DNA of 64,000 bases, taken from positions 51,050-115,049 of the forward strand of contig JALUUL010000054.1 of NCBI GenBank assembly GCA_027021385.1, written 5' to 3'. Position numbers and translations under genes: made by a program. Shown here piece by piece: positions 1-64,000 of the stretch; positions within the stretch are counted from its first letter, which is position 1; every line of letters starts with the position of its first letter. This DNA comes from Planctomycetota bacterium (GTDB lineage Bacteria; Planctomycetota; UBA1135; GCA-002748355). The notes beneath the pieces were generated by a model. It was given only the letters and a program-made list of their open reading frames with translations. It was not told where the DNA came from and did no database searches.

Positions 1-2
1 AA

Positions 3-905
3 CCCATCCTGATCCTGGCGAACCCGAGTTCGGGGGGGGGGCTCGCCGGCGAACTCGCCCCCCATCTCGTCGAGTTCCTGGCCGAGAGGGGCCGTCCGAG
101 CGAGGTTTTCTTTTCCAGCGCCCCGGGGCAGATTACCGAGCGCGCGAAGGAGGAGGGAGGAGGAACGACCCCATGGGTCGTCATCGGAGGGGACGGGACG
201 ATCCGGGAGGTCCTCGCGGCCTCTCCCGGTCCGGATCGACCGATCGCCGTCCTCCCGACCGGGAGTGCGAACGTCCTGGCGACCAGCCTCCGACTTCCGA
301 AGGCTCCCCGGGAAACGGTCCGGATGATCGAGGCGGGCCGAACCCGCCTCCTCGACGCCGGGAGGCTTCGGAACCGGGAAGGGACGCGGGATTTCCTGCT
401 GATGTTCGGTTCCGGCTTCGACGGACGCGTCGTACGGGAGGTCCACGAGAAGAGAAAGGGGGGAACCCTCGGGATGTTCCGCTATTTCGGCCCGATTCTC
501 GGGAATCTGTACGGGTTCGAACCGGTCCGTCACTGGATCCGCCTCGAGGATGGGGAGCGCAGGGGACCCTACGACCTCGTCATCGTCACGAACGTCCGCC
601 ATTTCGGAGGCCTCTGGAAATTCCCCGAGGGGATCGAACCCGACGACGGCCTTCTCGACTGCCTGGGCTTCAAGGCCCAGAATGCCTGGAGCCTGATCCG
701 CCTCGGATTTCGCGGCGGTGTCGGCGCCCTCCGGGAGGGGATCGACCTCGAATGCCACCAAGCGGCCAGGATCCGGATCGAAGCGGAGAAGGAGGAGCCG
801 ACCCAGTGCGACGGGGACCCGGGACCCTCCCTTCCGGTGGAGATCACGGTCCTTCCTTCGTGTTTCCGGGCGATCGTGCCTCCGGGAGGAACGAACGATG
901 CGTAG
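3..905 (+). CDS. Lipid kinase of the diacylglycerol-kinase catalytic-domain family (YegS/BmrU-like). The 5' end is cut by the window edge.
   Basis: Frame 3 is open from nt 3. The translation [16 protein letters not shown]...[13 protein letters not shown]...[10 protein letters not shown] carries the NPxSGxG and GGDGT motifs and continues into ORF 324..905. The stop overlaps the kdsA start by 8 nt. Confidence 0.8.
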
Positions 906-1716
906 CGTGAGAATCGGCGCCGTCGCCTTCGGAAAAGGGCGCCTCTCGGTCATCGCCGGTCCCTGCGTGCTCGAGGACCCCGACCACGCGATCCGGCACG
1001 CGGAAGCCATCGGGGCGATCTGCGACCGGCTCTCGCTCGGATTCGTCTTCAAGGCTTCCTTCGACAAGGCCAACCGCACCTCGCTGGATTCCTACCGGGG
1101 CCCCGGGCTCGAGGACGGCCTCGCCTGGCTGGCCAGGGTCCGAAGCGAAACGGGAAGGCCGGTCCTCACGGACATCCATGAGCCGGGACAGGCGAAAGCG
1201 GCGTCCGAGTTTGTGGACGCCCTCCAGATTCCGGCCTTCCTCTGCAGGCAGACCGACCTCTGCCTGGCTGCGGGCCGGACCGGGCTGCCGGTCAACATCA
1301 AGAAGGCGCAGTTCCTCGCGCCCGGAGACATGGCCCATCCCCTCGCAAAGGTCAGGGCCGGGGGCTCGGAGGATGTGCTCCTGACCGAACGGGGGAACGT
1401 CTTCGGCTACCGAACCCTCGTCGTCGACATGGCCGGACTCCCCGAACTCCGCTCCCTCGGGGCACCGGTCCTCTTCGACGCCACGCACTCGGTGCAACGC
1501 CCCGGAGGCGAGGGGGATCGGACCGGGGGGGACCGGAGCCGGGTCCTGCCCCTGGCCTCCGCGGCCGCGGCCGCCGGGATCGACGGCCTCTTCCTCGAGG
1601 TCCACGAAAACCCCGACAGGGCCCCTTCCGACGGCCCGAACATGGTTCCCCTGGCGGACCTCGAGACCCTCCTCGAGAGGGTGCTCAGGATCCACGAGGC
1701 GGCCTCCGGGCCTTGA
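898..1716 (+). CDS. kdsA: 3-deoxy-8-phosphooctulonate (KDO8P) synthase
   Basis: ATG at 898 lies inside ORF 718..1716. MRSVRIG...VIAGPCVLE...[12 protein letters not shown]...LTDIHE...[11 protein letters not shown]...NIKKAQFL...[12 protein letters not shown] is collinear with KdsA over the full length. Confidence 0.92.
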
Positions 1717-1788
1717 ACCCGGAAGGACCGGCTGACCCGCCAAGGGATTTTCGGGATTTCCGGAAAGAAGGCTTGCCTTTCGCGTCGA

Positions 1789-1824
1789 TCAAACATACGT
1801 TTGCCCTATTCAAACGTTCGTTTT
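1789..1824 (+). promoter_or_regulatory. Candidate TetR operator: two related palindromic sites 21 bp apart
   Basis: TCAAACATACGTTTG (1789-1803) and TCAAACGTTCGTTTT (1810-1824) both contain AAAC..GTTT inverted arms. They sit in an AT-rich patch just upstream of AAGGAG (1830-1835) and the tetR ATG at 1841. Confidence 0.5.
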
Positions 1825-1840
1825 ACCTCAAGGAGCGCCG

Positions 1841-2563
1841 ATGTCCGAAATTCCTGCGACAGAGAAGGCGGGCGGGGAGACCCGAACGAGATTGCTCGAT
1901 GCGGCCGAACGGCTCTTCGCGCGACACGGGATCGACGCGACCTCCCTCCGGAAGATCACATCCGAAGCCCATGCGAACCTGGCTGCGGTCAACTATCACT
2001 TCGGTTCCAAGGAGGCTCTGATCCGGGAGGTCTTCCTGCGCCGTCTCCACCCGATGAACGAGGAACGGCTCGCGGCATTGGATCGCCTCGAACGGGAATC
2101 GGGGGAGAAGGGCCCCTCTCTCGAGGAGGTCCTCCGGGCCTTCTATCTCCCCGCCCTCACTCTCTGCAGCGGACTGGAGCGGGAGGGTTCCGACTTCCGC
2201 AGGCTGCTCGCGAGGGTCTGGTCCGAACCCCGGGAACTCCTCCGGCCGATCTTCGCCTCCGAGTTCCGGACCCTGGCCGAACGTTTCCAGGCCGCCCTTG
2301 CGCGTTGCCTCCCCGGAGCCTCCTCCGAGGACCTGCGCTGGGGCATCTTCTTCCTGGTCGGAATCCTGACGCACGGACTCCAGATCCCGAACCTCGATCC
2401 CCAGGATCCCCCCGTCTGCCTGCGTCCCGGCGAGGACGTCGAGGCGACCCTGGCCCGCATGGTCCGCTTCGGAGCGGGCGGCCTGCGCGCTCTGGTCCGG
2501 GAAGACGATGGATGTCCGTTCCGGGAAGAAGGCGGGAAGAGGGAAGGAGGGGACATGCAATGA
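1841..2563 (+). CDS. TetR/AcrR-family transcriptional regulator
   Basis: N-terminal helix-turn-helix TRTRLLDAAERLFARHGIDATSLRKITSEAHANLAAVNYHFGSKEAL. AAGGAG ribosome-binding site upstream. The stop overlaps the next ATG (ATGA). Confidence 0.9.
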   Translation: MSEIPATEKAGGETRTRLLDAAERLFARHGIDATSLRKITSEAHANLAAVNYHFGSKEALIREVFLRRLHPMNEERLAALDRLERESGEKGPSLEEVLRAFYLPALTLCSGLEREGSDFRRLLARVWSEPRELLRPIFASEFRTLAERFQAALARCLPGASSEDLRWGIFFLVGILTHGLQIPNLDPQDPPVCLRPGEDVEATLARMVRFGAGGLRALVREDDGCPFREEGGKREGGDMQ

Positions 2564-4068
2564 GAATCTCCGCAATCCCTCCCGCCTCCAAGGAAGGGGA
2601 GCGCCTCTCCTTCCCCGTCCACCGCCCAATCCTCCTCCTGCTGCTCGCTCCGGCGATCGGCTGCCTCGGCGAAGCCCCCGCCCCCGAAGTCCATCCGGAC
2701 CTGGACATCCCCCCCGCCTGGACCGGAGGCGGAGCCTCTCCGGGGTCCCCGCGCGACGACTGGTGGAAGACCTTCGCGGACCCCGCCCTCGAGAATCTGC
2801 TGGCAGAGGGTCTCCGCCGCAATCACGCCCTCGGGGCCGCGGCGGAGCGCCTGCGGGCCGCCGCCGTCCAGGCACGGATCGCAGGGGCGGATCTCTGGCC
2901 CCAGGTCTCCGGCGCCTTCGACGGCGGAAGAACAAAGCGGGTCTTCGTGGGCTTCCCGATTCCCGGCAGCTCCGGCCCCCTGAAATCCTTCACGAATACT
3001 TACGGGGTCTCCTTGGACCTGACCTGGGAAATCGACCTCTGGGGGAGGATCCGGGCCGGCCGGAATGCCGCGCTCAAGGACTTCGAGGCGAAGAAGGCCG
3101 ATCTCGAGGGAGCGCAGCTCTCCCTGTCCGGTCAGATCGCCAAGGCCTGGTTCGCTCTCCGCGAGGCGACCGCCCAGGTCGAATTGGCCGAACGGACCGC
3201 GGCCAACAACCGCCGCACCGTGGAACTCACGAAGGCGCGCTACGCCTCCGGACGAACCGCCCTCCTCGACCTTGAACTCCTCAAGCAGCGGGCGGCCGAC
3301 TCGCTCTCCGCGGTCTCCTCCGCGAAGAGGGCGGAGGACGCGGCCCGGCGCCAGCTCGAGATCCTGATCGGCAGGTACCCGAAGGGGCTACTCCCCACGG
3401 CCTCCGATCTCCCCCCCCTCCCCCCCCTCCCCCCCGCGGGCATCCCCGCCTCCGTCCTCGACCGAAGACCGGATCTCCGCGCTGCCGCGGCCGAAGTCCT
3501 CGCCGATCTCGCCCGGGAACGGGAAGCCAGGGCCTCCCTCTACCCCAGGATCTCCTTGACGACGGGAATTGGAACGCGGAGCGATGAGCTCGGCGACCTG
3601 ATCGACGGGGACTTCTCGGTCTGGAACCTCGCAGGAAACCTCCTGGCTCCGATCTTCCAAGGAGGACGACTCCGGGCACGGGTCGCCCTTCAGGAATCGG
3701 CCACCCGGGAACGCCTCGAGCGCTTCGCCGACCAGGCGCTCCAGGCCTTCAAGGAGGTCGAGACCGCCCTCGCGGCCGAGGATTTCTTGAAAGCGGAGCG
3801 CGCAGCCCTCGCCAAGAGCCTCGAGGCGAGCGAGCGCGCCTACGACCTCGCGAGGGAAAGGTACCTGTCCGGGCGGACGGACGTTCTCCAGCTCCTGGAC
3901 GCCGAGCGATCGACCTTCGCCGTGAGGAGTCGGCTGCTACGACTGGACCTCCTCGCCCTGACGAACCGCATCGACCTCCATCTCGCGCTCGGGGGGAGCT
4001 TCCCCCGGACCGCTCCTCCCGGAGACCCCGTTTCCGTTCTCCCCCACGAGGAGGAGGAACATGAATAG
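2560..4068 (+). CDS. RND efflux outer-membrane factor lipoprotein (NodT/TolC family)
   Basis: ATG at 2560 lies within ORF 1801..4068. Signal peptide with lipobox LAPAIGC. Two TolC-like repeats (DLWPQVSG..., YPRISLTTGIG..., WNLAGNLLAPIFQGGRL). Confidence 0.88.
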   Translation: MRISAIPPASKEGERLSFPVHRPILLLLLAPAIGCLGEAPAPEVHPDLDIPPAWTGGGASPGSPRDDWWKTFADPALENLLAEGLRRNHALGAAAERLRAAAVQARIAGADLWPQVSGAFDGGRTKRVFVGFPIPGSSGPLKSFTNTYGVSLDLTWEIDLWGRIRAGRNAALKDFEAKKADLEGAQLSLSGQIAKAWFALREATAQVELAERTAANNRRTVELTKARYASGRTALLDLELLKQRAADSLSAVSSAKRAEDAARRQLEILIGRYPKGLLPTASDLPPLPPLPPAGIPASVLDRRPDLRAAAAEVLADLAREREARASLYPRISLTTGIGTRSDELGDLIDGDFSVWNLAGNLLAPIFQGGRLRARVALQESATRERLERFADQALQAFKEVETALAAEDFLKAERAALAKSLEASERAYDLARERYLSGRTDVLQLLDAERSTFAVRSRLLRLDLLALTNRIDLHLALGGSFPRTAPPGDPVSVLPHEEEEHE

Positions 4069-5233
4069 GAAAACCTTGAAGGTCCTGCTCCCGATCCTCG
4101 TCCTCCTCGCGGGAAGCGGCGGGGCCTATGCCCTCGTGGCCTCCAGGAAGGCGCCGCCCAGGCAGCGCCGGAAGGTTCCCCCGCCCCTGGTCAGGATCCA
4201 GACCGTCCACCCCTCGACGCACCGCCTTCTCGTCCGAGCGCAGGGGGAAGTCGTCCCGTCCCGCTCGACGACCCTCAGCGCCGAAGTCGGCGGAAGGATC
4301 CTCGAGGTCTCCCCGAGGGTGAAGAGCGGAATGCTCGTGAAGGAAGGGGAGGTCCTGTTCCGGTTGGACTCCAGGGACTATGAGGCCATTCTCGCGAACC
4401 GCAGGGCCCTTCTGGCCTCGGCGAGGCGCAGCCTGATCGAGATCCGGAAGGAGGCGGAACTCGCCGTCTCCGAGTGGAGGGGTCTCGGTCATGCGGGAGA
4501 CCCCGATCCCCTTCTCGCCAAGGAACCCCAGGTCAAGGAAGCCGAGGCGGCCCTCGCCGCCGCCGAGGCGGCCGTCGAGAAGGCCCGCCTCGACGTGGAG
4601 CGATGCGAGATCCGGTCTCCCTACGAGGCGATCGTCGATCGCCGAGACGCCGATCTCGGGCAGATCGTGGCTCCCGGGGCTCCTCTCGCCGAGATCTTCG
4701 CCCTCGATTCGGCCGAGGTCGTCCTTCCGGTCCGCGACGAGGTTCTGGCCTGGCTCGAACTGGACGCGGCCCTCGCCCCCCCGGAAGAATCGATCACCGG
4801 GCCCGAGGTCGTTCTCACCGCCACCTTCGCCGGAGCCCTCCGGCGGTGGAATGCGAGGATCGTAAGGGTCGAGGGACGCGTGGCCGCGCGTACCCGCATG
4901 GTCCGGCTCGTCGCCGAGGTCCGGAATCCGTTCTCCTACACGGTCCCCCTCCGTCCCGGCCTCTTCGTCCGAGCGGAAATCCGTGGGAAACGCATTTCCG
5001 GCGCCTTTCTCGTCGACCGCGCCGCCCTGATCGACGATTCCTCCCTCTACATCGTGGACCCCGACGGCAGGCTCCGCTCGAGAAAGATCACCGTTCTCAA
5101 GAAGAACCGCGGAACAGTGGTCGTCACCCGGGGCCTCGAGGACGGGGACCGCGTCTGCCTGAGCCGTCTGGACACGGTCGTCGAGGGCATGCAGGTCCGG
5201 ATCGACGATTCCCGCGATGGAGCGGGACGGTGA
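4061..5233 (+). CDS. RND efflux periplasmic adaptor (HlyD/MFP family)
   Basis: N-terminal membrane anchor, a coiled-coil hairpin (EAEAALAAAEAAVEKARLDVERCEIRSPYEAIV), then beta-barrel domains. 8 nt overlap with the upstream gene. GTGA overlap with the pump gene. Confidence 0.88.
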   Translation: MNRKTLKVLLPILVLLAGSGGAYALVASRKAPPRQRRKVPPPLVRIQTVHPSTHRLLVRAQGEVVPSRSTTLSAEVGGRILEVSPRVKSGMLVKEGEVLFRLDSRDYEAILANRRALLASARRSLIEIRKEAELAVSEWRGLGHAGDPDPLLAKEPQVKEAEAALAAAEAAVEKARLDVERCEIRSPYEAIVDRRDADLGQIVAPGAPLAEIFALDSAEVVLPVRDEVLAWLELDAALAPPEESITGPEVVLTATFAGALRRWNARIVRVEGRVAARTRMVRLVAEVRNPFSYTVPLRPGLFVRAEIRGKRISGAFLVDRAALIDDSSLYIVDPDGRLRSRKITVLKKNRGTVVVTRGLEDGDRVCLSRLDTVVEGMQVRIDDSRDGAGR

Positions 5234-8200
5234 AGGGCCTCATCTCCTGGTTCGCGGAGAATACGGTCGCCGCGAACCTCCTGATGGTCATGATCCTGGC
5301 GGGGGGCTTCTTCGCGATGACGAGCCTCCGGCAGGAAGTCGTCCCCGAAGTCGAAACCAACAAGGTCGTCGTCTCCGTTCCCTATCCGGGCGCGACGCCC
5401 TCGGAAATCGAGGAGGCGATCTGCGTCAAGATCGAGGAACAGGTCCAGGGTCTGGAAGGCGTGAAGAGGATCACGTCGAGTTCGAAGGAGAATCTCGGGA
5501 CCGTCACGATCGAGGCCTTGAACGGCACCGACATGACGAGGCTCCTCAGCGACGTGAAGAGCAGGGTCGACGCGATCGACACCTTCCCCAAGGACGCGGA
5601 GGAACCCGTCGTCAAGGAAGTAGAACTCGTCCTGGAGGTCATGAGTCTCGCGCTCACCGGACCCACGGGGGAACGGGATCTCGTCCGCCTGGGAGAGCGC
5701 CTCCGCGACGAGATTTCGAACCTTCCGGGCATCACCAGAGTCGAACTCGTCGGTAAGAGGCCCTGGGAGATCTCGATCGAGGTGTCCGAGGAGGCTTTGC
5801 GGAAACACGGCCTGACCTTCGAAGCCGTGGCCAACGCGGTCCGCCGCGCGAGTCTCGATCTTCCCGGGGGAACGATCCATGCGAAGGCGGGGGAGATTCT
5901 CGTCCGGAGTCTGGGACAGGGGTATTCCGGAGCGGATTTCGAGGCGCTCCCCTTGTTGACACTCGCCGACGGCAGCCGCCTCCTCCTCGGTGAGGTCGCA
6001 AAGGTCGTGGATTCCTTCGCGGAAGTGGACAACGAAGTCTTCTTCGACGGATCCAAGGCCCTCCTGATCAAGGTTTTCCGGGTCGGCGACCAGAGCGCCC
6101 TCGCGATCGCGGAGACGACGAAGGAGTGGATGGAATCGGCGGCCGAACGACTTCCCGAGGGAGTAAGGCTTTCGGTCTGGCACGATGACGCCCGGCTCCT
6201 GGCGGGACGTCTCGGACTGCTCCTCAGGAACGGGAGGAACGGTTTTCTGCTCGTCTTCCTGTGCCTCGCCCTTTTTCTCCGCCTGAGGCTCGCCTTCTGG
6301 GTCAGCTTCGGCATTCCCCTGAGCTTCCTCGGGGCCGTGTGGCTCATGCCCGGACTCGACGTCACGGTCAACATGATCTCCCTCTTCGGGTTCATCGTGG
6401 TCCTGGGAATCATCGTGGACGACGCGATCGTCGTCGGGGAGAACATATTCACCCACCTCCAGAAGGGGGTCCCGATCCGGGAGGCCGTGAAGAAGGGTGC
6501 GATCCAGGTCGCCGTCCCCGTCGTGTTCGCGGTCTTGACGACGATCGCCGCCTTCTCCCCGATGCTCGGCCTCCCCGGAACGATGGGACAGTTCGCGAGA
6601 AACATCCCCCTGGTCGTCGTCGCTTGTCTGGTCTTCTCGCTCATCGAGTCCCTCTTGGTGCTTCCCGCCCATCTCCGGCACCTGAGACAGGAGCATGAAC
6701 CGAAGGGAATCGCCAAGATCTGGTACGGGTTCCAGGGCATCTTCACGAGAGGACTCGAAACCTTCATCGAACGCGTTTACCAGCCCTCCCTGCATTGGGC
6801 CCTCGAGTGGCGGTACCTGACTCTCTCGATCGGGCTGGCGACGGTCCTTTTCTTCGTCGGGCTCGTGGCGGCCGGTTGGCTCAAGTTCAACTTCTTCCCG
6901 AAGATCGATTCCGACAATGTATCCGTCGCTCTGACGATGCCGATGGGGACTCCCAAGCGCAGGACGGAGTCCGTGATCCGCGGAATCGAGGACAAGGTCG
7001 AGATCCTGAAGAAGGAGTTCCCCGGAGCCGTGAAGCACGTCCTGAGCGCGATCGGGGACCAACCCTACCTGCGCCGCCAGATGAGAATCACCGGAGGCGA
7101 CGCGGATGAGTACAGTTCCTCCCCCCAGATCGGAGAAGTGACGCTCGAACTCACCCCCTCGGAGGAACGAAGCGTCTCCAGCAGCGTGCTCGCCTCCCGC
7201 TGGAGGGAGTTGGTGGGCGAGATCCCCGAGGCCGTCGCGGTCTCCTTCAACTCCAACATGATGAACAGCGGAGCCGATCTGAACATCCAGCTTTCCGCCC
7301 CCGACTTCGAAACCCTCCGCAACGGGGCCGAGATCCTCAAGAGAAGACTCGGCGACTACCCCGGCGTCTTCAACCTCGCGGACTCCTTCCGGGTCGGAAA
7401 ACAGGAGATCCGGGTCAGGATCCGCCCTGAGGCCGAAACCCTGGGACTCCGCCAGACGGATCTCGCCAGGCAACTCCGCCAGGCGATCTACGGAGAGGAA
7501 GCGCAACGAGTCCAGCGGGGGAGGGACGACGTCAAGGTCATGGTCCGCTACACGACGGAGGAGCGACAAAGCCTGTCGCTCCTCGACGAGATGAGGATCC
7601 GCACACGGAACGGAGACGAGGTCCCTCTTTCCGTCGTCGCGGAAATCGAAACGAGTCGGGAACTCGCGGAAATCCAGCGATCCGACCGGCAGCGATCCGT
7701 CCAGATCACCGCGGAGGTCGACGACCGCATCGCAAACAGCAACGAGATCCTCGCCGACGTGAAGGCGAAGGTTCTCCCCGGGCTCACCGGCAACTTCCCG
7801 GGAATGACATGGAGCTTCGAAGGGCAACAAAGGGAACAGAGGGATTTCGTCGAGGGCATGAAGAAGCAGGCCATGCTCGCTCTCGTTCTGATCTACATCC
7901 TCCTCGCGATCCCCTTCCGTTCCTACGTGCAGCCGATGATCATCATGAGCGTCATCCCTTTCGGCCTCGTCGGGGCGATCCTCGGCCACCTCCTCCTGGG
8001 ATTCGACCTCACGATGATGTCGCTGATCGGAATCATCGCGCTCGCGGGCGTCGTCGTGAACGACAGCCTCGTCATCGTGGATTTCGTCAACCGCGCGAGG
8101 CGCGGGGGGACGCCTCTCGTCGAAGCCGTGGAGCAATCGGGTGCCTCACGGTTCCGGCCGATCCTCCTCACCTCTCTCACGACCTTCGCGGGACTCCTTC

Positions 8201-8421
8201 CGATGCTCATGGAGCGCAGCCTCCAGGCCAAGTTCCTGATCCCGATGGCCGTCTCCCTCGGCTTCGGCATCATTTTCGCAACCGTTATCACCCTGGTCTT
8301 CGTCCCCTGCTTCTACCTGGTCATCGAGGACGTCCTCGGCATCTTCCGCTCAGAAGCGGGTCCCCCGGCGGATCCCGAAGGCGGGGTCCCCCGCGATCCA
8401 TTCAGGCTCTTTCCTCTGTAG
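5230..8421 (+). CDS. RND inner-membrane efflux pump (AcrB/AcrD/AcrF family)
   Basis: GTG at 5230 in the frame of ORF 4474..8421. VKGLISWFAENTVAANLLMVMILAGG...VSVPYPGATPSEIEE and 12-TM RND architecture with two large periplasmic loops. The upstream 252 codons of the ORF are Arg/Pro-rich shadow sequence. Confidence 0.9.
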   Translation: MKGLISWFAENTVAANLLMVMILAGGFFAMTSLRQEVVPEVETNKVVVSVPYPGATPSEIEEAICVKIEEQVQGLEGVKRITSSSKENLGTVTIEALNGTDMTRLLSDVKSRVDAIDTFPKDAEEPVVKEVELVLEVMSLALTGPTGERDLVRLGERLRDEISNLPGITRVELVGKRPWEISIEVSEEALRKHGLTFEAVANAVRRASLDLPGGTIHAKAGEILVRSLGQGYSGADFEALPLLTLADGSRLLLGEVAKVVDSFAEVDNEVFFDGSKALLIKVFRVGDQSALAIAETTKEWMESAAERLPEGVRLSVWHDDARLLAGRLGLLLRNGRNGFLLVFLCLALFLRLRLAFWVSFGIPLSFLGAVWLMPGLDVTVNMISLFGFIVVLGIIVDDAIVVGENIFTHLQKGVPIREAVKKGAIQVAVPVVFAVLTTIAAFSPMLGLPGTMGQFARNIPLVVVACLVFSLIESLLVLPAHLRHLRQEHEPKGIAKIWYGFQGIFTRGLETFIERVYQPSLHWALEWRYLTLSIGLATVLFFVGLVAAGWLKFNFFPKIDSDNVSVALTMPMGTPKRRTESVIRGIEDKVEILKKEFPGAVKHVLSAIGDQPYLRRQMRITGGDADEYSSSPQIGEVTLELTPSEERSVSSSVLASRWRELVGEIPEAVAVSFNSNMMNSGADLNIQLSAPDFETLRNGAEILKRRLGDYPGVFNLADSFRVGKQEIRVRIRPEAETLGLRQTDLARQLRQAIYGEEAQRVQRGRDDVKVMVRYTTEERQSLSLLDEMRIRTRNGDEVPLSVVAEIETSRELAEIQRSDRQRSVQITAEVDDRIANSNEILADVKAKVLPGLTGNFPGMTWSFEGQQREQRDFVEGMKKQAMLALVLIYILLAIPFRSYVQPMIIMSVIPFGLVGAILGHLLLGFDLTMMSLIGIIALAGVVVNDSLVIVDFVNRARRGGTPLVEAVEQSGASRFRPILLTSLTTFAGLLPMLMERSLQAKFLIPMAVSLGFGIIFATVITLVFVPCFYLVIEDVLGIFRSEAGPPADPEGGVPRDPFRLFPL

Positions 8422-10890
8422 GAAGCCGAGGAAGGCGGGAAGGAAGTTGAACTGCACCCTGGTATCTCCGACGACCTGGTCCTGGATCACCGACAGCTCG
8501 AACATCCAGTCATGGTCTCTCCGCTGGACGACCATGGAGGCGCTGTTCACCGTGTTCCGATCGAAGTCGTAGATCAGGCCGTAGCCGAAACGCCACCGTT
8601 CCCAAAAGGAAAGTCCCGCGCGCAGCGCCCCCTCTCCGTCTTGATCCCTTCCGGAACGCCATTCGACCGCCAGGTCCCCGCCGGGAAAGGGGACGAGGGA
8701 CATCCCGAGATTCCTCGTTCGGAAATCCCCCCGCGCAAAATCCCTCTCCCCCTCGAAAAGGAGCCCCAGGATCTCCGTCGGCCGCCAGATCAACTCGAAA
8801 TAGGTCAGCCCCAGCCGGTTTCCTCCGTTGTCCCGAGCGGCATTCGGATGGAGGCGCTGCACGAGATCCAGCCAGAGGTAGTTCCTCCATCCCCCCTTGC
8901 CGTCCCGCGTCCGGAGCCTCTGGAGGACCCCTAAGTCGATCGCGGACTCCTCGTCGAGCGTGTCGACCTCGTCGAAGGAGAAATAGTCCCCCGGCTCCCG
9001 GTCCACGAGGAAGCGGTGGTAGACCCGCAGGTCGGGGATGATCTCATGCCGAAGTCCGTCGATGCCGAGGGCACGGATTTCGGTCGCGAAGTCCCGGTGG
9101 AAACGGGTCACTGCCCGGATCTCCCCCTCGAAGGCCCTCCGGTTCCCGGACGAGGCTCCGGGAAGATCCGAATACCAGGTATTCCTCGCGGTGAAGGACG
9201 GAATCAGCATCCAGCCCCCGAGCCGGACGGGGGCATGGAGCCGGAGGAGGACGTCGCTCCTCCAGGAGGCCTCTCGACGCGCTCCGGGCGCCCGATCGTC
9301 GAAACGGTTTCGAAGCCTTCCCCCCGCGAGTCCGAGGTCGAGCACGAGAGGCCAGTCCTCGCGGAGTTCGAGAATCGGTTGAGAGAAGACATCGAGCCTT
9401 CCGAGCGGGAGTTCTTCACGGAAGGAGGGGCTCAGCGTCGCATCCTCCGCATAGGAAAAATCCTGGAGATTGAAACGTCCTCTCAAGCCGAAACGGAGGT
9501 TTCCCGCCGCGTGCACGAGATGGACGCTCGTTTCCGGAACCTCGTCCTCCTTGAGCATGGTGGGCCGGAACTCCGGAACGGTCGCGGGATCCGCGGCCTG
9601 GAAGGCTTCGAGATCGAGACGGGTCCGTTCCCCGAGACGGATTCGGGTCCGGAGACGAAGAAACCCCCTCTGTCCGTAGTCGATCGGGCTTCCATCGAGG
9701 TTGCGAGTGATCGACCTGCGGTCACGGCCGGAGTCCTCGAGAAAGAAGCCGTCGACACGGCCTTCGAAGGATCCGGGGAGACGAAAGCCCAGCTCCCCGT
9801 CCAGCGGGATCCCCCTCTTGCGCGCCCACCCGGTCCTGAGGCTCCAATCACCCCGGAAGTTCCTCCCGTTTCCTCCGGCGAGATCGACGATCGAGCCCCC
9901 GAGGTCGTTCCAGCGCCCCCCGAATCGAAGAAAGGCGAACTCCCCCCACGAATCAGATCTTCCGACCCGGATTCCCTGGACCGGAAGCCAGGATTCCTGG
10001 TCCGAATACCAGTGGTAGTCGGGTAGGGGGAGGGAGGGGAGACCTTCGATCTCGACCCGGTTCCCGATTCCTCGGACCTCAAGGACCTCTCCGCGGCGCA
10101 GGATCGAAACCCGCCGGCTCCTCACCCGGTAGTGGGGGGAGCCCGCGTCGCAGGTCGTTACCGAGGCATCCTCGGCGACGAGACGACGACCCTGCTGCAC
10201 GGCCTTTCCGCATTCGAGGACGAGGGCGTTCCTCTCGGTCAGCGGTCCCGATCCGAACGGAAGGCGCAGTTCGACGTCTTCCATCGTCGTCCGCCGGGAA
10301 TCGAAGGACATCGCCAGTCGCGCGGCCTCGAGTTTCCGGATCCCCTTCTCCTCGATGACGACCTTCCCCTCGGCGTAGAGCCCGCGGGCGAGGCGGACGA
10401 GCCGATCCCCGGGTCCCCGCAGGACCTTTCCCCCCTTCCCCTCGGCCAGGGGCAATCCGATCCCGAGATCCATGAGGCCGGCGACGAGGGACCGGGTCCA
10501 GGCTCCTTTCGGGTCCAGGGGGGAGATCCAAGCCCGGCGGGGGAGTTCCCCGGCCTTGGCGGAACCGAGGAAGAGATTCTGGTATTCGTCCCGATCGAGG
10601 GTCAGCACCGCGCGGTCCGCCCTCAGGAAGAGGTCCGCGAAACGCAGCCGGAACCAACCATCGAGGATGACATGGGTCCGGTCCCCCTCCGTCCGGATCC
10701 GGATCGCCCCGTATTCGAGCCGCCCCTCGGGGAACTTCCGCTCCGGCTCCCGCGGAGAGCCGGCCCCCTCCGGTCCCTTCCGGACGGAGCGGTCCGAGGA
10801 TTCGGGCCTAGAGGGAAGGGAACCGGGGACGTCCTGCGCCGCGAGAAAGGCCGGTACCAGGGCCGCGAGGAGGCCCGGAAGGAAGATCAA
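8350..10890 (-). CDS. lptD: LPS-assembly outer-membrane protein LptD (OstA family)
   Basis: Signal-peptide-like IFLPGLLAALVPAFLAAQD. N-terminal OstA-like strands (LRADRAVLTLD, YAEGKVVIEEKG..LEAARLAMSF). LptD-type segment VEIEGLPSLPLPDYHW, then a long beta-barrel region ending in aromatic residues. The proposed TTG start at 10890 overlaps the upstream stop (TTGA). Start is uncertain. Confidence 0.75.
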   Translation of the reverse strand: MIFLPGLLAALVPAFLAAQDVPGSLPSRPESSDRSVRKGPEGAGSPREPERKFPEGRLEYGAIRIRTEGDRTHVILDGWFRLRFADLFLRADRAVLTLDRDEYQNLFLGSAKAGELPRRAWISPLDPKGAWTRSLVAGLMDLGIGLPLAEGKGGKVLRGPGDRLVRLARGLYAEGKVVIEEKGIRKLEAARLAMSFDSRRTTMEDVELRLPFGSGPLTERNALVLECGKAVQQGRRLVAEDASVTTCDAGSPHYRVRSRRVSILRRGEVLEVRGIGNRVEIEGLPSLPLPDYHWYSDQESWLPVQGIRVGRSDSWGEFAFLRFGGRWNDLGGSIVDLAGGNGRNFRGDWSLRTGWARKRGIPLDGELGFRLPGSFEGRVDGFFLEDSGRDRRSITRNLDGSPIDYGQRGFLRLRTRIRLGERTRLDLEAFQAADPATVPEFRPTMLKEDEVPETSVHLVHAAGNLRFGLRGRFNLQDFSYAEDATLSPSFREELPLGRLDVFSQPILELREDWPLVLDLGLAGGRLRNRFDDRAPGARREASWRSDVLLRLHAPVRLGGWMLIPSFTARNTWYSDLPGASSGNRRAFEGEIRAVTRFHRDFATEIRALGIDGLRHEIIPDLRVYHRFLVDREPGDYFSFDEVDTLDEESAIDLGVLQRLRTRDGKGGWRNYLWLDLVQRLHPNAARDNGGNRLGLTYFELIWRPTEILGLLFEGERDFARGDFRTRNLGMSLVPFPGGDLAVEWRSGRDQDGEGALRAGLSFWERWRFGYGLIYDFDRNTVNSASMVVQRRDHDWMFELSVIQDQVVGDTRVQFNFLPAFLGFLQRKEPEWIAGDPAFGIRRGTRF

Positions 10891-13800
10891 GGGAACCTCC
10901 TCGAGATCTTCCCCCCGCGGACGCGGCCGACCCCGCCTCGGATCTCGAGACTGCCGACGTTGACCTCGAGTCCCGGTTCGTTCTCCCAGCGGAGATCCTC
11001 TCCGGCCCAGAACTCGACGCCGCCCGACCTCCCGCCGTGGAGCAGGAGCCATCCCGTCGGCGGTTCGAACTCGATCTCTTCGGCGAAGGCCCCGAGCCCG
11101 TCCCCCCGGGCCTCGACCCCCCCGCCGGCCAGGAGCTTTCGCAGCTCCAACGGGACATCCCAGGCCGAGGGCGCCCGCATCCCTTCCGCCGGCCCGAGGA
11201 GCAGAACGAGGCTCCCCCCGCCGCGGATCTCGAAATCGGCGTCCGGGTCCGAGATCTCGCGGGCGAGGAAGGGACCCGGGACCTCGAGGCGCCCCGAGGC
11301 GATCCTCGACGGCTCTCCCGAGATCTCGAGGCGAAGCCGGACCGTTCCCCTCGGATCGATGCGCAGCTTCCGGCCCCCGCCCCCTTCCAAGAACAGCACC
11401 GGTCTCTTCGACGGGCCTCCGAGCAGGAGGGCGTCCCTGCCCCGGTCCCGGACCAGGAGACGCGCACCCCGCATGCTCAGGACCCCCGTCTCGGCCATCG
11501 CGATCCTCCCCCGGATCACCCTGCCATCCTCGCCAGAAAGCCGGAGAAACGAACCGTCGCTCCAGAGGTCCAGCCGGTCTCCGTGGAAGGACTGGAGAGT
11601 CGCCCCTCCCCGACTCCGGAACTGCAGCGCGACCCCCTTCCTCGCCCGAATCAGGCGTTCCCCGACGATCCTCTTACGGACCCCAGCCGGGAGGGGTCTC
11701 CAGATCCGCGCCAGCATTCCCTCGACCGCCGGGGGAGCGATCCAGGGAAGGACCTCGAGTTCGGCGCATTCGAGGGTCGCCTCCGAGTCTCCGCCGGGCC
11801 AGAAGCCCTCGGCGACGACCCGCCCCTCCGCCCGCAGCCAGGCCTCGACCCCACGGCCCACGACCCCCTCCCGCCCCTCGAAGAGGAACCGCGCCGCACG
11901 GACCCGCGCCTCCCCCCCATCCTTCGAGGGACGGCGTAACACGACGACCGCGGGGACGGACAGGCCCTCTAGGATCCAGGGGCCGTCCCCCGTCCTCGAC
12001 AGCAGCCTCCCCCGCGCCTCGAGACCCCGCTCCGGAACGACGAATCGGAGAGGGCGGCCTCGGAGTTCGAGCCGCAGGCGGTCCTTCGACTCGACGAGGA
12101 CTCCATCTCGGATCCCCTCGACGCTCGTCCGACCCCGTCGGGTCGGCATCGACCAGCGCATTCCGTTTCCCGAACGGGCGTGGAGGGAAAGCCTCGAACC
12201 GGGAGCCGGACCGCCGCCTCGATGCGCCCGCCTGCCGTGCATCAGGATGCGCCCCCGGCCGGAGAGGACCCCCTCTTCGAACCGGATGCGGATCGGACCC
12301 TCGCGGTCCCAGGGTCCGAGGCTTCCGAAGACGGCCTTCGACCCCGGAGGTTCCAGGAAGGCGAATCCCTCCTTTCCGTCGAGACGGTAGGCGGGACGTC
12401 CCGGTTCGCGGTTCGCCTCGACCTCCACCCGACCGCTCGTGAATCCGAACACGGGCTCGAGCCCCTCGAGGCCCTCGACCAGGGACAGGATGACCGCGCT
12501 TTCGCTCCTGAAGTCGGGAATCGCCCCTCCCGCCGCCTGGAACTTCGCCCCCGGCCCGATCGTCAGGATCTCCCCCCCTCCGAACGGGAAGAAGAAGCGG
12601 CGGAAGACCTCCGTCGTGAGGCTTTTCGGGAAGCCGAACAGTTCCGGAAGGCGCGCGGATTCCCGATCCCAATCGACGAAAGCGGCCCCGACGAGCCGGC
12701 CGAGAGCCTCCCCGCCAGCCCCCTCGAGATCGAGGATCGGATCCCCCTCCGCGCGGAGGCGTGAAGGTTTTCCGTCTGAACCGATCGCGACCGCCAGCCG
12801 CCGGGCGCGGAGCGATTGCCCCCCGAACCGCAAACGCATCGGAGAGACCTCGCCGCCCTCCACGAGGAGATCGGTCAGAGCGTGGGGAACGAAGTAGGCC
12901 CCCCGGTCGACCCCCGGCAGACGCCCACGCCGGATCCTCGCCTCGAGCGAGCGGCCGAGGACGTCGAGCGGTTTCGCGCCGAGCCGGAGATCCCGAAGGA
13001 AGCGCCGGGCGCGGAATTCGATTCCGCCCTCGAGCCGCAGGCGCCACTCGTCCACGTCGATCCTGCGGAAGACGAGGGGTCCCCCTCCCCGGAGTTCGAA
13101 GCCCGACCCGAGGTCCCCGGACATCTCGTCCTTCCGATCCCTGAGAACGACATCGGACTCGATCCGGATCCAGGAATTCCCGCCCTCGCCCCCCGACGCC
13201 CCGAGGGAATGCAGGTCCGCGCTCAAGCCCTTACCGTCGAGGAACAAGGGACCATCCTCGAACTTAGCCTCCATGCGGACCGGCTGCGAGGAATCCGGGG
13301 TATGCACCTCGAAACGCTCCTCGCCCGCGTTGACGAGCAGGCGGGAGACGTGGAGACGGATCGGAGGAGTCGCGCCTCCCCTCCCGCCGGAATCCTTTGC
13401 CCGGACGAGGAGCACGACATCCCCGAGATCCATTTCATGGGAACGGTCGAGGGAGCGGTTCCCCGCCTCGTCGATCGCCATCCGCAGATTCGCTCGGGAG
13501 GCCCGGAGTTCGAAACGCAACTTCTCCCGCTCGGTCCCTCGCCCGTGGAACTCCGCGTACAACCCGTCGAGGTCATAGGTCCCGTCTTCCCTCGGCCTCG
13601 AATCCTCCCAGGAAAGGAAATAGAGCCGGCGCCGTTTTCGGGCCTCCCGGTCCTCGACGAAGACCTCGAGATCCCCCTTCCCCCGGCCGCGGACCCCGAC
13701 GGCTCCTCCGAGCCCCGGCCCCGTCTCTTCCCGCTTCCCGGTCTTGACCTTCACCTCCCCGGGACCTTCCGGGATCTCGACCCGTGCACGTCCCTCCCTT

Positions 13801-13898
13801 CCCCCGAACTGGAAGGCCTCCTCCCCGGAAACGATGAAGACCAGCAGGAGGACCCCTCCTCCGAAGAGGAGGAGAAAATGGAGGAGACGACGGATCAC
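10887..13898 (-). CDS. 1003 aa protein with a single N-terminal TM anchor, sitting in the lptC/lptA position. Candidate periplasm-spanning lipid-bridge protein; function not established.
   Basis: GTG start overlaps the kdsC stop (GTGA), and the stop overlaps the lptD start. N-terminus MIRRLLHFLLLFGGGVLLLVFIV is a TM helix. The remainder is beta-strand-like with recurring xLRLEhxG / hRhxADxh motifs. Competing frames are Pro/Arg/Ser shadow ORFs. Confidence 0.6.
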   Translation of the reverse strand: MIRRLLHFLLLFGGGVLLLVFIVSGEEAFQFGGREGRARVEIPEGPGEVKVKTGKREETGPGLGGAVGVRGRGKGDLEVFVEDREARKRRRLYFLSWEDSRPREDGTYDLDGLYAEFHGRGTEREKLRFELRASRANLRMAIDEAGNRSLDRSHEMDLGDVVLLVRAKDSGGRGGATPPIRLHVSRLLVNAGEERFEVHTPDSSQPVRMEAKFEDGPLFLDGKGLSADLHSLGASGGEGGNSWIRIESDVVLRDRKDEMSGDLGSGFELRGGGPLVFRRIDVDEWRLRLEGGIEFRARRFLRDLRLGAKPLDVLGRSLEARIRRGRLPGVDRGAYFVPHALTDLLVEGGEVSPMRLRFGGQSLRARRLAVAIGSDGKPSRLRAEGDPILDLEGAGGEALGRLVGAAFVDWDRESARLPELFGFPKSLTTEVFRRFFFPFGGGEILTIGPGAKFQAAGGAIPDFRSESAVILSLVEGLEGLEPVFGFTSGRVEVEANREPGRPAYRLDGKEGFAFLEPPGSKAVFGSLGPWDREGPIRIRFEEGVLSGRGRILMHGRRAHRGGGPAPGSRLSLHARSGNGMRWSMPTRRGRTSVEGIRDGVLVESKDRLRLELRGRPLRFVVPERGLEARGRLLSRTGDGPWILEGLSVPAVVVLRRPSKDGGEARVRAARFLFEGREGVVGRGVEAWLRAEGRVVAEGFWPGGDSEATLECAELEVLPWIAPPAVEGMLARIWRPLPAGVRKRIVGERLIRARKGVALQFRSRGGATLQSFHGDRLDLWSDGSFLRLSGEDGRVIRGRIAMAETGVLSMRGARLLVRDRGRDALLLGGPSKRPVLFLEGGGGRKLRIDPRGTVRLRLEISGEPSRIASGRLEVPGPFLAREISDPDADFEIRGGGSLVLLLGPAEGMRAPSAWDVPLELRKLLAGGGVEARGDGLGAFAEEIEFEPPTGWLLLHGGRSGGVEFWAGEDLRWENEPGLEVNVGSLEIRGGVGRVRGGKISRRFP

Positions 13899-14485
13899 GA
13901 TCCCTCTCCCGGCCCTCCCGGGCGCCCGCAGGCATCGACGACGGAACCGTAGAGCCCCTTCGCCCGGAGGAGGAGTTCGACGACCTCCCGGACCGCCCCT
14001 CCTCCGGCGGGAGCACGGGTCACGTAGAGGGCGGCTTCCCGGACCTCGGGACGGGCTTGCGGAACCGAAATCGGGGCCCCGACGCGCCTGAGAACCGGAA
14101 GATCGAGCAGATCGTCGCCGACGTAGCAGACCTCGGTCTCGTCGAGTCCGAGGGACTGGAGGATCTCGTCGAGCCGGGCGCTCTTGTCCCGGACTCCGAG
14201 GTGCAGTTCCCGGATCCCGAGTTCCGCGGCGCGGGCTCTCACCGCCGTCGAATCCCGGCCCGAGAGCAAGCCCGTCGCGAACCCCGAACGGCGCCAGTGC
14301 GCGAGACCGCTTCCATCATGCACGTGGAAGACCTTGGACTCCCTCCCCTCCCCATCGAAGAACAACCTCCCGTCGGTCAGGACTCCATCGACGTCGAGGA
14401 GGAGGAGAACAACCTTCGCAAGGACCGCGGCCGCGCCCTCGGGAACCTCTACGGGCTCCGGTATGAACTGGAATCCCTCCCTCAC
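13895..14485 (-). CDS. kdsC: KDO 8-phosphate phosphatase (HAD family)
   Basis: LLLLDVDGVLTDGRLFF...HVHDGSGL...GLLSGRDS...CYVGDDLLDLPVL match the KdsC HAD motifs. Located directly downstream of kdsD. Confidence 0.9.
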   Translation of the reverse strand: MREGFQFIPEPVEVPEGAAAVLAKVVLLLLDVDGVLTDGRLFFDGEGRESKVFHVHDGSGLAHWRRSGFATGLLSGRDSTAVRARAAELGIRELHLGVRDKSARLDEILQSLGLDETEVCYVGDDLLDLPVLRRVGAPISVPQARPEVREAALYVTRAPAGGGAVREVVELLLRAKGLYGSVVDACGRPGGPGEGS

Positions 14486-14494
14486 TTCCCCACC

Positions 14495-15493
14495 TCAGGC
14501 GATCTTGAGTTCGAGGAGATCCTGCACATCGACGAGTCCGATCGCCCGGCCGGCCTCGTCGACGACAGGAATCTGGTCGATGCGGTTCTCGTGCAGCAGG
14601 TTGAAGGCGTCCACCGCCAGTTTGTCATCTCGGATCGTCTTGGGAGAGGCCGTCATGACCTCGTCGATCCTACGATCCAGGAAGCCCTCCTCCCCATGCT
14701 CCAGGCTCCTCCGCAGATCGCCGTCGGTGAAGATCCCGAGCAGGAGGCCCGCCCCGTCCACGACGACCGCCGCCCCGGGACGTCCCGGAGTCTTCGTCAT
14801 GACGACGAGAGCCTCCCGAACGGTCGCCCCGGACCGGATCAAGGGGTTCCGCTCGCCCCGGCGCATGATCTCCCCCACATTCATCAACTTCCGGCCGAGC
14901 GTTCCACCCGGATGGAACCTCGCGAAATCCTCCGGTCCGAAATCGCGGTTCTCCTGGGTGACGAGGGCTAGCGCGTCCCCCAGCGCCAGCATCGCAACCG
15001 TCGAGGCGGAAGGCGCGAGCCCCATCTCCCCGGCCTCGAGGATCGGCCCGAGTTCGAGGACAAGGTCCGAGGCCTGACCGAGCGAGGAGTCGGAAGTCTC
15101 CGTGATCGAGAGGACCTTGATTCCCGCGGCGCGCACGGGGGGCAGGAGATCCAGGAGTTCCTCGGTCTCGCCCGACTTCGAGAGGGCGAAGCACAGGTCC
15201 CCCGCGCAGACTCTCCCGAGATCCCCATGCCGGGCCTCTGCGGGGTGCAGGAAGATCGAGGGGGTCCCCGTGCTGGCCAAGGTGGCCGAGATCTTCCGCC
15301 CGATGAGGCCGGCCTTTCCCATGCCGGTGACGACGACCCGCCCCGGGGTCTCGAGGATCAGCGAGACCGCGTGCGCGAACGGGGCTCCGACCCGCTCCCT
15401 GACCCCCCGAAGGGCCTCGATCTCCCTCTCGAGGATGCGCTTCGCGCTCGCGATGCGGGCGTCTTCACCGGCCTTCCCCATGCCTGGATCCAT
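14495..15493 (-). CDS. kdsD: Arabinose-5-phosphate isomerase (SIS domain plus tandem CBS domains)
   Basis: RVVVTGMGKAGLIGRKISATLASTGTPS...ALSKSGETEE is a SIS domain. The C-terminal CBS pair includes PVVDEAGRAIGLVDVQDL. Confidence 0.92.
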   Translation of the reverse strand: MDPGMGKAGEDARIASAKRILEREIEALRGVRERVGAPFAHAVSLILETPGRVVVTGMGKAGLIGRKISATLASTGTPSIFLHPAEARHGDLGRVCAGDLCFALSKSGETEELLDLLPPVRAAGIKVLSITETSDSSLGQASDLVLELGPILEAGEMGLAPSASTVAMLALGDALALVTQENRDFGPEDFARFHPGGTLGRKLMNVGEIMRRGERNPLIRSGATVREALVVMTKTPGRPGAAVVVDGAGLLLGIFTDGDLRRSLEHGEEGFLDRRIDEVMTASPKTIRDDKLAVDAFNLLHENRIDQIPVVDEAGRAIGLVDVQDLLELKIA

Positions 15494-15548
15494 GGGGGGA
15501 AGAATATATCGAGCCCCGCCGAAAGGCTTCGGGGAAATGCCGGAGAAC

Positions 15549-15578
15549 CGCCCCCCCTCCCGTATTGGAGGGGGGGCG
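15549..15578 (-). terminator. GC-rich hairpin downstream of the S8 protease gene
   Basis: Perfect 12 bp stem CGCCCCCCCTCC / GGAGGGGGGGCG with the 6 nt loop CGTATT, 16 nt after the protease stop. The U-tract on the minus strand is weak. Confidence 0.45.
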
Positions 15579-15593
15579 TCGTCATCCTCCTGT

Positions 15594-18230
15594 TCAGGGC
15601 TGTCCGCCGACCTTTCCGGCTCCGCCGTTCGTCACGACCATGCCGAAGTTGTTCGCCGGCTTGTCGACCACGAGCCACTGCTGCCAGAACCGGACCCCGA
15701 CCAGCACCTTGAGGTTCGGGAACGGAAGGGTTCCGGAAGCGGCGCCGGAGCTGAGGACGGGCTTCGGCAGGATGATGTCGCCCGAGGTCAAGAGCTTGCA
15801 ACCCTTGGCGCCGAGGACCGACATGTCGAAGGGAAGCGGAATCGCGCCCCATTTCGTGTTCGAGAAGCCCGTGAAGAGAAGGGCGACCGTGCTCGGGCGC
15901 GCGAAGGAGAGCTTCGCCGTCCAAGGCTTCCCGATCTCGGGGACTCCCGTCGCGCTCAGCACCGGAATCGCTCCGCCGGTACTGGAACTGCAGTTGACCC
16001 GCCACTTCCAGAACTGGGTCGTCCACGGCCCGCTCCAGGAGGGTCCGTTCCAGAAATGCGTGCCCTTCACACCGGTCGTCACGATCGGGCGGAAGCGGTA
16101 CCCGACGGAGGGGGAACGATAGGCGATGTAGAAGGTCGTCCCCGCGGAAACGTTGTAGGGACTCGTGAAGACGGTCGTCGCCCAGCCCGGGGTCGTCGAG
16201 ACCTTCATCGAACTCGTGCGGGCAGGAGTCGTCGCGGGCTTCGTTCCGCTCGAGGCGTAGATGTAGGTCGGAAGCGTGACGGCCGACGTGTACTGGCAGT
16301 AGATCTGGAAGCCGGTCACGCTCATGTTCGTCGGGGCCTTGACCCGCATCGCGAAGATCCGGTTGGACGCCAGGCCGACCCGGGAGTTGAGCGTCGGAGA
16401 GGTCTGGTTCAGGGAAGCGCAGACGGGTCCGCCGCCGCCCTTGCCCGTGCCCTTGCAACCCAGCCCGAAGGTCGCATAGGTGCCGGGAATCGGCGCGGCG
16501 GCCGCCTGGGTAAAGGCCATGCCGAAGGGCTGGGTCGAGCCCTGCAGGGTCGTGGCAGTCACCCGGATCACGTATCCGCCCGTGCGGCGCGCCCGGAACT
16601 TCGCGACCTCGTAGAGGTTGCGCGGAGTCTTCGAACTTCCGACGACCGTGGTTCCGTCGAGGATCTCGAGATCGAGGTTCGACCAGGATTTCGAGGTCAT
16701 GACCGTGCGATGCCAGGCGATCGCGACCGCGTAGAACTTTCCGGCCACGACGGGCATCGGCCAGGTCCAGGTCCTCTTCGTCGAGGTCACGCTGCCTCGG
16801 CGGTGGGCGAGCGAGGACCGAGCGATCGCGAGGGCCGCGTCGTCCCTAAGGAGGCCCATCCCGTAGGCATTACGCGAGTTGTAGGGAGATTTCGGGTTCT
16901 TGGCGGAGATATCCAGGGCCGAGGCCAGCAGGATGGCCTTGGTCTCATCGGCCTTCAAGGTCTTGACCGCGCCCCGGATCAGGGTCGCCGCCCCGCAAAC
17001 CTGCGGGGAGGCCATCGAGGTGCCCGAGGCGATGTAATTCGAGGTCTCGAGGTTCCTTCTCGCCATGACCGTGCTTACACCGCAGGCCGCGATGTCGGGA
17101 TAGTAGCGCTGGGAATCGAGATAGAGAGGACCTCTCGACGAAAAGCTCGCAACCCTGTGCGTGTTCGGGTAGACCGCAGCGACCGCCAGGCCGTTCGCCG
17201 CACTCTGGCTCCCCCGGGTGCTCGGACCGGAGTTTCCGCCCGCGACGCAGATCATGATGTCCGCGTTGTAGGCGGCTGAGTCCAGGGCCTTCTGGGCGGC
17301 ATTCAGCGGGTCGGGGCTTCCCGAGTAGGAGTTGTTCGCCGAAACGATATTGTACTTCGTCCGGTTCGCGGCAACCTGCTGCCAGGCCGAGGTGATCGTC
17401 GTGGTCGAGGAGCTTCCCCGGACGTTGTTCGCGATCGAGAATCCCACGATCCCGGCGTCGTAGGCGTGACCGTGATCGGCTGCAGTCGTCCCCCAGTTCG
17501 CGCCGGCCGCGATGCTCGCGACTCCCGTTCCGTGACCATGCACGTCGTCGGGGGACATCAATCCAACCTTGATGTTCGCGAGGAGACGACTGCCGCCGAT
17601 CCCCCCTCCGGTCTTGTTGTTGATATTCCCGTTCCGGAAATACGTGCGGTGCGGGCGGCCCGAGTTGTTCATGTTCGAGTCTTGGCCCGTATCCACGATC
17701 GCCGTAGCGACCCCCGTCCCCTTGATCCCCTTCGCCTGGACCGCGTCGGCGTTGTGGTTCAGGGAGTTCGTCGCGGTCTTGATCAGAGGCTCCCACTCTT
17801 CATCGGGCTCGACGCGCGTCACTCCGGCGAAATCGCGGATTTCTCCGAGCTTCGCGAAGGGAATGTCGATCGCGCAGGCATTGATGAGCCACCATTGCAC
17901 GACGACCTCCCCGCCCAGGGAACGGACCTTGGCCTCGAAGGCCGCCTGGTCCTTCTTCACACGGGCTTCCATGTCGCGGATGATCGCCTGGACCTCCGCA
18001 TCTGGACGACCCGCGTAGATCGCCTTCCTGAAGGCGTCCAACGTGAAGCTCCGCGTTCGGAAATGGACGATCCACCGCTCGGTCCCGGGAATGCGACCCG
18101 GAAGGCCATGGCGTTCGGCTTGTTGCGCCGGGACGGGAAGGGCCACTCCGTCGTTCCCGGGGACGCCTTGAGCGGCGAGTCCCGAGACCAAACAAAGGGA
18201 AAGCACGAGAGTTCGGGGGATTCTTGGCAT
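15594..18230 (-). CDS. Secreted subtilisin-family (S8) serine protease with an I9-like propeptide and a long C-terminal extension
   Basis: Signal peptide MPRIPRTLVLSLCLVSGLAAQG. Catalytic triad contexts AIVDTGQD, HGHGTGVASIAAG and SGTSMASPQVCGAA. About 420 aa of Thr/Ser/Gly-rich beta-type sequence follows the catalytic domain. Confidence 0.9.
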   Translation of the reverse strand: MPRIPRTLVLSLCLVSGLAAQGVPGNDGVALPVPAQQAERHGLPGRIPGTERWIVHFRTRSFTLDAFRKAIYAGRPDAEVQAIIRDMEARVKKDQAAFEAKVRSLGGEVVVQWWLINACAIDIPFAKLGEIRDFAGVTRVEPDEEWEPLIKTATNSLNHNADAVQAKGIKGTGVATAIVDTGQDSNMNNSGRPHRTYFRNGNINNKTGGGIGGSRLLANIKVGLMSPDDVHGHGTGVASIAAGANWGTTAADHGHAYDAGIVGFSIANNVRGSSSTTTITSAWQQVAANRTKYNIVSANNSYSGSPDPLNAAQKALDSAAYNADIMICVAGGNSGPSTRGSQSAANGLAVAAVYPNTHRVASFSSRGPLYLDSQRYYPDIAACGVSTVMARRNLETSNYIASGTSMASPQVCGAATLIRGAVKTLKADETKAILLASALDISAKNPKSPYNSRNAYGMGLLRDDAALAIARSSLAHRRGSVTSTKRTWTWPMPVVAGKFYAVAIAWHRTVMTSKSWSNLDLEILDGTTVVGSSKTPRNLYEVAKFRARRTGGYVIRVTATTLQGSTQPFGMAFTQAAAAPIPGTYATFGLGCKGTGKGGGGPVCASLNQTSPTLNSRVGLASNRIFAMRVKAPTNMSVTGFQIYCQYTSAVTLPTYIYASSGTKPATTPARTSSMKVSTTPGWATTVFTSPYNVSAGTTFYIAYRSPSVGYRFRPIVTTGVKGTHFWNGPSWSGPWTTQFWKWRVNCSSSTGGAIPVLSATGVPEIGKPWTAKLSFARPSTVALLFTGFSNTKWGAIPLPFDMSVLGAKGCKLLTSGDIILPKPVLSSGAASGTLPFPNLKVLVGVRFWQQWLVVDKPANNFGMVVTNGGAGKVGGQP

Positions 18231-18554
18231 GACGGGTTTCCGTTCGATGAGGTTCTGGAAGGATCAGGAGAAGGGATGCGTGCCGTCTGGGACCGAGAAA
18301 GTGGACGCGATCGGAGGATCCCGAAAAGGGAGAAGACGGACATCGAGATTCTATCCCCGATCCGGTTCCGAAGACCAGAAGATGGACCGGGAGAAGGAGA
18401 AAAGCATCGTAGCAAAGACGCGAGGATCCATCATGAGGGTTCCCCGGTAAGGGGATTTCTCCCTGAAAAGGGCTGAGGATTGCGGCGGTGGGGATGGGAC
18501 GGGACCGTCCCGGGTCCTCGAAGGATTCCTAGAAAACCCGGCCTCAGCGAGGAA

Positions 18555-19553
18555 TCAGAGTCGCCGGAGGATGGCCTCGACGTATTCCCCGGTCGAGGCC
18601 TCCCCCCCGAGGTCGCGGGTCACGTGCCGGCCTTCGAGGAGGACGTCCCGAACCGCGTCCCGGACCCGGTCCGCCGCCTCGGCCTCTCCGAGGTGACGCA
18701 GCATCAGGCATCCCGAGAAGAGGACGGCGGTCGGATTCGCGACCCCCTTGCCCGCGATGTCGGGAGCCGAGCCGTGAACGGCCTCGAACACCGCGCAGTC
18801 ATCGGAAAAATTCGCGCTCGGAGCCATGCCGAGCCCGCCGACCAGACCCGCGGTGAGATCGGAGACGATGTCGCCGAAGAGGTTCTCCATGACGAGCACA
18901 TCGAAGCGGGTCGGGTCGAGGACGAGTTTCATCGCGGTCGCATCCACGATCGATTCCTCGTATTCGATGTCCGGATAGCGCTTCGCGGTCTCCCGGGCGA
19001 CATCGAGGAAGAGACCGTCGCTGAGTTTGAGGATGTTGGCCTTGTGGACCGCCGTGACCTTCTTCCGCCCCCGGCGTCGCGCCTGCTCGAAAGCGAAACC
19101 CAGAATGCGCTCGGAGGCTCGGCGGGTGATGACCCGCTGGCTCTCGATGACGCCGGGAACGACCTCGTGTTCGAGCCCGGAATAGAGTCCCTCGCTGTTC
19201 TCGCGCACCACGATCAGGTCGACATCCTCGAAACGGGTCTTGACCCCGGGGAGGCTGCGCACCGGGCGATAGTTCGCGAAGAGGTCCAGGGCCCGGCGCA
19301 GGGCGACGTTGATCGAGCCGTGCCCTCCTCCGATCGGGGTCGTCAGCGGTCCCTTGAGGACGACCCCCGTGTCGAGACAGGATTCGATCAGATCCTCGGG
19401 CAGGATACGGCCGGTCTCCGCGATCCGGTCCGCCCCCGCGTGCCGGACCTCCCATTCGAGATCCAGACCGGTGGCCTCGAGGACGCGGCGCGCCGCCGCC
19501 GTGACTTCCGGCCCGATGCCGTCGCCGGGGATCAGGGTGATTCTGTATGCCAT
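18555..19553 (-). CDS. Isocitrate/isopropylmalate dehydrogenase-family enzyme (NAD-IDH or homoisocitrate-DH-like)
   Basis: MAYRITLIPGDGIGPEV...LKGPLTTP...SINVALRRALDLFANYRPV...VVRENSEGLYSG...NLFGDIVSDL...EAVHGSAPDIAGKGVANP. Confidence 0.88.
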   Translation of the reverse strand: MAYRITLIPGDGIGPEVTAAARRVLEATGLDLEWEVRHAGADRIAETGRILPEDLIESCLDTGVVLKGPLTTPIGGGHGSINVALRRALDLFANYRPVRSLPGVKTRFEDVDLIVVRENSEGLYSGLEHEVVPGVIESQRVITRRASERILGFAFEQARRRGRKKVTAVHKANILKLSDGLFLDVARETAKRYPDIEYEESIVDATAMKLVLDPTRFDVLVMENLFGDIVSDLTAGLVGGLGMAPSANFSDDCAVFEAVHGSAPDIAGKGVANPTAVLFSGCLMLRHLGEAEAADRVRDAVRDVLLEGRHVTRDLGGEASTGEYVEAILRRL

Positions 19554-19661
19554 GCTCGCCTCCCCGGCCCCGCCGGACCGCAGATCCGGAATTTTCCCAA
19601 AAAAACGGGGGAACCATGCTGCCTCCCGGGCGGAAGGGCCGCAAGGACCTCCCGGACCCGT

Positions 19662-20030
19662 TCAGGCCTCCCGCTTTCCCCCGTTCCGGGCGAGGACCTC
19701 GAGACAGGCCTCGACGAGGGCGAGGGCGTGGGCTCCCGTCCCTCCCAGACCTCCGAGGGAGGCCACGGCTCCCCGCAACCTCCCGAAGGGGGGCCCGGAT
19801 TCCAGCTCGCGACCCTCGTATTCCCGGACCGCGAGGCTCGCGGCGGCGAGCGTGGCCGGACAGGCCTCGGCCCTCCAGCGAAGGGCGGCGCAGCGCCCGC
19901 CCTCGAAGCGGGCCTTCATCCGGAGGCGGTCCCCGCAGACCGGGTCCTCGCGCAGGACCTCGACATCCGCGGGTTCCAGGTCCCCGACGCCTAAGGGTTC
20001 GCGCACGAGCCTGCGGAGGGCCTCCTCCAT
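19662..20030 (-). CDS. NifU/IscU/SufU-like Fe-S scaffold N-terminal-domain protein (divergent)
   Basis: DPVCGDRLRM...EACPATLAAASLA...HALALVEACLEVL gives an IscU-like spacing of cysteine ligands in a 122 aa protein. Confidence 0.6.
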   Translation of the reverse strand: MEEALRRLVREPLGVGDLEPADVEVLREDPVCGDRLRMKARFEGGRCAALRWRAEACPATLAAASLAVREYEGRELESGPPFGRLRGAVASLGGLGGTGAHALALVEACLEVLARNGGKREA

Positions 20031-20043
20031 CCGACCTCGAGCC

Positions 20044-20187
20044 TCAGCGTCCGAAGGCCGGAAGGTCCATGTCGAAGATCGAGGGGGCGCTCCGCTCGAG
20101 CGTCCAGAACTCGTCCTTCAAGATCTCGCAGGAGGCGAGGAGCAAGGGTACGAACAGCAGAAGGACGCGCAGCAGTCGGCGTTTCAT
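20044..20187 (-). CDS. 47 aa predicted lipoprotein, translationally coupled to lysA
   Basis: MKRRLLRVLLLFVPLLLASC has a basic n-region, a hydrophobic core and the lipobox LLASC. Its ATG overlaps the lysA stop (ATGA at 20184-20187). It is the tail of shadow ORF 20044..21597. Confidence 0.5.
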   Translation of the reverse strand: MKRRLLRVLLLFVPLLLASCEILKDEFWTLERSAPSIFDMDLPAFGR

Positions 20188-21509
20188 GTTCCGGCCTCCC
20201 GATTCCGGAGATCCTCGAGGATCTCCCTCCACGGAGGATCGCCCGCGGGCTTTCGGAGATCCAGCCCCTCGTCTCCTTCGTTCCGCCAGAGATCCCTCGG
20301 ATCCTCGCGACGGCGGATCAGCCGGGCCGTCCCGTTGGAGACGAGGACCTCGGCCGGACGCGGCCGCGAGTTGTAATCGCTCGACATCGAGAACCCGTAG
20401 GCGCCGGCCCCGAGGACGGCATAGAGGGTCCCGGGCTCCGACTCGGGAAGCGAGCGGTCCCTCCCGAGGAAGTCCCCGCTCTCGCAGACCGGTCCGACGA
20501 CATCGACCCGCCGCGGCACCCCTCCTTCCGGAGACCGCAGGGGGACGATCTCGTGGGTCGCCCCGTAGAGGGCGGGGCGGATCAGGTCGTTCATCCCTCC
20601 GTCCACGATCAGGAAGTCCTTCCCGTGTCCGGGCTTCCATTCGAGAGCTCGCACGAGCAGGAGGCCGGCGTCCCCCAGGAGGTATCGCCCCGGTTCGCAA
20701 AGGAGGCGGAGCCCGGCGGGCCCCAGGATCCGACGAAGGCCCTCGCCGAGGGGATCGAGGTCCATCGGTTCGGCGAAGGGGCCCCGGATGCCGAATCCGC
20801 CGCCGAGGTCGTAGCATTCGAGACCGAGCTTCTTGCAGGCCTTCAGATCGCACCAATCGAGCACCCGGCGGAGAGCCTCGAGATAGGGTTCGGAATCCAG
20901 GATCAACGAACCCAGGTGGACGTGGAAGGCGTGCAGCCTCAGGGAGGTTCCGGAAGAGATGACGCGGAGGCAATTCTCGGCCCGATCCGGATTGAGTCCG
21001 AACTTGTCCTCCTTCCTTCCGGTCGCGATGTAGTCGTGGGTCGCGGCCCCGACGTCGGGGTTCAAGCGGAGCGCCACGTCGACCCGCCGGCCCGCTCTCG
21101 AGGCGAGGAAGGCGAGACGGTCCAGCTCCGCCTCGCTTTCGACGACGAAGAGTCCGATCCCGGCCTCGAGACCCAGCTCGAGTTCCCAGTCCTGCTTCCC
21201 GACCCCGGCGAAGACCATGTCGGCGGGGCGCCCGCCCGCAGCCAGGGCCCGCAGGAGTTCCCCGCCGCTGACCAGATCGAACCCCGCGCCCTCCCGCGCG
21301 AGGAGGGACAGAAGGGCCCCGTTGGAGTTCGCCTTGACCGCGTAGCGGATCCCGGGATCCAGCCCGTCGAAGGACCGGCGGATCCGGTCGAGACGCTCCA
21401 GGATCGAGTCCGTGTCGTAGACGTAGACCGGCGTCCCGACCGCCGCGGCGATCTCCTCGAGCGGAACCCCCCCCGCCACAAGCCGGTCGTCTCGATACTC
21501 GATGCTCAT
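20184..21509 (-). CDS. lysA: Diaminopimelate decarboxylase
   Basis: MSIEYRD..GTPVYVYD...YAVKANSN...HVHLGS...DLGGGFGI...EPGRYL...CESGD...GAYGFSMSSDYNSRPRPAEV. The start at M14 of the ORF overlaps the upstream stop (ATGA). Confidence 0.93.
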   Translation of the reverse strand: MSIEYRDDRLVAGGVPLEEIAAAVGTPVYVYDTDSILERLDRIRRSFDGLDPGIRYAVKANSNGALLSLLAREGAGFDLVSGGELLRALAAGGRPADMVFAGVGKQDWELELGLEAGIGLFVVESEAELDRLAFLASRAGRRVDVALRLNPDVGAATHDYIATGRKEDKFGLNPDRAENCLRVISSGTSLRLHAFHVHLGSLILDSEPYLEALRRVLDWCDLKACKKLGLECYDLGGGFGIRGPFAEPMDLDPLGEGLRRILGPAGLRLLCEPGRYLLGDAGLLLVRALEWKPGHGKDFLIVDGGMNDLIRPALYGATHEIVPLRSPEGGVPRRVDVVGPVCESGDFLGRDRSLPESEPGTLYAVLGAGAYGFSMSSDYNSRPRPAEVLVSNGTARLIRRREDPRDLWRNEGDEGLDLRKPAGDPPWREILEDLRNREAGT

Positions 21510-22756
21510 CGCGCGCGGCGCCGCTCCTTCCCGGGGACCGCTCCGCACAGCCCCCGGTAGAGGGCGAGGAGTCGGCCGGCGATCCTGGCCGGATCATGCC
21601 GGAGGCGAAGGGTCCGTTGAAGGGCCGGAGGGACCTCCGGGGCCCGGAGGCAGGCCTCGGCCAGATCCTCCCCGAGTCGATCCTCGCGCCCCGGGGGAAC
21701 GAGCGTGACCCCCGGGCCCTCGAGATCGACGAGACCCGGAACCCTCCGGCCGACGACGGGGATCCCGCGCATCAGGGCCTCGACCGCGGCCAGCGGAAGG
21801 CCCTCCCGCCGCGAGGGAAGGACGCAGACATCCGCCGCCGGGAGCAGGTCCGGAGCCCCGGGGTCGGGACCTGGAAAGGCGAGAGGAAGCCCCTCGGCCG
21901 CGGCCTGCATCCGGCCCTCGAGAGGTCCCGCGCCGAAGGCGAGCGCGCGGACCTCGATCCCCCGATCGAGGAGGGCCCGTAGGCAGTCGACGAAGAGGAG
22001 GGGGGCCTTGATTTCGACGAAGCGCCCGAGAAAGACCGGCACGAAGGCCCGCTCGGGGAGGCCGAGCCTGCGGCGGAGAGCGCGGCGGAGCCCGCTCCCC
22101 GGACCGGGGCTCCGGTCCGGAGCCCCCGCGCCGGCCCCTCCCTCCCCGTGGAAGAGAATCCGATCCGGGGCCGGAACCGCGGGAGGAAGGACCTCGACAC
22201 GGCCCGGGCCGAGGAGCCCCAGGGCCCGGAGTTCGCGCCGGCAGCTCTCCGAGACGCAGCAGACGAGGTCCCGTCGTCTCTTCAATCGGCGCTCACCGGC
22301 GCGGAGCAGGGCGGAAGCCGTGGGATTCCCATACCCCTCGAAGACGTGCCCGTGCCAGTGGTGCACGCGCGCCGCGCGCTCCGGGCCCCGAGGGAGGAGC
22401 GCGGCGATCAGACCGGCCTTCCAGGTATGGGAGTGGAGGATCCGCGGGCGGAAGCTTCGGACGAGTCGGGACAGGATCCAAAGCGCGCGCAGATCCCCTC
22501 CCGGTCGCGGGGTCCTTCCGAGACAGGGGAGCCGGACCCTTCCCGAGGCCTCCGGTCCCCGCCGCAGGGCCTCCTCGATCCCGAGGATCTCATGCCCGGT
22601 GTCGAGGGCGGTCTCGCCCTCTTCGAGGAGGCCGGAGACGAGGAGTTCGCGCACGCCTCTCCGCTCGAGTTCGGGCCGGAGAGCGCGGAGCTGCCGGGCG
22701 GGGCCCCCGAGGTTGCAACGCCCGAGGATGCGCAGGACCCGGAGGGGTTCAGGCAC
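21506..22756 (-). CDS. Glycosyltransferase, GT4-like (GT-B fold)
   Basis: C-terminal EGLPLAAVEALMRGIPVVG (E-x7-E-type motif) and N-terminal HSHTWKAGL. Flanked by AsnB-like and epimerase genes. Confidence 0.8.
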   Translation of the reverse strand: MPEPLRVLRILGRCNLGGPARQLRALRPELERRGVRELLVSGLLEEGETALDTGHEILGIEEALRRGPEASGRVRLPCLGRTPRPGGDLRALWILSRLVRSFRPRILHSHTWKAGLIAALLPRGPERAARVHHWHGHVFEGYGNPTASALLRAGERRLKRRRDLVCCVSESCRRELRALGLLGPGRVEVLPPAVPAPDRILFHGEGGAGAGAPDRSPGPGSGLRRALRRRLGLPERAFVPVFLGRFVEIKAPLLFVDCLRALLDRGIEVRALAFGAGPLEGRMQAAAEGLPLAFPGPDPGAPDLLPAADVCVLPSRREGLPLAAVEALMRGIPVVGRRVPGLVDLEGPGVTLVPPGREDRLGEDLAEACLRAPEVPPALQRTLRLRHDPARIAGRLLALYRGLCGAVPGKERRRAR

Positions 22757-24563
22757 GGGCCGCCTCCTTCTCCCGCTCGAGCCAATGCACCGAAAGGGCG
22801 CAGAGGGAGAAGACCAGGGGGGCGAGGTCGTCCCGGCCCCTCTCCAGGCGACGAAGAAGCTCGAGAGCGGCCCCGGGGCGCCAGGGGGCCCGGCGCTTCA
22901 AGGCCGGATCGCCGAGCCATGCGGCAGGCAAGGGGCTTTCCCGGAGCCAGCGGGCGAGGGGGGGACCGAAGCCGCGCTTCGCCCCCCCTCGAAGCGCCGA
23001 GGGCAGGCGCCGGGAGAGCAATGCGCGCAACAGGGCCTTGCCCCGAACCTCCCCCGCCGGCCGCCGCCGCCCCCGCATGCGCTCCCTCAACCGCAGATCG
23101 AGGAACGGGGCCCTCCCCTCGATCCCATGGGACAGGGTCGCGATGTCCAGCTTCGGACAGAGGTCGGCCGGGAGATAGAACTCGAGGTCGGCCCGGCGCG
23201 GTCCCTCCTCGTCGCCTTCAAAGACCCGGAGGCTCCGGCAGATCGCGGCGCCGGCCGGGACGTCCCCCTTCCGGCCCAGGAGGGATCCGACCTCGCGGGG
23301 GTCGGCCGTGGCCAGGAGTTCGGCGTAGCTCTCCCCCTCCGAAGCGGCCAGCGCCCGCAGAAGGCGGCCGCGCGGGCCGGCTCCCCGGGCCTTGCGGAAA
23401 GGGAAGGCCCAGGCCTCGGGCAGCAGGTTCCGGAAGCGCTCCGCCCAGTCGAAGGCCCGCTGCCGTCGATACCCAAAGAAGAGTTCATCCCCCCCATCCC
23501 CGCTGAAGGCGATGCCAACCCCTTCCGCGGCCGCGGCCCGACAGAGCGCATCCAGGGCCAGGATCGACGCGTCGCCGAGCGGAAACCCCGCTCTCACGAC
23601 CAGATCCGGAAGCCGGGCCAGGCAGCCCTCGTCGATCTCGACGCGGCGCAGCGGAAGCCCGAGCCGACGCGCGACCTCGGAGGCCCTCATCCCCTCGGAC
23701 CGCCCTCCCCGGAAGTCCCCGGCGAGACAGAACGGGCGTTTCCCGGCCTCGACGAGTTCCAGGGCCAACAGGGAACTGTCGATCCCCCCCGAAAGGAAGA
23801 GCCCGAGGCTTCGATCTCCTTCCGTTCGGCCTCGGACGAGACGCCGGATCAGGAGCGCGGTCCCCTCCTCGAAGCCCGCTCCCCCCAGTTCGGGCGGCGT
23901 CGCGGCCGGCCGGACCTCGCGTTCCCCGATCCTCCCTCGCTCTCCATAGATCCGGATCCTTCCTTTCGGAAAGACCTCCCCTCCGAGACCGAGGGGGTCA
24001 CCCTCGGGCGGAGGAGCGCCGAAACGCAGGAAGAAGGAAAGCGCCCCGGGGTCGGGTTCCCCGAGGCCGCCCCCGAGGAAACGGCGAAGCGAAGGAGGAG
24101 TCGAGGCGAAGGAGGGGAACCCGGCCCCTTCGCGCACGAAGAGGGGTTTCTCCCCGAAGGGGTCGCGGCCGAGAACCAGGCGCGCGCGCGCTTCGTCGTA
24201 GATCGCGAATGCGAACTGCCCCGAAAGGGTCTCGAGCCCCCCAGGCCCGAAACAGGCATAGAGAAGGAGGCAGAGGTCCGCGTCGCTCCGGGTCTCCGGA
24301 AAGACGCCGGCCAAGGCGAGCCGCCGGCGGAGTTCCTCCTGGTCTCCGAGGTTTCCGTTGAACCCGCAGGCGATCCGCGTCCCGGCTTCGCCGATCACTC
24401 GAGGCTGCGAGGCCCGGGGATCGGTGATCGAAAGACGGCGGCATCCGAGGAGGAACGACCCCATGCGCAGGAGCCGCCCCTGGTCGGGCCCCCTCCAGGC
24501 GAGGAGATCCAGGGCGCCCTTGGGGTTACCACGGCTTTCGGGACCTCCGAGGATCCCACACAA
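22749..24563 (-). CDS. Asparagine synthase (glutamine-hydrolysing) family amidotransferase
   Basis: N-terminal nucleophile MCGI, a GATase-2 domain, and the PP-loop LFLSGGIDSS. 8 nt overlap with the GT4 start. Confidence 0.85.
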   Translation of the reverse strand: MCGILGGPESRGNPKGALDLLAWRGPDQGRLLRMGSFLLGCRRLSITDPRASQPRVIGEAGTRIACGFNGNLGDQEELRRRLALAGVFPETRSDADLCLLLYACFGPGGLETLSGQFAFAIYDEARARLVLGRDPFGEKPLFVREGAGFPSFASTPPSLRRFLGGGLGEPDPGALSFFLRFGAPPPEGDPLGLGGEVFPKGRIRIYGERGRIGEREVRPAATPPELGGAGFEEGTALLIRRLVRGRTEGDRSLGLFLSGGIDSSLLALELVEAGKRPFCLAGDFRGGRSEGMRASEVARRLGLPLRRVEIDEGCLARLPDLVVRAGFPLGDASILALDALCRAAAAEGVGIAFSGDGGDELFFGYRRQRAFDWAERFRNLLPEAWAFPFRKARGAGPRGRLLRALAASEGESYAELLATADPREVGSLLGRKGDVPAGAAICRSLRVFEGDEEGPRRADLEFYLPADLCPKLDIATLSHGIEGRAPFLDLRLRERMRGRRRPAGEVRGKALLRALLSRRLPSALRGGAKRGFGPPLARWLRESPLPAAWLGDPALKRRAPWRPGAALELLRRLERGRDDLAPLVFSLCALSVHWLEREKEAARA

Positions 24564-24566
24564 GAT

Positions 24567-25535
24567 TCAGGCCCCTCCGACCGCTTCCCCGGAGACCGCA
24601 TCCCGCCGGAGGCTCTCCGCGAGGTCCCGGAGGATCCGATCGAGTCCGAAGACCGGACGATGTCCAAGGATCGCGCGCGCTCTCTCGAGATCGGGGACGC
24701 GATACGTGCAGGGCCTCGACGGCCCCCCGTATCGCTGCGTCGCCGTGACCTTCCGGATCCTCACCGGAAGCCCGAGGACCCTCCCGGTCCTCTCGGCGAG
24801 GGCTGCGATCGTCGTCGCCTCCTCCCCCCCGAGATTGACGACCAGTCCCTGCCCCTCCTCGCGGAGGCCCAGGCGCAGAAGACCCGAAACCGCATCCTCG
24901 ACGTGCTGGAAGCACCGCACGTCCCCTCCCTCCCCGATGACGGGCAAGGGCTCGCCGAGGAGCGCGTACCTCACGAAAGTCGGGAGCACCGGACCGCGCC
25001 GCCAGTCCTGTCCCGGACCGCCGACGTTGAAGAGTCTCGCGATGCGCGCGTCCCCCCCCTTGAGCACGAGGGTCCGGCAGAGTTCCTCCGCGCGGAGCTT
25101 GCCTTCCGGATAGGAGGCCCGCGGCCAGGCGCCGTGGTCCTCGGGAAGCGGGTCCTCCTCGCGGATCCGCCGGCCCCGGCCGTCGCCGTAGACCTCGGAG
25201 GAAGACGTGAAGACCAGGCGCGCGCCCTTGCGGAGGGCTTCCCGGACGAGATTCCTCGTCCCCTCGATCGAGGTCCGGTAGGTCTCGCGGGGGCGTTTCA
25301 AGACCTCGACGATGCCGACGACCGAGGCGAGGTGGAAGACGATCCCCCCCTCGGGGACCAGCCTCTCGACCAGGGCGACATCCCGGACGTCGCCGATCCG
25401 ATCCACGCCCGGCCCGCCGACGAGATCCATACCCTGGACATCCCAACCCTTCTCCTCGAGCCTCGCGCGGAGGCGCGAGCCGATGAACCCGGCTGCTCCG
25501 GTCACGAGCACGGGCCGCTTCGCACGCTGTTCCAT
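24567..25535 (-). CDS. NAD-dependent sugar-nucleotide epimerase/dehydratase (extended SDR)
   Basis: VLVTGAAGFIGSRL Rossmann motif, SSSEVYG, and YPEGKLRAEE (YxxxK). Start chosen at MEQRAK because AAGGA lies 9 nt upstream; M at 25553 is an alternative. Confidence 0.85.
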   Translation of the reverse strand: MEQRAKRPVLVTGAAGFIGSRLRARLEEKGWDVQGMDLVGGPGVDRIGDVRDVALVERLVPEGGIVFHLASVVGIVEVLKRPRETYRTSIEGTRNLVREALRKGARLVFTSSSEVYGDGRGRRIREEDPLPEDHGAWPRASYPEGKLRAEELCRTLVLKGGDARIARLFNVGGPGQDWRRGPVLPTFVRYALLGEPLPVIGEGGDVRCFQHVEDAVSGLLRLGLREEGQGLVVNLGGEEATTIAALAERTGRVLGLPVRIRKVTATQRYGGPSRPCTYRVPDLERARAILGHRPVFGLDRILRDLAESLRRDAVSGEAVGGA

Positions 25536-25713
25536 TTCATCGATCCTTGCCATCTCCGACCCGAAGCCTCCTCCGACGCCGTGTGGCCTGGCTTCTTCCG
25601 AGAGCCTCGCCCGGCCCTCCCCCGACCGCAAGCCTCGGCCCCCTCCTTCCCACCGTCCGGTCTTGCCCCCTTACCCCCCCCACCCGGAGCGATCCGAGCG
25701 GAAACCCGGGTTC

Positions 25714-26676
25714 TCAGGAACCCAGGAGGATCCCGCAGGCCGCGACCCTACAGATGTCCCCGGCGCTGCATCCCCGGCTCAGGTCCATGCAGGGCCGGGC
25801 CAGACCCTGGAGCAGGGGGCCGAGGGCCGCGAAGCCCGCCAGGCGCTCGGTCAGCTTGTAGGCGATGTTGCCGGCGTCCAGGTCGGGGAAGATCAGCACG
25901 TTCGCCCTACCTTCGAGGGGGGAATCGGGGGCCTTTTTCGCCGCCACTTCGGGGACGAGGGCGGCGTCCGCCTGCAACTCCCCGTCGATCCTGCGGGCGG
26001 GCGCCCGCGTTCGGGCGATCTCGGCCGCCCGGCGCACCTTGTCGACGCGCGGATGTTCGGCGCTCCCCCGGGTCGAAAACGAGAGGAAGGCGATGCGGGC
26101 CTCCTCTCCGGTGAGTCTTTCGAAGGATTGCGCGGTCTCCAGCGCGATCTCGGCGAGATCCTCGGGGTCCGGATCGGGCACGACCCCCGCGTCGGCGTAG
26201 GCCAGCATGCGGTCGGCCCCCGCCATCAGGAAAAGGCTCGAGCAGAGCCTCCGGCCCTTCGCGAGCCCCACCGTCCGGAGCGCGCTCCGGATGACCCGGG
26301 CGGTCGCGCTCCGGCTCCCCGCCACCGAGACCTGCGCCTTCCCCGTCGCGACGAGGAGGCCGGCGAAGATCAACGGGTCCTCGAGGACGGTCCTCCGGGC
26401 CCCCTCACGATCGACGCCCTTGGCCGAAAGCCGGGAGAAAAGGAGTTCGACGCAGGACTCGAGATCCTCGTAGCCCTCGGGTTCGAGCCAGCGCGCTCCC
26501 GGGACGTCCCGGGGAACCCCTTCTCCGGCGACGAGGATCGGAGGGGACGCCCCGAGGTCCAACATCCGCCTCGCGGCCTCCCGGACCCTCGGGTCGGAGG
26601 GCTCGGGGAAGACGACGGCCCCCCCGTGCTCGAAGGCTCTCGTGCAGAGGTCCTCCAGGGCCCGTTCCGGGTTCAT
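25714..26676 (-). CDS. pta: Phosphate acetyl/butyryl-transferase (PTA_PTB family)
   Basis: [20 protein letters not shown]...ILVAG...[21 protein letters not shown]...[18 protein letters not shown]. The ATG overlaps the upstream stop (ATGA). Confidence 0.8.
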
Positions 26677-27020
26677 CCCCGCCCCTCGATCCCCTCGAGC
26701 AGCGACACTGGCACCTCGAGTTCCATCTCGAGGAGACCCAGGCCGTGGGTCTTACCCTGGGCGTCGGTCTTCAGGCTCAGGGAGCCCCCGCCGCCCAGCG
26801 AATCATGGAGGAGGAAATTGAGCGCATGGAGATTCGGCGCGAGGAAGCGTTCCACGGGCCCGAAGGCGATCTCCCGGAAATGGCGCCGGACCCTCTCGGC
26901 CGTCAGGTTCTCGACGAGAAACTCGTAGATTTCGGGAGATCGGGCGAGGACCCCGACATTGCTCCCGTCCCCCTTGTCGCCCGATCTCGCGAGCGCGATC
27001 CGGGAAAGCTTGACCTTCAT
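26673..27020 (-). CDS. 115 aa protein resembling the C-terminal domain of AtuA-family proteins (tentative)
   Basis: [27 protein letters not shown]... The ARSGDKG motif is recalled from AtuA C-termini, from memory only. Strong AGGAGG ribosome-binding site before the ATG at 27020. The rest of ORF 26673..27851 is shadow sequence. Confidence 0.55.
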
Positions 27021-27067
27021 CCTTCCTCCTTGCTCGAGGCGCGCGGACGCCCCGCCGCCCGCGCGCC

Positions 27068-28048
27068 TCACTCGGCCTCGAAGGTCCGGCGCAGGCGGTA
27101 GAGGTCCGTCCGGGCCACGTAGGCGACCCGCTCCGGATCCTGCCACCAATCCTCGTCGACCGAAAGGATCCTGCCGTTCAGGGGCCGAGCCGCCGGGCTC
27201 AGCAGGAAGAGCGCGAGTTCGGCGCCGTCCTCGGGATCGTGGTTCCGCTCCCGGAGGGGATGGGGCTGCCCGGTCGCCTCCTCCTCTGCCTTGATGCGTT
27301 CGAGGTCCTTCGGGCTCCAGGTGAGCCCCGGCTCCATGCAGTTGACGCGGATCCCCGGAACGTCGAGAACCTCGGCGTAGAGCTGGTCCGTGAAACGGCA
27401 GACCGCGGCCTTCGCCGAAGCGTAGGCCGTCGCGTGCACCCCGACCATCGGGAAGAAGGCCCCACCGCCGGCGCAGGTCAGGATGTCCCCCTTCTTTCCG
27501 GCGAGCATTCCAGGAAGGGCCGCCCGACAGCAGAGATACGTCGAATAGAAATTCCTCAGGAGAACATCCAGCCACTCCTTCGGATTCGTCTCGGGAAGGG
27601 GTTGCCCGGCGCCGAATCCCCCGGCGAGGCAGGCGAGGACTTCGACCCGGCCTTCGTTCCTCTCGATGTCCTCGAACAGCCGATCCACCTCGGAGGGAAT
27701 CGTCAGATCGCAGACGAGGTGGCGGACCCGAAGTCTCCGTTCCCTCGCGAAGGCCACGGTCTCCTCCAGGTTCGTCCGATTCCTCGAGGAGATCACGACC
27801 CGCGCCCCCGCCTGAGCGAGCTTCAGCGCGACGGCCCTTCCGATGTTCCACCCCCCGCCGGTGACGAGGGCGACCTTGCCCGAGAGGTCCGCGGTCCCAT
27901 GGGGATTCCTTTGAGGGCGGGGTTCGAGCCAGGTCGCGCAGGAGGAACCGTCCTCACGCTCGGTCGCTTCGTCCGGGTATTCTTGCTCGCTCAACGGAAG
28001 TCGCCTCGATCTCCCGATTATTCCGTCTCCCCTTTCCAGTTCCAGCAC
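27068..28048 (-). CDS. Short-chain dehydrogenase/reductase (SDR)
   Basis: GKVALVTGGGWNIGRA, a YASAKAA catalytic motif, and NCMEPG. About 60 aa precede the Rossmann motif, so the true start may lie downstream of the GTG at 28048 (for example the TTG at 27994). Confidence 0.8.
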   Translation of the reverse strand: MLELERGDGIIGRSRRLPLSEQEYPDEATEREDGSSCATWLEPRPQRNPHGTADLSGKVALVTGGGWNIGRAVALKLAQAGARVVISSRNRTNLEETVAFARERRLRVRHLVCDLTIPSEVDRLFEDIERNEGRVEVLACLAGGFGAGQPLPETNPKEWLDVLLRNFYSTYLCCRAALPGMLAGKKGDILTCAGGGAFFPMVGVHATAYASAKAAVCRFTDQLYAEVLDVPGIRVNCMEPGLTWSPKDLERIKAEEEATGQPHPLRERNHDPEDGAELALFLLSPAARPLNGRILSVDEDWWQDPERVAYVARTDLYRLRRTFEAE

Positions 28049-28059
28049 AGGGCGGGGTC

Positions 28060-29601
28060 ATGAAACAGCATTGGAAGATCCTGATCTGGATGGCGGCCGG
28101 GGCGCTCCTCGGCGGGGTGTTCCAGGTGAGCCTGGAGGCCGAGGCGGAAAGCGGCCTGGTTCTGGACGCGGGGAGGGACGCGGCCGTCGTCCGCGAAGTC
28201 CGGGGACCCGCCGTGAAAGCGGGTCTCGAGCCCGGGATGGAACTGCGTTCCATCCTACTCGATCGGGGACGCGCGGGTAGGGAACGAAGGATCCGGATCC
28301 GCGGCGGAGCCGACCTGGAGGCGGCTCTCGAGGGGGTCAAGATCGGCGCGGCGGTCTGGTTCGCCGAGGACGACGCGGGAAAGCGGGTCGTCGGGAAACC
28401 GCTGACCCTCGTCCTCCGGGAATCCTCTCCGAGAGCGCGCTGGATCGCCCCCTTCGCCTACGGGGCCGCGCTCTTCATGACCCTGCTCAAGATGCTGATC
28501 GTTCCCCTGGTCCTGACTTCGATCATCAGCGGAGTCGCGGGGGTCGGAGCGGCCCGCGATCTCAAGAGGCTGGGGCTCAAGACGATCCTTTACTACGTTA
28601 CGACGAGCATGATCGCCATCCTCGTCGGACTCGTTCTCGTGAACCTGATCCGCCCCGGCGAAGGGGCCGAACTCGGGCTGCCCTACCGGGAAGCCCACGC
28701 CGCCGGACGGAGCTTCTGGGACGTCTTCCTTCGCATGGTTCCGACGAACTTCTTCTCCTCACTGGGCGACAACGGGGCCATGCTCCAGATCATCTTCTTC
28801 GGCCTCTTCTTCGGAGGCTGCATCCTCGCGACGCCCGCGCCCCACGGCCCGAGGCTGCGGGAGTTCTTCACCTCGGCCTTCGAGGTCATGATGAAGATGG
28901 CCGAACTGGTGCTCCGGTTGATCCCGTATGGAGTGTTCTGCCTCCTCGTGAAAGTCGTCGGGGAAACGGGATTCGGGCTCTTCCTCCCGCTCGGCCTCTA
29001 CATGCTGATGATCGCGGGGGGCCTCTGCCTGCACATGTTCGTCATCCTGCCTCTCCTGCTCCGGGTCGTCGGGAAGATCGCCCCCCTTGCCTGGGGAAGG
29101 GCGATGGCACCCGCCCTGATGACCGCGTTCTCCGCATCCTCTTCGTCGATGACCCTCCCCGTCACGATGGAATGCGCCGAGAAGCGCGGGGGCGTCAGCA
29201 ACAAGGTCAGTTCCTTCGTCCTCCCCCTCGGTGCGACGATCAACATGGACGGCACGGCCCTCTACGAATGCGCGGGAGTCATTTTCCTTTCCCAGTACTA
29301 CGCCTCGGTCGGCGGGGTCCCCCTCGGAATCGGCGACCAGGTCTTCGTCGTCCTCATGGCCCTGACGGCCTCGATCGGAGCGGCCGGAATCCCCTCGGCC
29401 GGCCTCGTCATGATGGTCACGATCCTGAGCGCCCTGAAGCTCCCGATCGAAGGGGCCGCCCTCCTGCTCGCCGTCGACCGCCCCCTCGACATGCTGCGGA
29501 CCGCGGTCAACGTCTGGAGCGACTCCTGCGGCACCGCTCTCATCGCGAAGAGCGAGGGCGAGCGGCTCGCCGTCGAGGCTCCGGTCGGAGAGACGACCTG
29601 A
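28060..29601 (+). CDS. Dicarboxylate/amino acid:cation symporter (DAACS/GltP family) with a ~105 aa insertion after TM1
   Basis: LKMLIVPLVLTSIISGVAGVG, AFSASSSSMTLPVT, PLGATINMDGTALYE and DRPLDMLRTAVNVWSD are collinear with GltP-type carriers. Residues ~22-127 are extra. Confidence 0.88.
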   Translation: MKQHWKILIWMAAGALLGGVFQVSLEAEAESGLVLDAGRDAAVVREVRGPAVKAGLEPGMELRSILLDRGRAGRERRIRIRGGADLEAALEGVKIGAAVWFAEDDAGKRVVGKPLTLVLRESSPRARWIAPFAYGAALFMTLLKMLIVPLVLTSIISGVAGVGAARDLKRLGLKTILYYVTTSMIAILVGLVLVNLIRPGEGAELGLPYREAHAAGRSFWDVFLRMVPTNFFSSLGDNGAMLQIIFFGLFFGGCILATPAPHGPRLREFFTSAFEVMMKMAELVLRLIPYGVFCLLVKVVGETGFGLFLPLGLYMLMIAGGLCLHMFVILPLLLRVVGKIAPLAWGRAMAPALMTAFSASSSSMTLPVTMECAEKRGGVSNKVSSFVLPLGATINMDGTALYECAGVIFLSQYYASVGGVPLGIGDQVFVVLMALTASIGAAGIPSAGLVMMVTILSALKLPIEGAALLLAVDRPLDMLRTAVNVWSDSCGTALIAKSEGERLAVEAPVGETT

Positions 29602-29649
29602 CCCCGCCCTCGGAGACCGGCCCCCCGCCGCGTCCTCCCGGAGCGCGGG

Positions 29650-31278
29650 TCAGGCCAGGCCTTCGATCTTGAGCTTCTGGAGGGCCTGGACCGCCTCCTT
29701 CGACTCGGGATCCTTCTGCACGAGATGCTCGAGGAGTTCGTAGCCGAAGCGCTTCTCCTCCTGGAGCCGATCGAGGAACTTGACCCCGAGGTAGAGCTTG
29801 TCCTCGTTGCGGAGCAGCCTTTCCTTCTTGATCCGCTGGAAGAGGGGGAACCCCGACCGCAACAGGGTCGAGAGATGCCCGAGGACGGGATCGCCTTCCA
29901 GCATCGAGGGGACCGCCGTCCGCTGGAGCATCGTATTGATCGCGAGCTCGTACCGCGCCTCGTCGGCGACCTTGCTTCGACTGCGGGTCAAGGCGTGGAG
30001 GATCTGAATCGCCTCCTGGTATCGATGCGCGCTCTTCAGCTTCTTCGCCTCCTGCACGAGCATCGGGGCCGCGAGGTCCGGATCGGCGTTCGAGAGGATC
30101 TCATGGAGAATCTGCCGCACGGGATCCTGTGCCTTGACGAGCTTCATGTACATGTCGACGAGCTTCTTGACCTGCGCCTGCGAGAGCTCGGGGGCGAGGG
30201 CGACGAGAGCCTTCATCGGGCGCCGCGCCTCCTTCAGGTCCCTGGCGGCGGCAAGCATCTTGAGGAGTCCCTGGCGGGCTTCCTTGTTGCGGCCGAGGGC
30301 CTCCGAAACGATCTCGTGCACCTTCGCGTCGTCGGTCGTGAGAAGGGGGAGGAGGTGCTTGGCGGAAGTGGCCGTCTCGTAGTGACCGAGGCTCCGCATC
30401 GCGAACAGCCGAACCTCGATCCTCGGGCTGTCGAGCAGCTTGAGCATCATGCTCGACATCGAGGCTCCCTTCGGCACGAAGTCCCCGAGGGCCTCGAGAG
30501 CCGGACCCGCGACGTTGTGGAAATCCTCTGAGAGAAGATACGACACGAGCGTGGCCTGTTGCTTCGGAGTCAAGGCCATGCCCTTCAACCCCAGGAGGGC
30601 AACCCTGCGGATTGCGGGATCCTTGGACTTCCCGCTGTATTGGAAAAGGAGGGCCCGCAGGTCGGGGTCGGGAACCTTGCCGAGAAGAGTCAACAGATGG
30701 AGGGTGTAATCCTTCGCGGCGGACTTGGGAACCCTCTTCAGGCTCTGAACGAGGACCTTGCGCAGCCCGGCCCTCTCCGCCTCTCCTTCCTCCCCCTCGG
30801 GGAGGTTTGCGATCTCGTTGCAGAGCACGTCGACTGCGAGACTCGCAAGATTCTGGTGATCGGGATCCTTCAAGATCGCGATCAGCTTCCGCATCGCCTC
30901 GGCCCCCCTGCTGCGGCCGAGGATCCGGATGATGACCTCCTTCGTCGTTTCGTCCGCCTCCTCGTATTCCCGGGCCAGCACCTTCTCGGCCCGATCCCCG
31001 CTCCGCGCGAGGACCTTGGACACCCGGTCCCGCAGAGGGCCCTCGACATGGAGCAGAGGAATCAGGCCGGAAAGGGCCTGGGCGTTTCCGATCGCGCCGA
31101 GGGCCTCGATCGCGTAGGGGCGGAGATAGCCCTCCCCCTCGGAGGCCAGGGTGCTCAGGGCATGGACGACCCTCGCCTCCTTGGGTTGCAACCAGGCGAG
31201 GGTCTGGGCGGCGGCCACCCTCTGCTCGGGGGCCCCTTCGGAGAGCATCTGCAGGATTCCGGCGATCGCATCCTTCAT
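29650..31278 (-). CDS. HEAT/armadillo-repeat protein (cytoplasmic, no signal peptide)
   Basis: Repeated about 30-40 aa helical units with the xRxxAxxALGxIG pattern (YAIEALGAIGNAQAL, VIIRILGRSRGAEAM, RVALLGLKGM). Natural composition compared with the shadow frames. Confidence 0.75.
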   Translation of the reverse strand: MKDAIAGILQMLSEGAPEQRVAAAQTLAWLQPKEARVVHALSTLASEGEGYLRPYAIEALGAIGNAQALSGLIPLLHVEGPLRDRVSKVLARSGDRAEKVLAREYEEADETTKEVIIRILGRSRGAEAMRKLIAILKDPDHQNLASLAVDVLCNEIANLPEGEEGEAERAGLRKVLVQSLKRVPKSAAKDYTLHLLTLLGKVPDPDLRALLFQYSGKSKDPAIRRVALLGLKGMALTPKQQATLVSYLLSEDFHNVAGPALEALGDFVPKGASMSSMMLKLLDSPRIEVRLFAMRSLGHYETATSAKHLLPLLTTDDAKVHEIVSEALGRNKEARQGLLKMLAAARDLKEARRPMKALVALAPELSQAQVKKLVDMYMKLVKAQDPVRQILHEILSNADPDLAAPMLVQEAKKLKSAHRYQEAIQILHALTRSRSKVADEARYELAINTMLQRTAVPSMLEGDPVLGHLSTLLRSGFPLFQRIKKERLLRNEDKLYLGVKFLDRLQEEKRFGYELLEHLVQKDPESKEAVQALQKLKIEGLA

Positions 31279-31886
31279 ATCGGCACCTGCCTTCGCGGAA
31301 GGCTCAGCCCTCGTTCAAAACTCAACACACTGGAAAGCAAAGACTTCGGGGAAAAAGCCTCTTCCGCACGCGGGTCGGGGAATCTCCGGAACGAAGAGAG
31401 ATCCGTTTTCTCCCCTCCGGTTCGGAATCCGTCCGGCAAGTCCTCCCCCGGGAACGACGCACGGCGTTCCCGGGGCGTCCGGCGGAGCAATCGCGCCGCC
31501 ATGGTCAGCGTCGGAAGCGAAGGCCTGGAACGGTATGATGAGTTCGGGTTTCGATTCTGGATCTCGACCTCCCCCCGCCAGGCACCGGCTCCTGCCGGAG
31601 TGGAAAGGAAGTCTTGGAACGGCCGGAGATTATAGAAAGGCTTCCACCCCCAGAAAACCTTCGGACCCAGAGCGCGGGGAAAGCGATGCTACATCCTAAC
31701 AGCCTGAAAAAAAGAGACTTGCGAGGGCACCCTGACCGGAGGGGACGGAGATCGGTCGCAGATATTCACCGCCTGTCCACAGTTTTCCGAACCGACCGAG
31801 GGCCTGCACGGGATTCCGGGTCGAGGACCCGCCCCGCGCCGGCCTCGAACCCTTCCCCCCTTTCGTCCACCCTTTCCCCGGAACGG

Positions 31887-32615
31887 GTGGAACGCCCACG
31901 GTCCGGTCTTGGTCTCCGGACCACCCTCCTCCTGCTCGCCCTCCTCCCTTCCTGCCGGAAATCCGGCAAGGAGCAGGAGAAGGACCTTCCTCGAAGGACC
32001 GCCGGAGTTCGAAAGCCGGAACACGCATCGAAGGGCGGCGAGACGATCCGGCAGAAGTCCTATCGTCTTTTCCCGATCCTCGAACAGGGCGGGCTTCCCG
32101 ACTGGACGGCTCCCCCCCTGCTCGTCCCCGACCCCGCCCTGAAACTGGGCGGACGGCTGATCCTCAGGGAGCCCGGCGCGAACCGGACCCCCTCCCCTCG
32201 GGATCTCGCGAAGTTCGAGGCCCTCGGCAAACCTCTCCCGGAGATCCTCGCCCGGAACCTCCGGCTGATGCTCCCGAACACCGAGATCCGGGCGATCGGA
32301 AAGCCCGGAGGAGCCCGTTTCCTGTTCATCGACACATCTCTCTTCGGGATCGAATCCCTGGTTCTCCTCCCCGATTTCTGGGACCTCTGCTCCGAGACCC
32401 TCGGCGGGGAGGTCCTGATGGCCTTGCCGGATCGCAGCATGTTCACGGTCTTCCGCGAACGGGACCAGGCCCTTCTCGAGGGTTTCGCCCCTCGCTACCG
32501 CAAGCTCCATAAGAACGGCGCCGATCCGCTGCTGCCCTGTTTCCTCGCGAGGAAGGAGGGGCGACTCCAGGCCGGCCTCTCCTTCGAGGCCCTGGAACAC
32601 GAAAAGAAGAAATGA
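31887..32615 (+). CDS. Predicted lipoprotein, function unknown
   Basis: The GTG at 31887 gives VERPRSGLGLRTTLLLLALLPSC (lipobox LLPSC). There is no ATG upstream in frame that precedes the signal sequence, so the start is uncertain. Confidence 0.55.
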   Translation: MERPRSGLGLRTTLLLLALLPSCRKSGKEQEKDLPRRTAGVRKPEHASKGGETIRQKSYRLFPILEQGGLPDWTAPPLLVPDPALKLGGRLILREPGANRTPSPRDLAKFEALGKPLPEILARNLRLMLPNTEIRAIGKPGGARFLFIDTSLFGIESLVLLPDFWDLCSETLGGEVLMALPDRSMFTVFRERDQALLEGFAPRYRKLHKNGADPLLPCFLARKEGRLQAGLSFEALEHEKKK

Positions 32616-32690
32616 CCTCCGCTTCCCGCCGCCCCCCCGGAACGATCGGCCCTCTCGCGTCAGGAAAACGTAAAAAAGAAACGATATTCG

Positions 32691-32730
32691 CCTCTCAGGG
32701 CAGGGGGGGATTGATCCTCCCCCTGAGAGG
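32691..32730 (+). terminator. Long hairpin between the lipoprotein gene and the M64 peptidase gene
   Basis: CCTCTCAGGG...(G-rich / C-rich inner stem)...CCCTGAGAGG, followed by T-rich ...TTCTCATTTCTTTT. Confidence 0.45.
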
Positions 32731-32793
32731 GCCATAGGCTCGGCAGTTCTCATTTCTTTTCCGATCCCCTTATCCTCCCGTCCGGAGGTCCGT

Positions 32794-35082
32794 ATGGACC
32801 GATTCATCCTCTTCCTCGGCGCCGCTCTGCTCTCCTCCTCCCTCCCCTCCCAGATCCACCCCGAAGGTTCCCTGCTTCTACAGATCGAGGGACGTCCCGG
32901 AGCCGTCCGGCTCGTTCATGCGTGGAGAAAGGCCCGGGCCTTCCCGGTTCCCCGCAAGCCCCGGGCGGGAGGGCGCATCCTCGTTCTGGACGCGAGGGGA
33001 AAACTCCTCGAGGAACGTCCTCTCGACCTCGACCCCTTCGATTTCGATGCAACAGGCGGCTCCGCCCACGTCGTCCTGGGAGACACCCTTCGCTCGAGGG
33101 AGATCGGTCTCTTGATCAAGATCGGGGATTTCGGCCGGGCGATGGACCGCGTCGAGATCCGCGGTCCGGGAAAAGGCGGCGAACGCGTCCTCGGCCGCAT
33201 CTCCCGGGGTGAGATCCTGAAGGTCCTCCAAGGGACCGCGGGGCCCGCCCTCGCCCCCATCGTCAAGACGCAGATGAAGAACGGTCCGGTAGGCAACCGT
33301 TACGACATCGTCATCCTCGGCGACGGATACCGGGCGAGCGAGGAGGCCCGTTTCTATCTCGACGTCAAGAACTGGATGGCCGACCTCTTCGGCAGAGAAC
33401 CCTTCAAGACTTACAAGAGTTTCTTCAACGTCCACACGGTCTTCCGCGCCTCGGCCCAGTCCGGAGCGGATCACCCCGACCGCAAACCCCCGATCTACAA
33501 GAACACCGCCTACGACGCGAGTTACAACACCGGCGGAACCCCCCGCTGCCTCTACATCAAGAACGGGACCCTCGCCCGCGCCGACGCGGCTCTGGCGCCC
33601 GATGTCGAAGGGAGAATCGTCGTCTTCGTCAACGACTCCCGCTACGGGGGATGCGCGGGCACCTTTGCCGTCTCCTACAACGGAAGTTCCAGCCGGCTCG
33701 TGCAGAGTCACGAGTTCGGCCATTCCTTCGGCGGGCTGGCCGACGAGTATAGCTACGGCCGGCCCGGAACCTACCGCGGACCCGAGCCCCGCCAGCCGAA
33801 TCTCACGAAGGACTCGACAGGGAAGACCAAATGGCCTCTTTGGATCGGGACGAACGGCATCGGGGCCTACCAGGGAGCCGGGTATTACCGCTACGGGCTC
33901 TACCGCCCGAAGCTCAACTGCCTGATGCGCGCCCTCTCGGCCCCTCTGTGCGAAATCTGCGTCGAGGAATGCTCGAAGAGGAACTACGCGAAAGTGAATC
34001 CGATCGAGAATCCGATCCCCTCCTCCTCCTCGCTCAAGATCTACAAACCCAGAACGAAGGTTTTCACTTTCACGAACCTGACACCCGGAGGGGGGACGAT
34101 CACTTGGCTGCTGGACGGGAAGCCCGTCCAGCAGGGGGGCACGACGTACACGCTCCTCTCCTCGGGCCTGACGGCCGGGAACCACAGCCTCAAGGTCGAG
34201 GTGAAGGACAAGACGGCCTTCGTCCGCAAGGATCCCACGAAGACCCTCGTCCACTCCCGCACCTGGTCGCTCTCGGTCGTCGACCGGAGCAAGTTCCCCG
34301 ACCTCGTGGTCTCCTCGATCACCGCCCCGACGAGCGCGCCGGCGGGGAGCACGATCAAGATCGTCACGGTCCTCTCGAACTCCGGCGGCGGTTCCTCGGG
34401 CCCCTTCCGGAGCGAACTCTTCCTCTCGAAGGACGCCCTGATCGGAACGCAGGACATCTACTTGGGGGCATCGACCGTCACCGGCCTCGCCCTCAACGGG
34501 ACCACGACCATCACCAGGAACGTTGCGATCCCCCTCTTCGCCCTCCCGGGAACCTGGACCCTCGGAGCCTGGGTCGATCGGGCGAACATCGTCGAGGAAC
34601 GGAACGAGACGAACAACAAGAGAACGGTCTCGTTGAATCTCGGGGCGTACACGGGTTGCCCGGCCAGTCCCGAGTTCCACATGCCCCTCGCCTATCCGAC
34701 GAATTCCTACAAGATCTCGATCATCTCAGGTGGCACCGCCCGGCTCGACCTGACCGCCCCCTGTCGCAAGGGCGACTACTACCTCCTTCTCTGGTCGGGC
34801 AAGGGAACGAGCCCGGGGGTCCGCCTTCCCGGAAACCACCTCCTTCCGCTCAACTGGGATCCGGTCCTGACGCCCTTCGGGCTCGCGACCCTGAACCTCT
34901 ACCCCTTCCGGGGGACCTTCGGGAAGATCGGGACCTCCGGACAGGGGCGGGCCGATCTCTTCATCCCCCCGGTCAAGATCTTCACCCCTTTGTCCACGCA
35001 TTTTGCGGCAATCTTCTTCGACCCGGCCTTCCGCAAGGTCACCGGAACCTCGACGGCGGCGGCCCTCGGCCTCCCCTGGTGA
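32794..35082 (+). CDS. Secreted M64-family (IgA-peptidase-like) zinc metallopeptidase with CARDB-like and C-terminal beta domains
   Basis: Signal peptide MDRFILFLGAALLSSSLPSQ. YDIVILGDGY, VVFVNDSRYGGCAG and HEFGHSFGGLADEY are M64 motifs. PDLVVSSITAP...NETNNK is CARDB-like. Confidence 0.85.
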   Translation: MDRFILFLGAALLSSSLPSQIHPEGSLLLQIEGRPGAVRLVHAWRKARAFPVPRKPRAGGRILVLDARGKLLEERPLDLDPFDFDATGGSAHVVLGDTLRSREIGLLIKIGDFGRAMDRVEIRGPGKGGERVLGRISRGEILKVLQGTAGPALAPIVKTQMKNGPVGNRYDIVILGDGYRASEEARFYLDVKNWMADLFGREPFKTYKSFFNVHTVFRASAQSGADHPDRKPPIYKNTAYDASYNTGGTPRCLYIKNGTLARADAALAPDVEGRIVVFVNDSRYGGCAGTFAVSYNGSSSRLVQSHEFGHSFGGLADEYSYGRPGTYRGPEPRQPNLTKDSTGKTKWPLWIGTNGIGAYQGAGYYRYGLYRPKLNCLMRALSAPLCEICVEECSKRNYAKVNPIENPIPSSSSLKIYKPRTKVFTFTNLTPGGGTITWLLDGKPVQQGGTTYTLLSSGLTAGNHSLKVEVKDKTAFVRKDPTKTLVHSRTWSLSVVDRSKFPDLVVSSITAPTSAPAGSTIKIVTVLSNSGGGSSGPFRSELFLSKDALIGTQDIYLGASTVTGLALNGTTTITRNVAIPLFALPGTWTLGAWVDRANIVEERNETNNKRTVSLNLGAYTGCPASPEFHMPLAYPTNSYKISIISGGTARLDLTAPCRKGDYYLLLWSGKGTSPGVRLPGNHLLPLNWDPVLTPFGLATLNLYPFRGTFGKIGTSGQGRADLFIPPVKIFTPLSTHFAAIFFDPAFRKVTGTSTAAALGLPW

Positions 35083-35231
35083 CGGCGCTCCTCCCCGCGG
35101 AAGAATCGTTTTTTCGATCTTTTCCAGCACCCCGGGGCTTCGGCTCCGTAGGATGCTTCGTCGACTTTCAGGACAGCCCCTCCCCCGCGGTTGGCGGGAA
35201 TCCCGGCCTTTTTTCTTTTGGAGCCCTCGAG

Positions 35232-36347
35232 ATGACCCCTTTCCTCCTCCCCTTCATGACTCTCGCCCTCTTCCAGGGCGACGCTGTGACCCAAAGCCCG
35301 ACTCCCGCGACTCCCGTCCTCCAGGGCCGGGAGGAGACGCGACAGGACCCTGAACAGATCCTCCAGGAGGTCTCCGCCGCGATCCAGAAGAAGACCGCAG
35401 AGCTGCCCCGACCGAAGAACGGGGACAGCAAGGGAATCGCCGCCTACCGGAAGGCCGTCACCGAGGCCCAGAACGCCGCGGCCGCCGAAGCCCTGAAGAA
35501 ACACGAGGAGCTGTTCCGCCGGCCCGAGGCGATGTTCGTCAAGGGGCGCCTTCTCCTCTTCTGCGAGAAATGGACGGAAGCCGTCAAGAGCTTCGTAGAG
35601 TTCGCCGGAGTCTCGAAGGACCCCGAGAAGAAGACCAAAGCCCTGCTCCTCGCCGCCCAGGTCGAAAACAGCATGGGCGCGGGCGCCAAGGCTGCCTCCA
35701 AGATCCTCGCCGGAATCGATCCCGACAATCTCCCCGCGAAGTTCAAACGCTACTATGACAGCTTCGAGCGGAGACTCGAGGCCGATCTCAAACGCGAGAA
35801 GCTGAACGGCCGCCCCGTCCCGACGATCGCGGCTTCGCACGTCCTGAAGGGACCCGCCCCCGACGAGTTCTCCCTCGACGCCTACAAGGGCAAGGTCCTC
35901 ATCCTCGATTTCTGGGCGACCTGGTGCCCTCCCTGCCGCGGCGTCATCCCCGACCTTGTCGAGATGCAGGCCAAGTACGGCGATCGAGGGCTGCAGATTC
36001 TCGGCATCACGAAGTTCTACGGAAGTGGCATGGACTTCTCGGATCCCGCCTCGACGATCCCCCACGGCGGCAAGACCGTCCGCGGGCTCGACGAGGAGGC
36101 GGAGTTGAAGGTCAACGAGGCCTTCATGAAGAAGTTCGAACTCAATTACCCGATCGTCTTCGCCAAGGGGAACGTCGCCGGTGAGGCCTTCTTCGTCCAG
36201 GGCATCCCGACCCTCTTTGTGGTCGACCGCGAGGGTAAGGTCCTCGGGAGCGTCGTCGGAGGCGGGGAGGCCAACCACAAGAAGGTCGTCGCGATGGTCG
36301 AGAAGGCTCTCGGCCTCAAGACAAAGGATGGGGAATCCGGGGACTGA
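35232..36347 (+). CDS. TlpA-like periplasmic thiol:disulfide oxidoreductase with an N-terminal helical extension
   Basis: ATG at 35232 in the frame of ORF 33831..36347. Signal peptide MTPFLLPFMTLALFQG. The thioredoxin motif is DFWATWCPPCR. Confidence 0.85.
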   Translation: MTPFLLPFMTLALFQGDAVTQSPTPATPVLQGREETRQDPEQILQEVSAAIQKKTAELPRPKNGDSKGIAAYRKAVTEAQNAAAAEALKKHEELFRRPEAMFVKGRLLLFCEKWTEAVKSFVEFAGVSKDPEKKTKALLLAAQVENSMGAGAKAASKILAGIDPDNLPAKFKRYYDSFERRLEADLKREKLNGRPVPTIAASHVLKGPAPDEFSLDAYKGKVLILDFWATWCPPCRGVIPDLVEMQAKYGDRGLQILGITKFYGSGMDFSDPASTIPHGGKTVRGLDEEAELKVNEAFMKKFELNYPIVFAKGNVAGEAFFVQGIPTLFVVDREGKVLGSVVGGGEANHKKVVAMVEKALGLKTKDGESGD

Positions 36348-36358
36348 ACCGGCTCCCC

Positions 36359-36380
36359 GGCCCGCTCGAGAGGGCGGGCC
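36359..36380. terminator. Hairpin between convergent tlpA-like and PilZ genes
   Basis: GGCCCGC / GCGGGCC 7 bp stem with an 8 nt loop, in the 38 bp convergent gap. Confidence 0.4.
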
Positions 36381-36385
36381 TTCGC

Positions 36386-37180
36386 TCAGACGGGACTCGC
36401 CCGGCGGGAGAACCTCCGGGTGAGACGCCTGAGACGCATGCCGGTGAAGCGATGGATCACCTCTAGCATGCGCAGGGCCGTGTCGGGGTGGGTCCTCTTC
36501 AGGAAGGCGAGCCCGTCACGCGACAGGGCGATCAGGCAGGTATCCTCGAGAGCCGCAATGTCGAGATCGTGAGGCAGCCCGATCAGGGCGGATACTTCGC
36601 CGAAGACCTGTCCCGCGCACGCGACCTCGACGGATTCGCCCCCTCCTTCTCGACCTCCTCCGGTCAGCTTGACAACCCCCGAGTGCACGATGAACAGGCT
36701 GCGGGCCTCGTCTCCCTGCCTCGCGAGAACTTCCCCGGCCTCGAGGCTGATCCGATGACAGACGCCGGCCAGGGCCAGGAGATCGAACTCCGTCATGCTT
36801 CGAAAGGCGGGGAAATCCCGCATCCTTTCGACGAGTTGCATCGTCAGGTCCATGACGAGTCGTCGCAACTGGCGCTGTCGGACAGCCGAAACCCTGGGGA
36901 AGGAAACCGCAATCTGGAACCTGGGTTCTTCGTAGAAATCCTCGGAAGGCACGACGCGGCTGATCGAAGCGCTGAGTTCCAGCTCGGGAGCCCCTTCCTC
37001 GATTCGAAACTGCAGAGTCAGTGGATCCCCTAGGAACAGGGCGCGGGGACTCGTGAACAACATCCCGCCCGCGGAGAGATTGCGGATCACGCAGCCGGGA
37101 ACGAGGGTCCCGTCCTGCTGCCGGACCTTCACGGGCCTCGAGACGGCGACCCTTTGATCCTTCCTTGTCTTCGAAGTCAT
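36386..37180 (-). CDS. PilZ domain fused to a cyclic-nucleotide-binding (cNMP/CAP-effector) domain
   Basis: PilZ motifs RKDQRVAVSR (RxxxR) and IRNLSAGGM (D/NxSxxG). The C-terminal half (LARQGDEARSLFIVHSGVVKL...AGQVFGEVSAL) fits a cNMP-binding beta-barrel. Confidence 0.8.
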   Translation of the reverse strand: MTSKTRKDQRVAVSRPVKVRQQDGTLVPGCVIRNLSAGGMLFTSPRALFLGDPLTLQFRIEEGAPELELSASISRVVPSEDFYEEPRFQIAVSFPRVSAVRQRQLRRLVMDLTMQLVERMRDFPAFRSMTEFDLLALAGVCHRISLEAGEVLARQGDEARSLFIVHSGVVKLTGGGREGGGESVEVACAGQVFGEVSALIGLPHDLDIAALEDTCLIALSRDGLAFLKRTHPDTALRMLEVIHRFTGMRLRRLTRRFSRRASPV

Positions 37181-37196
37181 TCCCGCTCCGGACCGG

Positions 37197-37712
37197 TCAA
37201 CTGAAATCGTAGAGGTAGGAGATCCTCTCCTTGTGCACGATCGCGTAGGAAAGGTTCTTCAGACACTCCACTTCCTTTCCCAGGTCGGGGTTGAGGCCCC
37301 GGACCTGACAGTTCTCCATGACGAAGAAGTTCTGTTCCAGGGCTCCGAGTTCATAGGCTTTCGGGCGGATCCATCCCGCCAGTTCCAGGTCGAGCGTTCC
37401 ATGCACGAAGGCCCTGACCTTCACGCTCTTCTCGGACCTGTGTTCCCCGGCCAGGGCCTTCTGGTAGAAATCCCCTGAGGTCTCGACCAGCTCGTGGGCG
37501 AGGATCAGCTCATGCAGGTTGACATGCAGGCGCGGCGTCTGGATGACCTCGCCGCGATGGAGATCGAACATCATCACGTCGGTGACGGCGACGAAGAGGC
37601 GTGAGAACCCGTCAAGCATCTTCGACAGGCGGCTCAACTTGCCCTCCACCCTTCCCTTGATCAGGAAGGCGTCGGTCAACAACAGATCCTCAACCAGCGC
37701 GGCCGTACCCAT
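37197..37712 (-). CDS. 171 aa hypothetical protein made of two similar ~80 aa halves
   Basis: Ordinary amino-acid composition. Located 16 bp upstream of the PilZ-cNMP gene on the same strand. I recognise no family. Confidence 0.65.
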   Translation of the reverse strand: MGTAALVEDLLLTDAFLIKGRVEGKLSRLSKMLDGFSRLFVAVTDVMMFDLHRGEVIQTPRLHVNLHELILAHELVETSGDFYQKALAGEHRSEKSVKVRAFVHGTLDLELAGWIRPKAYELGALEQNFFVMENCQVRGLNPDLGKEVECLKNLSYAIVHKERISYLYDFS

Positions 37713-37769
37713 ATGTCTCGCCTCGTCCTTTTTTCTCTCCAGGCGCCTTCCGCCGGGAGAGGTCGTCCG

Positions 37770-39074
37770 TCAGATGCTTTCCGCAAAGGCCTCGAGCGCC
37801 TCCCCGGCTCCGTAGAAGGAACCGGCGACGAGAACGCCGAGTCCGTCTTCCCGCCCCCTCCCGGCCTCCTCGAGAGCGGCGGCGATCGACGGGAAGGCGC
37901 GGGCCTTCCACCCCGACCCCCGTAGCCCAGAAGCGATCCGGCAAGGGTCCTCGCAGCTCCGCTCGGCGAGCGGAGCCACGAGGAACCTATCGACCAGGGG
38001 GGAGAGCCGTCTCAAGCCCTCGAACCAGCGCTTGTCCCCCGCCACCGCGAAGACCATCGTGAAGCGACGGCCGGGCCAGTTCTCCTCCAGGTCCGAGGCC
38101 AGGGCTGCCAGGGAGCCGTCCGTATGGGCCCCGTCGACGACGAAGGGCGGGTCCTCGGCCAGGACTTGGAAGCGGGCGGGCGGCAGCAGGACGGAAAGCC
38201 GGCCCCAGGCCCCGGCCTGATCGAGGAGGGCCGGGGCCTCGGGACGCAGTCTTCGGAGACCCTCGAGAGCCAGGGCCAGACTCCTGCAATGACAGCGGGC
38301 GCGCAGGTCGGTCCGGAGCCTATATTCGCTCCCGTCTTCGAGCCGGAGCCTCCCTTCGAAGCCCCGCTCGCTCCGCTCGAGGGTTCTCCAGCCGAAATCC
38401 CGGTTCAGGACGCTCAATCGACAGCCGACCTCCGCCGCCCGCTTCTCGAAGACCCTGAGTGCTTCTCCCTCGGCTCCGGTCAGACAGGGCGTATCGGGCC
38501 GGAGGATCCCCGCCTTCTCGGCCGCGACCGAGGCGAGGCTGTCTCCGAGGATCCTCGTATGTTCGAGTTCGACCTGGGTCAGCACGCAGAGGTCCTTCGG
38601 AATCACGCTGGTCGCATCCAGACGTCCGCCCAACCCGACCTCGAAGACGGCGAGGTCCGGGTCTCCCTCCGCGAAGCGCAGCAGGGCCACCGCGGTCCAG
38701 GCCTCGAACCAGGTCTGCCCCTCAGCCAGGACCGAAGCCACCCTCTCGACGCTCTCCGCAAGATCGTCGAGAGGGCAGGGACGTCCCGCGAAGAGGATAC
38801 GTTCGCTCAGGTCGCGGACATGGGGGGATAGGAAGGCGCCTGTTCTCCACCCGATCCGGTCCGCGAGGCCCGCGAGGAGCGAGACCACGGTCCCCTTCCC
38901 CTTGCTCCCCCCGACCTGGACCACCCGCCGCAGCCGGTGTTCGGGCGACCCTAGGCGCGCACAGAGCCCTTCGATCCCCGAGAGATCGAAGCGATAGCCC
39001 TTCGGGCGTTTTTTCCCCTCCCAGTTCGTCAAGGACGCCAGACGGGAAAAGGAGGATTCGAAATTCCGAGACAT
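37770..39074 (-). CDS. folC: Folylpolyglutamate synthase / dihydrofolate synthase (Mur-ligase family)
   Basis: Start at MSRNFE (M26 of ORF 37770..39149). P-loop VGGSKGKGT, FLSPHV, and VFEVGLGGRLDAT. Confidence 0.85.
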   Translation of the reverse strand: MSRNFESSFSRLASLTNWEGKKRPKGYRFDLSGIEGLCARLGSPEHRLRRVVQVGGSKGKGTVVSLLAGLADRIGWRTGAFLSPHVRDLSERILFAGRPCPLDDLAESVERVASVLAEGQTWFEAWTAVALLRFAEGDPDLAVFEVGLGGRLDATSVIPKDLCVLTQVELEHTRILGDSLASVAAEKAGILRPDTPCLTGAEGEALRVFEKRAAEVGCRLSVLNRDFGWRTLERSERGFEGRLRLEDGSEYRLRTDLRARCHCRSLALALEGLRRLRPEAPALLDQAGAWGRLSVLLPPARFQVLAEDPPFVVDGAHTDGSLAALASDLEENWPGRRFTMVFAVAGDKRWFEGLRRLSPLVDRFLVAPLAERSCEDPCRIASGLRGSGWKARAFPSIAAALEEAGRGREDGLGVLVAGSFYGAGEALEAFAESI

Positions 39075-39187
39075 CGTCGGATCACCCGTTCTCTCGGGAG
39101 GGATGCGGGAAGTTCCCCGTTTCCTGGACCGGAAGACGGAGGGAAACAAGCGCGGACGGCCGATATATAACCCGGAACGGGGGAACG

Positions 39188-39613
39188 ATGACGATCCACC
39201 ACAAAGTCCGGGTCTTCGTTTTCAACTGGGAGGAGGGACGGATCCGCTACCTCCTCCTCAAGAAGGCCCCCAGCACCGAGCATACCTGGGGGCCGGTCGC
39301 TGGGCCCGTGAACCTCGGAGAGCATCTCCAGGAGGCTGCGGTCCGGGAGGTCCGGGAAGAGACGGGGATCCTGCGGCCGGTCCATCTCATCGATCTGGAA
39401 CACACCCAACGCCTCGTGTTCGGAGACGAGGGGCTCGTCGAATGGGAGTTCGGCTACCAGGCCCCGGGGCCGACCCGGGCCCTCGAACTCGCCCCGAGCC
39501 CCGAGATCGTGGAATTCCACTGGCTGGATTTCGACCAGGCCTACGACCGCCTCGAAACCCCCGAGGACCGGACCGGTATCGTCCGCCTGCGGATGCGCCT
39601 CCAGGCGGGTTGA
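39188..39613 (+). CDS. Nudix hydrolase
   Basis: ATG at 39188 in the frame of ORF 38459..39613. Nudix box GPVNLGEHLQEAAVREVREETGI. Confidence 0.85.
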   Translation: MTIHHKVRVFVFNWEEGRIRYLLLKKAPSTEHTWGPVAGPVNLGEHLQEAAVREVREETGILRPVHLIDLEHTQRLVFGDEGLVEWEFGYQAPGPTRALELAPSPEIVEFHWLDFDQAYDRLETPEDRTGIVRLRMRLQAG

Positions 39614-39662
39614 GGCGACGGATGCCCGGAGAGGGGCGCCGTGCTAGTTTCGGGCCCCGCAT

Positions 39663-40643
39663 ATGCCGGCTTCCCTCGACCCTCCGCCGTCCCTCCTCCT
39701 CCAGATCCTCTTCCTGGCCGGTGGGGCGCTCATGCTTTGGGGAGGGGCGGAAGCCATGGTCCGGGGAGCCGCCCGGATCGCCGTGCATTTCGGATTCTCC
39801 CCACTCCTGATCGGGGCGAGCGTCGTCGCCTTCGGGACCTCGGCTCCGGAATGGCTCGTCAGCTTCTTCGCCCGGCTCGAGGACCGGCCGACGATGGCCC
39901 TGGCCAATCTCCTGGGCTCGAACGTCTGCAACCTCGGGCTCGTCCTCGGGGCCACGGCCGTCATTCTCCCGCTCGGCGTCCGCCGCATCGTGCTCCGCAG
40001 GGAACTCCCCTACGTCCTCCTGACGGGCGTCCTATTCCTCCTGCTCTGTCTGGACGGCGTCCTGAGCCGGATCGACGGCGTCCTCCTCCTCATCTCCTTC
40101 GTGTTCATCTATACGAAGCTCGTCCTCCACGCCAAGAACCTTCCTCCCGACCTCCTCCCTGATGAGGAATCGGCCAGACTCGGAGACTCCACGACCCTAA
40201 AGGACGTCCTTCTGACCCTTTTCGGCCTGATCCTGCTGGCCGCCGGGGCGGAGATCTTCGTCCTCGGGGCGGAGGGGTTCGCTCTCGGGATGGGGATGAG
40301 CGAGGCCATGGTCGGGGCCACGATCGTGGCCCTCGGCACGAGCCTTCCCGAACTCGTGACCTCAGTCGTGGCCGCGTTGCGGGGTCACGCGGACATCTCC
40401 GCGGGCAACATTCTCGGGAGCAACCTCTTCAACCTCTGCTTCGTCGGAGGAAGCGTCTCCCTCATCCACCCCTTCCCGGTCGAGCCCGAGATCCTCACCT
40501 TCCATCTTCCCTGGGTCCTCGGAATCACGATCGCCGTCTGGCCCCTTTGCCTCCTCTCCGGCCCCTCTCCCCGGATCTCCCGCCCCGCCGGACTCCTTCT
40601 TCTCGCCTTCTATGTGTCGTATCTCTTCGGCAACCTCCCCTGA
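39663..40643 (+). CDS. Ca2+/Na+ antiporter (CaCA / YrbG family)
   Basis: Two alpha-repeats, GTSAPEW and GTSLPELVTS, plus GSNLFNL. About 10 TM segments. Confidence 0.88.
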   Translation: MPASLDPPPSLLLQILFLAGGALMLWGGAEAMVRGAARIAVHFGFSPLLIGASVVAFGTSAPEWLVSFFARLEDRPTMALANLLGSNVCNLGLVLGATAVILPLGVRRIVLRRELPYVLLTGVLFLLLCLDGVLSRIDGVLLLISFVFIYTKLVLHAKNLPPDLLPDEESARLGDSTTLKDVLLTLFGLILLAAGAEIFVLGAEGFALGMGMSEAMVGATIVALGTSLPELVTSVVAALRGHADISAGNILGSNLFNLCFVGGSVSLIHPFPVEPEILTFHLPWVLGITIAVWPLCLLSGPSPRISRPAGLLLLAFYVSYLFGNLP

Positions 40644-40654
40644 CCCGCCCCGGC

Positions 40655-41401
40655 ATGCTTCCTCGGATCGGATTCGACCTCGACCTCGACCACGACGGGC
40701 GGCGCTGGATCTACAAATCACCGGCGCGCTACGGGCGGGCCCTTCTCGAAGCAGGGGCCCTCCCGATCCCCCTCTTTCCCGGCGACCCTCGCCCGGCCCG
40801 GGAGATCCTGCGGGACCTCGACGGGCTGCTGATGACCGGCGGGGACGATATCCACCCGAGGGTCTTCGGAGCCGCTCCCGGGGACCTTCCGATGACTCTC
40901 CTCCCGGTCGCCCGGGAGCGATTCGTTCTCACCCTGGCCCAGGCCGCTCTGGATCTCCGGATTCCGACCCTCGCGGTCTGCCTGGGCTGCCAGGCCCTGA
41001 ACCTGGCCGCGGGAGGGAGCATCTGGATCGACCTGGAGGGCGAGGGGGCGACCGAACTCGATCATCGGAACGGAAAGGTCCACCGCATCGATCCCGAACC
41101 CGGGGGGCTCCTCTTCCGTTGTTGGAAGGGAAAAAGCCCGCGCCTGCCGAGCCACCACCACCAGGCCGTCCGCGACCTCGGAGAGGGGCTGTCCCTGGAA
41201 GCCCGGGCCGAAGACGGCATCATCGAGGCCTTCGGCGGGCGGGATCATCCCTTCCTGCTGGGCCTGCAATGGCATCCCGAACTTCAGGGTTCCGACCCGG
41301 GTGGCCGGGATTTGATCGAACATTTCGTCCGTTCGGCCGAGGAACGGAGCGGACGGCGGAGGAACCGAGTTGCGCGACAAGATCCGACGAGAAACCCGTA
41401 G
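40655..41401 (+). CDS. Class-I glutamine amidotransferase / peptidase C26 (gamma-glutamyl hydrolase-like)
   Basis: LLMTGGDDIHP, the nucleophile context LAVCLGCQALN, HHQAV, and LGLQWHPE. Confidence 0.82.
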   Translation: MLPRIGFDLDLDHDGRRWIYKSPARYGRALLEAGALPIPLFPGDPRPAREILRDLDGLLMTGGDDIHPRVFGAAPGDLPMTLLPVARERFVLTLAQAALDLRIPTLAVCLGCQALNLAAGGSIWIDLEGEGATELDHRNGKVHRIDPEPGGLLFRCWKGKSPRLPSHHHQAVRDLGEGLSLEARAEDGIIEAFGGRDHPFLLGLQWHPELQGSDPGGRDLIEHFVRSAEERSGRRRNRVARQDPTRNP

Positions 41402-41411
41402 GAAACGGGGC

Positions 41412-42737
41412 ATGCTCTCCCCATCGAGTCCGGGGATGCGCATCGCCGTCCTCCTCTTCGCCGCCGTCGTCCTGGGGACGATCGTCTGGGGCGGGCTTTC
41501 GCGCTTCACGAGGAAGAAGGAGGGGACGAAGGCCGAACCCCTGGTCCACAGTCCCCAGGTCCCGATCCCCGTCGTCGACAGGACCCTCCTGGCCCGGGTC
41601 AAGGACGAGACCAAGATCCAACGCTTCACGAACGAACCCGAGGCATACGAACACCTGCTCGTGACCGCGACCCGGATCGTGCCCGGAACCCTCCGCGCGA
41701 TGGGGCTCCCGGAGGAGCCGATCCCTCCCGACACGATCCGAAGGAGTCCCGACCTGTGGCGGGGCAAGCCCCTGTTCTACGAGGGGGAGGTCGTCTTCCT
41801 GAAACCCCCGGAACCGATCCCGGGCATGCGGGATTTCCAGAGGACGGAAGGCCGTCTCCGAACCGACGACGGAGAAACGATTCTTTTCGCGGTCATCGAA
41901 CCGATCCCCGAGGGGATCACCCTGGGAAGCTTCGCCCGTATCGAAGGGCTGTTCTTCAAGCTCCGTGACGAGAACTTCCCCGAGAAGGTCGAGAAAGCGC
42001 CTTTCCTCGTCGGTCCCGTCCTCCGGCGGGCGTTCCGGAAATTCCCCCCGGTGAAAGAGCTGGATCCCGACCTGCTCGCGACGATCCGCGACGGAACGGA
42101 CCGGGAGGCCGAGATCATCGAGGACCTCCCCTTCTACCACCTCTGTTCATGGGTCGCGAACCGCCCCGACAAGAGCAAATGGCGCAGATCGCTCCCGGAA
42201 ATCGAACGGGAGGACGCCGTCCACATGGTCCACGCCGACGGGACGATCCCGAGGGGAGCATCCTTCAAGATCGTTGCCGAACTCCTTTGGGTGCAGATCG
42301 AGGCCGCGGAAGCCAATCCCCTCCGGGTCGACTTCTGGACCAAGGCCTGGCTCTACCATCCGACGATCGGGACGATCTACGTCAAGATCCCCGGCCGGGT
42401 CTCCAAGACTGATTGGAAGACCGGGGACGATGTCGTCGTATTCGGAGCCTTCATGAAGCGATACCGATACGAGACGGGGGCGACGAACTCTCTCAGGCCC
42501 GGAGACCGTTACAAGGACGTTCCGTTCTTCGTCTCGGACGATCTCCTCCCCCTCGTGATCCTCGAGAACGAAGCAAACGTCATCTTCCGGGCAGCCGTGA
42601 CGGGAGCAATCGCCCTCCTGATCATCATCCTCGGCATCCTCGTCATCAAGGACCACCGCGCGGACCAGGAACTCAGGCGCCACATCCTCGAACGGCGGAG
42701 GAAACGCCGTCGAGCCTCCATACGGAAGCCCCATTGA
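41412..42737 (+). CDS. Hypothetical protein with TM anchors at both termini
   Basis: N-terminal MRIAVLLFAAVVLGTIVWGGL, C-terminal AAVTGAIALLIIILGILVI followed by a basic tail. Start could be 41412 or 41436. Confidence 0.6.
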   Translation: MLSPSSPGMRIAVLLFAAVVLGTIVWGGLSRFTRKKEGTKAEPLVHSPQVPIPVVDRTLLARVKDETKIQRFTNEPEAYEHLLVTATRIVPGTLRAMGLPEEPIPPDTIRRSPDLWRGKPLFYEGEVVFLKPPEPIPGMRDFQRTEGRLRTDDGETILFAVIEPIPEGITLGSFARIEGLFFKLRDENFPEKVEKAPFLVGPVLRRAFRKFPPVKELDPDLLATIRDGTDREAEIIEDLPFYHLCSWVANRPDKSKWRRSLPEIEREDAVHMVHADGTIPRGASFKIVAELLWVQIEAAEANPLRVDFWTKAWLYHPTIGTIYVKIPGRVSKTDWKTGDDVVVFGAFMKRYRYETGATNSLRPGDRYKDVPFFVSDDLLPLVILENEANVIFRAAVTGAIALLIIILGILVIKDHRADQELRRHILERRRKRRRASIRKPH

Positions 42738-42741
42738 AGCC

Positions 42742-43824
42742 ATGCATTTCGAACTCTCCTTTCCTCCCCGCGGAATCGGAAGGACCTGCGAGGTCCTCTG
42801 CGGGAAGGGGAGTCGGTCGTTGCTGTTCGAGCGCCTAGGGTCGGAAATGGGTGGACGCCCCCTCTACGTGCTCCTCGATGCGGAAGTGGACCGGCTCCAC
42901 GAACGGACCCTTCGCGGGTTCAAGGAGACGGTGAAGAACCGCATCCGTCTCTGGCACCCGGTTCCGGCCGGCGAGGCATGCAAGGACTTCATGGTCCTCC
43001 CAGAAACGCTTCGACTCCTTTGTCGTTCGGGCTTGACCCGCGACGCCGTGATCGTCGCCTTCGGCGGCGGAGCGACGGGAGACCTCGCCGGCATGCTCGC
43101 CTCCGTCGCCCTTCGGGGAATCGAATGGGTCCACGCGGCCACGACCCTGCTCGCGATGGTCGACGCCGGGCTCGGAGGAAAATGCGCGGTGAACCTCCCC
43201 GAGGGGAAGAATCTCTGCGGCGCCTTCCACCCCTCGAGGATCCTTGCGGCGGATCCCGACTTCCTCCGGACCCTCCCGGCCGAGGAGTTCGCCTCAGGTC
43301 TCGGGGAAATCGCCAAGGTCGCGCTCGGACTCGATCGGGAACTCTTCGAACTCCTCGAGAACCTCCCTCCCCCCGGCGAACCCGGGTTTTCCGAGGCCGT
43401 TCCGGAGATCCTCGAACGCTGTCTCCGCGCCAAGGCCGCGATCGTGTCCGAGGATCCCTATGAGAGGGACGGAGGGCCGCGAATGAAACTCAATCTCGGA
43501 CATGACCTCGGACATGCGCTCGAGGGCTGGGCTCTCTCCCGAAGCCTTCCCCTCAGGCACGGCACGGCCGTCGCGCTGGGCCTCCGCGAAGCGATCGAGA
43601 CCTCGCAAGAAGCCTCCGGAGAATCCAAGAGACGCGCTCGGGCCCTCCTCGACCGTCTGGGACTCCCCAGGGTTCTCTCCGATCTCTTTCCCGATCTCGA
43701 GGAACCCCGTCCAGGCGATCTCGCCCCCTTCCTCGCCGTCGACAAGAAACGGCGATCGAGGGGCTCTTACCATGTCGAGTGGAGCGGACCCGGTTCCTGC
43801 GAGGTCCGCCGCCTCCTCTCCTGA
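42742..43824 (+). CDS. aroB: 3-dehydroquinate synthase
   Basis: VIVAFGGGATGDLAGMLAS, LLAMVDAGLGGKCAVNLPEGKNLCGAFHPS and LNLGHDLGHALE. Confidence 0.9.
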   Translation: MHFELSFPPRGIGRTCEVLCGKGSRSLLFERLGSEMGGRPLYVLLDAEVDRLHERTLRGFKETVKNRIRLWHPVPAGEACKDFMVLPETLRLLCRSGLTRDAVIVAFGGGATGDLAGMLASVALRGIEWVHAATTLLAMVDAGLGGKCAVNLPEGKNLCGAFHPSRILAADPDFLRTLPAEEFASGLGEIAKVALGLDRELFELLENLPPPGEPGFSEAVPEILERCLRAKAAIVSEDPYERDGGPRMKLNLGHDLGHALEGWALSRSLPLRHGTAVALGLREAIETSQEASGESKRRARALLDRLGLPRVLSDLFPDLEEPRPGDLAPFLAVDKKRRSRGSYHVEWSGPGSCEVRRLLS

Positions 43825-43974
43825 ACGGCCATCCCCCGCCGCCCGCTCCCCGGTCCTGGGGCGGGAACATGCTTCGAATCCCCGATCCCAACGGGGTTCT
43901 TCCCCTTCCTTCGGATCCGCCGGCCCCTCGCACGAAAGAGAGGGGATTCGATCCAAAACAAAAGGGAGTTCACC

Positions 43975-45693
43975 ATGCATGTCACCTGGAAACCCATCTT
44001 CTCCGCCGCCCTCTGCTTTGCCCTCCTAGGTTGCGGAGGCGGCGGGAGTACGACGAGTTCGGCTACGACGTCCGGATCGATCATGATCAAGGACGCAACC
44101 TACGCGCAACTCGGTACCTTCAAGGTCACGTTCTCGAAGGGAGTGCTGGTCGGGGCTTCCGGCACGACCAACCACACCCTCTTCGACACGGCGCAGCAGG
44201 TGGACCTGCTGACCCTTCAGATCAACAGTAGCTTCCTGGCCAGCGGCGACATCCCCGAGGGGACTTATTCGGGAATGCTCCTCACGGTTTCGGGGATCAC
44301 CGCGACGGACAAGAGCAACAATTCCCTGACCTTCGACGGGGCGGCGAACCTTCCCCAGGAAGTCCCGATGGACTTCGCGGAGCCTCTGACCGTCGTCCAG
44401 GGCACGCCCGTCGAGATCCTGCTCGACTTCGACGTCAAACGCTCCTACACGGAGACGGGTGCTACGACATTCTCGATGACGCCTGTCGTGAAACCGGATC
44501 CGGACCCGCCCGCCATGGAGATGGGCTCGATCGACGTGACGATCCTCTCGAAGGACAGCGTAAACGGGACCTTCCTGGCTCGCACGGTCAATCAACCCTA
44601 CCGGACCTTCAAGGTGAAGGTCGCCAACACAGTCCCCTATGTCGTCAACTACACGTCGGTCTACCTGGGTACGGCCGACGTTCTCGCGAACCTGACGGTC
44701 GGAACGAAGGTGACTCTGGACGAGGGGAGGTTCATGAATGGAGTCTTCAATCCCTTCTTCATCATGAAGGGAGGGACCTCCTATCCCTCCAACTTCGCGA
44801 TCTGCGGTGGAACCGTCACCTCCGTCGACACGACGAACAATCTGATCACCGTCACCCTTGACTTCGCCGACGTCGACATGACCTCGGGTCAGGTCATCAA
44901 GGCCAAGGCTCAAGCGAAGCAATCCTTCACCTTCGACTACAAGAACGACACGAACACGAAACTCCTCCTCTCCCGCTACGGAACCCAGACGACCGCCGCC
45001 GGGGATTCGGCCGCGGTCGGGATGTGGATCGGGTTCGGGGGAACCTACAACACCTCGACATCCCGGCTAGAGCCCATCCTCGGAATCCTGGAGTCCGACG
45101 CCGAGTACAACGGGACCCTCGCCTCGACGCCGACCAACGTCTCCGGAACGATCTGGTCGGTTTCCGTCACGAACCTTACCGCCAACGGCCAAAGCGTCCC
45201 GGATGCCACGTATTACTTCGACTCCTCCCTCGGGAAGATGTTCCGCGGCGGCGTTCCGATGACCTCGCTCGCCAAGAGCAAGGCGGGAGACGAGATCAAG
45301 TTCCGCCTCGGCTACAACCTCGCGAGAAGTCGCTACGAAATCTCGAAGGGGATCCTCGGGGTCAAGCGGGTCTACGTCCCCGCCTCCGCTCTCAACAAAG
45401 GTTCCATCACGGCGACGGGGGATCCGATCACCTTCAAGCTCCAGATCAGCGACAATCAGGCCCTGACGAATCTCGGGAAGACCTCCCCTTTCACGATGAC
45501 CGTCAAGCTGCCGCTCTCGGCGAACGCCTTCTCCTTCGACCAGAAGACGAAGACGGGGAAGGACCTGAGCATGTCCTCGATGGTCACGACCCTCTCGGGC
45601 ATGGCCTCGACCTCCTACATCTACATCGACGGCTACTTCGACTCCGGGACCGACACGTTCTACGTGGACGAGCTCTTCCTGGACATCCAGTAA
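43975..45693 (+). CDS. Lipoprotein with an N-terminal DUF4382-like domain and a long Thr/Ser/Asn-rich extension
   Basis: Lipobox FALLGCGGGG. VDLLTL...IPEGTYSGMLLTV...ILLDFDVKRSY fits the DUF4382 pattern as I recall it. AAGGGAG ribosome-binding site upstream. Confidence 0.7.
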   Translation: MHVTWKPIFSAALCFALLGCGGGGSTTSSATTSGSIMIKDATYAQLGTFKVTFSKGVLVGASGTTNHTLFDTAQQVDLLTLQINSSFLASGDIPEGTYSGMLLTVSGITATDKSNNSLTFDGAANLPQEVPMDFAEPLTVVQGTPVEILLDFDVKRSYTETGATTFSMTPVVKPDPDPPAMEMGSIDVTILSKDSVNGTFLARTVNQPYRTFKVKVANTVPYVVNYTSVYLGTADVLANLTVGTKVTLDEGRFMNGVFNPFFIMKGGTSYPSNFAICGGTVTSVDTTNNLITVTLDFADVDMTSGQVIKAKAQAKQSFTFDYKNDTNTKLLLSRYGTQTTAAGDSAAVGMWIGFGGTYNTSTSRLEPILGILESDAEYNGTLASTPTNVSGTIWSVSVTNLTANGQSVPDATYYFDSSLGKMFRGGVPMTSLAKSKAGDEIKFRLGYNLARSRYEISKGILGVKRVYVPASALNKGSITATGDPITFKLQISDNQALTNLGKTSPFTMTVKLPLSANAFSFDQKTKTGKDLSMSSMVTTLSGMASTSYIYIDGYFDSGTDTFYVDELFLDIQ

Positions 45694-45705
45694 ACGAAGC
45701 GGGGA

Positions 45706-45736
45706 GGCGGGCGCGGGGAGATCCCCGCGCCCCGCC
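45706..45736. terminator. Bidirectional hairpin between the convergent lipoprotein gene and gltX
   Basis: GGCGGGCGCGGGGA-GA-TCCCCGCGCCCCGCC, a near-perfect 14 bp stem with one bulge. Confidence 0.5.
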
Positions 45737-45765
45737 CTGGCTCCTCCGGGGTCAGGGACGCGGCC

Positions 45766-47241
45766 TCAAGGGCGCACGCCCTCCCGAAGAGCGTGGACGG
45801 CGGCCTCGACCCTCTTCCTCGTCTCCTCGGGTCCCAGAAGGAAGACGATGTCGAAGAGCCCCGCGCCGGCCGAAGTCCCGGTCAGCGCCGCGCGGAGCGG
45901 ATGGACCAGGCGTCCGAACCCGATGCCGAGTTCCTCCGCGATCTCACGGGAGCGGGCCTCGAGGGCCTCGGCGGAGTCCCACACCGCGCCGAGGCGATTC
46001 AGCCAGGCCTCCATCCACTCCGCGGCCTCGGCATGCTTCGTCAGGTTCTTCCAGGCCTTGTCGTCGTAACGAATCTCGGCGGCCAGGAAGAATCCGATTT
46101 TCTCCGGAACCTCCGCTAGGGAGCGGACCCTCTCCCGATAACAGCCGACGATCGCCTCGAACCAGGCTCTTCGTGCGGCGATTTCGCTGGAGGAAGCGAG
46201 TCCCGCCTTCTCGATCCAGGGAACGGCCCGGTCGAGGATCTCCCCAGGCTCCATCCTGCGAAGCCAGACTCCGACGAGCCACTCGAGCTTCTCCTCGTCC
46301 AGCATCGAGCCGCTCCGGCCGACGTCTTTCAGGTCGAAGCGATCGATCGCCTCCTCGAGTCCGAAGACCTCGGTCTCCGCGTCGGGCGCCCAGCCCAGCC
46401 GAGCGAAGAAGTTGACGAGGGCCTCGGCCGGATATCCCGCATCCCTATAGGAGAGGAGGTCGGTCTGGGCCATTCGCTTGCTGAGCTTCTTGCCGTCCTT
46501 CCCGAGGATCAGGGGAAGATGAGCGAAGCGGGGGACGGGAAGCCCCAGGGCCTCCAGGAGGAAGACCTGCTTGACGGTGTTCAGGAGATGCTCCTCGCCG
46601 CGGATCACGTCCGTGATCTCCATGTCTGCGTCGTCAAGGGCCGAGCACAGATTGTAGAGGGGGCTTCCGTCCCGGCGCAGCATGACCCAGTCGTCGATCT
46701 GATCGAGACGGATCTCGACCTCTCCCTTGATCGCGTCCTTCAGGACGATCGTCCCGGATTCGGGCATCGCGAAACGCACGACGTAGGGCCGTCCCTCTTC
46801 CATGCGGCACCGGATCTCCCGGTCCTCGAGTCGGCGGCAACGACGGTCGTACATCGAGGCTCCCACCCGCTCCTGCATCCGTAACCGACCTTCCTGGACC
46901 TCCTCGGGTGAGCAGAAGCATCGGTAGGCCTTCCCCGATTCCAGGAGCCGATCGACCCGGTCCCGATATCCCTCGAGGCGCAGGGACTGGAAATACGGTC
47001 CATGGGGGCCGTCCTTCTCCGGGCCCTCGTCCCAGTCCAGGCCGAGCCATCGAAGGCCCTCCAGGATGTGCGCGAGACTCTCCGCGGTCGAACGCTCCCG
47101 ATCGGTGTCGTCGATCCGGAGGACGAAGGCCCCCCCCTTCGAGCGGGCGTGGAGGTAGTTGTAGAGGGCGGTCCGCGCGCCTCCGATATGGAGAGGACCG
47201 GTCGGCGAGGGCGCGAAGCGGACACGAAGAGGAGTCGTCAT
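45766..47241 (-). CDS. gltX: Glutamyl-tRNA synthetase
   Basis: RFAPSPTGPLHIGGARTALYNY (HIGH motif), LRIDDTDRERS, and KLSKR (KMSKS). Confidence 0.94.
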   Translation of the reverse strand: MTTPLRVRFAPSPTGPLHIGGARTALYNYLHARSKGGAFVLRIDDTDRERSTAESLAHILEGLRWLGLDWDEGPEKDGPHGPYFQSLRLEGYRDRVDRLLESGKAYRCFCSPEEVQEGRLRMQERVGASMYDRRCRRLEDREIRCRMEEGRPYVVRFAMPESGTIVLKDAIKGEVEIRLDQIDDWVMLRRDGSPLYNLCSALDDADMEITDVIRGEEHLLNTVKQVFLLEALGLPVPRFAHLPLILGKDGKKLSKRMAQTDLLSYRDAGYPAEALVNFFARLGWAPDAETEVFGLEEAIDRFDLKDVGRSGSMLDEEKLEWLVGVWLRRMEPGEILDRAVPWIEKAGLASSSEIAARRAWFEAIVGCYRERVRSLAEVPEKIGFFLAAEIRYDDKAWKNLTKHAEAAEWMEAWLNRLGAVWDSAEALEARSREIAEELGIGFGRLVHPLRAALTGTSAGAGLFDIVFLLGPEETRKRVEAAVHALREGVRP

Positions 47242-47262
47242 GATGCGGGTCTCCGCGGCGGG

Positions 47263-49191
47263 TCAGCGTTTGTCGAGGCCGAGCAGCTTCCGGATCGCCG
47301 CGTCGCCGGCCTTGTAGACGTAGGGGGATTCGTCCTTCTGGAGTTTCTTCAGGGCCTCGAGGATGCGGGGCTCCTTGAGACCAAGGGCCCCGAGAGAGCG
47401 TGCGGCGCGCCAGCGCATGTGCTCGTCCTCGTCCTTCAGGGCCTCGAGGAGGCGGGGGACCGCTCCAGGGTCCCCGAGTTCCCCGAGCGCCTCGATCGAG
47501 GCCCGGCGCACGCGCGCGGAGAGGCCCCGGCTCTTCGCGACCAGGAGATCGAGCACCTTCCGGTTCTTCGACGCGATCCTTCCGAGCGCGATGACGGCCG
47601 CGACTCGTAGGTCCTCGTCGGGGGATTCGGCGGCCTTCATCAGGTCGGGGATGGCCGGGGCCGCGGCCCCGCCGATCCGATCGAGGGCCCGGGCCGCGTG
47701 GAGCCTGACCCCGGGGGCCTCGTCGGTCAGGGCCCGGCGCAGCACCGGCACGGCCGAGGCCGCGGCCCCCCCGGCCTCCCCGAAGGCCCACAGGATGCCG
47801 ACGCGGGTCGAGGTCGGGAGTTCCTTTTCCATCGCCGAGGCCAGCCTCGCGAAGCCTTCCTCCCCGAGCCCTGCCAATGCCACGGAAGCCCAGAGGCGCC
47901 TGCCGGGTTCCCGGCTGCCCAGGATCCCCATGATCCGATCCATGTACGGAAGGCATGCCGGTCCGAGCCTCTTCAGAGCATAGGCCGCCTTCTCCTGAAC
48001 CCTGACGTCCCCCTTCGCGAGAGCTTCGAGGATCTTCGGAATCGCCACCTTCGCGGACGGGCCCACGAGTCCGAGGGCGTCGAGCGCGGAGAGTCTGACC
48101 GAACGGTCCTCGTCCTCGAGCGCCTTCACGAGGTCGGGCACCGCGCCCGCCGCGCGCTCCCCGAGCTTGCCGAGGGAGTAGGCGGCCGCCCCCCGGACCT
48201 TCGACCGGCGGTCCCGGAGGAGTGCGCGAAGCCTTTCGGCGACCTCCGGGACCCCGGGCCCCGTGTTCCCGAAGATCTCGCAACAGTCGAGCAGGAGCGG
48301 GGTGTCCTCCTCGCGCTCCTTCGAGACCTCGAGGAGCCTTCGGATCGCAGGCCCCCCGATCCGGACGAAGATCCCACCCAGCATCGAGCGGAGATCCTTG
48401 TCGCCGTCGAGAAACGCCCCGATCAAGGCTTTCACCTGTGCGGGGGTGGTCGGGCGCACGTCGCCGAGCGCGGACAGCGCGAAACTGCGCCGCGAGGGTT
48501 CCTCTCCCTTTCTCGTCCAGGGAATCAACCGGGGCACGATGGCCGGTCCGAGGGCCCCGATCGCCTTCGACACGGCGTTGCGGACCTCGAGCTTGGGGTC
48601 GGTGACATGCTTCAGGAGGGCGTCCGCGGCGGGAAGGGCCTTCGGCCCGAGATAGCCGAGCGCGAGGGCCACGCCTTCGCGCACGAGAAAGGAAGGGTCT
48701 TCCAGCATTTCGATCAGGGCCGGAATCTCCTTCTCGGGCTCCCGCGTCATGAAGAGGGAGACCGCCGCGGCCAGCCGACGGACCCTCGCATTCGGGTCCT
48801 TCCGGAGTTTCCGGATCTCCGGGAGGAACTTCCGCGCCGGCTTCCCGATCTTGTCGAGGAGATCGAGGGCATTCCCCCGGATCTCGTAATGCCCGTGCTT
48901 CAGGAGGGCGCCGATCGAGTCGACCCTTCCGGCGAGCTTCTTCGGGTTCAAGCGGAGAACCTCGAAGAGGAGGACCTTGAGTTCCAGGGATTCCCCGGGA
49001 TCCTCGAGCCGTTCGAAGATCGCGGGGAAGGCCCGCTCCCCGAGCCTGCCCAGATCCTCGATCGCGGGGGTCCGGATTCGAGGATCCCGGGCCTCCAACC
49101 TCTCGATCAGGAGGGTGGGATCCTGAGCGCGGAGGGCGGGTCCGGCGAGGCAAAGGAGGACGAGGGCCCGAAACGACATCCACGTGTTCAT
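47263..49191 (-). CDS. HEAT-repeat protein with an N-terminal signal peptide (predicted periplasmic)
   Basis: MNTWMSFRALVLLCLAGPALRAQD, followed by more than 12 repeats of DxxVRxxAAxALGxLG type. Confidence 0.78.
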   Translation of the reverse strand: MNTWMSFRALVLLCLAGPALRAQDPTLLIERLEARDPRIRTPAIEDLGRLGERAFPAIFERLEDPGESLELKVLLFEVLRLNPKKLAGRVDSIGALLKHGHYEIRGNALDLLDKIGKPARKFLPEIRKLRKDPNARVRRLAAAVSLFMTREPEKEIPALIEMLEDPSFLVREGVALALGYLGPKALPAADALLKHVTDPKLEVRNAVSKAIGALGPAIVPRLIPWTRKGEEPSRRSFALSALGDVRPTTPAQVKALIGAFLDGDKDLRSMLGGIFVRIGGPAIRRLLEVSKEREEDTPLLLDCCEIFGNTGPGVPEVAERLRALLRDRRSKVRGAAAYSLGKLGERAAGAVPDLVKALEDEDRSVRLSALDALGLVGPSAKVAIPKILEALAKGDVRVQEKAAYALKRLGPACLPYMDRIMGILGSREPGRRLWASVALAGLGEEGFARLASAMEKELPTSTRVGILWAFGEAGGAAASAVPVLRRALTDEAPGVRLHAARALDRIGGAAAPAIPDLMKAAESPDEDLRVAAVIALGRIASKNRKVLDLLVAKSRGLSARVRRASIEALGELGDPGAVPRLLEALKDEDEHMRWRAARSLGALGLKEPRILEALKKLQKDESPYVYKAGDAAIRKLLGLDKR

Positions 49192-49336
49192 GATCGCCAG
49201 TTTTCGGAGGGGGGGCGGCCCTGTCCATACCCGATGCCCGGAACCCGGCCCCGCCGCTCTCGATTCGGCGTGGTCCCGATCCCTCCCGGGGTGATGCCTT
49301 CCCTCGGCCCGCGGATCCCCGCCCCGCCCGCGGGCG

Positions 49337-50425
49337 TCAACGCAGGGCGCGCCAGCGGATCACGAGGCTCGGTGTCTCCCCATCCTCCCCGAGGATCGTC
49401 CGCTCGAAGGGCAGGCGGGGGCCACCCGGCCGGACTTCCCTCCAATCCCCAAAGAGGATTCGGCGCCGGAGCCCTCGGCGCTCCATCTCGAGCAGGAGAG
49501 GAAGGCCGGTCTCGGGGTCTAGGTAGAGGTCGTAGCGGTCGGCGGTCTCGACCTTGCGCCGGGGATCCGGACCGAAGACCTTTCCGAGCCCCCCCCGGCG
49601 CGAAAGCACGCGGATCCTCGAAAAGTCGCGCCCCATCAAGCGCACGGTCTCCCCGGCCTGCACCTGGAAACGACTGCGGTCCCGGAATCCGAACGGGAAC
49701 CGCAGGAGGAGCCCCCAGACCTCGACCTCGGGTCCGAGGGTCTTTTCGAGATCCGGACGGTCGACGCCCGAAGTCCTCGCCCAGGTCCGGCCCCCGTTCT
49801 TCCCGAAGGACAGGCGCTCGTCCCAATCGATGCGGTCGCCTCCGTCGGTCCCCTGGAGTACGGCCTCGTGCACGAAGCGTTTCGTGAAGATCTCCTTCCC
49901 GCTCTCGTCCAGCCCGCTTAGATCCCGGCGGATGCGCAGCCGTCCGAGCGCCCTCCAGGCGGCGAATCCGCCGATCCTCCCGAGAACCTCGTCCAGGGCG
50001 TCACCCTCGCGTCCCGACTCGACCTGCGGATCTTCGGAGGGGCCGATGCCCGAGGGGGCGGCGGGAGGGAGAAGGGCGGGGGCGGGTTTTCCACCGAGCC
50101 GGGCGCGCAATCCCTTTCCCGGTTTCAGGCGGCCCGGGCTCTCCTTGCGGCTTCCCGGCGAGGAGGAAGGCCGGGGATCGGCGGAGTCTTTGCGGGGAGT
50201 CCGGGGCAGATCGAAGGGGGCCGGCGGATCGACCTTGTTCTCGAGAGAGCGCCTCGGAAGGACTCGCGACCTGGGCGCCGGGGAGGATCCCCGAGGAGCG
50301 GGGGCGGGCCGGGAAGCGGGCTCGACCGGACGGGCCGGGTCGGGCCAGACCTCGGGTTCCTGGGCCTCGAGGCCCGAGGCCAGGCAACAGAGAAGGAGCG
50401 GGAGGATCGCGCCGGATTTGGGCAT
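49337..50425 (-). CDS. Secreted hypothetical protein with a Pro/Ser/Arg-rich linker and a ~220 aa C-terminal globular domain
   Basis: Signal peptide MPKSGAILPLLLCCLASGLEAQE. I recognise no family. Confidence 0.55.
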   Translation of the reverse strand: MPKSGAILPLLLCCLASGLEAQEPEVWPDPARPVEPASRPAPAPRGSSPAPRSRVLPRRSLENKVDPPAPFDLPRTPRKDSADPRPSSSPGSRKESPGRLKPGKGLRARLGGKPAPALLPPAAPSGIGPSEDPQVESGREGDALDEVLGRIGGFAAWRALGRLRIRRDLSGLDESGKEIFTKRFVHEAVLQGTDGGDRIDWDERLSFGKNGGRTWARTSGVDRPDLEKTLGPEVEVWGLLLRFPFGFRDRSRFQVQAGETVRLMGRDFSRIRVLSRRGGLGKVFGPDPRRKVETADRYDLYLDPETGLPLLLEMERRGLRRRILFGDWREVRPGGPRLPFERTILGEDGETPSLVIRWRALR

Positions 50426-50520
50426 GTCGTACCTCGGCGGCTACCCTGGAACAAACCGGGGAGCGCGTGGTTTCCCCCGTCTCATCGGCAAGATCGGGTC
50501 TTGAGTTGAATCGGAGCCTC

Positions 50521-52281
50521 ATGCGGCGACTCTCCTTCCCCATTTCGGGCCTCCTCCTGGCGGCCTGCGCCGGAACCCCCGCGGGGGAGAAGGCCTCCGA
50601 ACCCCAGGGTCCCCCCCTTCCCGAGGTCGAGGTCCGTGCCCGGCTCGAGAAAGGCCGCACGATCGGGCTGCGCTTCGACCTCCCGGGGGTTCCGTCGAGG
50701 CGGCTCCGCGCCCTCGAGGCCTGGGTCGGGGAGGCCCTCGAACAAAGTCCGTACTTCGATTTCGACCTGCGCGGGGAGCACGGGACCACCCTCGTCCTAC
50801 GCGGCGAACTGCCCTCCCTCGGCAGGACCGAGGGAAGCCTGACGACCGGTCTCGTCCGCGAGGGGGCGCCTCCCCTCCCGCTGCGGGGAGTGCGCTTCGC
50901 GGGAGACGACCTGTGCCTCGCCCTCGACCGCCTCTGTCTCGAGACCCGGCTGGCGCTCGGCGAACCCCCAGACTCGGTCCGGAAGGAACGACGTTCCTGC
51001 GCCGTCCTCGTCAGCGAGGACGAACGAGTCGCCGAGGCGATCGGACAGGCCTGGACCCTGATCGGCCGGCGCAGGCTCGCTCTCGCCTCGGCCCGGCTCC
51101 AGGACGCCCTAAGGCGCGACCCGACCTGCGCCCTGGCTCTCTCGATGGCCGCGGGACTCCGGATGGATCTCGGGCTTCCGAAGAAAGCCCTCGAGCTCGT
51201 ACTCCGGCTCCGGGAGTGCGAGGGCCGCGCCTCTCCGCGCGCCCTCCACCGCGCGGGCCGGATCTGGCTGATGGCGGGCCGCAACTACGAGGGGCTCCTC
51301 GAACTGGCCGAGAACGACGCGCGGGACCGCCCCTTCGATCCGCAGATCCGCTTCACCGCTCTCCTCGGGCTCTCGATGCTCGGCCGCTACGAGGAGGCCC
51401 TCCCCGGCCTTCGCGCCCTCGTCCGGAGACTTCCCGACTCCCCCGGGGTCCTCTTCTGCCTGGGGCACGCCTTCCTGGCCCTCGGACGTCTCGACGAGGC
51501 CGAGAAGCTCCTCCCCGCGATCCGTCTCCATGTTCCTCCTGCCAGCACCGCCCGCTTCGAGATCTGGCTCCGCTTCGCCCAGGGACGACACGAACTCGTC
51601 GAGAAGAAGCTCTCCGAGCTCGTTTCGAACCTCGGTCGCGGTTCCCCCCGCGCCCTTCTCCAGACCCTCTCGATGCAGGCCTCCCACGCCCTTTTGAGGC
51701 GCCGGGACGACGAGGCTTCCCGCATCCTCTTCCGGATCCTCGAATCCTTCCGGGCTCGACCCTCCCTTCTGCTCGAGGAGCACCGACTCCTTCTCGACAC
51801 CGTCTGGACCCTCGTCCGGCTCGGGAAAGCGGAACCCGCGTCCGAGATCCTGCGGCAGGTTTCTCCGCCGCGATCCGCCAAGGCCGCGGAGAGGGGTCCT
51901 TCCTTCGTCGCCTACGCGCTGTGTCGTCTCGCCCTAGGGCGCGACGTCCCCGCCCGCGCGATCGAGGAACTCGATTCGATGGGCCTCTCGACCTGGAAGG
52001 CCCGCCTCCAGGCGGCCGATCGGATGCGGCGCGGACAACCCCGCCTCGCGCTGACCGCCCTGCGCGCGGCCGAGGCCCGGAGCGAGGACCCGGCCCTCGT
52101 CTGGGAGATGGTCGAGGCCTGGAGGGCCCAGGGCCGTCTCGACGCCGCCCTCCCCGTCCTCCGCGACCTCGTCCGCGCCCTCGCCCGCCCTCGGATGGAT
52201 CTCCCCCATCGCCATCCCCTCGCCTCCCCCGCCCTCGCCTTCATGTATCGGGAAGCCCTTCTCGCCCTTTCCCCACGCTGA
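50521..52281 (+). CDS. TPR-like repeat lipoprotein
   Basis: The ATG at 50521 gives MRRLSFPISGLLLAACAG (lipobox LLAAC). The C-terminal two thirds consist of helical pairs with TPR-like A/L/R periodicity. Confidence 0.6.
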   Translation: MRRLSFPISGLLLAACAGTPAGEKASEPQGPPLPEVEVRARLEKGRTIGLRFDLPGVPSRRLRALEAWVGEALEQSPYFDFDLRGEHGTTLVLRGELPSLGRTEGSLTTGLVREGAPPLPLRGVRFAGDDLCLALDRLCLETRLALGEPPDSVRKERRSCAVLVSEDERVAEAIGQAWTLIGRRRLALASARLQDALRRDPTCALALSMAAGLRMDLGLPKKALELVLRLRECEGRASPRALHRAGRIWLMAGRNYEGLLELAENDARDRPFDPQIRFTALLGLSMLGRYEEALPGLRALVRRLPDSPGVLFCLGHAFLALGRLDEAEKLLPAIRLHVPPASTARFEIWLRFAQGRHELVEKKLSELVSNLGRGSPRALLQTLSMQASHALLRRRDDEASRILFRILESFRARPSLLLEEHRLLLDTVWTLVRLGKAEPASEILRQVSPPRSAKAAERGPSFVAYALCRLALGRDVPARAIEELDSMGLSTWKARLQAADRMRRGQPRLALTALRAAEARSEDPALVWEMVEAWRAQGRLDAALPVLRDLVRALARPRMDLPHRHPLASPALAFMYREALLALSPR

Positions 52282-52380
52282 GCTCCGCGTCCTCCCTCCC
52301 CGTCCTTCGCTTCTCTCTTTCAACCGATCCCCCTCCCTTCCCCGGCGCCCTCCTCCCGGAAAGCGGGGGGATTCGGGAGA

Positions 52381-53328
52381 TCAAAAGGCCTGAAGAAGGT
52401 GAAGGCCGTTGTAGAGGGCGTGGAAGATCATGCCGGGAATCAGGCTCTTCGACCTGAAGCGGAGGTGGCCGAGGTAGAAACCGATGAGGAGGATGACCGG
52501 AAGGACCGGGGTGAGGCCGTGCGCGACCATGAAGGCGACCGCGGTGATCCAGATCCCGTGCGACCTTCCGTACAGGGCCGCGATCCTCCCGAGGAGGAGA
52601 CCGCGGAAGGCGATTTCCTCGAAGAAGGCGGGAAAGGCCGCGAAGGAAAGGTAGGCGAGCCAAGGCCCGATCCTCCTCGAGGTCTCGAGAATGGGCTCTT
52701 TCAGTCGCAGGTCTTCGTCGAGGAAGCCGACCAGGCCCTGGATCAGGACGGCGAGACCCAGGGCGATCAGAGTCGCGACGGCAACCTCCGAGACGAATCC
52801 CCATCGGAAGCGGCGCAGGGGAGCGAAGCTGTATTCGGGCCGCCGGAGGCACGCGAGGAAGACGAGGATCCCGATCAGGGGTTGCCCCAGGAAGGTCGCC
52901 AGGTATTCCCTTCCCGGAGGAAGAAGACGATAGAGAAGGAACGGGACCAGGAAGAAGGGCCCGAGAACGAAGGTCAGGTCGAGGATGACCTCACGCAACC
53001 ATTTCCTCCGATCGTCCTCCCGGGCGTCCTCGAGGGCCCCTTCCTCGAGAGCCGCGTCCAAGCGGATCGAGGTTCCATCGATCGGGATCTCGCCCGGACC
53101 CGGGCGGGAGATCGGAGCGGACAGGGGGCCCGAAGACGGGAGTCGAGGGACCCCGATCCAGGTTCCGCAAACGCAACGAAGCTTCGCGCCCGCCAGTTCC
53201 GCGAGGACGCGCCACCGGACCTCGCAGGAAGGGCATCGGAGATCCAGGCCGTCCCCGGCCTCGACCCGCACTCCGGGAGGCCAGAAGCGGACCTCATCCT
53301 CGGGAACGGGGAGTCCGGGACCCTCCAC
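52381..53328 (-). CDS. CPBP-family (CAAX/Abi) intramembrane glutamic protease with an N-terminal zinc-ribbon-like domain
   Basis: GTG start. CPSCEVRW...CVCGTW is a 4-Cys ribbon. CPBP motifs are FFEEIAFRGLLLG, FMVAHG and FHALYNG. Confidence 0.8.
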   Translation of the reverse strand: MEGPGLPVPEDEVRFWPPGVRVEAGDGLDLRCPSCEVRWRVLAELAGAKLRCVCGTWIGVPRLPSSGPLSAPISRPGPGEIPIDGTSIRLDAALEEGALEDAREDDRRKWLREVILDLTFVLGPFFLVPFLLYRLLPPGREYLATFLGQPLIGILVFLACLRRPEYSFAPLRRFRWGFVSEVAVATLIALGLAVLIQGLVGFLDEDLRLKEPILETSRRIGPWLAYLSFAAFPAFFEEIAFRGLLLGRIAALYGRSHGIWITAVAFMVAHGLTPVLPVILLIGFYLGHLRFRSKSLIPGMIFHALYNGLHLLQAF

Positions 53329-53331
53329 CGA

Positions 53332-54273
53332 CTACTCTCCCTTCCTTCGGGGCTCCCGAGCCAGGAGACGGAAGCGCACGGCCCCGATCCTCGGATGCAT
53401 CAGGGCCCTGAAGGCCTCCCGCGACTCCCAGGGAGGAGTGCAGAAGATCCGCCGGGTCTCCAGGGCTTTCCCGCGTTCGTCCTCGAGGACGAGCCAGAAG
53501 CGCCCCTCGCTCACGAGCTTCCGGTAGGCCCTCTTCCGCTCGGGATCGGAGACTCCGGTCAAGTACTCGTCGAAGCCCTTTTCGCTCGCCCCGAAACCCT
53601 TCTTCCATTCCCCGATGAACTCGTTCCTCGAACCCGCCCTCTCGACCGTGATCTCCAGGTCTCCCGCGAAGGGTCCCGCGTCGAGTTCCAGGTCCCCGGG
53701 TCCGGTCCCGAAGAGGGTCTCGAAATAGCCCCTCTTCCACGCGAGACCGACCGAGGCCGCGACGATGAGAAAGGCGATGCTCCCGGCCCGGAGAACCTGC
53801 CGGCGGTTCCAGGAGGGGAGTCTCCGCCGCTCCGGATCCCGGGCGAGGTCCCCGGCGTCCACCGGACGCCGCCTCCGGATCACGTGGACCGTCCCTCGGT
53901 CCGGCACGTAGAGGAACTCGTCGGTCTCGCTTTCGCCGACCATCGTGCAGCGCAGGGTCGATTCGAACCCCGCCGCCGAGCCCCGGGATTCGGGAAGCCT
54001 CGCGAGGATGCGCCTGAGGAGCTCGATCCTTTCCGGCTTGCAGACCCTGGGTTTCAGGATCCGATCGTCGGCCAGAAAGGTGAATCGATTCCCCTCGTAG
54101 CTGAGGAGGAAATCCCCGAGTCCGAGGTGCCGGATCTCGGCCGACAGGATCTCGAGGTCCAGCGGGTCCTCCCCGACGATTCCGCGGAACACGCCGTCGA
54201 ACCACCCGTACCTCCAATCGGGATCCCGAAGCTCTTCGAGAGCCGGTTTCTCACGATCGAGATCCGGAGCCAT
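53332..54273 (-). CDS. 313 aa hypothetical bitopic membrane protein
   Basis: A central TM segment AGSIAFLIVAASVGLAW sits between two ~130-160 aa soluble domains. 3 nt gap to the CPBP gene. Confidence 0.6.
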   Translation of the reverse strand: MAPDLDREKPALEELRDPDWRYGWFDGVFRGIVGEDPLDLEILSAEIRHLGLGDFLLSYEGNRFTFLADDRILKPRVCKPERIELLRRILARLPESRGSAAGFESTLRCTMVGESETDEFLYVPDRGTVHVIRRRRPVDAGDLARDPERRRLPSWNRRQVLRAGSIAFLIVAASVGLAWKRGYFETLFGTGPGDLELDAGPFAGDLEITVERAGSRNEFIGEWKKGFGASEKGFDEYLTGVSDPERKRAYRKLVSEGRFWLVLEDERGKALETRRIFCTPPWESREAFRALMHPRIGAVRFRLLAREPRRKGE

Positions 54274-54282
54274 CGGCGCTCC

Positions 54283-54864
54283 TCAGCTCGAGGCCGCTTC
54301 CCCGAGGAGTCCATGAACCTCGGAGGCCCGCGTCCACTCCTCGAAGGCCGGACACCAGACGAGGGTTTCCGTCGAGATCTCCCCGCGCCTCGATGCTTCT
54401 AAGATCGCCTTCCAACGCATCGGTCCGACGCGCTCTTCCCCCTTCGCATAGAACCAGCCCTCTTCGGGAAGACCCTTCGGAACCCGGGAGGGAAGGAGCG
54501 GGGGAGGGAGAGAGCTTTCAGGAAGGCTTCCTCCCCCCACGGCCGCGATCGGCTTCGTATCCAGGCCGAGAGACTGGTCATGCACGTCGAGACGCTTCTC
54601 GACATGGGAGAAACGCTGATCGGCGCTCATGCGGTCGCTCTTGACGATCTCACGGAGCCTCCGGTTCTCCCGCACGATCCTCTGGAGCCTGCGTTGCTCC
54701 TGCTTCAGATCGGGAAGGACGAAGAGGAGCAGGAGCCCGAAAATGGTGAAGAGGCAACCGATGAAAAACCAGGCGACGAAGCTGCGTCCCCGCTGATTCG
54801 CGAGCGCCGCGCAACCGAGGCCGAAGGCGCCGTAGATAAAAAGGACGATCCAGTTGTCTATCAT
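54283..54864 (-). CDS. Membrane protein with a C-terminal GYF_2 (DUF4339-like) domain
   Basis: Start MIDNW at 54864. Two TM helices and a coiled-coil QEQRRLQRIVRENRRLREIV. GYF-like WFYAKGEERVGPMRWKAILEASRRGEISTETLVWCPAFEEW. Confidence 0.7.
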   Translation of the reverse strand: MIDNWIVLFIYGAFGLGCAALANQRGRSFVAWFFIGCLFTIFGLLLLFVLPDLKQEQRRLQRIVRENRRLREIVKSDRMSADQRFSHVEKRLDVHDQSLGLDTKPIAAVGGGSLPESSLPPPLLPSRVPKGLPEEGWFYAKGEERVGPMRWKAILEASRRGEISTETLVWCPAFEEWTRASEVHGLLGEAASS

Positions 54865-54953
54865 CGGGGACCTCGGGCATTGGGTTCGGTTCGAGACCGG
54901 AGATCGAGGAGAGCCGATTCGATCTTCGTCGGAGCCATCGAGTCTTGATCCGT

Positions 54954-55820
54954 TCAAGCGAAGAGGACGAGCCTGAGGTCGGCGACCTCCCGAAAGCCCG
55001 CAGCCTCGTAGGCCCGCAGGGCGCGCTCGTTGTCCCGGCCCACGTGGAGACCGACTCGGGGATGGGTTTCGAGGCATTCCGCCGCGGCGGAAGCTACGAG
55101 CCTCCGGGCGAATCCCCGCCCTCTGGACTCGGGTCGAGTATACACCCCTTCGATCAGCGCGCCGTGGGGCCCCCGCTGCCCGATCTCCAATTTGGCGACC
55201 GGAACCCCCGAGACCTCGGCGAGGCGGGTCCGTCCCTCGAGCATCCGGCGCTCGATCTGGGCGCAAAGGCCCCGACGATCGACCCTTCCGGGGTCGATGC
55301 CGAGATCCTCTGCGTTGAGGCGCAGGTTCGCCTCGACCAGCCAGGCGAGGTCGTCCGGCTGGGCCGGGCGGATCGGGAGGGTCTCCCCGAGAGGATCCCC
55401 CCTCGAGACGGCCAGGAAGGGTTGGGAACGCAGAAGACGGACCGGCAGCTCGGCCTGGAGCCTCAGGAGGAGGATGGTCATGGACTCGGGGGGGCCCAGG
55501 CCGATGCGCGGGCTCTCCCGCTCGGCGAGGATCTCCGGGGCGAAGGCCGAGGCCGCGGAGGGGTACCCGGGCCCCAGGACGAAGAGGCGCTTGCTGCCGA
55601 GGAAACAGAGCCCCTCGAGCCCCCCTTCCCCGTAGGCGGCGAGGAAACGGCCCTCGGAAACCGGCTCCCGTCGATGCGGAAGCCGGGAGAAGGACGGCCG
55701 CTCCCCCTCGAGGGCGGCTTCGAGGAGGTTCGCGAGGAAGAGGTGGGATGGGTCCCGGATCGCATCCCAGGACAGGACGGCGGGAATGTCCGAGGGTTCG
55801 AGTCGCCGGACCACCGTCAT
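54954..55820 (-). CDS. GNAT-family N-acetyltransferase with an N-terminal accessory domain
   Basis: The start MTVVRRLEP overlaps the methyltransferase stop (ATGA). The C-terminal acetyl-CoA motif is RPESRGRGFARRLVAS...NERALRAYEAAGF. Confidence 0.78.
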   Translation of the reverse strand: MTVVRRLEPSDIPAVLSWDAIRDPSHLFLANLLEAALEGERPSFSRLPHRREPVSEGRFLAAYGEGGLEGLCFLGSKRLFVLGPGYPSAASAFAPEILAERESPRIGLGPPESMTILLLRLQAELPVRLLRSQPFLAVSRGDPLGETLPIRPAQPDDLAWLVEANLRLNAEDLGIDPGRVDRRGLCAQIERRMLEGRTRLAEVSGVPVAKLEIGQRGPHGALIEGVYTRPESRGRGFARRLVASAAAECLETHPRVGLHVGRDNERALRAYEAAGFREVADLRLVLFA

Positions 55821-57049
55821 CCCCACGGCCTCCCTTCCCGGGAGCCGAGACCGCCCGGCTTCCGAAGCAGGACGAGCCTGTTCGTGTTCGTCCCCTTCCG
55901 GTTGTTCTCGACGCCCCAGCAGTTCGAGGTCTTCGTGAACTCCTGGAGGTTGACGAGCACGCTGACCGGTTCGAGACCCGCGGCCGCGGCGGCGGGAAGG
56001 ATGGATTCCTCGAGTCTGATCTTGCCCCCCCTCACTTCTCCGACCTCGAAGACGACCCAGCCTCCGGGAAGGAGGACGCGGACAAGGGCGCGGAAGACCT
56101 CCATCATCTTCCCGATCCATTCTCCGAGACGGGACGGGGTCGAAAGCCGCCGGCCGATCGCCTCGGCGTCGAAGCCGTTGAACCAGCAACGCAGCCAGTT
56201 GTCCTTCGCGTAGTCGACGACGTCGAGGAAAGGGGGAGAAGTCACGACGAGCCGGACGGAGGCGTCCGGCAGGCTCTCGAGGGCCGCCGCGTCCTCGGTC
56301 AGGAACCGGGCCCGCGCGGCGACGCGGCGCAGGCCTTCGAGGACCTCGGCGTCCAGGCCGCGGCGGAGGGAGCGGCTCTTTCTGGCCATGAGATCGAGAA
56401 CGTCCTTAGGCTCGGGCCTCAGTCCCCGGCGTTCGTTCAACTTCCGCTGGGTCTCGATCGAGACCGCCTGGTTCGGAGGCATCGTGCGCACCGAGAAGAA
56501 ACCCGGCGAATGCCCGCTCAGCCTGTTCGTCGCGATCATCCGGAGCCAGCGGTCCGTCCGGTCGAGGCTCCCGCTCTTCTCCCCTTCGAGGAAACGCGAC
56601 CGCAGCGCGCGAAGGAGGCCCAGGGTCACCGGGTGATAGAAGACCTCGAGGTCGGGCTCGTCCGCATCGGGTCCGGGATCGACGAGATCCCGCCGGTAGA
56701 GGGAGAGCCTCTCCTCGACCTCGGACTCTTCCGGGGGATCGAGCCGTGGCTCGCAGAGGATGCGGGCCAGCGGATTGAGGTCGTTGCCGCAGGGGACACG
56801 TCCGAGCAGCGCGGCCTCGATCAGGGTCGTCCCCCGTCCCATGAACGGATCCAGCACGAGATCGCCGGGTCTCGACATCCTCCGGAGGAAGAAGCGGGGG
56901 AGTTCGGCCTTGAAGCAGGCACGGTAGCTGATCTCGTGCAGGGAATGCCCCCCGCGTTGCCGGGCCGGCCAGAGTTCCCGCCAGACCCTGGGAATGCGCC
57001 TCCCCGCGACCTCGAGCCAGTCGACCTTCGTCTCGGCCCTCGTCTTCAC
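55817..57049 (-). CDS. N4/N6 DNA methyltransferase-like protein (N6_N4_Mtase motifs in permuted order); no nuclease partner seen
   Basis: The GTG start overlaps the pyrK-like stop (GTGA). The SAM-binding motif PGDLVLDPFMGRGTT lies near the N-terminus. The catalytic motif VVTSPPFLDVVDY lies ~225 aa downstream, followed by RVLLPGGWVVFEVG. Confidence 0.8.
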   Translation of the reverse strand: MKTRAETKVDWLEVAGRRIPRVWRELWPARQRGGHSLHEISYRACFKAELPRFFLRRMSRPGDLVLDPFMGRGTTLIEAALLGRVPCGNDLNPLARILCEPRLDPPEESEVEERLSLYRRDLVDPGPDADEPDLEVFYHPVTLGLLRALRSRFLEGEKSGSLDRTDRWLRMIATNRLSGHSPGFFSVRTMPPNQAVSIETQRKLNERRGLRPEPKDVLDLMARKSRSLRRGLDAEVLEGLRRVAARARFLTEDAAALESLPDASVRLVVTSPPFLDVVDYAKDNWLRCWFNGFDAEAIGRRLSTPSRLGEWIGKMMEVFRALVRVLLPGGWVVFEVGEVRGGKIRLEESILPAAAAAGLEPVSVLVNLQEFTKTSNCWGVENNRKGTNTNRLVLLRKPGGLGSREGRPWG

Positions 57050-57873
57050 CAGCGAAGCTCTCGGGCGTCGAAGACCGGACCGTCCACGCAGGCCTTGGCG
57101 TAACGAGCCCCCTCGAAACGGTCCCGCCCCCGAACCTCGACGCTGCAACCGTTGCACACCCCGTATCCGCAGGCCATGACGGTCTCGAGACTGACCATGC
57201 ACGGGAGGTCCCGGTTCCGGCATTCGGCGGCGACCGCGGCCATCATCGGCTCGGGGCCGCAGCAAAGGACCGGGGCCTCTCCATCGAGCGCATCCTCCCC
57301 GACGAGCCTCCGGTAGAGGTCCAGGACCGTGCCCCGGCTTCCCAGGCTTCCGTCGTCGGTCGCGAGCCTCCAGTCGACGAGGCCTTCCTCGAACTCCTCC
57401 CGGCCGACCAGGGCCCTCGCGTTCCGTCCTCCGTAGAGGAGAGGGATCGGACCCGCCCCGGCGGCGGCCCTCTCCCTCGCCCAGAGGAGGAAGGGGGCGA
57501 GGCCGACTCCGCCGGCCAGGCAGACGGGTTCCTTTCCGCCCATTGGCGCCGGGAAGCCTCTCCCGAGAGGTCCGGTCACCCGGACCCTGGAGCCCGGGGG
57601 GGCGGAGGTCAGAGCCGCCGTGCCGGGGCCGACGACCTTCACGAGGAAGCTCCCCCTGCCGAACACGGGGCCCTCCTCCCGGACCTCCCCGGTCGGTTCC
57701 CGGAGATCGAAATAGGAGAAGGGTCGCGGCAGCAGGCAGGGCCAATCCCGCACGAGGGAGAGCATCGCGAAGGCCCCCGGACGGACCGTCGGGAAGGGAC
57801 CCTCGAGTTCGAGGACGAAGTCCTTCTCCCCGAGGCGGCGGACTTCGCACAGGCGATGGACCCGGACCTCCAT
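57046..57873 (-). CDS. PyrK-like FAD/NAD(P)-binding oxidoreductase with a C-terminal 2Fe-2S cluster (dihydroorotate-dehydrogenase electron-transfer-subunit family)
   Basis: Start MEVRVHRL at 57873. RPFSY flavin motif, AGGVGLAPF, and the cluster motif MACGYGVCNGCSV...CVDGPVF. Confidence 0.8.
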   Translation of the reverse strand: MEVRVHRLCEVRRLGEKDFVLELEGPFPTVRPGAFAMLSLVRDWPCLLPRPFSYFDLREPTGEVREEGPVFGRGSFLVKVVGPGTAALTSAPPGSRVRVTGPLGRGFPAPMGGKEPVCLAGGVGLAPFLLWARERAAAGAGPIPLLYGGRNARALVGREEFEEGLVDWRLATDDGSLGSRGTVLDLYRRLVGEDALDGEAPVLCCGPEPMMAAVAAECRNRDLPCMVSLETVMACGYGVCNGCSVEVRGRDRFEGARYAKACVDGPVFDARELRW

Positions 57874-57922
57874 GCGGGCGAGGATACGCCTTCGCCCCCG
57901 GAGAGACAGCACCGGAGACCGG

Positions 57923-58528
57923 ATGCCCGACATGCTTTCCCCCTTCGTCCTCGGCCCCCTCGCGGGCGCGCTGATCGGATACCTCACGAACACGATCGCG
58001 GTCCTCATGCTGTTCCGGCCGCACGGGAAGAAAGGTCCGTCGGTCCTCGGACTGCAAGGCCTGATCCCGAAGCGCCAGGCCGCCCTCGCGAAGAAGATCG
58101 GAGAGGTCGTCGGAACCCATCTCGTCGAACACGAGGACCTCGCCCGGGCCTTCGCCGGGATCGACCTCGAACCCATGATCCGGGAACTCCTCGACAAGGC
58201 CCTGGGGGAGAAGGTCCGGGAACTGGCGGCCCTGCCGATGATCGGGGCCTTCCTGACCGAGGAGCGGATCGCCGGTATCCGGGACGGGATCGCGGCCGCG
58301 GTCGCGAAGGATCGGGAGACCTTCCTGGAGCACCTGGAGGCAGGCCTCGAAAAGGGCCTCGACGTCCCGCGCATCGTCGAGGCCAAGGTCGCGGCCTTTC
58401 CCGTGGAGAAACTGGAGACCCTCGTCCTGGAGGTCGCCCGCCGGGAGCTGCGGGCGATCGAACTCTGGGGGGCGGTCCTCGGCGCCCTGATCGGGCTCGT
58501 CCAGGCCTTCCTGCTCTCGGGCACATGA
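57923..58528 (+). CDS. DUF445-family membrane-associated protein
   Basis: GALIGYLTNTIAVLMLFRP and the C-terminal ELWGAVLGALIGLVQ. Start could be 57923 or 57932. Confidence 0.7.
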   Translation: MPDMLSPFVLGPLAGALIGYLTNTIAVLMLFRPHGKKGPSVLGLQGLIPKRQAALAKKIGEVVGTHLVEHEDLARAFAGIDLEPMIRELLDKALGEKVRELAALPMIGAFLTEERIAGIRDGIAAAVAKDRETFLEHLEAGLEKGLDVPRIVEAKVAAFPVEKLETLVLEVARRELRAIELWGAVLGALIGLVQAFLLSGT

Positions 58529-59022
58529 GCGGGCCTTCCGGAGACGATCGGAGGAGGACGGGGGCCCGAGGATCCGAACCCGTCCCCGCGGCCGGGGCCC
58601 TGCTCTTCCACCCCTCGGGGGACGGGCCGCGCTTCCTCCTCCTCCGGAACGCCCTGCACAAGAGCTGGGGGTTTCCGAAAGGTCACGCCGAAGAGGGCGA
58701 GAGCCCCCTCGAATGCGCGCGCCGCGAGGTCTCCGAGGAGACCGGGGGGCTCCCCTGGACCAGGATCGAGGGTTTCCGCGAGGAATGCCGCTATCTCGTC
58801 CCCGGCCGACATCCGGACCGGGGCGGGAGACCCTACGAGAAGCGGGTCGTCTACTTCCTGGGCAGAGTGGATCCCGAGGATCTTCCCCTCCTCCGCCTCT
58901 CGGCGGAGCACGACGACCATCGCTGGCTCCCCCTCGAAGAGGCCCTGACTCTCTTGGAGCACCGGAACCTCCGCGATCTCCTCCACGAGGCGGTCTCCCG
59001 CCTGCGTTCCTCCGGGACTTGA
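58525..59022 (+). CDS. Nudix hydrolase (Ap4A-hydrolase-like)
   Basis: The ATG overlaps the upstream stop (ATGA). Nudix box GFPKGHAEEGESPLECARREVSEETG. Confidence 0.85.
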   Translation: MSGPSGDDRRRTGARGSEPVPAAGALLFHPSGDGPRFLLLRNALHKSWGFPKGHAEEGESPLECARREVSEETGGLPWTRIEGFREECRYLVPGRHPDRGGRPYEKRVVYFLGRVDPEDLPLLRLSAEHDDHRWLPLEEALTLLEHRNLRDLLHEAVSRLRSSGT

Positions 59023-59070
59023 TCCCCCGGGCCCGTTACGGATCGCCGCCGGAGGCCTATCCTCTGCACG

Positions 59071-60261
59071 ATGAAGATCCCCGGTCCGATCCTCCTCCTC
59101 GCCCTCCTCCTTCCCGGGCCCGTCCGGGCTCAGGGGGGAATCCCAAAACGCAACGCGAAGCCCAGGGACCCCTTCAAGGCCCCGTTCCGCTTCTTCGTCC
59201 CCCGCTGGAGCATCGAGCTGAAGGGAGAGATCCGGGCAGTCCTGGAGGAGGCCAAGGTCCTCGAACGGATCTGGAGTTCGGCGAAGGACCGCGCCTTCGA
59301 CGAGGAAGGACGACCGACCTGCAAGACAGGGGGCTTCGAGAAACGGGTCGCGGCCTTCCGGGCCCGCTTGGGGACGATGGCCGGCCACCTCGGGCTCGTA
59401 CTCCGCGACCATGTCCGCACCGACTGGCGGAGAGCCGCGCACTTCGCCTCGTTCTTCGTCCCCAGGGTCCAGGACAGCCTGGATCTCTTCAGCTACCTTC
59501 CCTACGAACCCGATTTCGGCGCGCGCAGGACCGCGATCCCTCGCATCCTCCCCTTCCTCCGCGCGCAGGCGGGACGCCGCGGGGAGAACGGGAAACTCCG
59601 CTACAGCTTCGATTACCAGCCCTATGTCGACCTCTGCCGCGTCCGCTGGACTCCCGACCGCAGACTCGCCTTCCGTGTTCTCGGGACTCTCGCGAAGGCC
59701 GATCGAGACTCGGTGGCCGAGGCCGCCCGGTTCCTGAAACCATGGATCGAGAAGGCCCTGGTCTCCGGAGACAAGAGTCCGCGCCGCGAAGTGGTCCTGT
59801 TCCTGAACGCCCTCGACCCCGACGCCAGGATCCCCTCCTCCCCCGAAGAGGCCGTCGCCGCCTACCGCGGACTGATCCGCAGGCTCTTCCCCGACATCCT
59901 CCTGAAGGACGGCCTTTGTGAAATCCGCCCCGGCAGGGATCGGGACCGGCTCGTCGAAGTCGGGAGGGAATGGATCCGCAGCGGCAAGGTCGGTTTTCGA
60001 GACCAGGTTTCCGTCGAGGGCTCCCCCCTCGGCGTCGCCTATGGCCTGCGCCTTCGCAAGATCCCCGAACCCGTGGACCGACTCGGCCTTAAAGAGGGGG
60101 ACCTGCTCACCGCCCTCGACGGCCAGCCCATCCTCTCCCCCGAGGACCTGCTCACCGCCCTCGAAGCCAGACTCCGCGCGGGCGCGAGGAGCCTGGTCCT
60201 CGAATGGATCGATGCGAAGGGAAAACGGAGGGCCCGCCGTTTCCTCCTGTTGCGCGACTGA
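59071..60261 (+). CDS. Secreted protein with a C-terminal PDZ domain
   Basis: Signal peptide MKIPGPILLLALLLPGPVRAQG. PDZ-like GLRLRKIPEPVDRLGLKEGDLLTALDGQPILSPEDLLTAL. Confidence 0.65.
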   Translation: MKIPGPILLLALLLPGPVRAQGGIPKRNAKPRDPFKAPFRFFVPRWSIELKGEIRAVLEEAKVLERIWSSAKDRAFDEEGRPTCKTGGFEKRVAAFRARLGTMAGHLGLVLRDHVRTDWRRAAHFASFFVPRVQDSLDLFSYLPYEPDFGARRTAIPRILPFLRAQAGRRGENGKLRYSFDYQPYVDLCRVRWTPDRRLAFRVLGTLAKADRDSVAEAARFLKPWIEKALVSGDKSPRREVVLFLNALDPDARIPSSPEEAVAAYRGLIRRLFPDILLKDGLCEIRPGRDRDRLVEVGREWIRSGKVGFRDQVSVEGSPLGVAYGLRLRKIPEPVDRLGLKEGDLLTALDGQPILSPEDLLTALEARLRAGARSLVLEWIDAKGKRRARRFLLLRD

Positions 60262-60433
60262 AACACACAGACGCCGTCTTCCGAACGACGCATCCCTTGC
60301 GGGGGGGAAGATCGCGTTCCAGACTCTCGTCCTTCCGACGAACGGCCCCCTCGGGCTCGACCTGAGCAACGGTCTCTTCGCGACCCTCGGCCGCTGAACG
60401 CCGTCCGCCCCACCGGCGGGGAAGGAAGCAAGC

Positions 60434-61999
60434 ATGTCCGTCCGTTCCGCGATCCTTCCGATCGCCGTCCTCGTCTTCACCGCATCGGGGAAATCCGCTC
60501 CGGGACCCCTTTCCACCGGGGAAATCCGCCTTCCCCGGATCTTCGGGGACCACATGGTCCTGCAACGGGACCGTGAAGTCCCGATCTTCGGGAAGGCGGA
60601 TCCCGGCGTGGAGGTCCTCGCCTCGATCGACGGCAAGAGCGTGAAGACGAAGACGGGCCCCGAGGGCCGCTTCACTCTCCTTCTCCCCGCGCACGGCGCG
60701 GGGGGGCCCTTCAACCTCGAGCTGCGAACCTCGACGGGAGCGGCTCTCGTCCTTCACGATCTCCTCTTCGGAGAAGTCTGGCTCTGCTCAGGGCAGTCCA
60801 ACATGACCTTCGCGCTCCGCAAGGCGAAAGGAGGGGCGGAAGCGATCGCCGGGTCCGAGGACCCGGAGTTCAGGCTCTTCACGGTGAAACGCGAGGCCTC
60901 GATGCGACCCCGCTCCGACTGCGAGGGAGAATGGGTCCGGGCCGGTCCCCGGACCGCTCCCGGTTTCTCCGCCGTCGCCTTCTTCTTCGGCCGCGAGTTG
61001 CGCCGCGCGCTCAGAGTTCCCGTCGGACTGATCCACGCCTCCTGGGGGGGGACGGCCGTCGAGGCCTGGACGAGCCTTCCGAGCCTCGAAGGGGAGACGG
61101 GTGCCCGCGAGATGCTTAGGCGATGGAAGACGATCGACGAACGCTGGCCGGCCCGCAGAAAGGAGTTCGACCGCAAGCTGGCGGCCTGGAGGCTCGCGGT
61201 CGGTGAGGCCCGGAAGAAGGGGAGACGCCCCCCGCGGAAGCCCCGCCCCCCCTTGGGTCCCGAGGACAAGAACCACCCCGCCGTCCTCTACAACGGAATG
61301 ATCCATCCGATCCGCCCCTTCGCGATCCGCGGGGTCATCTGGTACCAGGGAGAACGCAACGCCTCCAGGCCCTCGGAATACCGCGCCCTCTTCCCCTTGT
61401 TGATCCGGGATTGGCGGCGCCTCTGGTCCCTGCCCCCCTTCGCATCCCCCGGGGACCGGATCCGCCGGCCGCGGACCTTTCCCTTCCTCTACGTCCAGCT
61501 CGCCGCCTTCGAGGCCGGTTCCAGGGATTGGGCCGAACTTCGGGACGCCCAGGCCTCGGCCCTGTCGCTCCCCGAGACCGGCATGGCCACCGCGATCGAC
61601 GTGGGGAATCCGAGGAACATCCACCCGATCGACAAGGAAACGGTCGGCCATCGCCTCGCCCTCCTCATCCGCGCGAAGGTCTACGGAGAACGCGACCTCG
61701 TCTGCACCGGGCCCGTCCTTTCCGGAGTGAAACGCAAGGGGAAGACCCTCGTCCTGAGCTTCCGGTCGATCGGCTCAGGCCTCGTCGCGAAACACCTTCC
61801 GATGACCGGTTTCGAGATCGCGGGCCGAGACCGGCGATTCCGCAACGCCGAGGCCCGGATCGAGGGAGACACGGTCGTTCTCACAGCCGAGGGGTCGGCC
61901 CGCCCGAAGTACGCCCGCTACCTCTGGTCGAACGCCCCGAAGGCTTCGCTCTACAACGCGGAAGGTTTGCCGGCCTTCCCCTTCCGCACGGACCGCTGA
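60434..61999 (+). CDS. Sialate O-acetylesterase family (SASA/DUF303) carbohydrate esterase
   Basis: Signal peptide. GEVWLCSGQSNM (GQSN motif), GLIHASWGGTAVEAW and GVIWYQGERN. Confidence 0.85.
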   Translation: MSVRSAILPIAVLVFTASGKSAPGPLSTGEIRLPRIFGDHMVLQRDREVPIFGKADPGVEVLASIDGKSVKTKTGPEGRFTLLLPAHGAGGPFNLELRTSTGAALVLHDLLFGEVWLCSGQSNMTFALRKAKGGAEAIAGSEDPEFRLFTVKREASMRPRSDCEGEWVRAGPRTAPGFSAVAFFFGRELRRALRVPVGLIHASWGGTAVEAWTSLPSLEGETGAREMLRRWKTIDERWPARRKEFDRKLAAWRLAVGEARKKGRRPPRKPRPPLGPEDKNHPAVLYNGMIHPIRPFAIRGVIWYQGERNASRPSEYRALFPLLIRDWRRLWSLPPFASPGDRIRRPRTFPFLYVQLAAFEAGSRDWAELRDAQASALSLPETGMATAIDVGNPRNIHPIDKETVGHRLALLIRAKVYGERDLVCTGPVLSGVKRKGKTLVLSFRSIGSGLVAKHLPMTGFEIAGRDRRFRNAEARIEGDTVVLTAEGSARPKYARYLWSNAPKASLYNAEGLPAFPFRTDR

Positions 62000-62008
62000 C
62001 CTCGGACC

Positions 62009-63643
62009 TCACCGATCGTCGAGAATCCGCAGGGTCGGAGCCTCCCCCCCCTTCCGGACCTCGAAGAACTCCCAGGTGTAGAGCGAATCCTCGCTCACGG
62101 GTTCGAGAAGCTGCGCGGCGACACGGGCGAGGGGCTGGTCTGCGGGGATGAGGACCGCCCCGGCGGGGACTTCGATCCCCCGTTCCACGTATCCTCCTTC
62201 CAAGCGGAGTTCATGATGCCCTTGATAGAGTCTCCTCGCCCGGCGCAGGCCGTGGATCTCGAAGACCTCGACCCGACACCTCCGTCCCCGCGGGAGGACC
62301 TCGAAACGCAGACCGTGCAGGCGGAGAACCTCGAGAACGGCGGCCGGAGGATCGGTGAGGCACCAGGCCTTCGGATAGGGGATTCCGCGACCGGCGAGGA
62401 AGGCCGTCTGGACCGGGACCTCCAGGGCCTCGTGAACGTCCATGTCGGCGATCGTGTACCGGCCGTCCGGGCGGCGGATCCTCTCGACCTTCCCGGTCAG
62501 GATCGTGTCCATGCGGGGCGGTTCGAGACGCGAGTCGAAACGGAAGCTCTCGATCCCCCGCTTCTCCGCCCTCCGGTCGGCGGCGGCGCAAAGACTCCGG
62601 ATCTCCCGAGCCTCCCGCGCGCAGGCCCGGAGGCACTCGATCACGAAGGCCCGGGTGACCCGCACCCTGGTCTCGAAATCGAGATGGCTGTAGGCCTCCG
62701 AGAGGATCGAGAGGCGATTCCGGAGTCCGTAATAGTTCGTCCCGAACCTCGGGCGATGGTCATAGGTCGCCCATCCGCTCTTCGGGTCCCGCCCCTTCTT
62801 GTAGTTCCCGTAGTCGTAGACATGGAAACCATGCCGCTCGAGCATCGCCTCGCGGACGGAGGGCAGCAATCGGCCCCGTTCGAACCGATCGAGCGACGGA
62901 TCGACGTTGACCGCGAGGGAGGGCGCGTAGGTCAGGTGGAAGCCGTGATAGGAACCGTCCGTCGTATGCAGGTCCATGAAGACCCGCGGATCCTCCCGGG
63001 CCAGGAGGGCGACCAGGGCGCGGGCCTCGGCCGACGCGAGCTTCAGGAAATCCCGGTTCAGGTCCAGACCCTCCGCGTTCTCCCTGGTCCCGACCCCCTC
63101 GACCGGACCGTTCTGGGTGTTGCGCTCCTTCCTGTCGATCCGGTCGTTCCCGTCGGGGTTGTAGACCGGCACGAAGAGGAGTTCGAGACGATCGGCCCAT
63201 TGTCGGTGCGCGCCCCCGCATAGCTCCCGGAGCAGGATCTGCACGGCCTCCTTCCCCTCGACCTCGCCGGCGTGGATGTTCGCGTTCACGAGGACCTTCA
63301 GGCGTCCCCCTCCTGCGGGTCCGAAGCGTACGAGTACGAGATCCCGGCCCTCTTCGCTCTTTCCGAAGACCTCGGTGCGCAACTCCCTCGATCTCGGCAG
63401 CCCCGCCCTCTTCAGAGCCTCGAGGAACCGGGACACCTCCCCGGAAGTCGAGGTCCGCCTCCATCCACTCGATTCGGCAGCGGTCTCGGGCCCGGCCCTT
63501 CCCATCTCAGGTCCGCCTCCCACCCCGGGCGGTTCCGTCCCGCCCTTCGGCTTTTCCCCCGTCGAGGTCCGCCCTATACAACCGGAGAGGACGAGCAAGC
63601 AGAACGTGCCCGCTCGAAGCGAGAGAGGGGTTCGGATGGCCAT
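62009..63643 (-). CDS. M14-family zinc carboxypeptidase lipoprotein
   Basis: MAIRTPLSLRAGTFCLLVLSGC (lipobox LSGC). VLVNANIHAGEVEGKEA (HxxE zinc site), VPVYNPDGNDR and DLHTTDGSYHG. An alternative start is MSYP at 63655. Confidence 0.82.
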   Translation of the reverse strand: MAIRTPLSLRAGTFCLLVLSGCIGRTSTGEKPKGGTEPPGVGGGPEMGRAGPETAAESSGWRRTSTSGEVSRFLEALKRAGLPRSRELRTEVFGKSEEGRDLVLVRFGPAGGGRLKVLVNANIHAGEVEGKEAVQILLRELCGGAHRQWADRLELLFVPVYNPDGNDRIDRKERNTQNGPVEGVGTRENAEGLDLNRDFLKLASAEARALVALLAREDPRVFMDLHTTDGSYHGFHLTYAPSLAVNVDPSLDRFERGRLLPSVREAMLERHGFHVYDYGNYKKGRDPKSGWATYDHRPRFGTNYYGLRNRLSILSEAYSHLDFETRVRVTRAFVIECLRACAREAREIRSLCAAADRRAEKRGIESFRFDSRLEPPRMDTILTGKVERIRRPDGRYTIADMDVHEALEVPVQTAFLAGRGIPYPKAWCLTDPPAAVLEVLRLHGLRFEVLPRGRRCRVEVFEIHGLRRARRLYQGHHELRLEGGYVERGIEVPAGAVLIPADQPLARVAAQLLEPVSEDSLYTWEFFEVRKGGEAPTLRILDDR

Positions 63644-63974
63644 CGGATACGACATCCATGTCTTCGTCTGCGAGAACGAGAGGCATCCCCGGCACCCCCG
63701 GGGGTCCTGCGCGGCGCGGTCCCCGGGGCCCTTGAGGGAATGGTTCAAGGAGGCCATGGCCGAACACGGGCTCCTCGAGGGGAACCGAGTCAACCGCTGC
63801 GGTTGTCTCGACCTATGCGAGCAGGGACCGGCGGTCGTAGTCTACCCAGAGGGGGTCTGGTACCGTCCTCTTTCGGAGGACGACGTCGAGGAGATCGTCC
63901 GCGAACATCTCGTGTCCGGGAAGATCGTCGAACGGCTCCTCCTGGAGGGGACCGGAGGAGGTTCCTCCCCGTGA
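63636..63974 (+). CDS. Thioredoxin-like [2Fe-2S] ferredoxin
   Basis: MAIGYDIHVFVCENERH...GSCAA...NRCGCLDLCEQGPAVVVYPEGVWY gives four Cys ligands in the canonical spacing. Confidence 0.8.
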   Translation: MAIGYDIHVFVCENERHPRHPRGSCAARSPGPLREWFKEAMAEHGLLEGNRVNRCGCLDLCEQGPAVVVYPEGVWYRPLSEDDVEEIVREHLVSGKIVERLLLEGTGGGSSP

Positions 63975-64000
63975 AGCTCGCGACCTGGAACGTCAACTCG
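63971..64000 (+). CDS. xth: Probable exodeoxyribonuclease III. Only the first 10 codons are present because the window edge cuts the 3' end.
   Basis: The GTG overlaps the ferredoxin stop (GTGA). VKLATWNVNS matches the very conserved ExoIII/AP-endonuclease N-terminus (MKIATWNVNSL type). Confidence 0.45.
   Translation, partial: MKLATWNVNS

Follow-up and report, generated by a model that had tools for sequence, protein, structure and literature searches.

The periplasmic bridge for LPS normally consists of LptC (PF06835; 191 aa in E. coli) and an oligomer of LptA (OstA_N, PF03968; 185 aa in E. coli; LptH in P. aeruginosa), a small soluble protein that in E. coli carries a cleaved signal peptide and that bridges by head-to-tail association. 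Both the number of LptA units per bridge and the matching of bridge length to the width of the periplasm are unsettled in model organisms. Long single polypeptides are found among the AsmA-like proteins TamB and YhdP, in which an N-terminal helix is followed by long beta structure at a size similar to that of the protein described here, and multi-domain OstA-like proteins that domain-architecture databases list for other phyla would carry several OstA-type jellyrolls per chain, which are recognised by PF03968 or PF13100. In Planctomycetes, homology surveys have found the Lpt system to be "largely reduced" (PMC8871954) and LptD has been reported as very divergent (PMC3422733), so that unrecognised Lpt parts are to be expected in Planctomycetota. 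In this work we examine a 64-kb stretch of Planctomycetota DNA (the window), in which a 1003-aa protein, here termed X, is encoded between kdsC and Y, a divergent lptD. A search within an accessible literature library found no paper describing X or multi-domain OstA-like proteins.

A conserved kdsD-kdsC-X-Y gene block

The block opens with the Kdo-synthesis genes kdsD and kdsC, which are followed directly by X and Y (Table 1). X overlaps its neighbours by 4 nt on both sides: at the kdsC/X junction (...GGATCGTGATCCGT...) the stop of kdsC (TGA) and the start of X (GTG) share bases within GTGA, and at the X/Y junction (...TTCCCTTGATCTTC...) the stop of X (TGA) runs into the TTG start of Y within TTGA, with a GGAGG-like stretch before both the X and the Y start. 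The composition of X is of coding type from end to end (GC3 0.83, GC2 0.52), its exact 1003-aa product is present in public collections, and in a second public assembly of this contig the gene calls are exactly 1003 aa for X and 846 aa for Y. The open reading frame, the junctions and these independent gene calls confirm the 1003-aa ORF and the two overlaps reported in a preliminary description of this DNA. kdsA also lies near the block, with an efflux operon between kdsA and kdsD-kdsC-X-Y.

Table 1. Positions of the genes and of the modelled protein segments, numbered along the window.
Feature	Position	Strand	Description
kdsA (Kdo-8-phosphate synthase)	898..1716	plus	PF00793 DAHP_synth_1, E 2.6e-64; 272-aa gene call
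Y	8350..10890	minus	846 aa, TTG start overlapping X stop; divergent LptD
Y residues 346-818	8437..9855	minus	predicted outer-membrane beta-barrel, ~26 strand elements (DSSP of model)
Y residues 57-326	9913..10722	minus	predicted periplasmic N-terminal beta-jellyroll, 15 strands (DSSP of model); helical low-confidence insertion at 100-166
X	10887..13898	minus	1003 aa, GTG start, stop codon 10887-10889; all-beta, candidate single-chain LptC/LptA-type periplasmic bridge
X residues 749-1003	10890..11654	minus	beta block 3, 21 strands (DSSP of model), pLDDT mostly 80-92; length 253±13 aa
X residues 721-748	11655..11738	minus	helical insert between blocks 2 and 3; helices 723-732, 738-745; length 26±2 aa
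X residues 443-720	11739..12572	minus	beta block 2, 23 strands (DSSP of model); length 286±15 aa
X residues 416-442	12573..12653	minus	short helical/low-confidence insert between blocks 1 and 2; helices 417-420, 431-436; length 24±3 aa
X residues 99-415	12654..13604	minus	beta block 1, 23 strands (DSSP of model); length 315±14 aa
X residues 24-98	13605..13829	minus	linker, pLDDT 25-40; 24% pairwise identity; length 73±4 aa (19 homologues)
X residues 2-23	13830..13895	minus	N-terminal hydrophobic helix (membrane anchor or signal peptide); modelled as helix
kdsC (Kdo-8-phosphate phosphatase)	13895..14485	minus	TIGR01670, E 1.9e-42; directly upstream of X
kdsD (arabinose-5-phosphate isomerase)	14495..15493	minus	TIGR00393 KpsF/GutQ, E 3.3e-82; SIS + CBS domains; first gene of the conserved block

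A check of orthologue synteny, proposed in the preliminary description, found the kdsD-kdsC-X-lptD order to be kept in relatives. The comparison took in ~26 distinct loci drawn from MAGs and metagenomes of Planctomycetota. Wherever upstream DNA exists, X is the gene immediately before Y; kdsD stands ahead of X in every related locus whose DNA extends far enough, and kdsD-kdsC precedes X at every locus except one (L003), which has kdsD only. The length of X is far better conserved than its sequence: the ~25 homologues (950-1063 aa) have a total length of 1003±37 aa against ~25% identity, and each of the modelled blocks varies by only ~5%. The best-conserved segment of the family is the N-terminal helix, with 46% mean pairwise identity compared to 20-28% elsewhere (BLOSUM window score 1.78), and residues 91-165, the N-terminal part of beta block 1, are also among the best-conserved stretches, a pattern that fits specific contacts at the inner-membrane end.

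In agreement with the earlier statement that the block has no separate lptC, lptA or lptB, a scan of candidate ORFs throughout the window recognised no lptA, lptB, lptC, lptF or lptG, and none appeared in the adjoining source contig, over ~9 kb on the low-coordinate side and ~8 kb on the high-coordinate side. LptB, LptF and LptG were likewise not found in a total of ~81 kb of the source contig or in ~575 kb of related loci.

Fold of X and of its partner Y

Y has no Pfam (including LptD/LptD_N) or NCBIfam match, and none of 11 homologues has precomputed Pfam domains. Its AlphaFold model (pLDDT 67) nevertheless points to a full-length LptD, with an N-terminal jellyroll and a ~26-strand barrel, and bears out the earlier assignment of lptD next to X. 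The top 38 Foldseek matches are all LptD (best E 1.4e-28; TM up to 0.52/0.56 to 4q35_A over 862 columns), and include full-length matches to the LptD structures of E. coli, Shigella, Klebsiella and Neisseria (E 1e-22 to 1e-28) and barrel-only structures at a target-normalised TM of 0.60-0.63. The N-terminus of Y is signal-peptide-like (MIFLPGLLAALVPAFLAAQ) and its C-terminus reads ...RGTRF.

The comparison of X with the OstA, LptC, AsmA and TamB profiles that had been suggested as a check returned no significant match to any of them, and among the ~29 family sequences scanned we found no significant similarity to PF03968, PF06835 or any other family. PF06835 gave a single match below the cut-off, in the L016 homologue at residues 88-135 (E 0.27; 11.3 bits, the cut-off being 21), and none for X itself at E up to 1. 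PF03968 matched one sequence, P0010, at residues 579-643, again below the cut-off (E 0.073; 13.7 bits, the cut-off being 20.4). AsmA, AsmA_2, DUF490/TamB, DUF748 and DUF3971 gave no match in X or in the ~29 sequences at E up to 1-5. Profile comparisons of X with E. coli LptA and LptC and with the N-terminal domain of Y were also negative (hhalign probability for E. coli LptA <1%).

Short motifs recur in X as previously described, [RK]L[RK][LF] occurring 5 times compared to 0.45 expected from composition shuffles, with 0 of 2000 shuffles reaching 5. Their interpretation as repeats, and as a sign of multiple copies, did not hold: homologues do not keep the motif residues, only the polar/hydrophobic alternation being conserved, and profile-profile comparison within X yielded no convincing internal repeat, block 2 and block 3 sharing a weak similarity (hhalign probability 43%, E 2.5e-4). 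The motifs represent amphipathic-strand composition.

The AlphaFold model of X (pLDDT 70, pTM 0.56; pLDDT below 50 at residues 414-440) is almost entirely beta, with ~67 strands in three blocks. In Foldseek searches it matched LptC as found in LptB2FGC (6mit_C; probability 1.00, target-normalised TM 0.58, rmsd 4.3 A over 189 columns, E 0.037), LptA (2r19_A; probability 1.00, TM 0.62, rmsd 3.1 A over 131 columns; 2r1a chains similar) and LptD chains (probability 0.96-0.99). The E-values against LptA and LptC are marginal (0.04-0.06), and the best E-values belong to teneurin/Rhs shells, at low probability. At medium confidence, the model thus predicts a beta-jellyroll in X that superposes on LptC and that has the 16-strand LptA-type fold, the number of units being estimated from the strand count (67).

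A candidate one-chain LPS bridge

From the model and the gene context we lean towards the view that X is the periplasmic LPS bridge of this Planctomycetota lineage, a single polypeptide of LptC-LptA type that would replace both LptC and the LptA oligomer. The N-terminal helix would, like that of LptC, anchor X to the inner membrane, and beyond a linker of ~75 residues the remaining ~900 residues would form a long LptC/LptA-type beta-jellyroll sheet of ~67 strands, roughly four LptA equivalents, in a rod that may be ~16 nm long (67 strands in two sheets at ~0.48 nm per strand). An LptB2FG-type extractor, its genes lying elsewhere, would deliver LPS to the N-terminal edge of the sheet. From there LPS would move through the hydrophobic interior to the C-terminal edge, where it would pass to the N-terminal jellyroll of LptD, the neighbouring product whose translation is coupled to that of X; block 3 (residues 749-1003) would dock on this jellyroll. 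This reading fits the location of X, which stands in the lptC/lptA position after kdsD-kdsC with LptD as its constant partner. The OstA/LptC/LptA-like bridge previously proposed for this slot is backed in part, by the fold matches, by the identity of Y and by synteny, drawn from a medium-confidence model and context, and not by similarity to PF03968 or PF06835. The accompanying estimate of five times the normal length holds when X is set against a single LptC; the number of strands puts X close to one LptC and a few LptA combined, and X would therefore be a fused bridge that is not necessarily longer. Against the bridge stand the linker between helix and jellyroll, for which LptC has no counterpart, the marginal Foldseek E-values, the lack of a significant family match and of LptB, LptF and LptG in the DNA scanned, and the residues that follow the helix.

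These residues concern the N-terminal transmembrane helix of the preliminary description, of which the hydrophobic segment itself is real and the reading as an anchor is less firm. In most homologues the hydrophobic stretch is followed by [AVI]-x-G (small-x-G) and then by acidic residues, a pattern that could serve as a signal peptidase I site. X could in that case be a secreted, soluble giant LptA with the same LPS-bridge role, linked to LptB2FG by a separate unrecognised LptC, which would also suit the 75-residue low-confidence segment after the helix, for which LptC has no counterpart, and the fact that E. coli LptA is itself made with a signal peptide. We regard this as unlikely, since the hydrophobic stretch of ~19-21 residues reaches the putative -3 position without a polar c-region and is as such more anchor-like, the degree of identity in the helix and its central G-x-G/GGG motif would be unusual for a signal peptide, and Pro at +1 in two homologues would block cleavage. 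Furthermore, no small LptC-like gene was found in any locus, though such a gene might be undetectable.

The alternative raised in the preliminary description, an AsmA/TamB/YhdP-like conduit for bulk lipid, is less favoured. In this scenario X would be an inner-membrane-anchored beta-taco for phospholipid or other lipid that is merely encoded beside lptD, and its architecture of an N-terminal helix and ~900 residues of beta structure is indeed the same, at a similar size. The highest query-normalised TM-scores of X also include the RBG protein LPD-3 (9cap_A; 0.17, probability 0.25) and ApoB100 (0.15-0.16, probability 0.63-0.66). LPD-3 is the sole related structure among the top 50 Foldseek matches, in which no TamB or YhdP entry is listed. 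However, its probability compares with 0.96-1.00 for LptC, LptA and LptD. X has hardly any helices comparable to those punctuating RBG units, none of the AsmA-type profiles matches the ~29 sequences scanned, and the gene invariably paired with X encodes an LptD-type barrel and not an Omp85 protein (TamA/BamA), in a block that opens with Kdo-synthesis genes; together these observations make a bulk lipid conduit improbable. A periplasmic accessory of LptD with no part in lipid conduction is also a poor prospect, whether as an assembly factor, as a tether or spacer that sets the position of the translocon relative to the inner membrane or wall, or as a substitute for LptE: it would accommodate the strict and translationally coupled X-Y pairing, the conservation of length, which also suits a spacer, and the finding that no LptE-like gene was recognised near Y, but the fold matches of X are lipid-carrying jellyroll proteins of the pathway and not LptE, X occupies the lptC/lptA position, and a pure spacer would have no need for ~900 residues of jellyroll-type sheet.

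Returning to X as the LPS bridge, we tentatively suggest that the whole periplasmic bridge (LptC and LptA oligomer) may have been replaced by one membrane-tethered polypeptide whose length, rather than sequence, is under selection, and which would then act as a genetically encoded ruler of intermembrane distance and also explain part of the Lpt machinery reported missing from the phylum. A natural one-chain bridge of fixed stoichiometry, if true, would make the question of LptA number and bridge length directly testable and provide a stable object for structural work. In addition, the analysis suggests names for two conserved Planctomycetota "hypothetical proteins", a divergent LptD and its partner, and that both escape Pfam and NCBIfam helps to explain the "reduced" appearance of Lpt in these bacteria. 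More generally, Lpt components appear able to diverge past sequence recognition while fold and gene order persist.

Comparison with known Lpt and AsmA-like systems

Of the described proteins, LptC shares with X its place directly after kdsD-kdsC, a single N-terminal hydrophobic helix followed by acidic residues, and the predicted beta-jellyroll fold; X differs in being five times longer, in the 75-residue linker before its beta domain and in having no significant PF06835 match. Y resembles LptD in its full-length modelled fold, comprising the N-terminal jellyroll and the ~26-strand barrel, in its signal-peptide-like N-terminus and in its C-terminal aromatic residue, and departs from it in lacking an LptD/LptD_N profile match, in a helical insertion of ~65 residues in the N-terminal domain and in having no recognisable LptE nearby.

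With AsmA-like proteins (TamB, YhdP and YdbH) and the eukaryotic RBG/VPS13-type bridges, X has in common a putative inner-membrane anchor, a long all-beta domain of similar size that would span the periplasm, and the concept of a lipid bridge made from one polypeptide, whereas it is set apart from them by the absence of a sequence-family match, a weak fold match to LPD-3, an LptD-type barrel in place of Omp85, and a Kdo/LPS context. Unlike the multi-domain OstA-like proteins of other phyla, X is not recognised by PF03968 or PF13100. With LptA it shares the predicted fold, a presumed role as a periplasmic bridge and a place in the lpt slot, ahead of the gene for the translocon, although X is a single chain of 1003 aa that carries a hydrophobic helix at its N-terminus and not a small soluble protein that oligomerises. 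Where LptA builds its bridge from small units whose number is debated, X would link about four of them covalently, in a single chain whose length is fixed.

Gene order of the kdsD-kdsC-X-Y block

The arrangement first described is confirmed: kdsD and kdsC are followed by X, a 1003-aa ORF, and Y, an 846-aa ORF, with both junctions as they appear in the preliminary description: kdsC and X share a 4-nt overlap (GTGA), as do X and Y (TTGA), and a purine-rich, ribosome-binding-like stretch lies 5' of the X start and of the Y start. The identities of KdsD and KdsC are secure, judging by their family-profile matches. GC content of the window is ~67%. Another, independent assembly of this contig in public data yields gene calls for the same 1003-aa and 846-aa products, and the exact X and Y sequences are present in public collections, where every entry is named "hypothetical protein". 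The block had been described as having no separate lptA, lptB or lptC, and indeed the candidate ORFs scanned in the 64-kb window include no recognisable lptA/B/C/F/G; none was seen either in the ~9 kb (low-coordinate side) and ~8 kb (high-coordinate side) of the contig outside it.

Features of the window, with positions and supporting matches
Feature	Position	Strand	Remark
kdsA	898-1716	+	beyond the efflux operon as seen from the kdsD-kdsC-X-Y block
TetR-OMF-MFP-RND efflux operon	~1841-8421	+	RND pump gene last
Overlap of Y and RND pump gene	8350-8421		72 nt
Y, 846-aa ORF	8350-10890	-	predicted LptD by fold (AlphaFold + Foldseek)
X, 1003-aa ORF	10887-13898	-	GTG start; coding-type codon-position GC over full length
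X residues 576-640	11979-12173	-	
X linker, residues 24-98	13605-13829	-	
kdsC	13895-14485	-	TIGR01670, E 1.9e-42
kdsD	14495-15493	-	TIGR00393, E 3e-82
HEAT-repeat protein	29650-31278	-	
HEAT-repeat protein	47263-49359	-	

The 3' end of Y overlaps that of the convergent RND pump gene, and kdsA lies past this efflux operon, ~6.6 kb from the block and on the opposite strand, so that the Kdo genes stand on either side of an operon that is inserted or unrelated. A YegS/DAGK-like gene near kdsA extends past the window start. HEAT-repeat proteins, frequent in the window, turn up as well in three loci of relatives (L001, L003 and L017), a few kb downstream of X-Y.

Scans with a Y alignment yielded 12 loci from GTDB species genomes and 19 from metagenomes, with others added by exact-protein look-ups. 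All 12 GTDB loci derive from Planctomycetota MAGs, one labelled Phycisphaerales and one Brocadiaceae. The kdsC-X-lptD synteny is kept among these relatives: HMM searches of six-frame ORFs placed an X homologue directly upstream of Y in every locus with upstream DNA (~26 distinct loci). Directly upstream of X come kdsD-kdsC, except in L003, where kdsD alone is present. No X precedes P0029, an LptD-like protein that is more distant (26% identity), suggesting either that the X-Y pair marks a sub-lineage or that X elsewhere is too divergent to detect. Searches by phmmer with E. coli LptF, LptG, LptC and LptA returned nothing in ~575 kb of related loci.

Several other envelope-related candidates were encountered in these loci. 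An ABC ATPase ORF of ~530-580 aa recurs on the opposite strand ~2-5 kb downstream of Y (L007-L016, L025-L028 and L032-L034) and resembles LptB (E ~1e-29); it was rejected as LptB since the annotated copy, in L018, has the ABC_tran-Xtn-ABC_tran arrangement of the ABC-F architecture. Similarly, a conserved 229-242-aa protein that matches nothing in Pfam follows Y on the same strand in L001 (15444-16172), L017 (12542-13231), L002, L005 and L006, and was rejected as LptE, being helical, devoid of a signal peptide, restricted to the closest subclade and absent from the window. In L018, genes for an MlaE-ABC ATPase fusion and for MlaD (20005-22520), found 8-10 kb downstream of its LptD-like gene, represent a second envelope-lipid transport system nearby.

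Predicted folds of Y and X

Y has no match in Pfam, NCBIfam or PDB sequences, and none of its homologues (822-839 aa, 32-50% identity, one from an NCBI "Planctomycetota bacterium" MAG) carries a Pfam domain. Its AlphaFold model (ten-sequence alignment, pLDDT 67) starts with a signal-peptide-like segment, continues with an N-terminal beta domain of 15 strands that contains a helical insertion, and has ~26 barrel strand elements; the sequence ends in ...RGTRF. Foldseek aligned this model to full-length LptD structures; the best 38 matches were all LptD (top E 1.4e-28), with a TM score of up to 0.52/0.56 across 862 columns against 4q35_A. As modelled, Y is an LptD by fold, not by sequence, in agreement with an earlier publication in which BLAST barely detects the LptD of planctomycetes (PMC3422733).

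The X model (11-sequence alignment, pLDDT 70, pTM 0.56) is of medium confidence. Residues 2-23 are modelled as a helix and 24-98 with low confidence; thereafter come ~67 beta strands, divided into three blocks (99-415, 443-720 and 749-995) by two short helical inserts. Against the PDB, Foldseek matched this model at probability 1.00 to both LptC (6mit_C; TM 0.58 of target, rmsd 4.3 A, 189 columns) and LptA (2r19_A; TM 0.62, rmsd 3.1 A, 131 columns), and at 0.96-0.99 to LptD chains. Teneurin/Rhs shells gave the best E-values, but at probability 0.12-0.38 and TM ~0.06, and with no RHS/YD Pfam match this assignment was rejected.

Sequence searches present a different picture. X has no Pfam or NCBIfam family match, phmmer and profile searches of PDB sequences produced only noise, and a word-indexed search of 5.8 billion proteins, with X or its alignment, returned X alone. 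An exhaustive phmmer search of 1.84 billion cluster representatives found only ~14 true relatives, nine of them full-length (950-1063 aa, 25-30% identity) and the others fragments; many further homologues were recovered through the locus searches seeded with Y. Across ~29 sequences scanned, the sole Lpt-related Pfam matches were sub-threshold: LptD_N (E 0.073) at residues 579-643 of P0010, an X homologue, and LptC (E 0.27) at residues 88-135 of the L016 homologue. Profile-profile comparison by hhalign, with the X family profile entire or cut into blocks, found no significant similarity to LptA or LptC of E. coli or to the Y N-terminal domain; diverse LptA sequences in the PDB were too few for a useful profile. 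The bridge of OstA/LptC/LptA type preferred at the outset is partly supported: by fold and by a strongly conserved context, but not by sequence.

A candidate Ig-like domain at X residues 576-640 was also rejected. For this segment phmmer reported repeat-summed matches to I-set immunoglobulin repeat proteins of eukaryote type (E 9e-11 to 9e-6), and the PDB gave weak matches to Ig domains of obscurin. No Ig family of Pfam matches X, and these similarities probably reflect chance beta-strand resemblance multiplied by repeat number.

Conservation and internal structure of X

In a 19-sequence alignment nearly all invariant residues of X are glycines. The best-conserved segment is the N-terminal helix, which carries a central G-x-G/GGG motif and shows 46% mean pairwise identity versus 20-28% elsewhere, followed by the first beta stretch (~residues 91-165). 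Lengths are closely kept for the family (1003±37 aa) and for blocks 1, 2 and 3 (315±14, 286±15 and 253±13 aa). The linker between helix and blocks, at 24% identity and low model confidence, measures 73±4 aa over 19 homologues, more uniform than one would expect of a simple disordered tether.

The multi-copy architecture originally proposed drew on recurring short motifs, and this argument does not stand. RLRLE-type motifs occur more often than composition predicts (5 versus 0.45 expected) but are not conserved in homologues, which keep the amphipathic alternation alone; they are Arg/Leu-rich amphipathic strands and were rejected as repeat evidence. Likewise, hhalign between X segments revealed no internal repeat save a weak signal between blocks 2 and 3 (probability 43%), other matches being overlaps made by the segmentation itself.

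A putative single-chain LPS bridge

We propose, as the likeliest mechanism, that X is a one-chain counterpart of LptC together with a number of LptA units. With an inner-membrane tether and a body of Lpt-type jellyroll sheet, it would take LPS from an LptB2FG encoded elsewhere and hand it to Y, the co-translated LptD-like protein, at the N-terminal jellyroll. LptA has 16 strands, so the ~67 strands of X correspond to about four LptA equivalents, and the bridge need not be longer than E. coli LptC-LptA(n), but would be covalent and of fixed length instead. At ~0.48 nm per strand in two sheets, the rod would extend ~16 nm. Gene order, the two overlaps, co-conservation and the fold matches are observed, and from these the cargo, contacts, retention in the membrane and rod length are inferred. 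The evidence on X is wholly computational, resting on a medium-confidence model, and its inner-membrane partners were not located in the DNA searched.

The same bridge could instead be secreted with its N-terminus cleaved, since the helix is followed by a small-x-G-acidic motif that signal peptidase might recognise; an anchor is favoured by how long and how well conserved the hydrophobic stretch is, and by a Pro at +1 in two members. A rival reading makes X a non-conducting accessory or spacer of LptD. The AsmA/TamB-like conduit initially entertained as the alternative has a similar architecture but is disfavoured by its wrong partner and context, by a weak fold match, and by the absence of any AsmA or TamB/DUF490-type match in the Pfam scan of ~29 sequences; the RBG-type lipid bridge LPD-3 was returned by Foldseek at probability only 0.25. 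X is plausible as a natural LPS bridge of fixed stoichiometry and as a length-conserved "ruler".

Multi-OstA-domain proteins are annotated in other phyla. We found no description of a fused or giant LptC/LptA in Planctomycetota in a literature of incomplete coverage, and published surveys call the Lpt system of Planctomycetes "largely reduced" (PMC8871954). X is proposed to work as LptC and LptA do, but belongs to neither by sequence and, unlike LptA, is not a small oligomerising protein; for these reasons it is classed here outside both Pfam families, as a variant form of Lpt bridge.

Follow-up and report, generated by a model that had tools for sequence, protein, structure and literature searches.

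Glutamic intramembrane proteases of the CPBP/Rce1-like family (PF02517) include Rce1, MroQ, SpdC, the Mrt 'myxosortases' and ABC-permease/CPBP fusions. Known DNA methyltransferases include the orphan enzymes CcrM and Dam as well as M.PvuII-type N4-cytosine enzymes. PyrK, the electron-transfer subunit of class 1B dihydroorotate dehydrogenase, has a paralogue in NfnA/SudB. Attia et al. 2024 (PMC11135422) showed binding of a proline-rich sequence by a bacterial GYF domain and reported an adjacent zinc ribbon for 44% of the GYF proteins of bacteria. In GltJ of Myxococcus xanthus, a zinc ribbon, a linker and a GYF domain compose a switch in the gliding focal-adhesion machinery (PMC11135422, PDB 7z3c).

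Locus organization

Six co-directional genes, several of which encode relatives of these proteins, were identified on the minus strand of a 64,000-nucleotide stretch of Planctomycetota DNA (the window). The gene models match the source assembly's own calls (ENA ERZ27262676 k141_621228). The six genes, the spacer that divides them and two neighbouring genes are as follows.

57873..57046, minus strand, pyrK-like gene (275 aa)
57049..55817, minus strand, methyltransferase gene (410 aa), whose GTG start overlaps the pyrK stop (GTGA)
55820..54954, minus strand, GNAT gene (288 aa), with an ATGA overlap with the methyltransferase gene
54865-54953, 89-nt spacer between the GNAT and GYF genes, the boundary between modules A and B
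54864..54283, minus strand, GYF_2 membrane protein gene (193 aa), with a 9-nt gap to the X gene
54273..53332, minus strand, gene of the bitopic protein 'X' (313 aa), with a 3-nt gap to the CPBP gene
53328..52381, minus strand, CPBP protease gene (315 aa)
57923..58528, plus strand, DUF445 membrane protein gene, divergent from pyrK (source gene call and Pfam DUF445)
50521..52281, plus strand, convergent TPR gene on the far side of the module B indel (source gene call)

An earlier note on this DNA described the same six genes, overlaps, gaps and domains, and this description is confirmed. Four-base overlaps are frequent where operons are GC-rich, and alone they give no evidence of common function. 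A search of the 89-nt spacer gave neither a terminator-like nor a sigma-70-like site; the spacer has no Rfam match, and its RNA fold is weaker than that of shuffled sequences (z = +1.5). Since a terminator is absent from this gap, the six genes may be co-transcribed in this genome. They are flanked by ordinary housekeeping genes, and the composition is unremarkable.

Pfam scans of selected open reading frames across the window detected no DHO_dh (pyrD), NfnB-like or nuclease families, and the generic MTase_II models (Type II methyltransferase) were the sole PADLOC match. Restriction enzymes frequently lack a Pfam family, and Pfam silence does not prove their absence.

Independence of the two modules

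Loci of relatives were examined in five other assemblies containing module A and at 23 other loci containing module B (28 in total). Module A, composed of the pyrK-like gene, the N6_N4 methyltransferase (TSPPF) gene and the GNAT gene, occurs in five other Planctomycetota assemblies (L004, L005/L006, L008, L060 and L061), none of which has a GYF, X or CPBP gene near it. Module B, composed of the GYF, X and CPBP genes, occurs at 23 other Planctomycetota loci, and no pyrK, methyltransferase or GNAT gene was found within 8–10 kb of it there. Loci with module B and without module A include L002 and L009-L029. L032 carries all three module B genes with a CPBP protein that lacks the ribbon, and L033 carries the GYF and X genes with a frameshifted CPBP start. 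The metagenome-assembled genome PDSF01 contains both modules on separate contigs, namely module A on PDSF01000046.1 (L061) and module B on PDSF01000040.1 (L015).

Two of the module A loci, L005 and L008, share the flanks of the window (NUDIX, DUF445 and TPR, a 327-aa gene, HEAT and gltX). At both, the GNAT gene abuts the TPR orthologue (44-45% identity), which starts about 40 nt or less from the GNAT stop, with no GYF, X or CPBP gene in between. Because the GNAT gene abuts the TPR gene in these two syntenic relatives, module B occupies a 2.7-kb indel in this genome.

The earlier note had proposed that the six genes form one functional operon and had named a lack of conserved gene order beforehand as evidence against it. 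The six-gene order is kept at 0 of the 28 loci, and the split falls exactly at the 89-nt gap; the synteny data have thus already largely refuted that reading. The best joint explanation, which we consider probable together with the roles proposed below, is that the six genes belong to two units, A and B, which were inherited separately and by chance are neighbours in this lineage only.

Module A

The PyrK-like protein consists of an FAD/NAD-binding part (Pfam NAD_binding_1, 2.5e-8) followed by a C-terminal 2Fe-2S domain (DHODB_Fe-S_bind, 2.2e-13), and its sequence contains an RPFS motif and C-x4-C-x2-C-x16-C. It scores 115 bits against the NCBIfam PyrK equivalog models, under their cut-offs of 219-314 bits, and its nearest PDB matches are NfnA 4ylf and PyrK 1ep1, both at about 1e-19 to 1e-20. 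The top members of its 5459 homologues are from Planctomycetota, and the named ones among these are mostly 'DHODH electron transfer subunit'. A DUF445 gene lies head-to-head with pyrK at 8 of 8 PyrK loci, including two more distant ones (L007, 51%; L062, 53%) that have DUF445 and pyrK only, without the methyltransferase and GNAT genes. Neither pyrD nor nfnB adjoins pyrK at any of the eight. The protein most likely would still carry electrons (NAD(P)H-FAD-2Fe-2S) for a partner, probably a class 1B PyrD, whose gene lies elsewhere.

The methyltransferase matches Pfam N6_N4_Mtase (1.4e-15) and, over almost its full length, PADLOC PDLC03325 MTase_II (1.7e-146). Motif I (DPFMGRGTT) is N-terminal and motif IV (TSPPF) C-terminal, and the PDB matches, to beta-class and N4-cytosine enzymes, cover these two motifs only. 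Identity is 55-64% at the five other trio loci, so that the enzyme is conserved as much as PyrK, and 47-58% in metagenome contigs that carry the whole gene or the greater part of it, all of them lacking pyrK and GNAT. All 16 aligned methyltransferases contain TSPPF and DPFxGxG, with 30-60% identity in the middle region. Over 20 metagenome contigs, and plasmids too, carry members of the family without pyrK or GNAT. Given the identity across the trio loci and the lack of a PADLOC or Pfam nuclease nearby, this exocyclic-amine DNA enzyme appears to be a resident orphan, in line with the earlier note, which had called it an orphan. N4-cytosine specificity is predicted from the TSPPF motif; the target (DNA or another substrate, m4C or m6A) is deduced from motifs.

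The GNAT protein has two domains, with matches to Acetyltransf_1 (5.8e-11) and FR47 (2.4e-9) in Pfam and a weak N-terminal match to DUF4081 (residues 59-159). It contains the acetyl-CoA motif RGRGFA, is 40-49% identical across trio loci, and matches only generic GNATs in the PDB.

The methyltransferase gene sits between the PyrK-family and GNAT genes, and the three are presumed to be translationally coupled. The trio stays together although its downstream flank varies among L004, L005, L060 and L061. Unit A, the trio with the divergent DUF445 gene, would have been inherited vertically, as a block, within one Planctomycetota clade; because the synteny upstream of the trio is conserved as well, its conservation could reflect only common ancestry within that clade. 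No biochemical link among the three enzymes is evident.

Module B

In the GYF protein, a coiled-coil linker joins two transmembrane segments to a bacterial GYF domain at the C-terminus (Pfam GYF_2, 1e-13; the NCBIfam GltJ match, 2e-7, covers this domain). A hydropathy scan placed the transmembrane segments at residues 1-19 and 32-50, with a K/R-rich stretch after the second. The sole PDB match is 7z3c (E 3e-4), a Myxococcus entry under the name 'Adventurous gliding motility protein X', which we take to be the GYF domain of GltJ. A GYF orthologue lies directly upstream of X at 23 of the 23 loci having upstream DNA.

Protein X has no match in Pfam, NCBIfam or PADLOC. An exhaustive HMMER search recovered 132 cluster representatives including the query (131 others), 82 of them at E<=1e-10; nearly all are 280-345 aa long, and the motifs WFDG, GGRFS, ESTLRCT and SRxRP are conserved. 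In the hydropathy scan a single transmembrane segment was placed at residues 160-178, and the K/R bias (six before, two after) indicates an N-in orientation. The predicted layout is an N-terminal tail, a cytoplasmic alpha/beta domain, the transmembrane segment and a periplasmic alpha/beta domain. The AlphaFold2 model (118 sequences) is confident (pLDDT 92.8), and Foldseek found no PDB structure below E 0.01, just a weak ferredoxin/ACT-like resemblance. The protein is thus, as first described, bitopic and of no recognized family. The family's N-terminal tails contain 19% proline vs 4.6% elsewhere, but the window's own tail is only modestly proline-rich (3 of 22 residues).

The CPBP protein matches Pfam Rce1-like (8.1e-16); its best NCBIfam match, ABC_perm_CPBP (3.5e-22), is under the cut-off, and there is no PDB sequence match. 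Seventeen orthologues conserve the catalytic motifs FEEIAFRG, AFMVAHG and HALYN at >=80%, and 16 of them retain the ribbon C-x2-C-x3-W-x-[VI]-H-x4-G-x-RLRC-x-C, which has no Pfam match. The first transmembrane segment comes after residue 110 in the hydropathy scan, which places the four-Cys ribbon in the cytoplasm, as the earlier note had it. The CPBP gene follows X at 17 full loci (16 with the ribbon) and two partial loci. It is not next to X at four module B loci, a metallophosphatase gene standing there instead in L014 and L024, so the protease is not obligatory.

The genes of module B overlap or sit 3-9 nt apart. The scan recovered one locus per assembly across many Planctomycetota, and DUF2752 is the sole recurring neighbour (12 of 24 loci). 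Module B is a genuine conserved, uncharacterised membrane module for which a role in envelope or membrane signalling is plausible; the envelope signalling first suggested for all six genes can be kept for these three and not for the set as a whole.

The hydropathy scan predicts that the ribbon, the GYF domain and the X tail all face the cytoplasm. This topology, the GltJ relationship of the GYF domain, the binding of a proline-rich sequence by a bacterial GYF domain and the frequent zinc ribbon of such proteins (PMC11135422), and the proline-rich X tail suggest a mechanism. Unit B would be a Planctomycetota-wide inner-membrane module whose three proteins may form one complex. Its cytoplasmic parts might contact one another as in Myxococcus GltJ. 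These parts are the zinc ribbon of the protease, the GYF domain and a segment rich in proline, which would be either the X tail or the linker between ribbon and transmembrane segment. X, with a domain on each side of the membrane, could relay a signal that gates the CPBP protease, whose catalytic residues are intact. What the data show is the order of the genes, the independence of the two modules, their conservation and the retention of catalytic and zinc-binding residues; complex formation, GYF-proline contacts and regulated proteolysis are proposed.

Alternative explanations

Some immunity systems contain CPBP/Abi proteins and some contain methyltransferases, and the earlier note saw in the six genes the flavour of self-protection, which would combine DNA modification, acetylation and an Abi-type protease in a single defence operon. 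The shared direction, the four-base overlaps of the first three genes, the 3-9 nt gaps of the last three and the terminator-free spacer fit this idea, but the combination is absent from all 28 related loci, PDSF01 carries the halves unlinked, PADLOC returned only generic MTase_II and the flanks and composition are ordinary. It is hardly credible. A defence role for module B alone, in which the CPBP protein guards against a membrane-active toxin, could appeal to the many CPBP/Abi proteins that are bacteriocin immunity proteins. This too is very unlikely, as the surroundings of the module in 24 loci show no recurring gene for a toxin, bacteriocin or exporter, PADLOC has no match in it, and its single locus per assembly in many Planctomycetota resembles a core gene set.

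Module B might instead act in protein sorting or maturation, the protease removing a C- or N-terminal anchor signal of envelope proteins with GYF and X as accessories. Myxosortase-type Mrt proteases have been proposed to remove such signals, and weak NCBIfam matches to MrtS (1.3e-8), MrtJ (2.5e-6), Mrt_core and MrtP, the conserved catalytic residues and the predicted periplasmic domain of X point the same way. We consider this doubtful, since every Mrt score is far under its cut-off, no neighbour with a recognisable sorting signal recurs, and GYF and X are kept without the protease at four loci. Module A, for its part, could be a true functional unit, for example a methylase and a GNAT sharing a non-DNA substrate with the PyrK-like protein as redox partner or sensor. 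The trio stays intact in six assemblies despite its changing downstream flank, most of these assemblies have overlapping start and stop codons in it, its methyltransferase is conserved as well as PyrK, middle region included, and the methyltransferase family occurs in varied contexts without detectable nucleases. Such a unit is nevertheless unlikely: the methyltransferase family occurs without these partners on contigs and plasmids, PyrK stands with DUF445 alone in more distant relatives, inheritance alone can explain a pattern confined to one clade (PyrK 55-63% identical), and we know of no chemistry joining a flavoprotein, a methyltransferase and a GNAT.

Comparison with known systems

The PyrK-like protein shares with PyrK, NfnA and SudB the domain order, the RPFS flavin motif and the four 2Fe-2S cysteines, and PyrK 1ep1 and NfnA 4ylf match it equally well. 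It differs from PyrK in having no adjoining pyrD or nfnB, in scoring under the equivalog cut-offs and in its head-to-head arrangement with DUF445. The methyltransferase is an exocyclic-amine enzyme of PF01555. It resembles the orphans CcrM and Dam in its lack of an adjacent nuclease, fixed chromosomal position in the clade and strong conservation, and its SPPF catalytic motif agrees with m4C enzymes, whereas its motif order is permuted (motif I before motif IV) relative to structurally solved beta-class enzymes.

The window's CPBP protein has the EExxxR, FxxxH and HxxxN motifs and multi-TM core of PF02517 proteases. It is distinguished by its N-terminal zinc ribbon in about 110 cytoplasmic residues, by its constant linkage to a GYF membrane protein and the X family, and by scores that reach the cut-off of no named NCBIfam CPBP subfamily. 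Module B differs from GltJ in that ribbon and GYF domain are on two proteins, with the ribbon fused to a protease and the GYF domain placed after the membrane anchor rather than before it; none of the Pfam ribbon families detectably matches the ribbon in sequence, and no Glt, Agl or MglA genes are near. Like GltJ, module B encodes a bacterial-type GYF domain, with 7z3c as its sole PDB relative, and a four-Cys zinc ribbon, has a proline-rich segment available as ligand, and is predicted to tether ribbon and GYF domain to the inner membrane facing the cytoplasm.

Gene organization and transcription

Six genes on the minus strand of the window encode a PyrK-like protein, an N6_N4 DNA methyltransferase, a GNAT acetyltransferase, a GYF-domain membrane protein, a 313-aa single-pass membrane protein (X) and a CPBP protease, respectively. 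The first three genes constitute module A (the trio) and the last three module B (the triad).

Gene organization of modules A and B
57873..57046, minus: PyrK-like protein, 275 aa (start inspection and source assembly gene calls)
57049..55817, minus: methyltransferase, 410 aa (GTGA overlap with the pyrK stop)
55820..54954, minus: GNAT, 288 aa (ATGA overlap)
54865-54953: spacer between the modules, 89 nt
54864..54283, minus: GYF-domain protein, 193 aa
54273..53332, minus: X, 313 aa (9-nt gap)
53328..52381, minus: CPBP protease, 315 aa (3-nt gap)

Inspection of the start codons and the gene calls of the source assembly (ENA contig ERZ27262676 k141_621228, 146 kb) concur for the six genes. The GC content of the window is 62-72%, and spurious open reading frames are therefore plentiful in all frames. 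The gene layout and named domains described in an earlier note on this DNA were confirmed by start codons, source calls and the Pfam, NCBIfam and PADLOC scans; since gene calls, domain scans and hydropathy agree, that observation is correct as stated.

A terminator-like hairpin and a promoter consensus were not detected in the spacer by scans that may not apply to this phylum, and the RNA fold of the spacer is less stable than that of shuffled sequence (z = +1.5). The spacer gave no Rfam match, and searches of the six-gene region and its surroundings detected neither Rfam families nor tRNAs. Because the spacer shows no terminator hairpin, promoter or stable fold, transcription of module A could continue into module B in this genome. 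Even if read-through occurs, the comparative data show the A-B arrangement to be recent and specific to this lineage.

Separate conservation of the two modules

The earlier note had regarded the six genes (52381-57873) as one operon with the flavour of a self-protection, immunity or envelope-signalling module, and had proposed synteny as a check. The six-gene order was found in no relative, and each half is conserved by itself. The order DUF445 (divergent), pyrK, N6_N4 methyltransferase and GNAT is present in the related loci L004, L005/L006, L008, L060 and L061, in most of which the genes also share the four-base overlaps. The identities to the window proteins are 55-63% for PyrK, 55-64% for the methyltransferase and 40-49% for GNAT. 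The GYF, X and CPBP genes are absent from all of these trio loci within the 7-10 kb fetched. Conversely, tblastn and ORF clustering detected pyrK, methyltransferase or GNAT near the triad in none of 24 triad loci. One MAG (PDSF01) carries both modules but on separate contigs, namely 46 for the trio (L061) and 40 for the triad (L015); the six genes thus do not hold together as one conserved unit.

The wider synteny of the window is common to L005 and L008: one flank consists of NUDIX and DUF445, and the opposite flank of TPR, a 327-aa gene, HEAT and gltX. A convergent TPR gene lies within approximately 40 nt of the GNAT stop in these two loci, and in the window 2.67 kb with exactly the three membrane genes sits between the GNAT stop and the TPR gene. 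No flanking repeats that would mark a mobile element were found around module B, where only short imperfect matches occur.

The defence flavour did not survive the PADLOC-DB 2.0 scan, which returned no system-specific component. Five of the six proteins had no match, and the methyltransferase gave generic MTase_II matches together with weak domain-level matches to PglX and mad2. Gene order across genomes thus indicates that the DNA methylase, the acetyltransferase and the Abi-type protease were brought together by accident and do not form a new defence system, and a false lead is averted. What stands of the earlier reading is a real membrane module and an orphan-looking methyltransferase; the six-gene system and the defence role do not. 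Two testable units are also defined, namely a conserved three-gene membrane module and a candidate resident orphan DNA methyltransferase.

Module A

The PyrK-like protein matches the Pfam families PF00175 and PF10418 (FAD/NAD-binding and C-terminal 2Fe-2S domains) and contains an RPFS flavin motif and a four-cysteine cluster (C-x4-C-x2-C-x16-C). PyrK (1ep1) and NfnA (4ylf) match it equally well in the PDB, and its NCBIfam score (115 bits) is below the equivalog cut-offs (219-314). Among the scanned ORFs of the 64-kb window, none encodes a DHO_dh/PyrD or NfnB-like protein, and no such gene adjoins pyrK in eight loci. We regard the protein as a putative electron carrier acting with a partner that is encoded at another site. 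Its relatives are plentiful in Planctomycetota, and the more distant loci L007 (51%) and L062 (53%) contain DUF445 and pyrK only.

The DUF445 gene (57923-58528, plus strand) and pyrK (57873..57046, minus strand) have starts that are only 49 nt apart (57874-57922), so that both promoters must overlap or sit inside coding sequence. This head-to-head arrangement is kept in all eight PyrK loci examined, with a spacing of 14-222 nt, even in the two without a methyltransferase or GNAT gene. No pyrimidine gene accompanies this PyrK as consistently as DUF445 does.

The methyltransferase matches PF01555 (N6_N4; 58.3 bits against a cut-off of 26.7) and, near full length, the PADLOC profile PDLC03325 (MTase_II; 1.7e-146). 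It is conserved along its whole length, including the middle region, and motif I (DPFMGRGTT) and motif IV (TSPPF) are both present in 16 of 16 aligned members. Motif I precedes motif IV, the opposite of the order in its beta-class PDB matches, which include N4-cytosine enzymes. N4-cytosine enzymes usually carry SPPF or SPPY, and for this reason m4C is the better, though unproven, guess for the product.

The possibility of a Type II restriction-modification system was examined, and no nuclease family was found within 10 kb, a search that nucleases without a family model could escape. Relatives of the methyltransferase at 47-58% identity occur on approximately 20 metagenome contigs with varied neighbours (e.g., radical SAM, RadC) and no pyrK, GNAT or recognisable nuclease. 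More distant relatives (39-41%) are located on Acetobacter and Sulfitobacter plasmids, where no annotated nuclease was found. The phage collection contained no close relative, and almost none occur in phages. In six assemblies, an unchanged set of housekeeping genes surrounds the methyltransferase. This profile suggests a candidate solitary, clade-resident enzyme and not a mobile restriction-modification gene. Fixed between pyrK and GNAT in one clade, this candidate resident orphan methyltransferase is directly testable with existing long-read methylome data.

In four soil metagenome contigs, the methyltransferase homologue is directly preceded by a conserved ORF of approximately 200-300 aa, which has no match in Pfam and could encode an unrecognised nuclease or another partner.

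Conserved ORF upstream of soil methyltransferase homologues
L037: 4338-5264
L038: 669-1301
L040: 5178-5804
L043: 772-1359

GNAT matches Acetyltransf_1 (43.1 bits against a cut-off of 20.7) with an intact acetyl-CoA motif (RGRGFA), and a PDB search found no informative relatives. Because the trio is kept while its 3' flank varies, a functional link among its members stays possible; no chemistry is seen, however, that would connect the PyrK-like protein, the methyltransferase and GNAT, and we consider such a functionally linked trio improbable.

Three trio loci contain a different, convergent CPBP gene a few kb downstream of GNAT, fused to or beside ABC2-type permease genes and an ABC ATPase gene.

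Region of the different CPBP gene
L004: 7045-10955
L060: 11191-14795
L061: 11455-14813

The best NCBIfam match of the window CPBP is ABC_perm_CPBP (3.5e-22), the fusion family of this different CPBP. Its proximity to the trio is provisionally treated as coincidence because the orthologues of the ribbon-bearing CPBP sit elsewhere.

Module B

The CPBP protease matches PF02517 (58.5 bits against a cut-off of 22.4). Its catalytic motifs EExxxR, FxxxH and HxxxN are represented by FEEIAFRG, AFMVAHG and HALYN, respectively, and are at least 80% conserved in 17 orthologues, where the second and third take the forms AFxxxHG and HxxYN. The catalytic residues in the window protein are E236/E237, H269 and H303. 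None of the named CPBP subfamilies (ABC_perm_CPBP, MrtS, MrtJ, MrtP, Rv0804) reaches its NCBIfam cut-off (best 78.9 bits against 435), and no PDB sequence relative was found. Approximately 110 residues predicted to be cytoplasmic by the hydropathy scan precede the first transmembrane segment and include an N-terminal four-cysteine zinc ribbon (C-x2-C-x3-W-x-[VI]-H-x4-G-x-RLRC-x-C), which has no Pfam match and is present in 16 of the 17 orthologues.

The GYF protein has two predicted transmembrane segments and matches the GYF_2 profile (51.3 bits against a cut-off of 25.8), with the GYF domain at approximately residues 130-193. The sole PDB relative of its GYF domain is 7z3c, the Myxococcus "Adventurous gliding motility protein X" (E 3e-4), which we take to be the GYF domain of GltJ.

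X has no family in the Pfam, NCBIfam or PADLOC scans, and protein-cluster look-up gave neither names nor taxonomy for the window's proteins. The hydropathy scan predicts one transmembrane segment, oriented N-in. Structure prediction, as proposed in the earlier note, gave a very confident model (pLDDT 92.8, 118-sequence alignment), in which an N-terminal tail without order is followed by an alpha/beta domain (22-137), a long transmembrane helix (157-180) and a second alpha/beta domain (196-304). A Foldseek search of the PDB with this model returned nothing below E 0.01, with a weak ferredoxin-like or ACT-like resemblance. The N-terminal tail of the X family contains 19% proline versus 4.6% in the remainder, with a PP run in half of the members, and is a putative proline-rich ligand of the GYF domain; the tail of the window X is less proline-rich (3 prolines in 22 residues).

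A word-indexed homology search with X returned the query alone, and an exhaustive search was needed. Exhaustive HMMER searching yielded 132 representatives including the query (50% clustering), 82 of them at E<=1e-10 and nearly all 280-345 aa in length. X loci were located with the pattern [VI]ESTLRCTxV in one genome per GTDB species; a broad alignment of 45 sequences contained no conserved stretch. The scan returned 21 loci, most with Planctomycetota titles, two labelled "uncultured bacterium" and one labelled Verrucomicrobia, using a pattern that misses the window's own FESTLRCT variant and may miss close relatives.

Among the 24 triad loci analysed by tblastn and ORF clustering, a GYF-TM gene lies directly upstream of X in all 23 with upstream DNA. 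A CPBP gene lies directly downstream in 17 loci (16 with the zinc ribbon), with two further copies truncated or frameshifted; X has no adjoining CPBP in four loci. The closest full-length relative of the window CPBP, P0004 (33% identical), is encoded in a Planctomycetota MAG locus (L002) by the last of three genes with overlapping ends, preceded by a GYF_2 gene (36% to the window GYF) and a 315-aa gene (28% to X, E 7e-16). The genes upstream of GYF_2 in this locus encode a peptidase and a NUDIX protein, not pyrK, methyltransferase or GNAT. A gene encoding a small DUF2752 membrane protein is located immediately upstream of GYF in 12 of the 24 triad loci (e.g., L010 6932-7441, L033 6454-6927); DUF2752 is absent from the window, where GNAT occupies that position. 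The literature searched contained nothing relevant on GYF with CPBP and no mention of DUF2752.

In two loci, a calcineurin-like metallophosphatase gene (Pfam Metallophos, 1e-11) replaces CPBP after X (L014 8971-9786, L024 8877-9674), so the GYF-X pair can partner another downstream gene. The GYF-TM gene upstream of X is tandemly duplicated in three loci (L016 6691-7878, L020 1287-2409, L028 6576-7733).

Other genes in the window

PilZ and cyclic-nucleotide-binding domains occur in one protein (36386-37180, minus strand; Pfam 9.5e-15 and 1e-15). Two long minus-strand ORFs have no Pfam match: one of 1142 codons (10887-14315) with gene-like codon-position GC, and one of 900 codons (8350-11052) that failed the codon-position GC filter. 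An M64 (IgA-peptidase-like) metallopeptidase with a CARDB domain is encoded at 32674-35082 (plus strand), and several further secreted-peptidase genes (S8, M14) are present. Secreted peptidases are typical of Planctomycetota content.

Proposed function of module B and comparison with GltJ

What is new in module B is a CPBP-protease system in which the zinc ribbon and the GYF domain are split between two proteins and which includes a protein family without a name. The module joins an intramembrane protease to a zinc ribbon/GYF interaction pair and includes a confidently modelled family without named relatives. To our knowledge, only one bacterial machine with this pair has been studied to date, and we know of few characterised membrane systems in Planctomycetota, which have unusual envelopes.

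The ribbon, the GYF domain, and the tail and N-terminal domain of X are all predicted to be cytoplasmic by the hydropathy scan. The three proteins might form a membrane complex in which the GYF domain would dock a proline-rich stretch of either X or the CPBP linker, the ribbon would take part as in GltJ, and X would transmit a cue from the periplasm or the cytoplasm to the CPBP protease. Every step of this mechanism is inferred, and the whole is a tentative proposal. Alternatively, module B may be a sorting-protease system or have a role in immunity. On the most far-reaching reading, module B would be an undescribed Planctomycetota-wide signalling or proteolysis complex, in which a GltJ-like ribbon/GYF/proline logic is split over three membrane proteins and controls a CPBP protease. 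X would act as a sensor that spans the membrane, with a fold unmatched among solved structures. Independently of this, the methyltransferase of module A might be an orphan m4C enzyme that is found throughout its clade and acts in (epigenetic) regulation. This combined reading is possible and still rather doubtful.

Binding of a bacterial GYF domain of the GltJ type to a proline-rich stretch of AglZ has been shown, the zinc ribbon of GltJ contacts the linker by binding and functions as a switch, and 44% of bacterial GYF proteins are reported to have an adjacent zinc ribbon (Attia et al. 2024, PMC11135422). The window GYF protein scores 30 bits against the NCBIfam GltJ cut-off of 450. In GltJ, the ribbon and the GYF domain are present in one polypeptide encoded within the Agl-Glt gene set, whereas in module B they are located on separate proteins with no glt or agl genes nearby.
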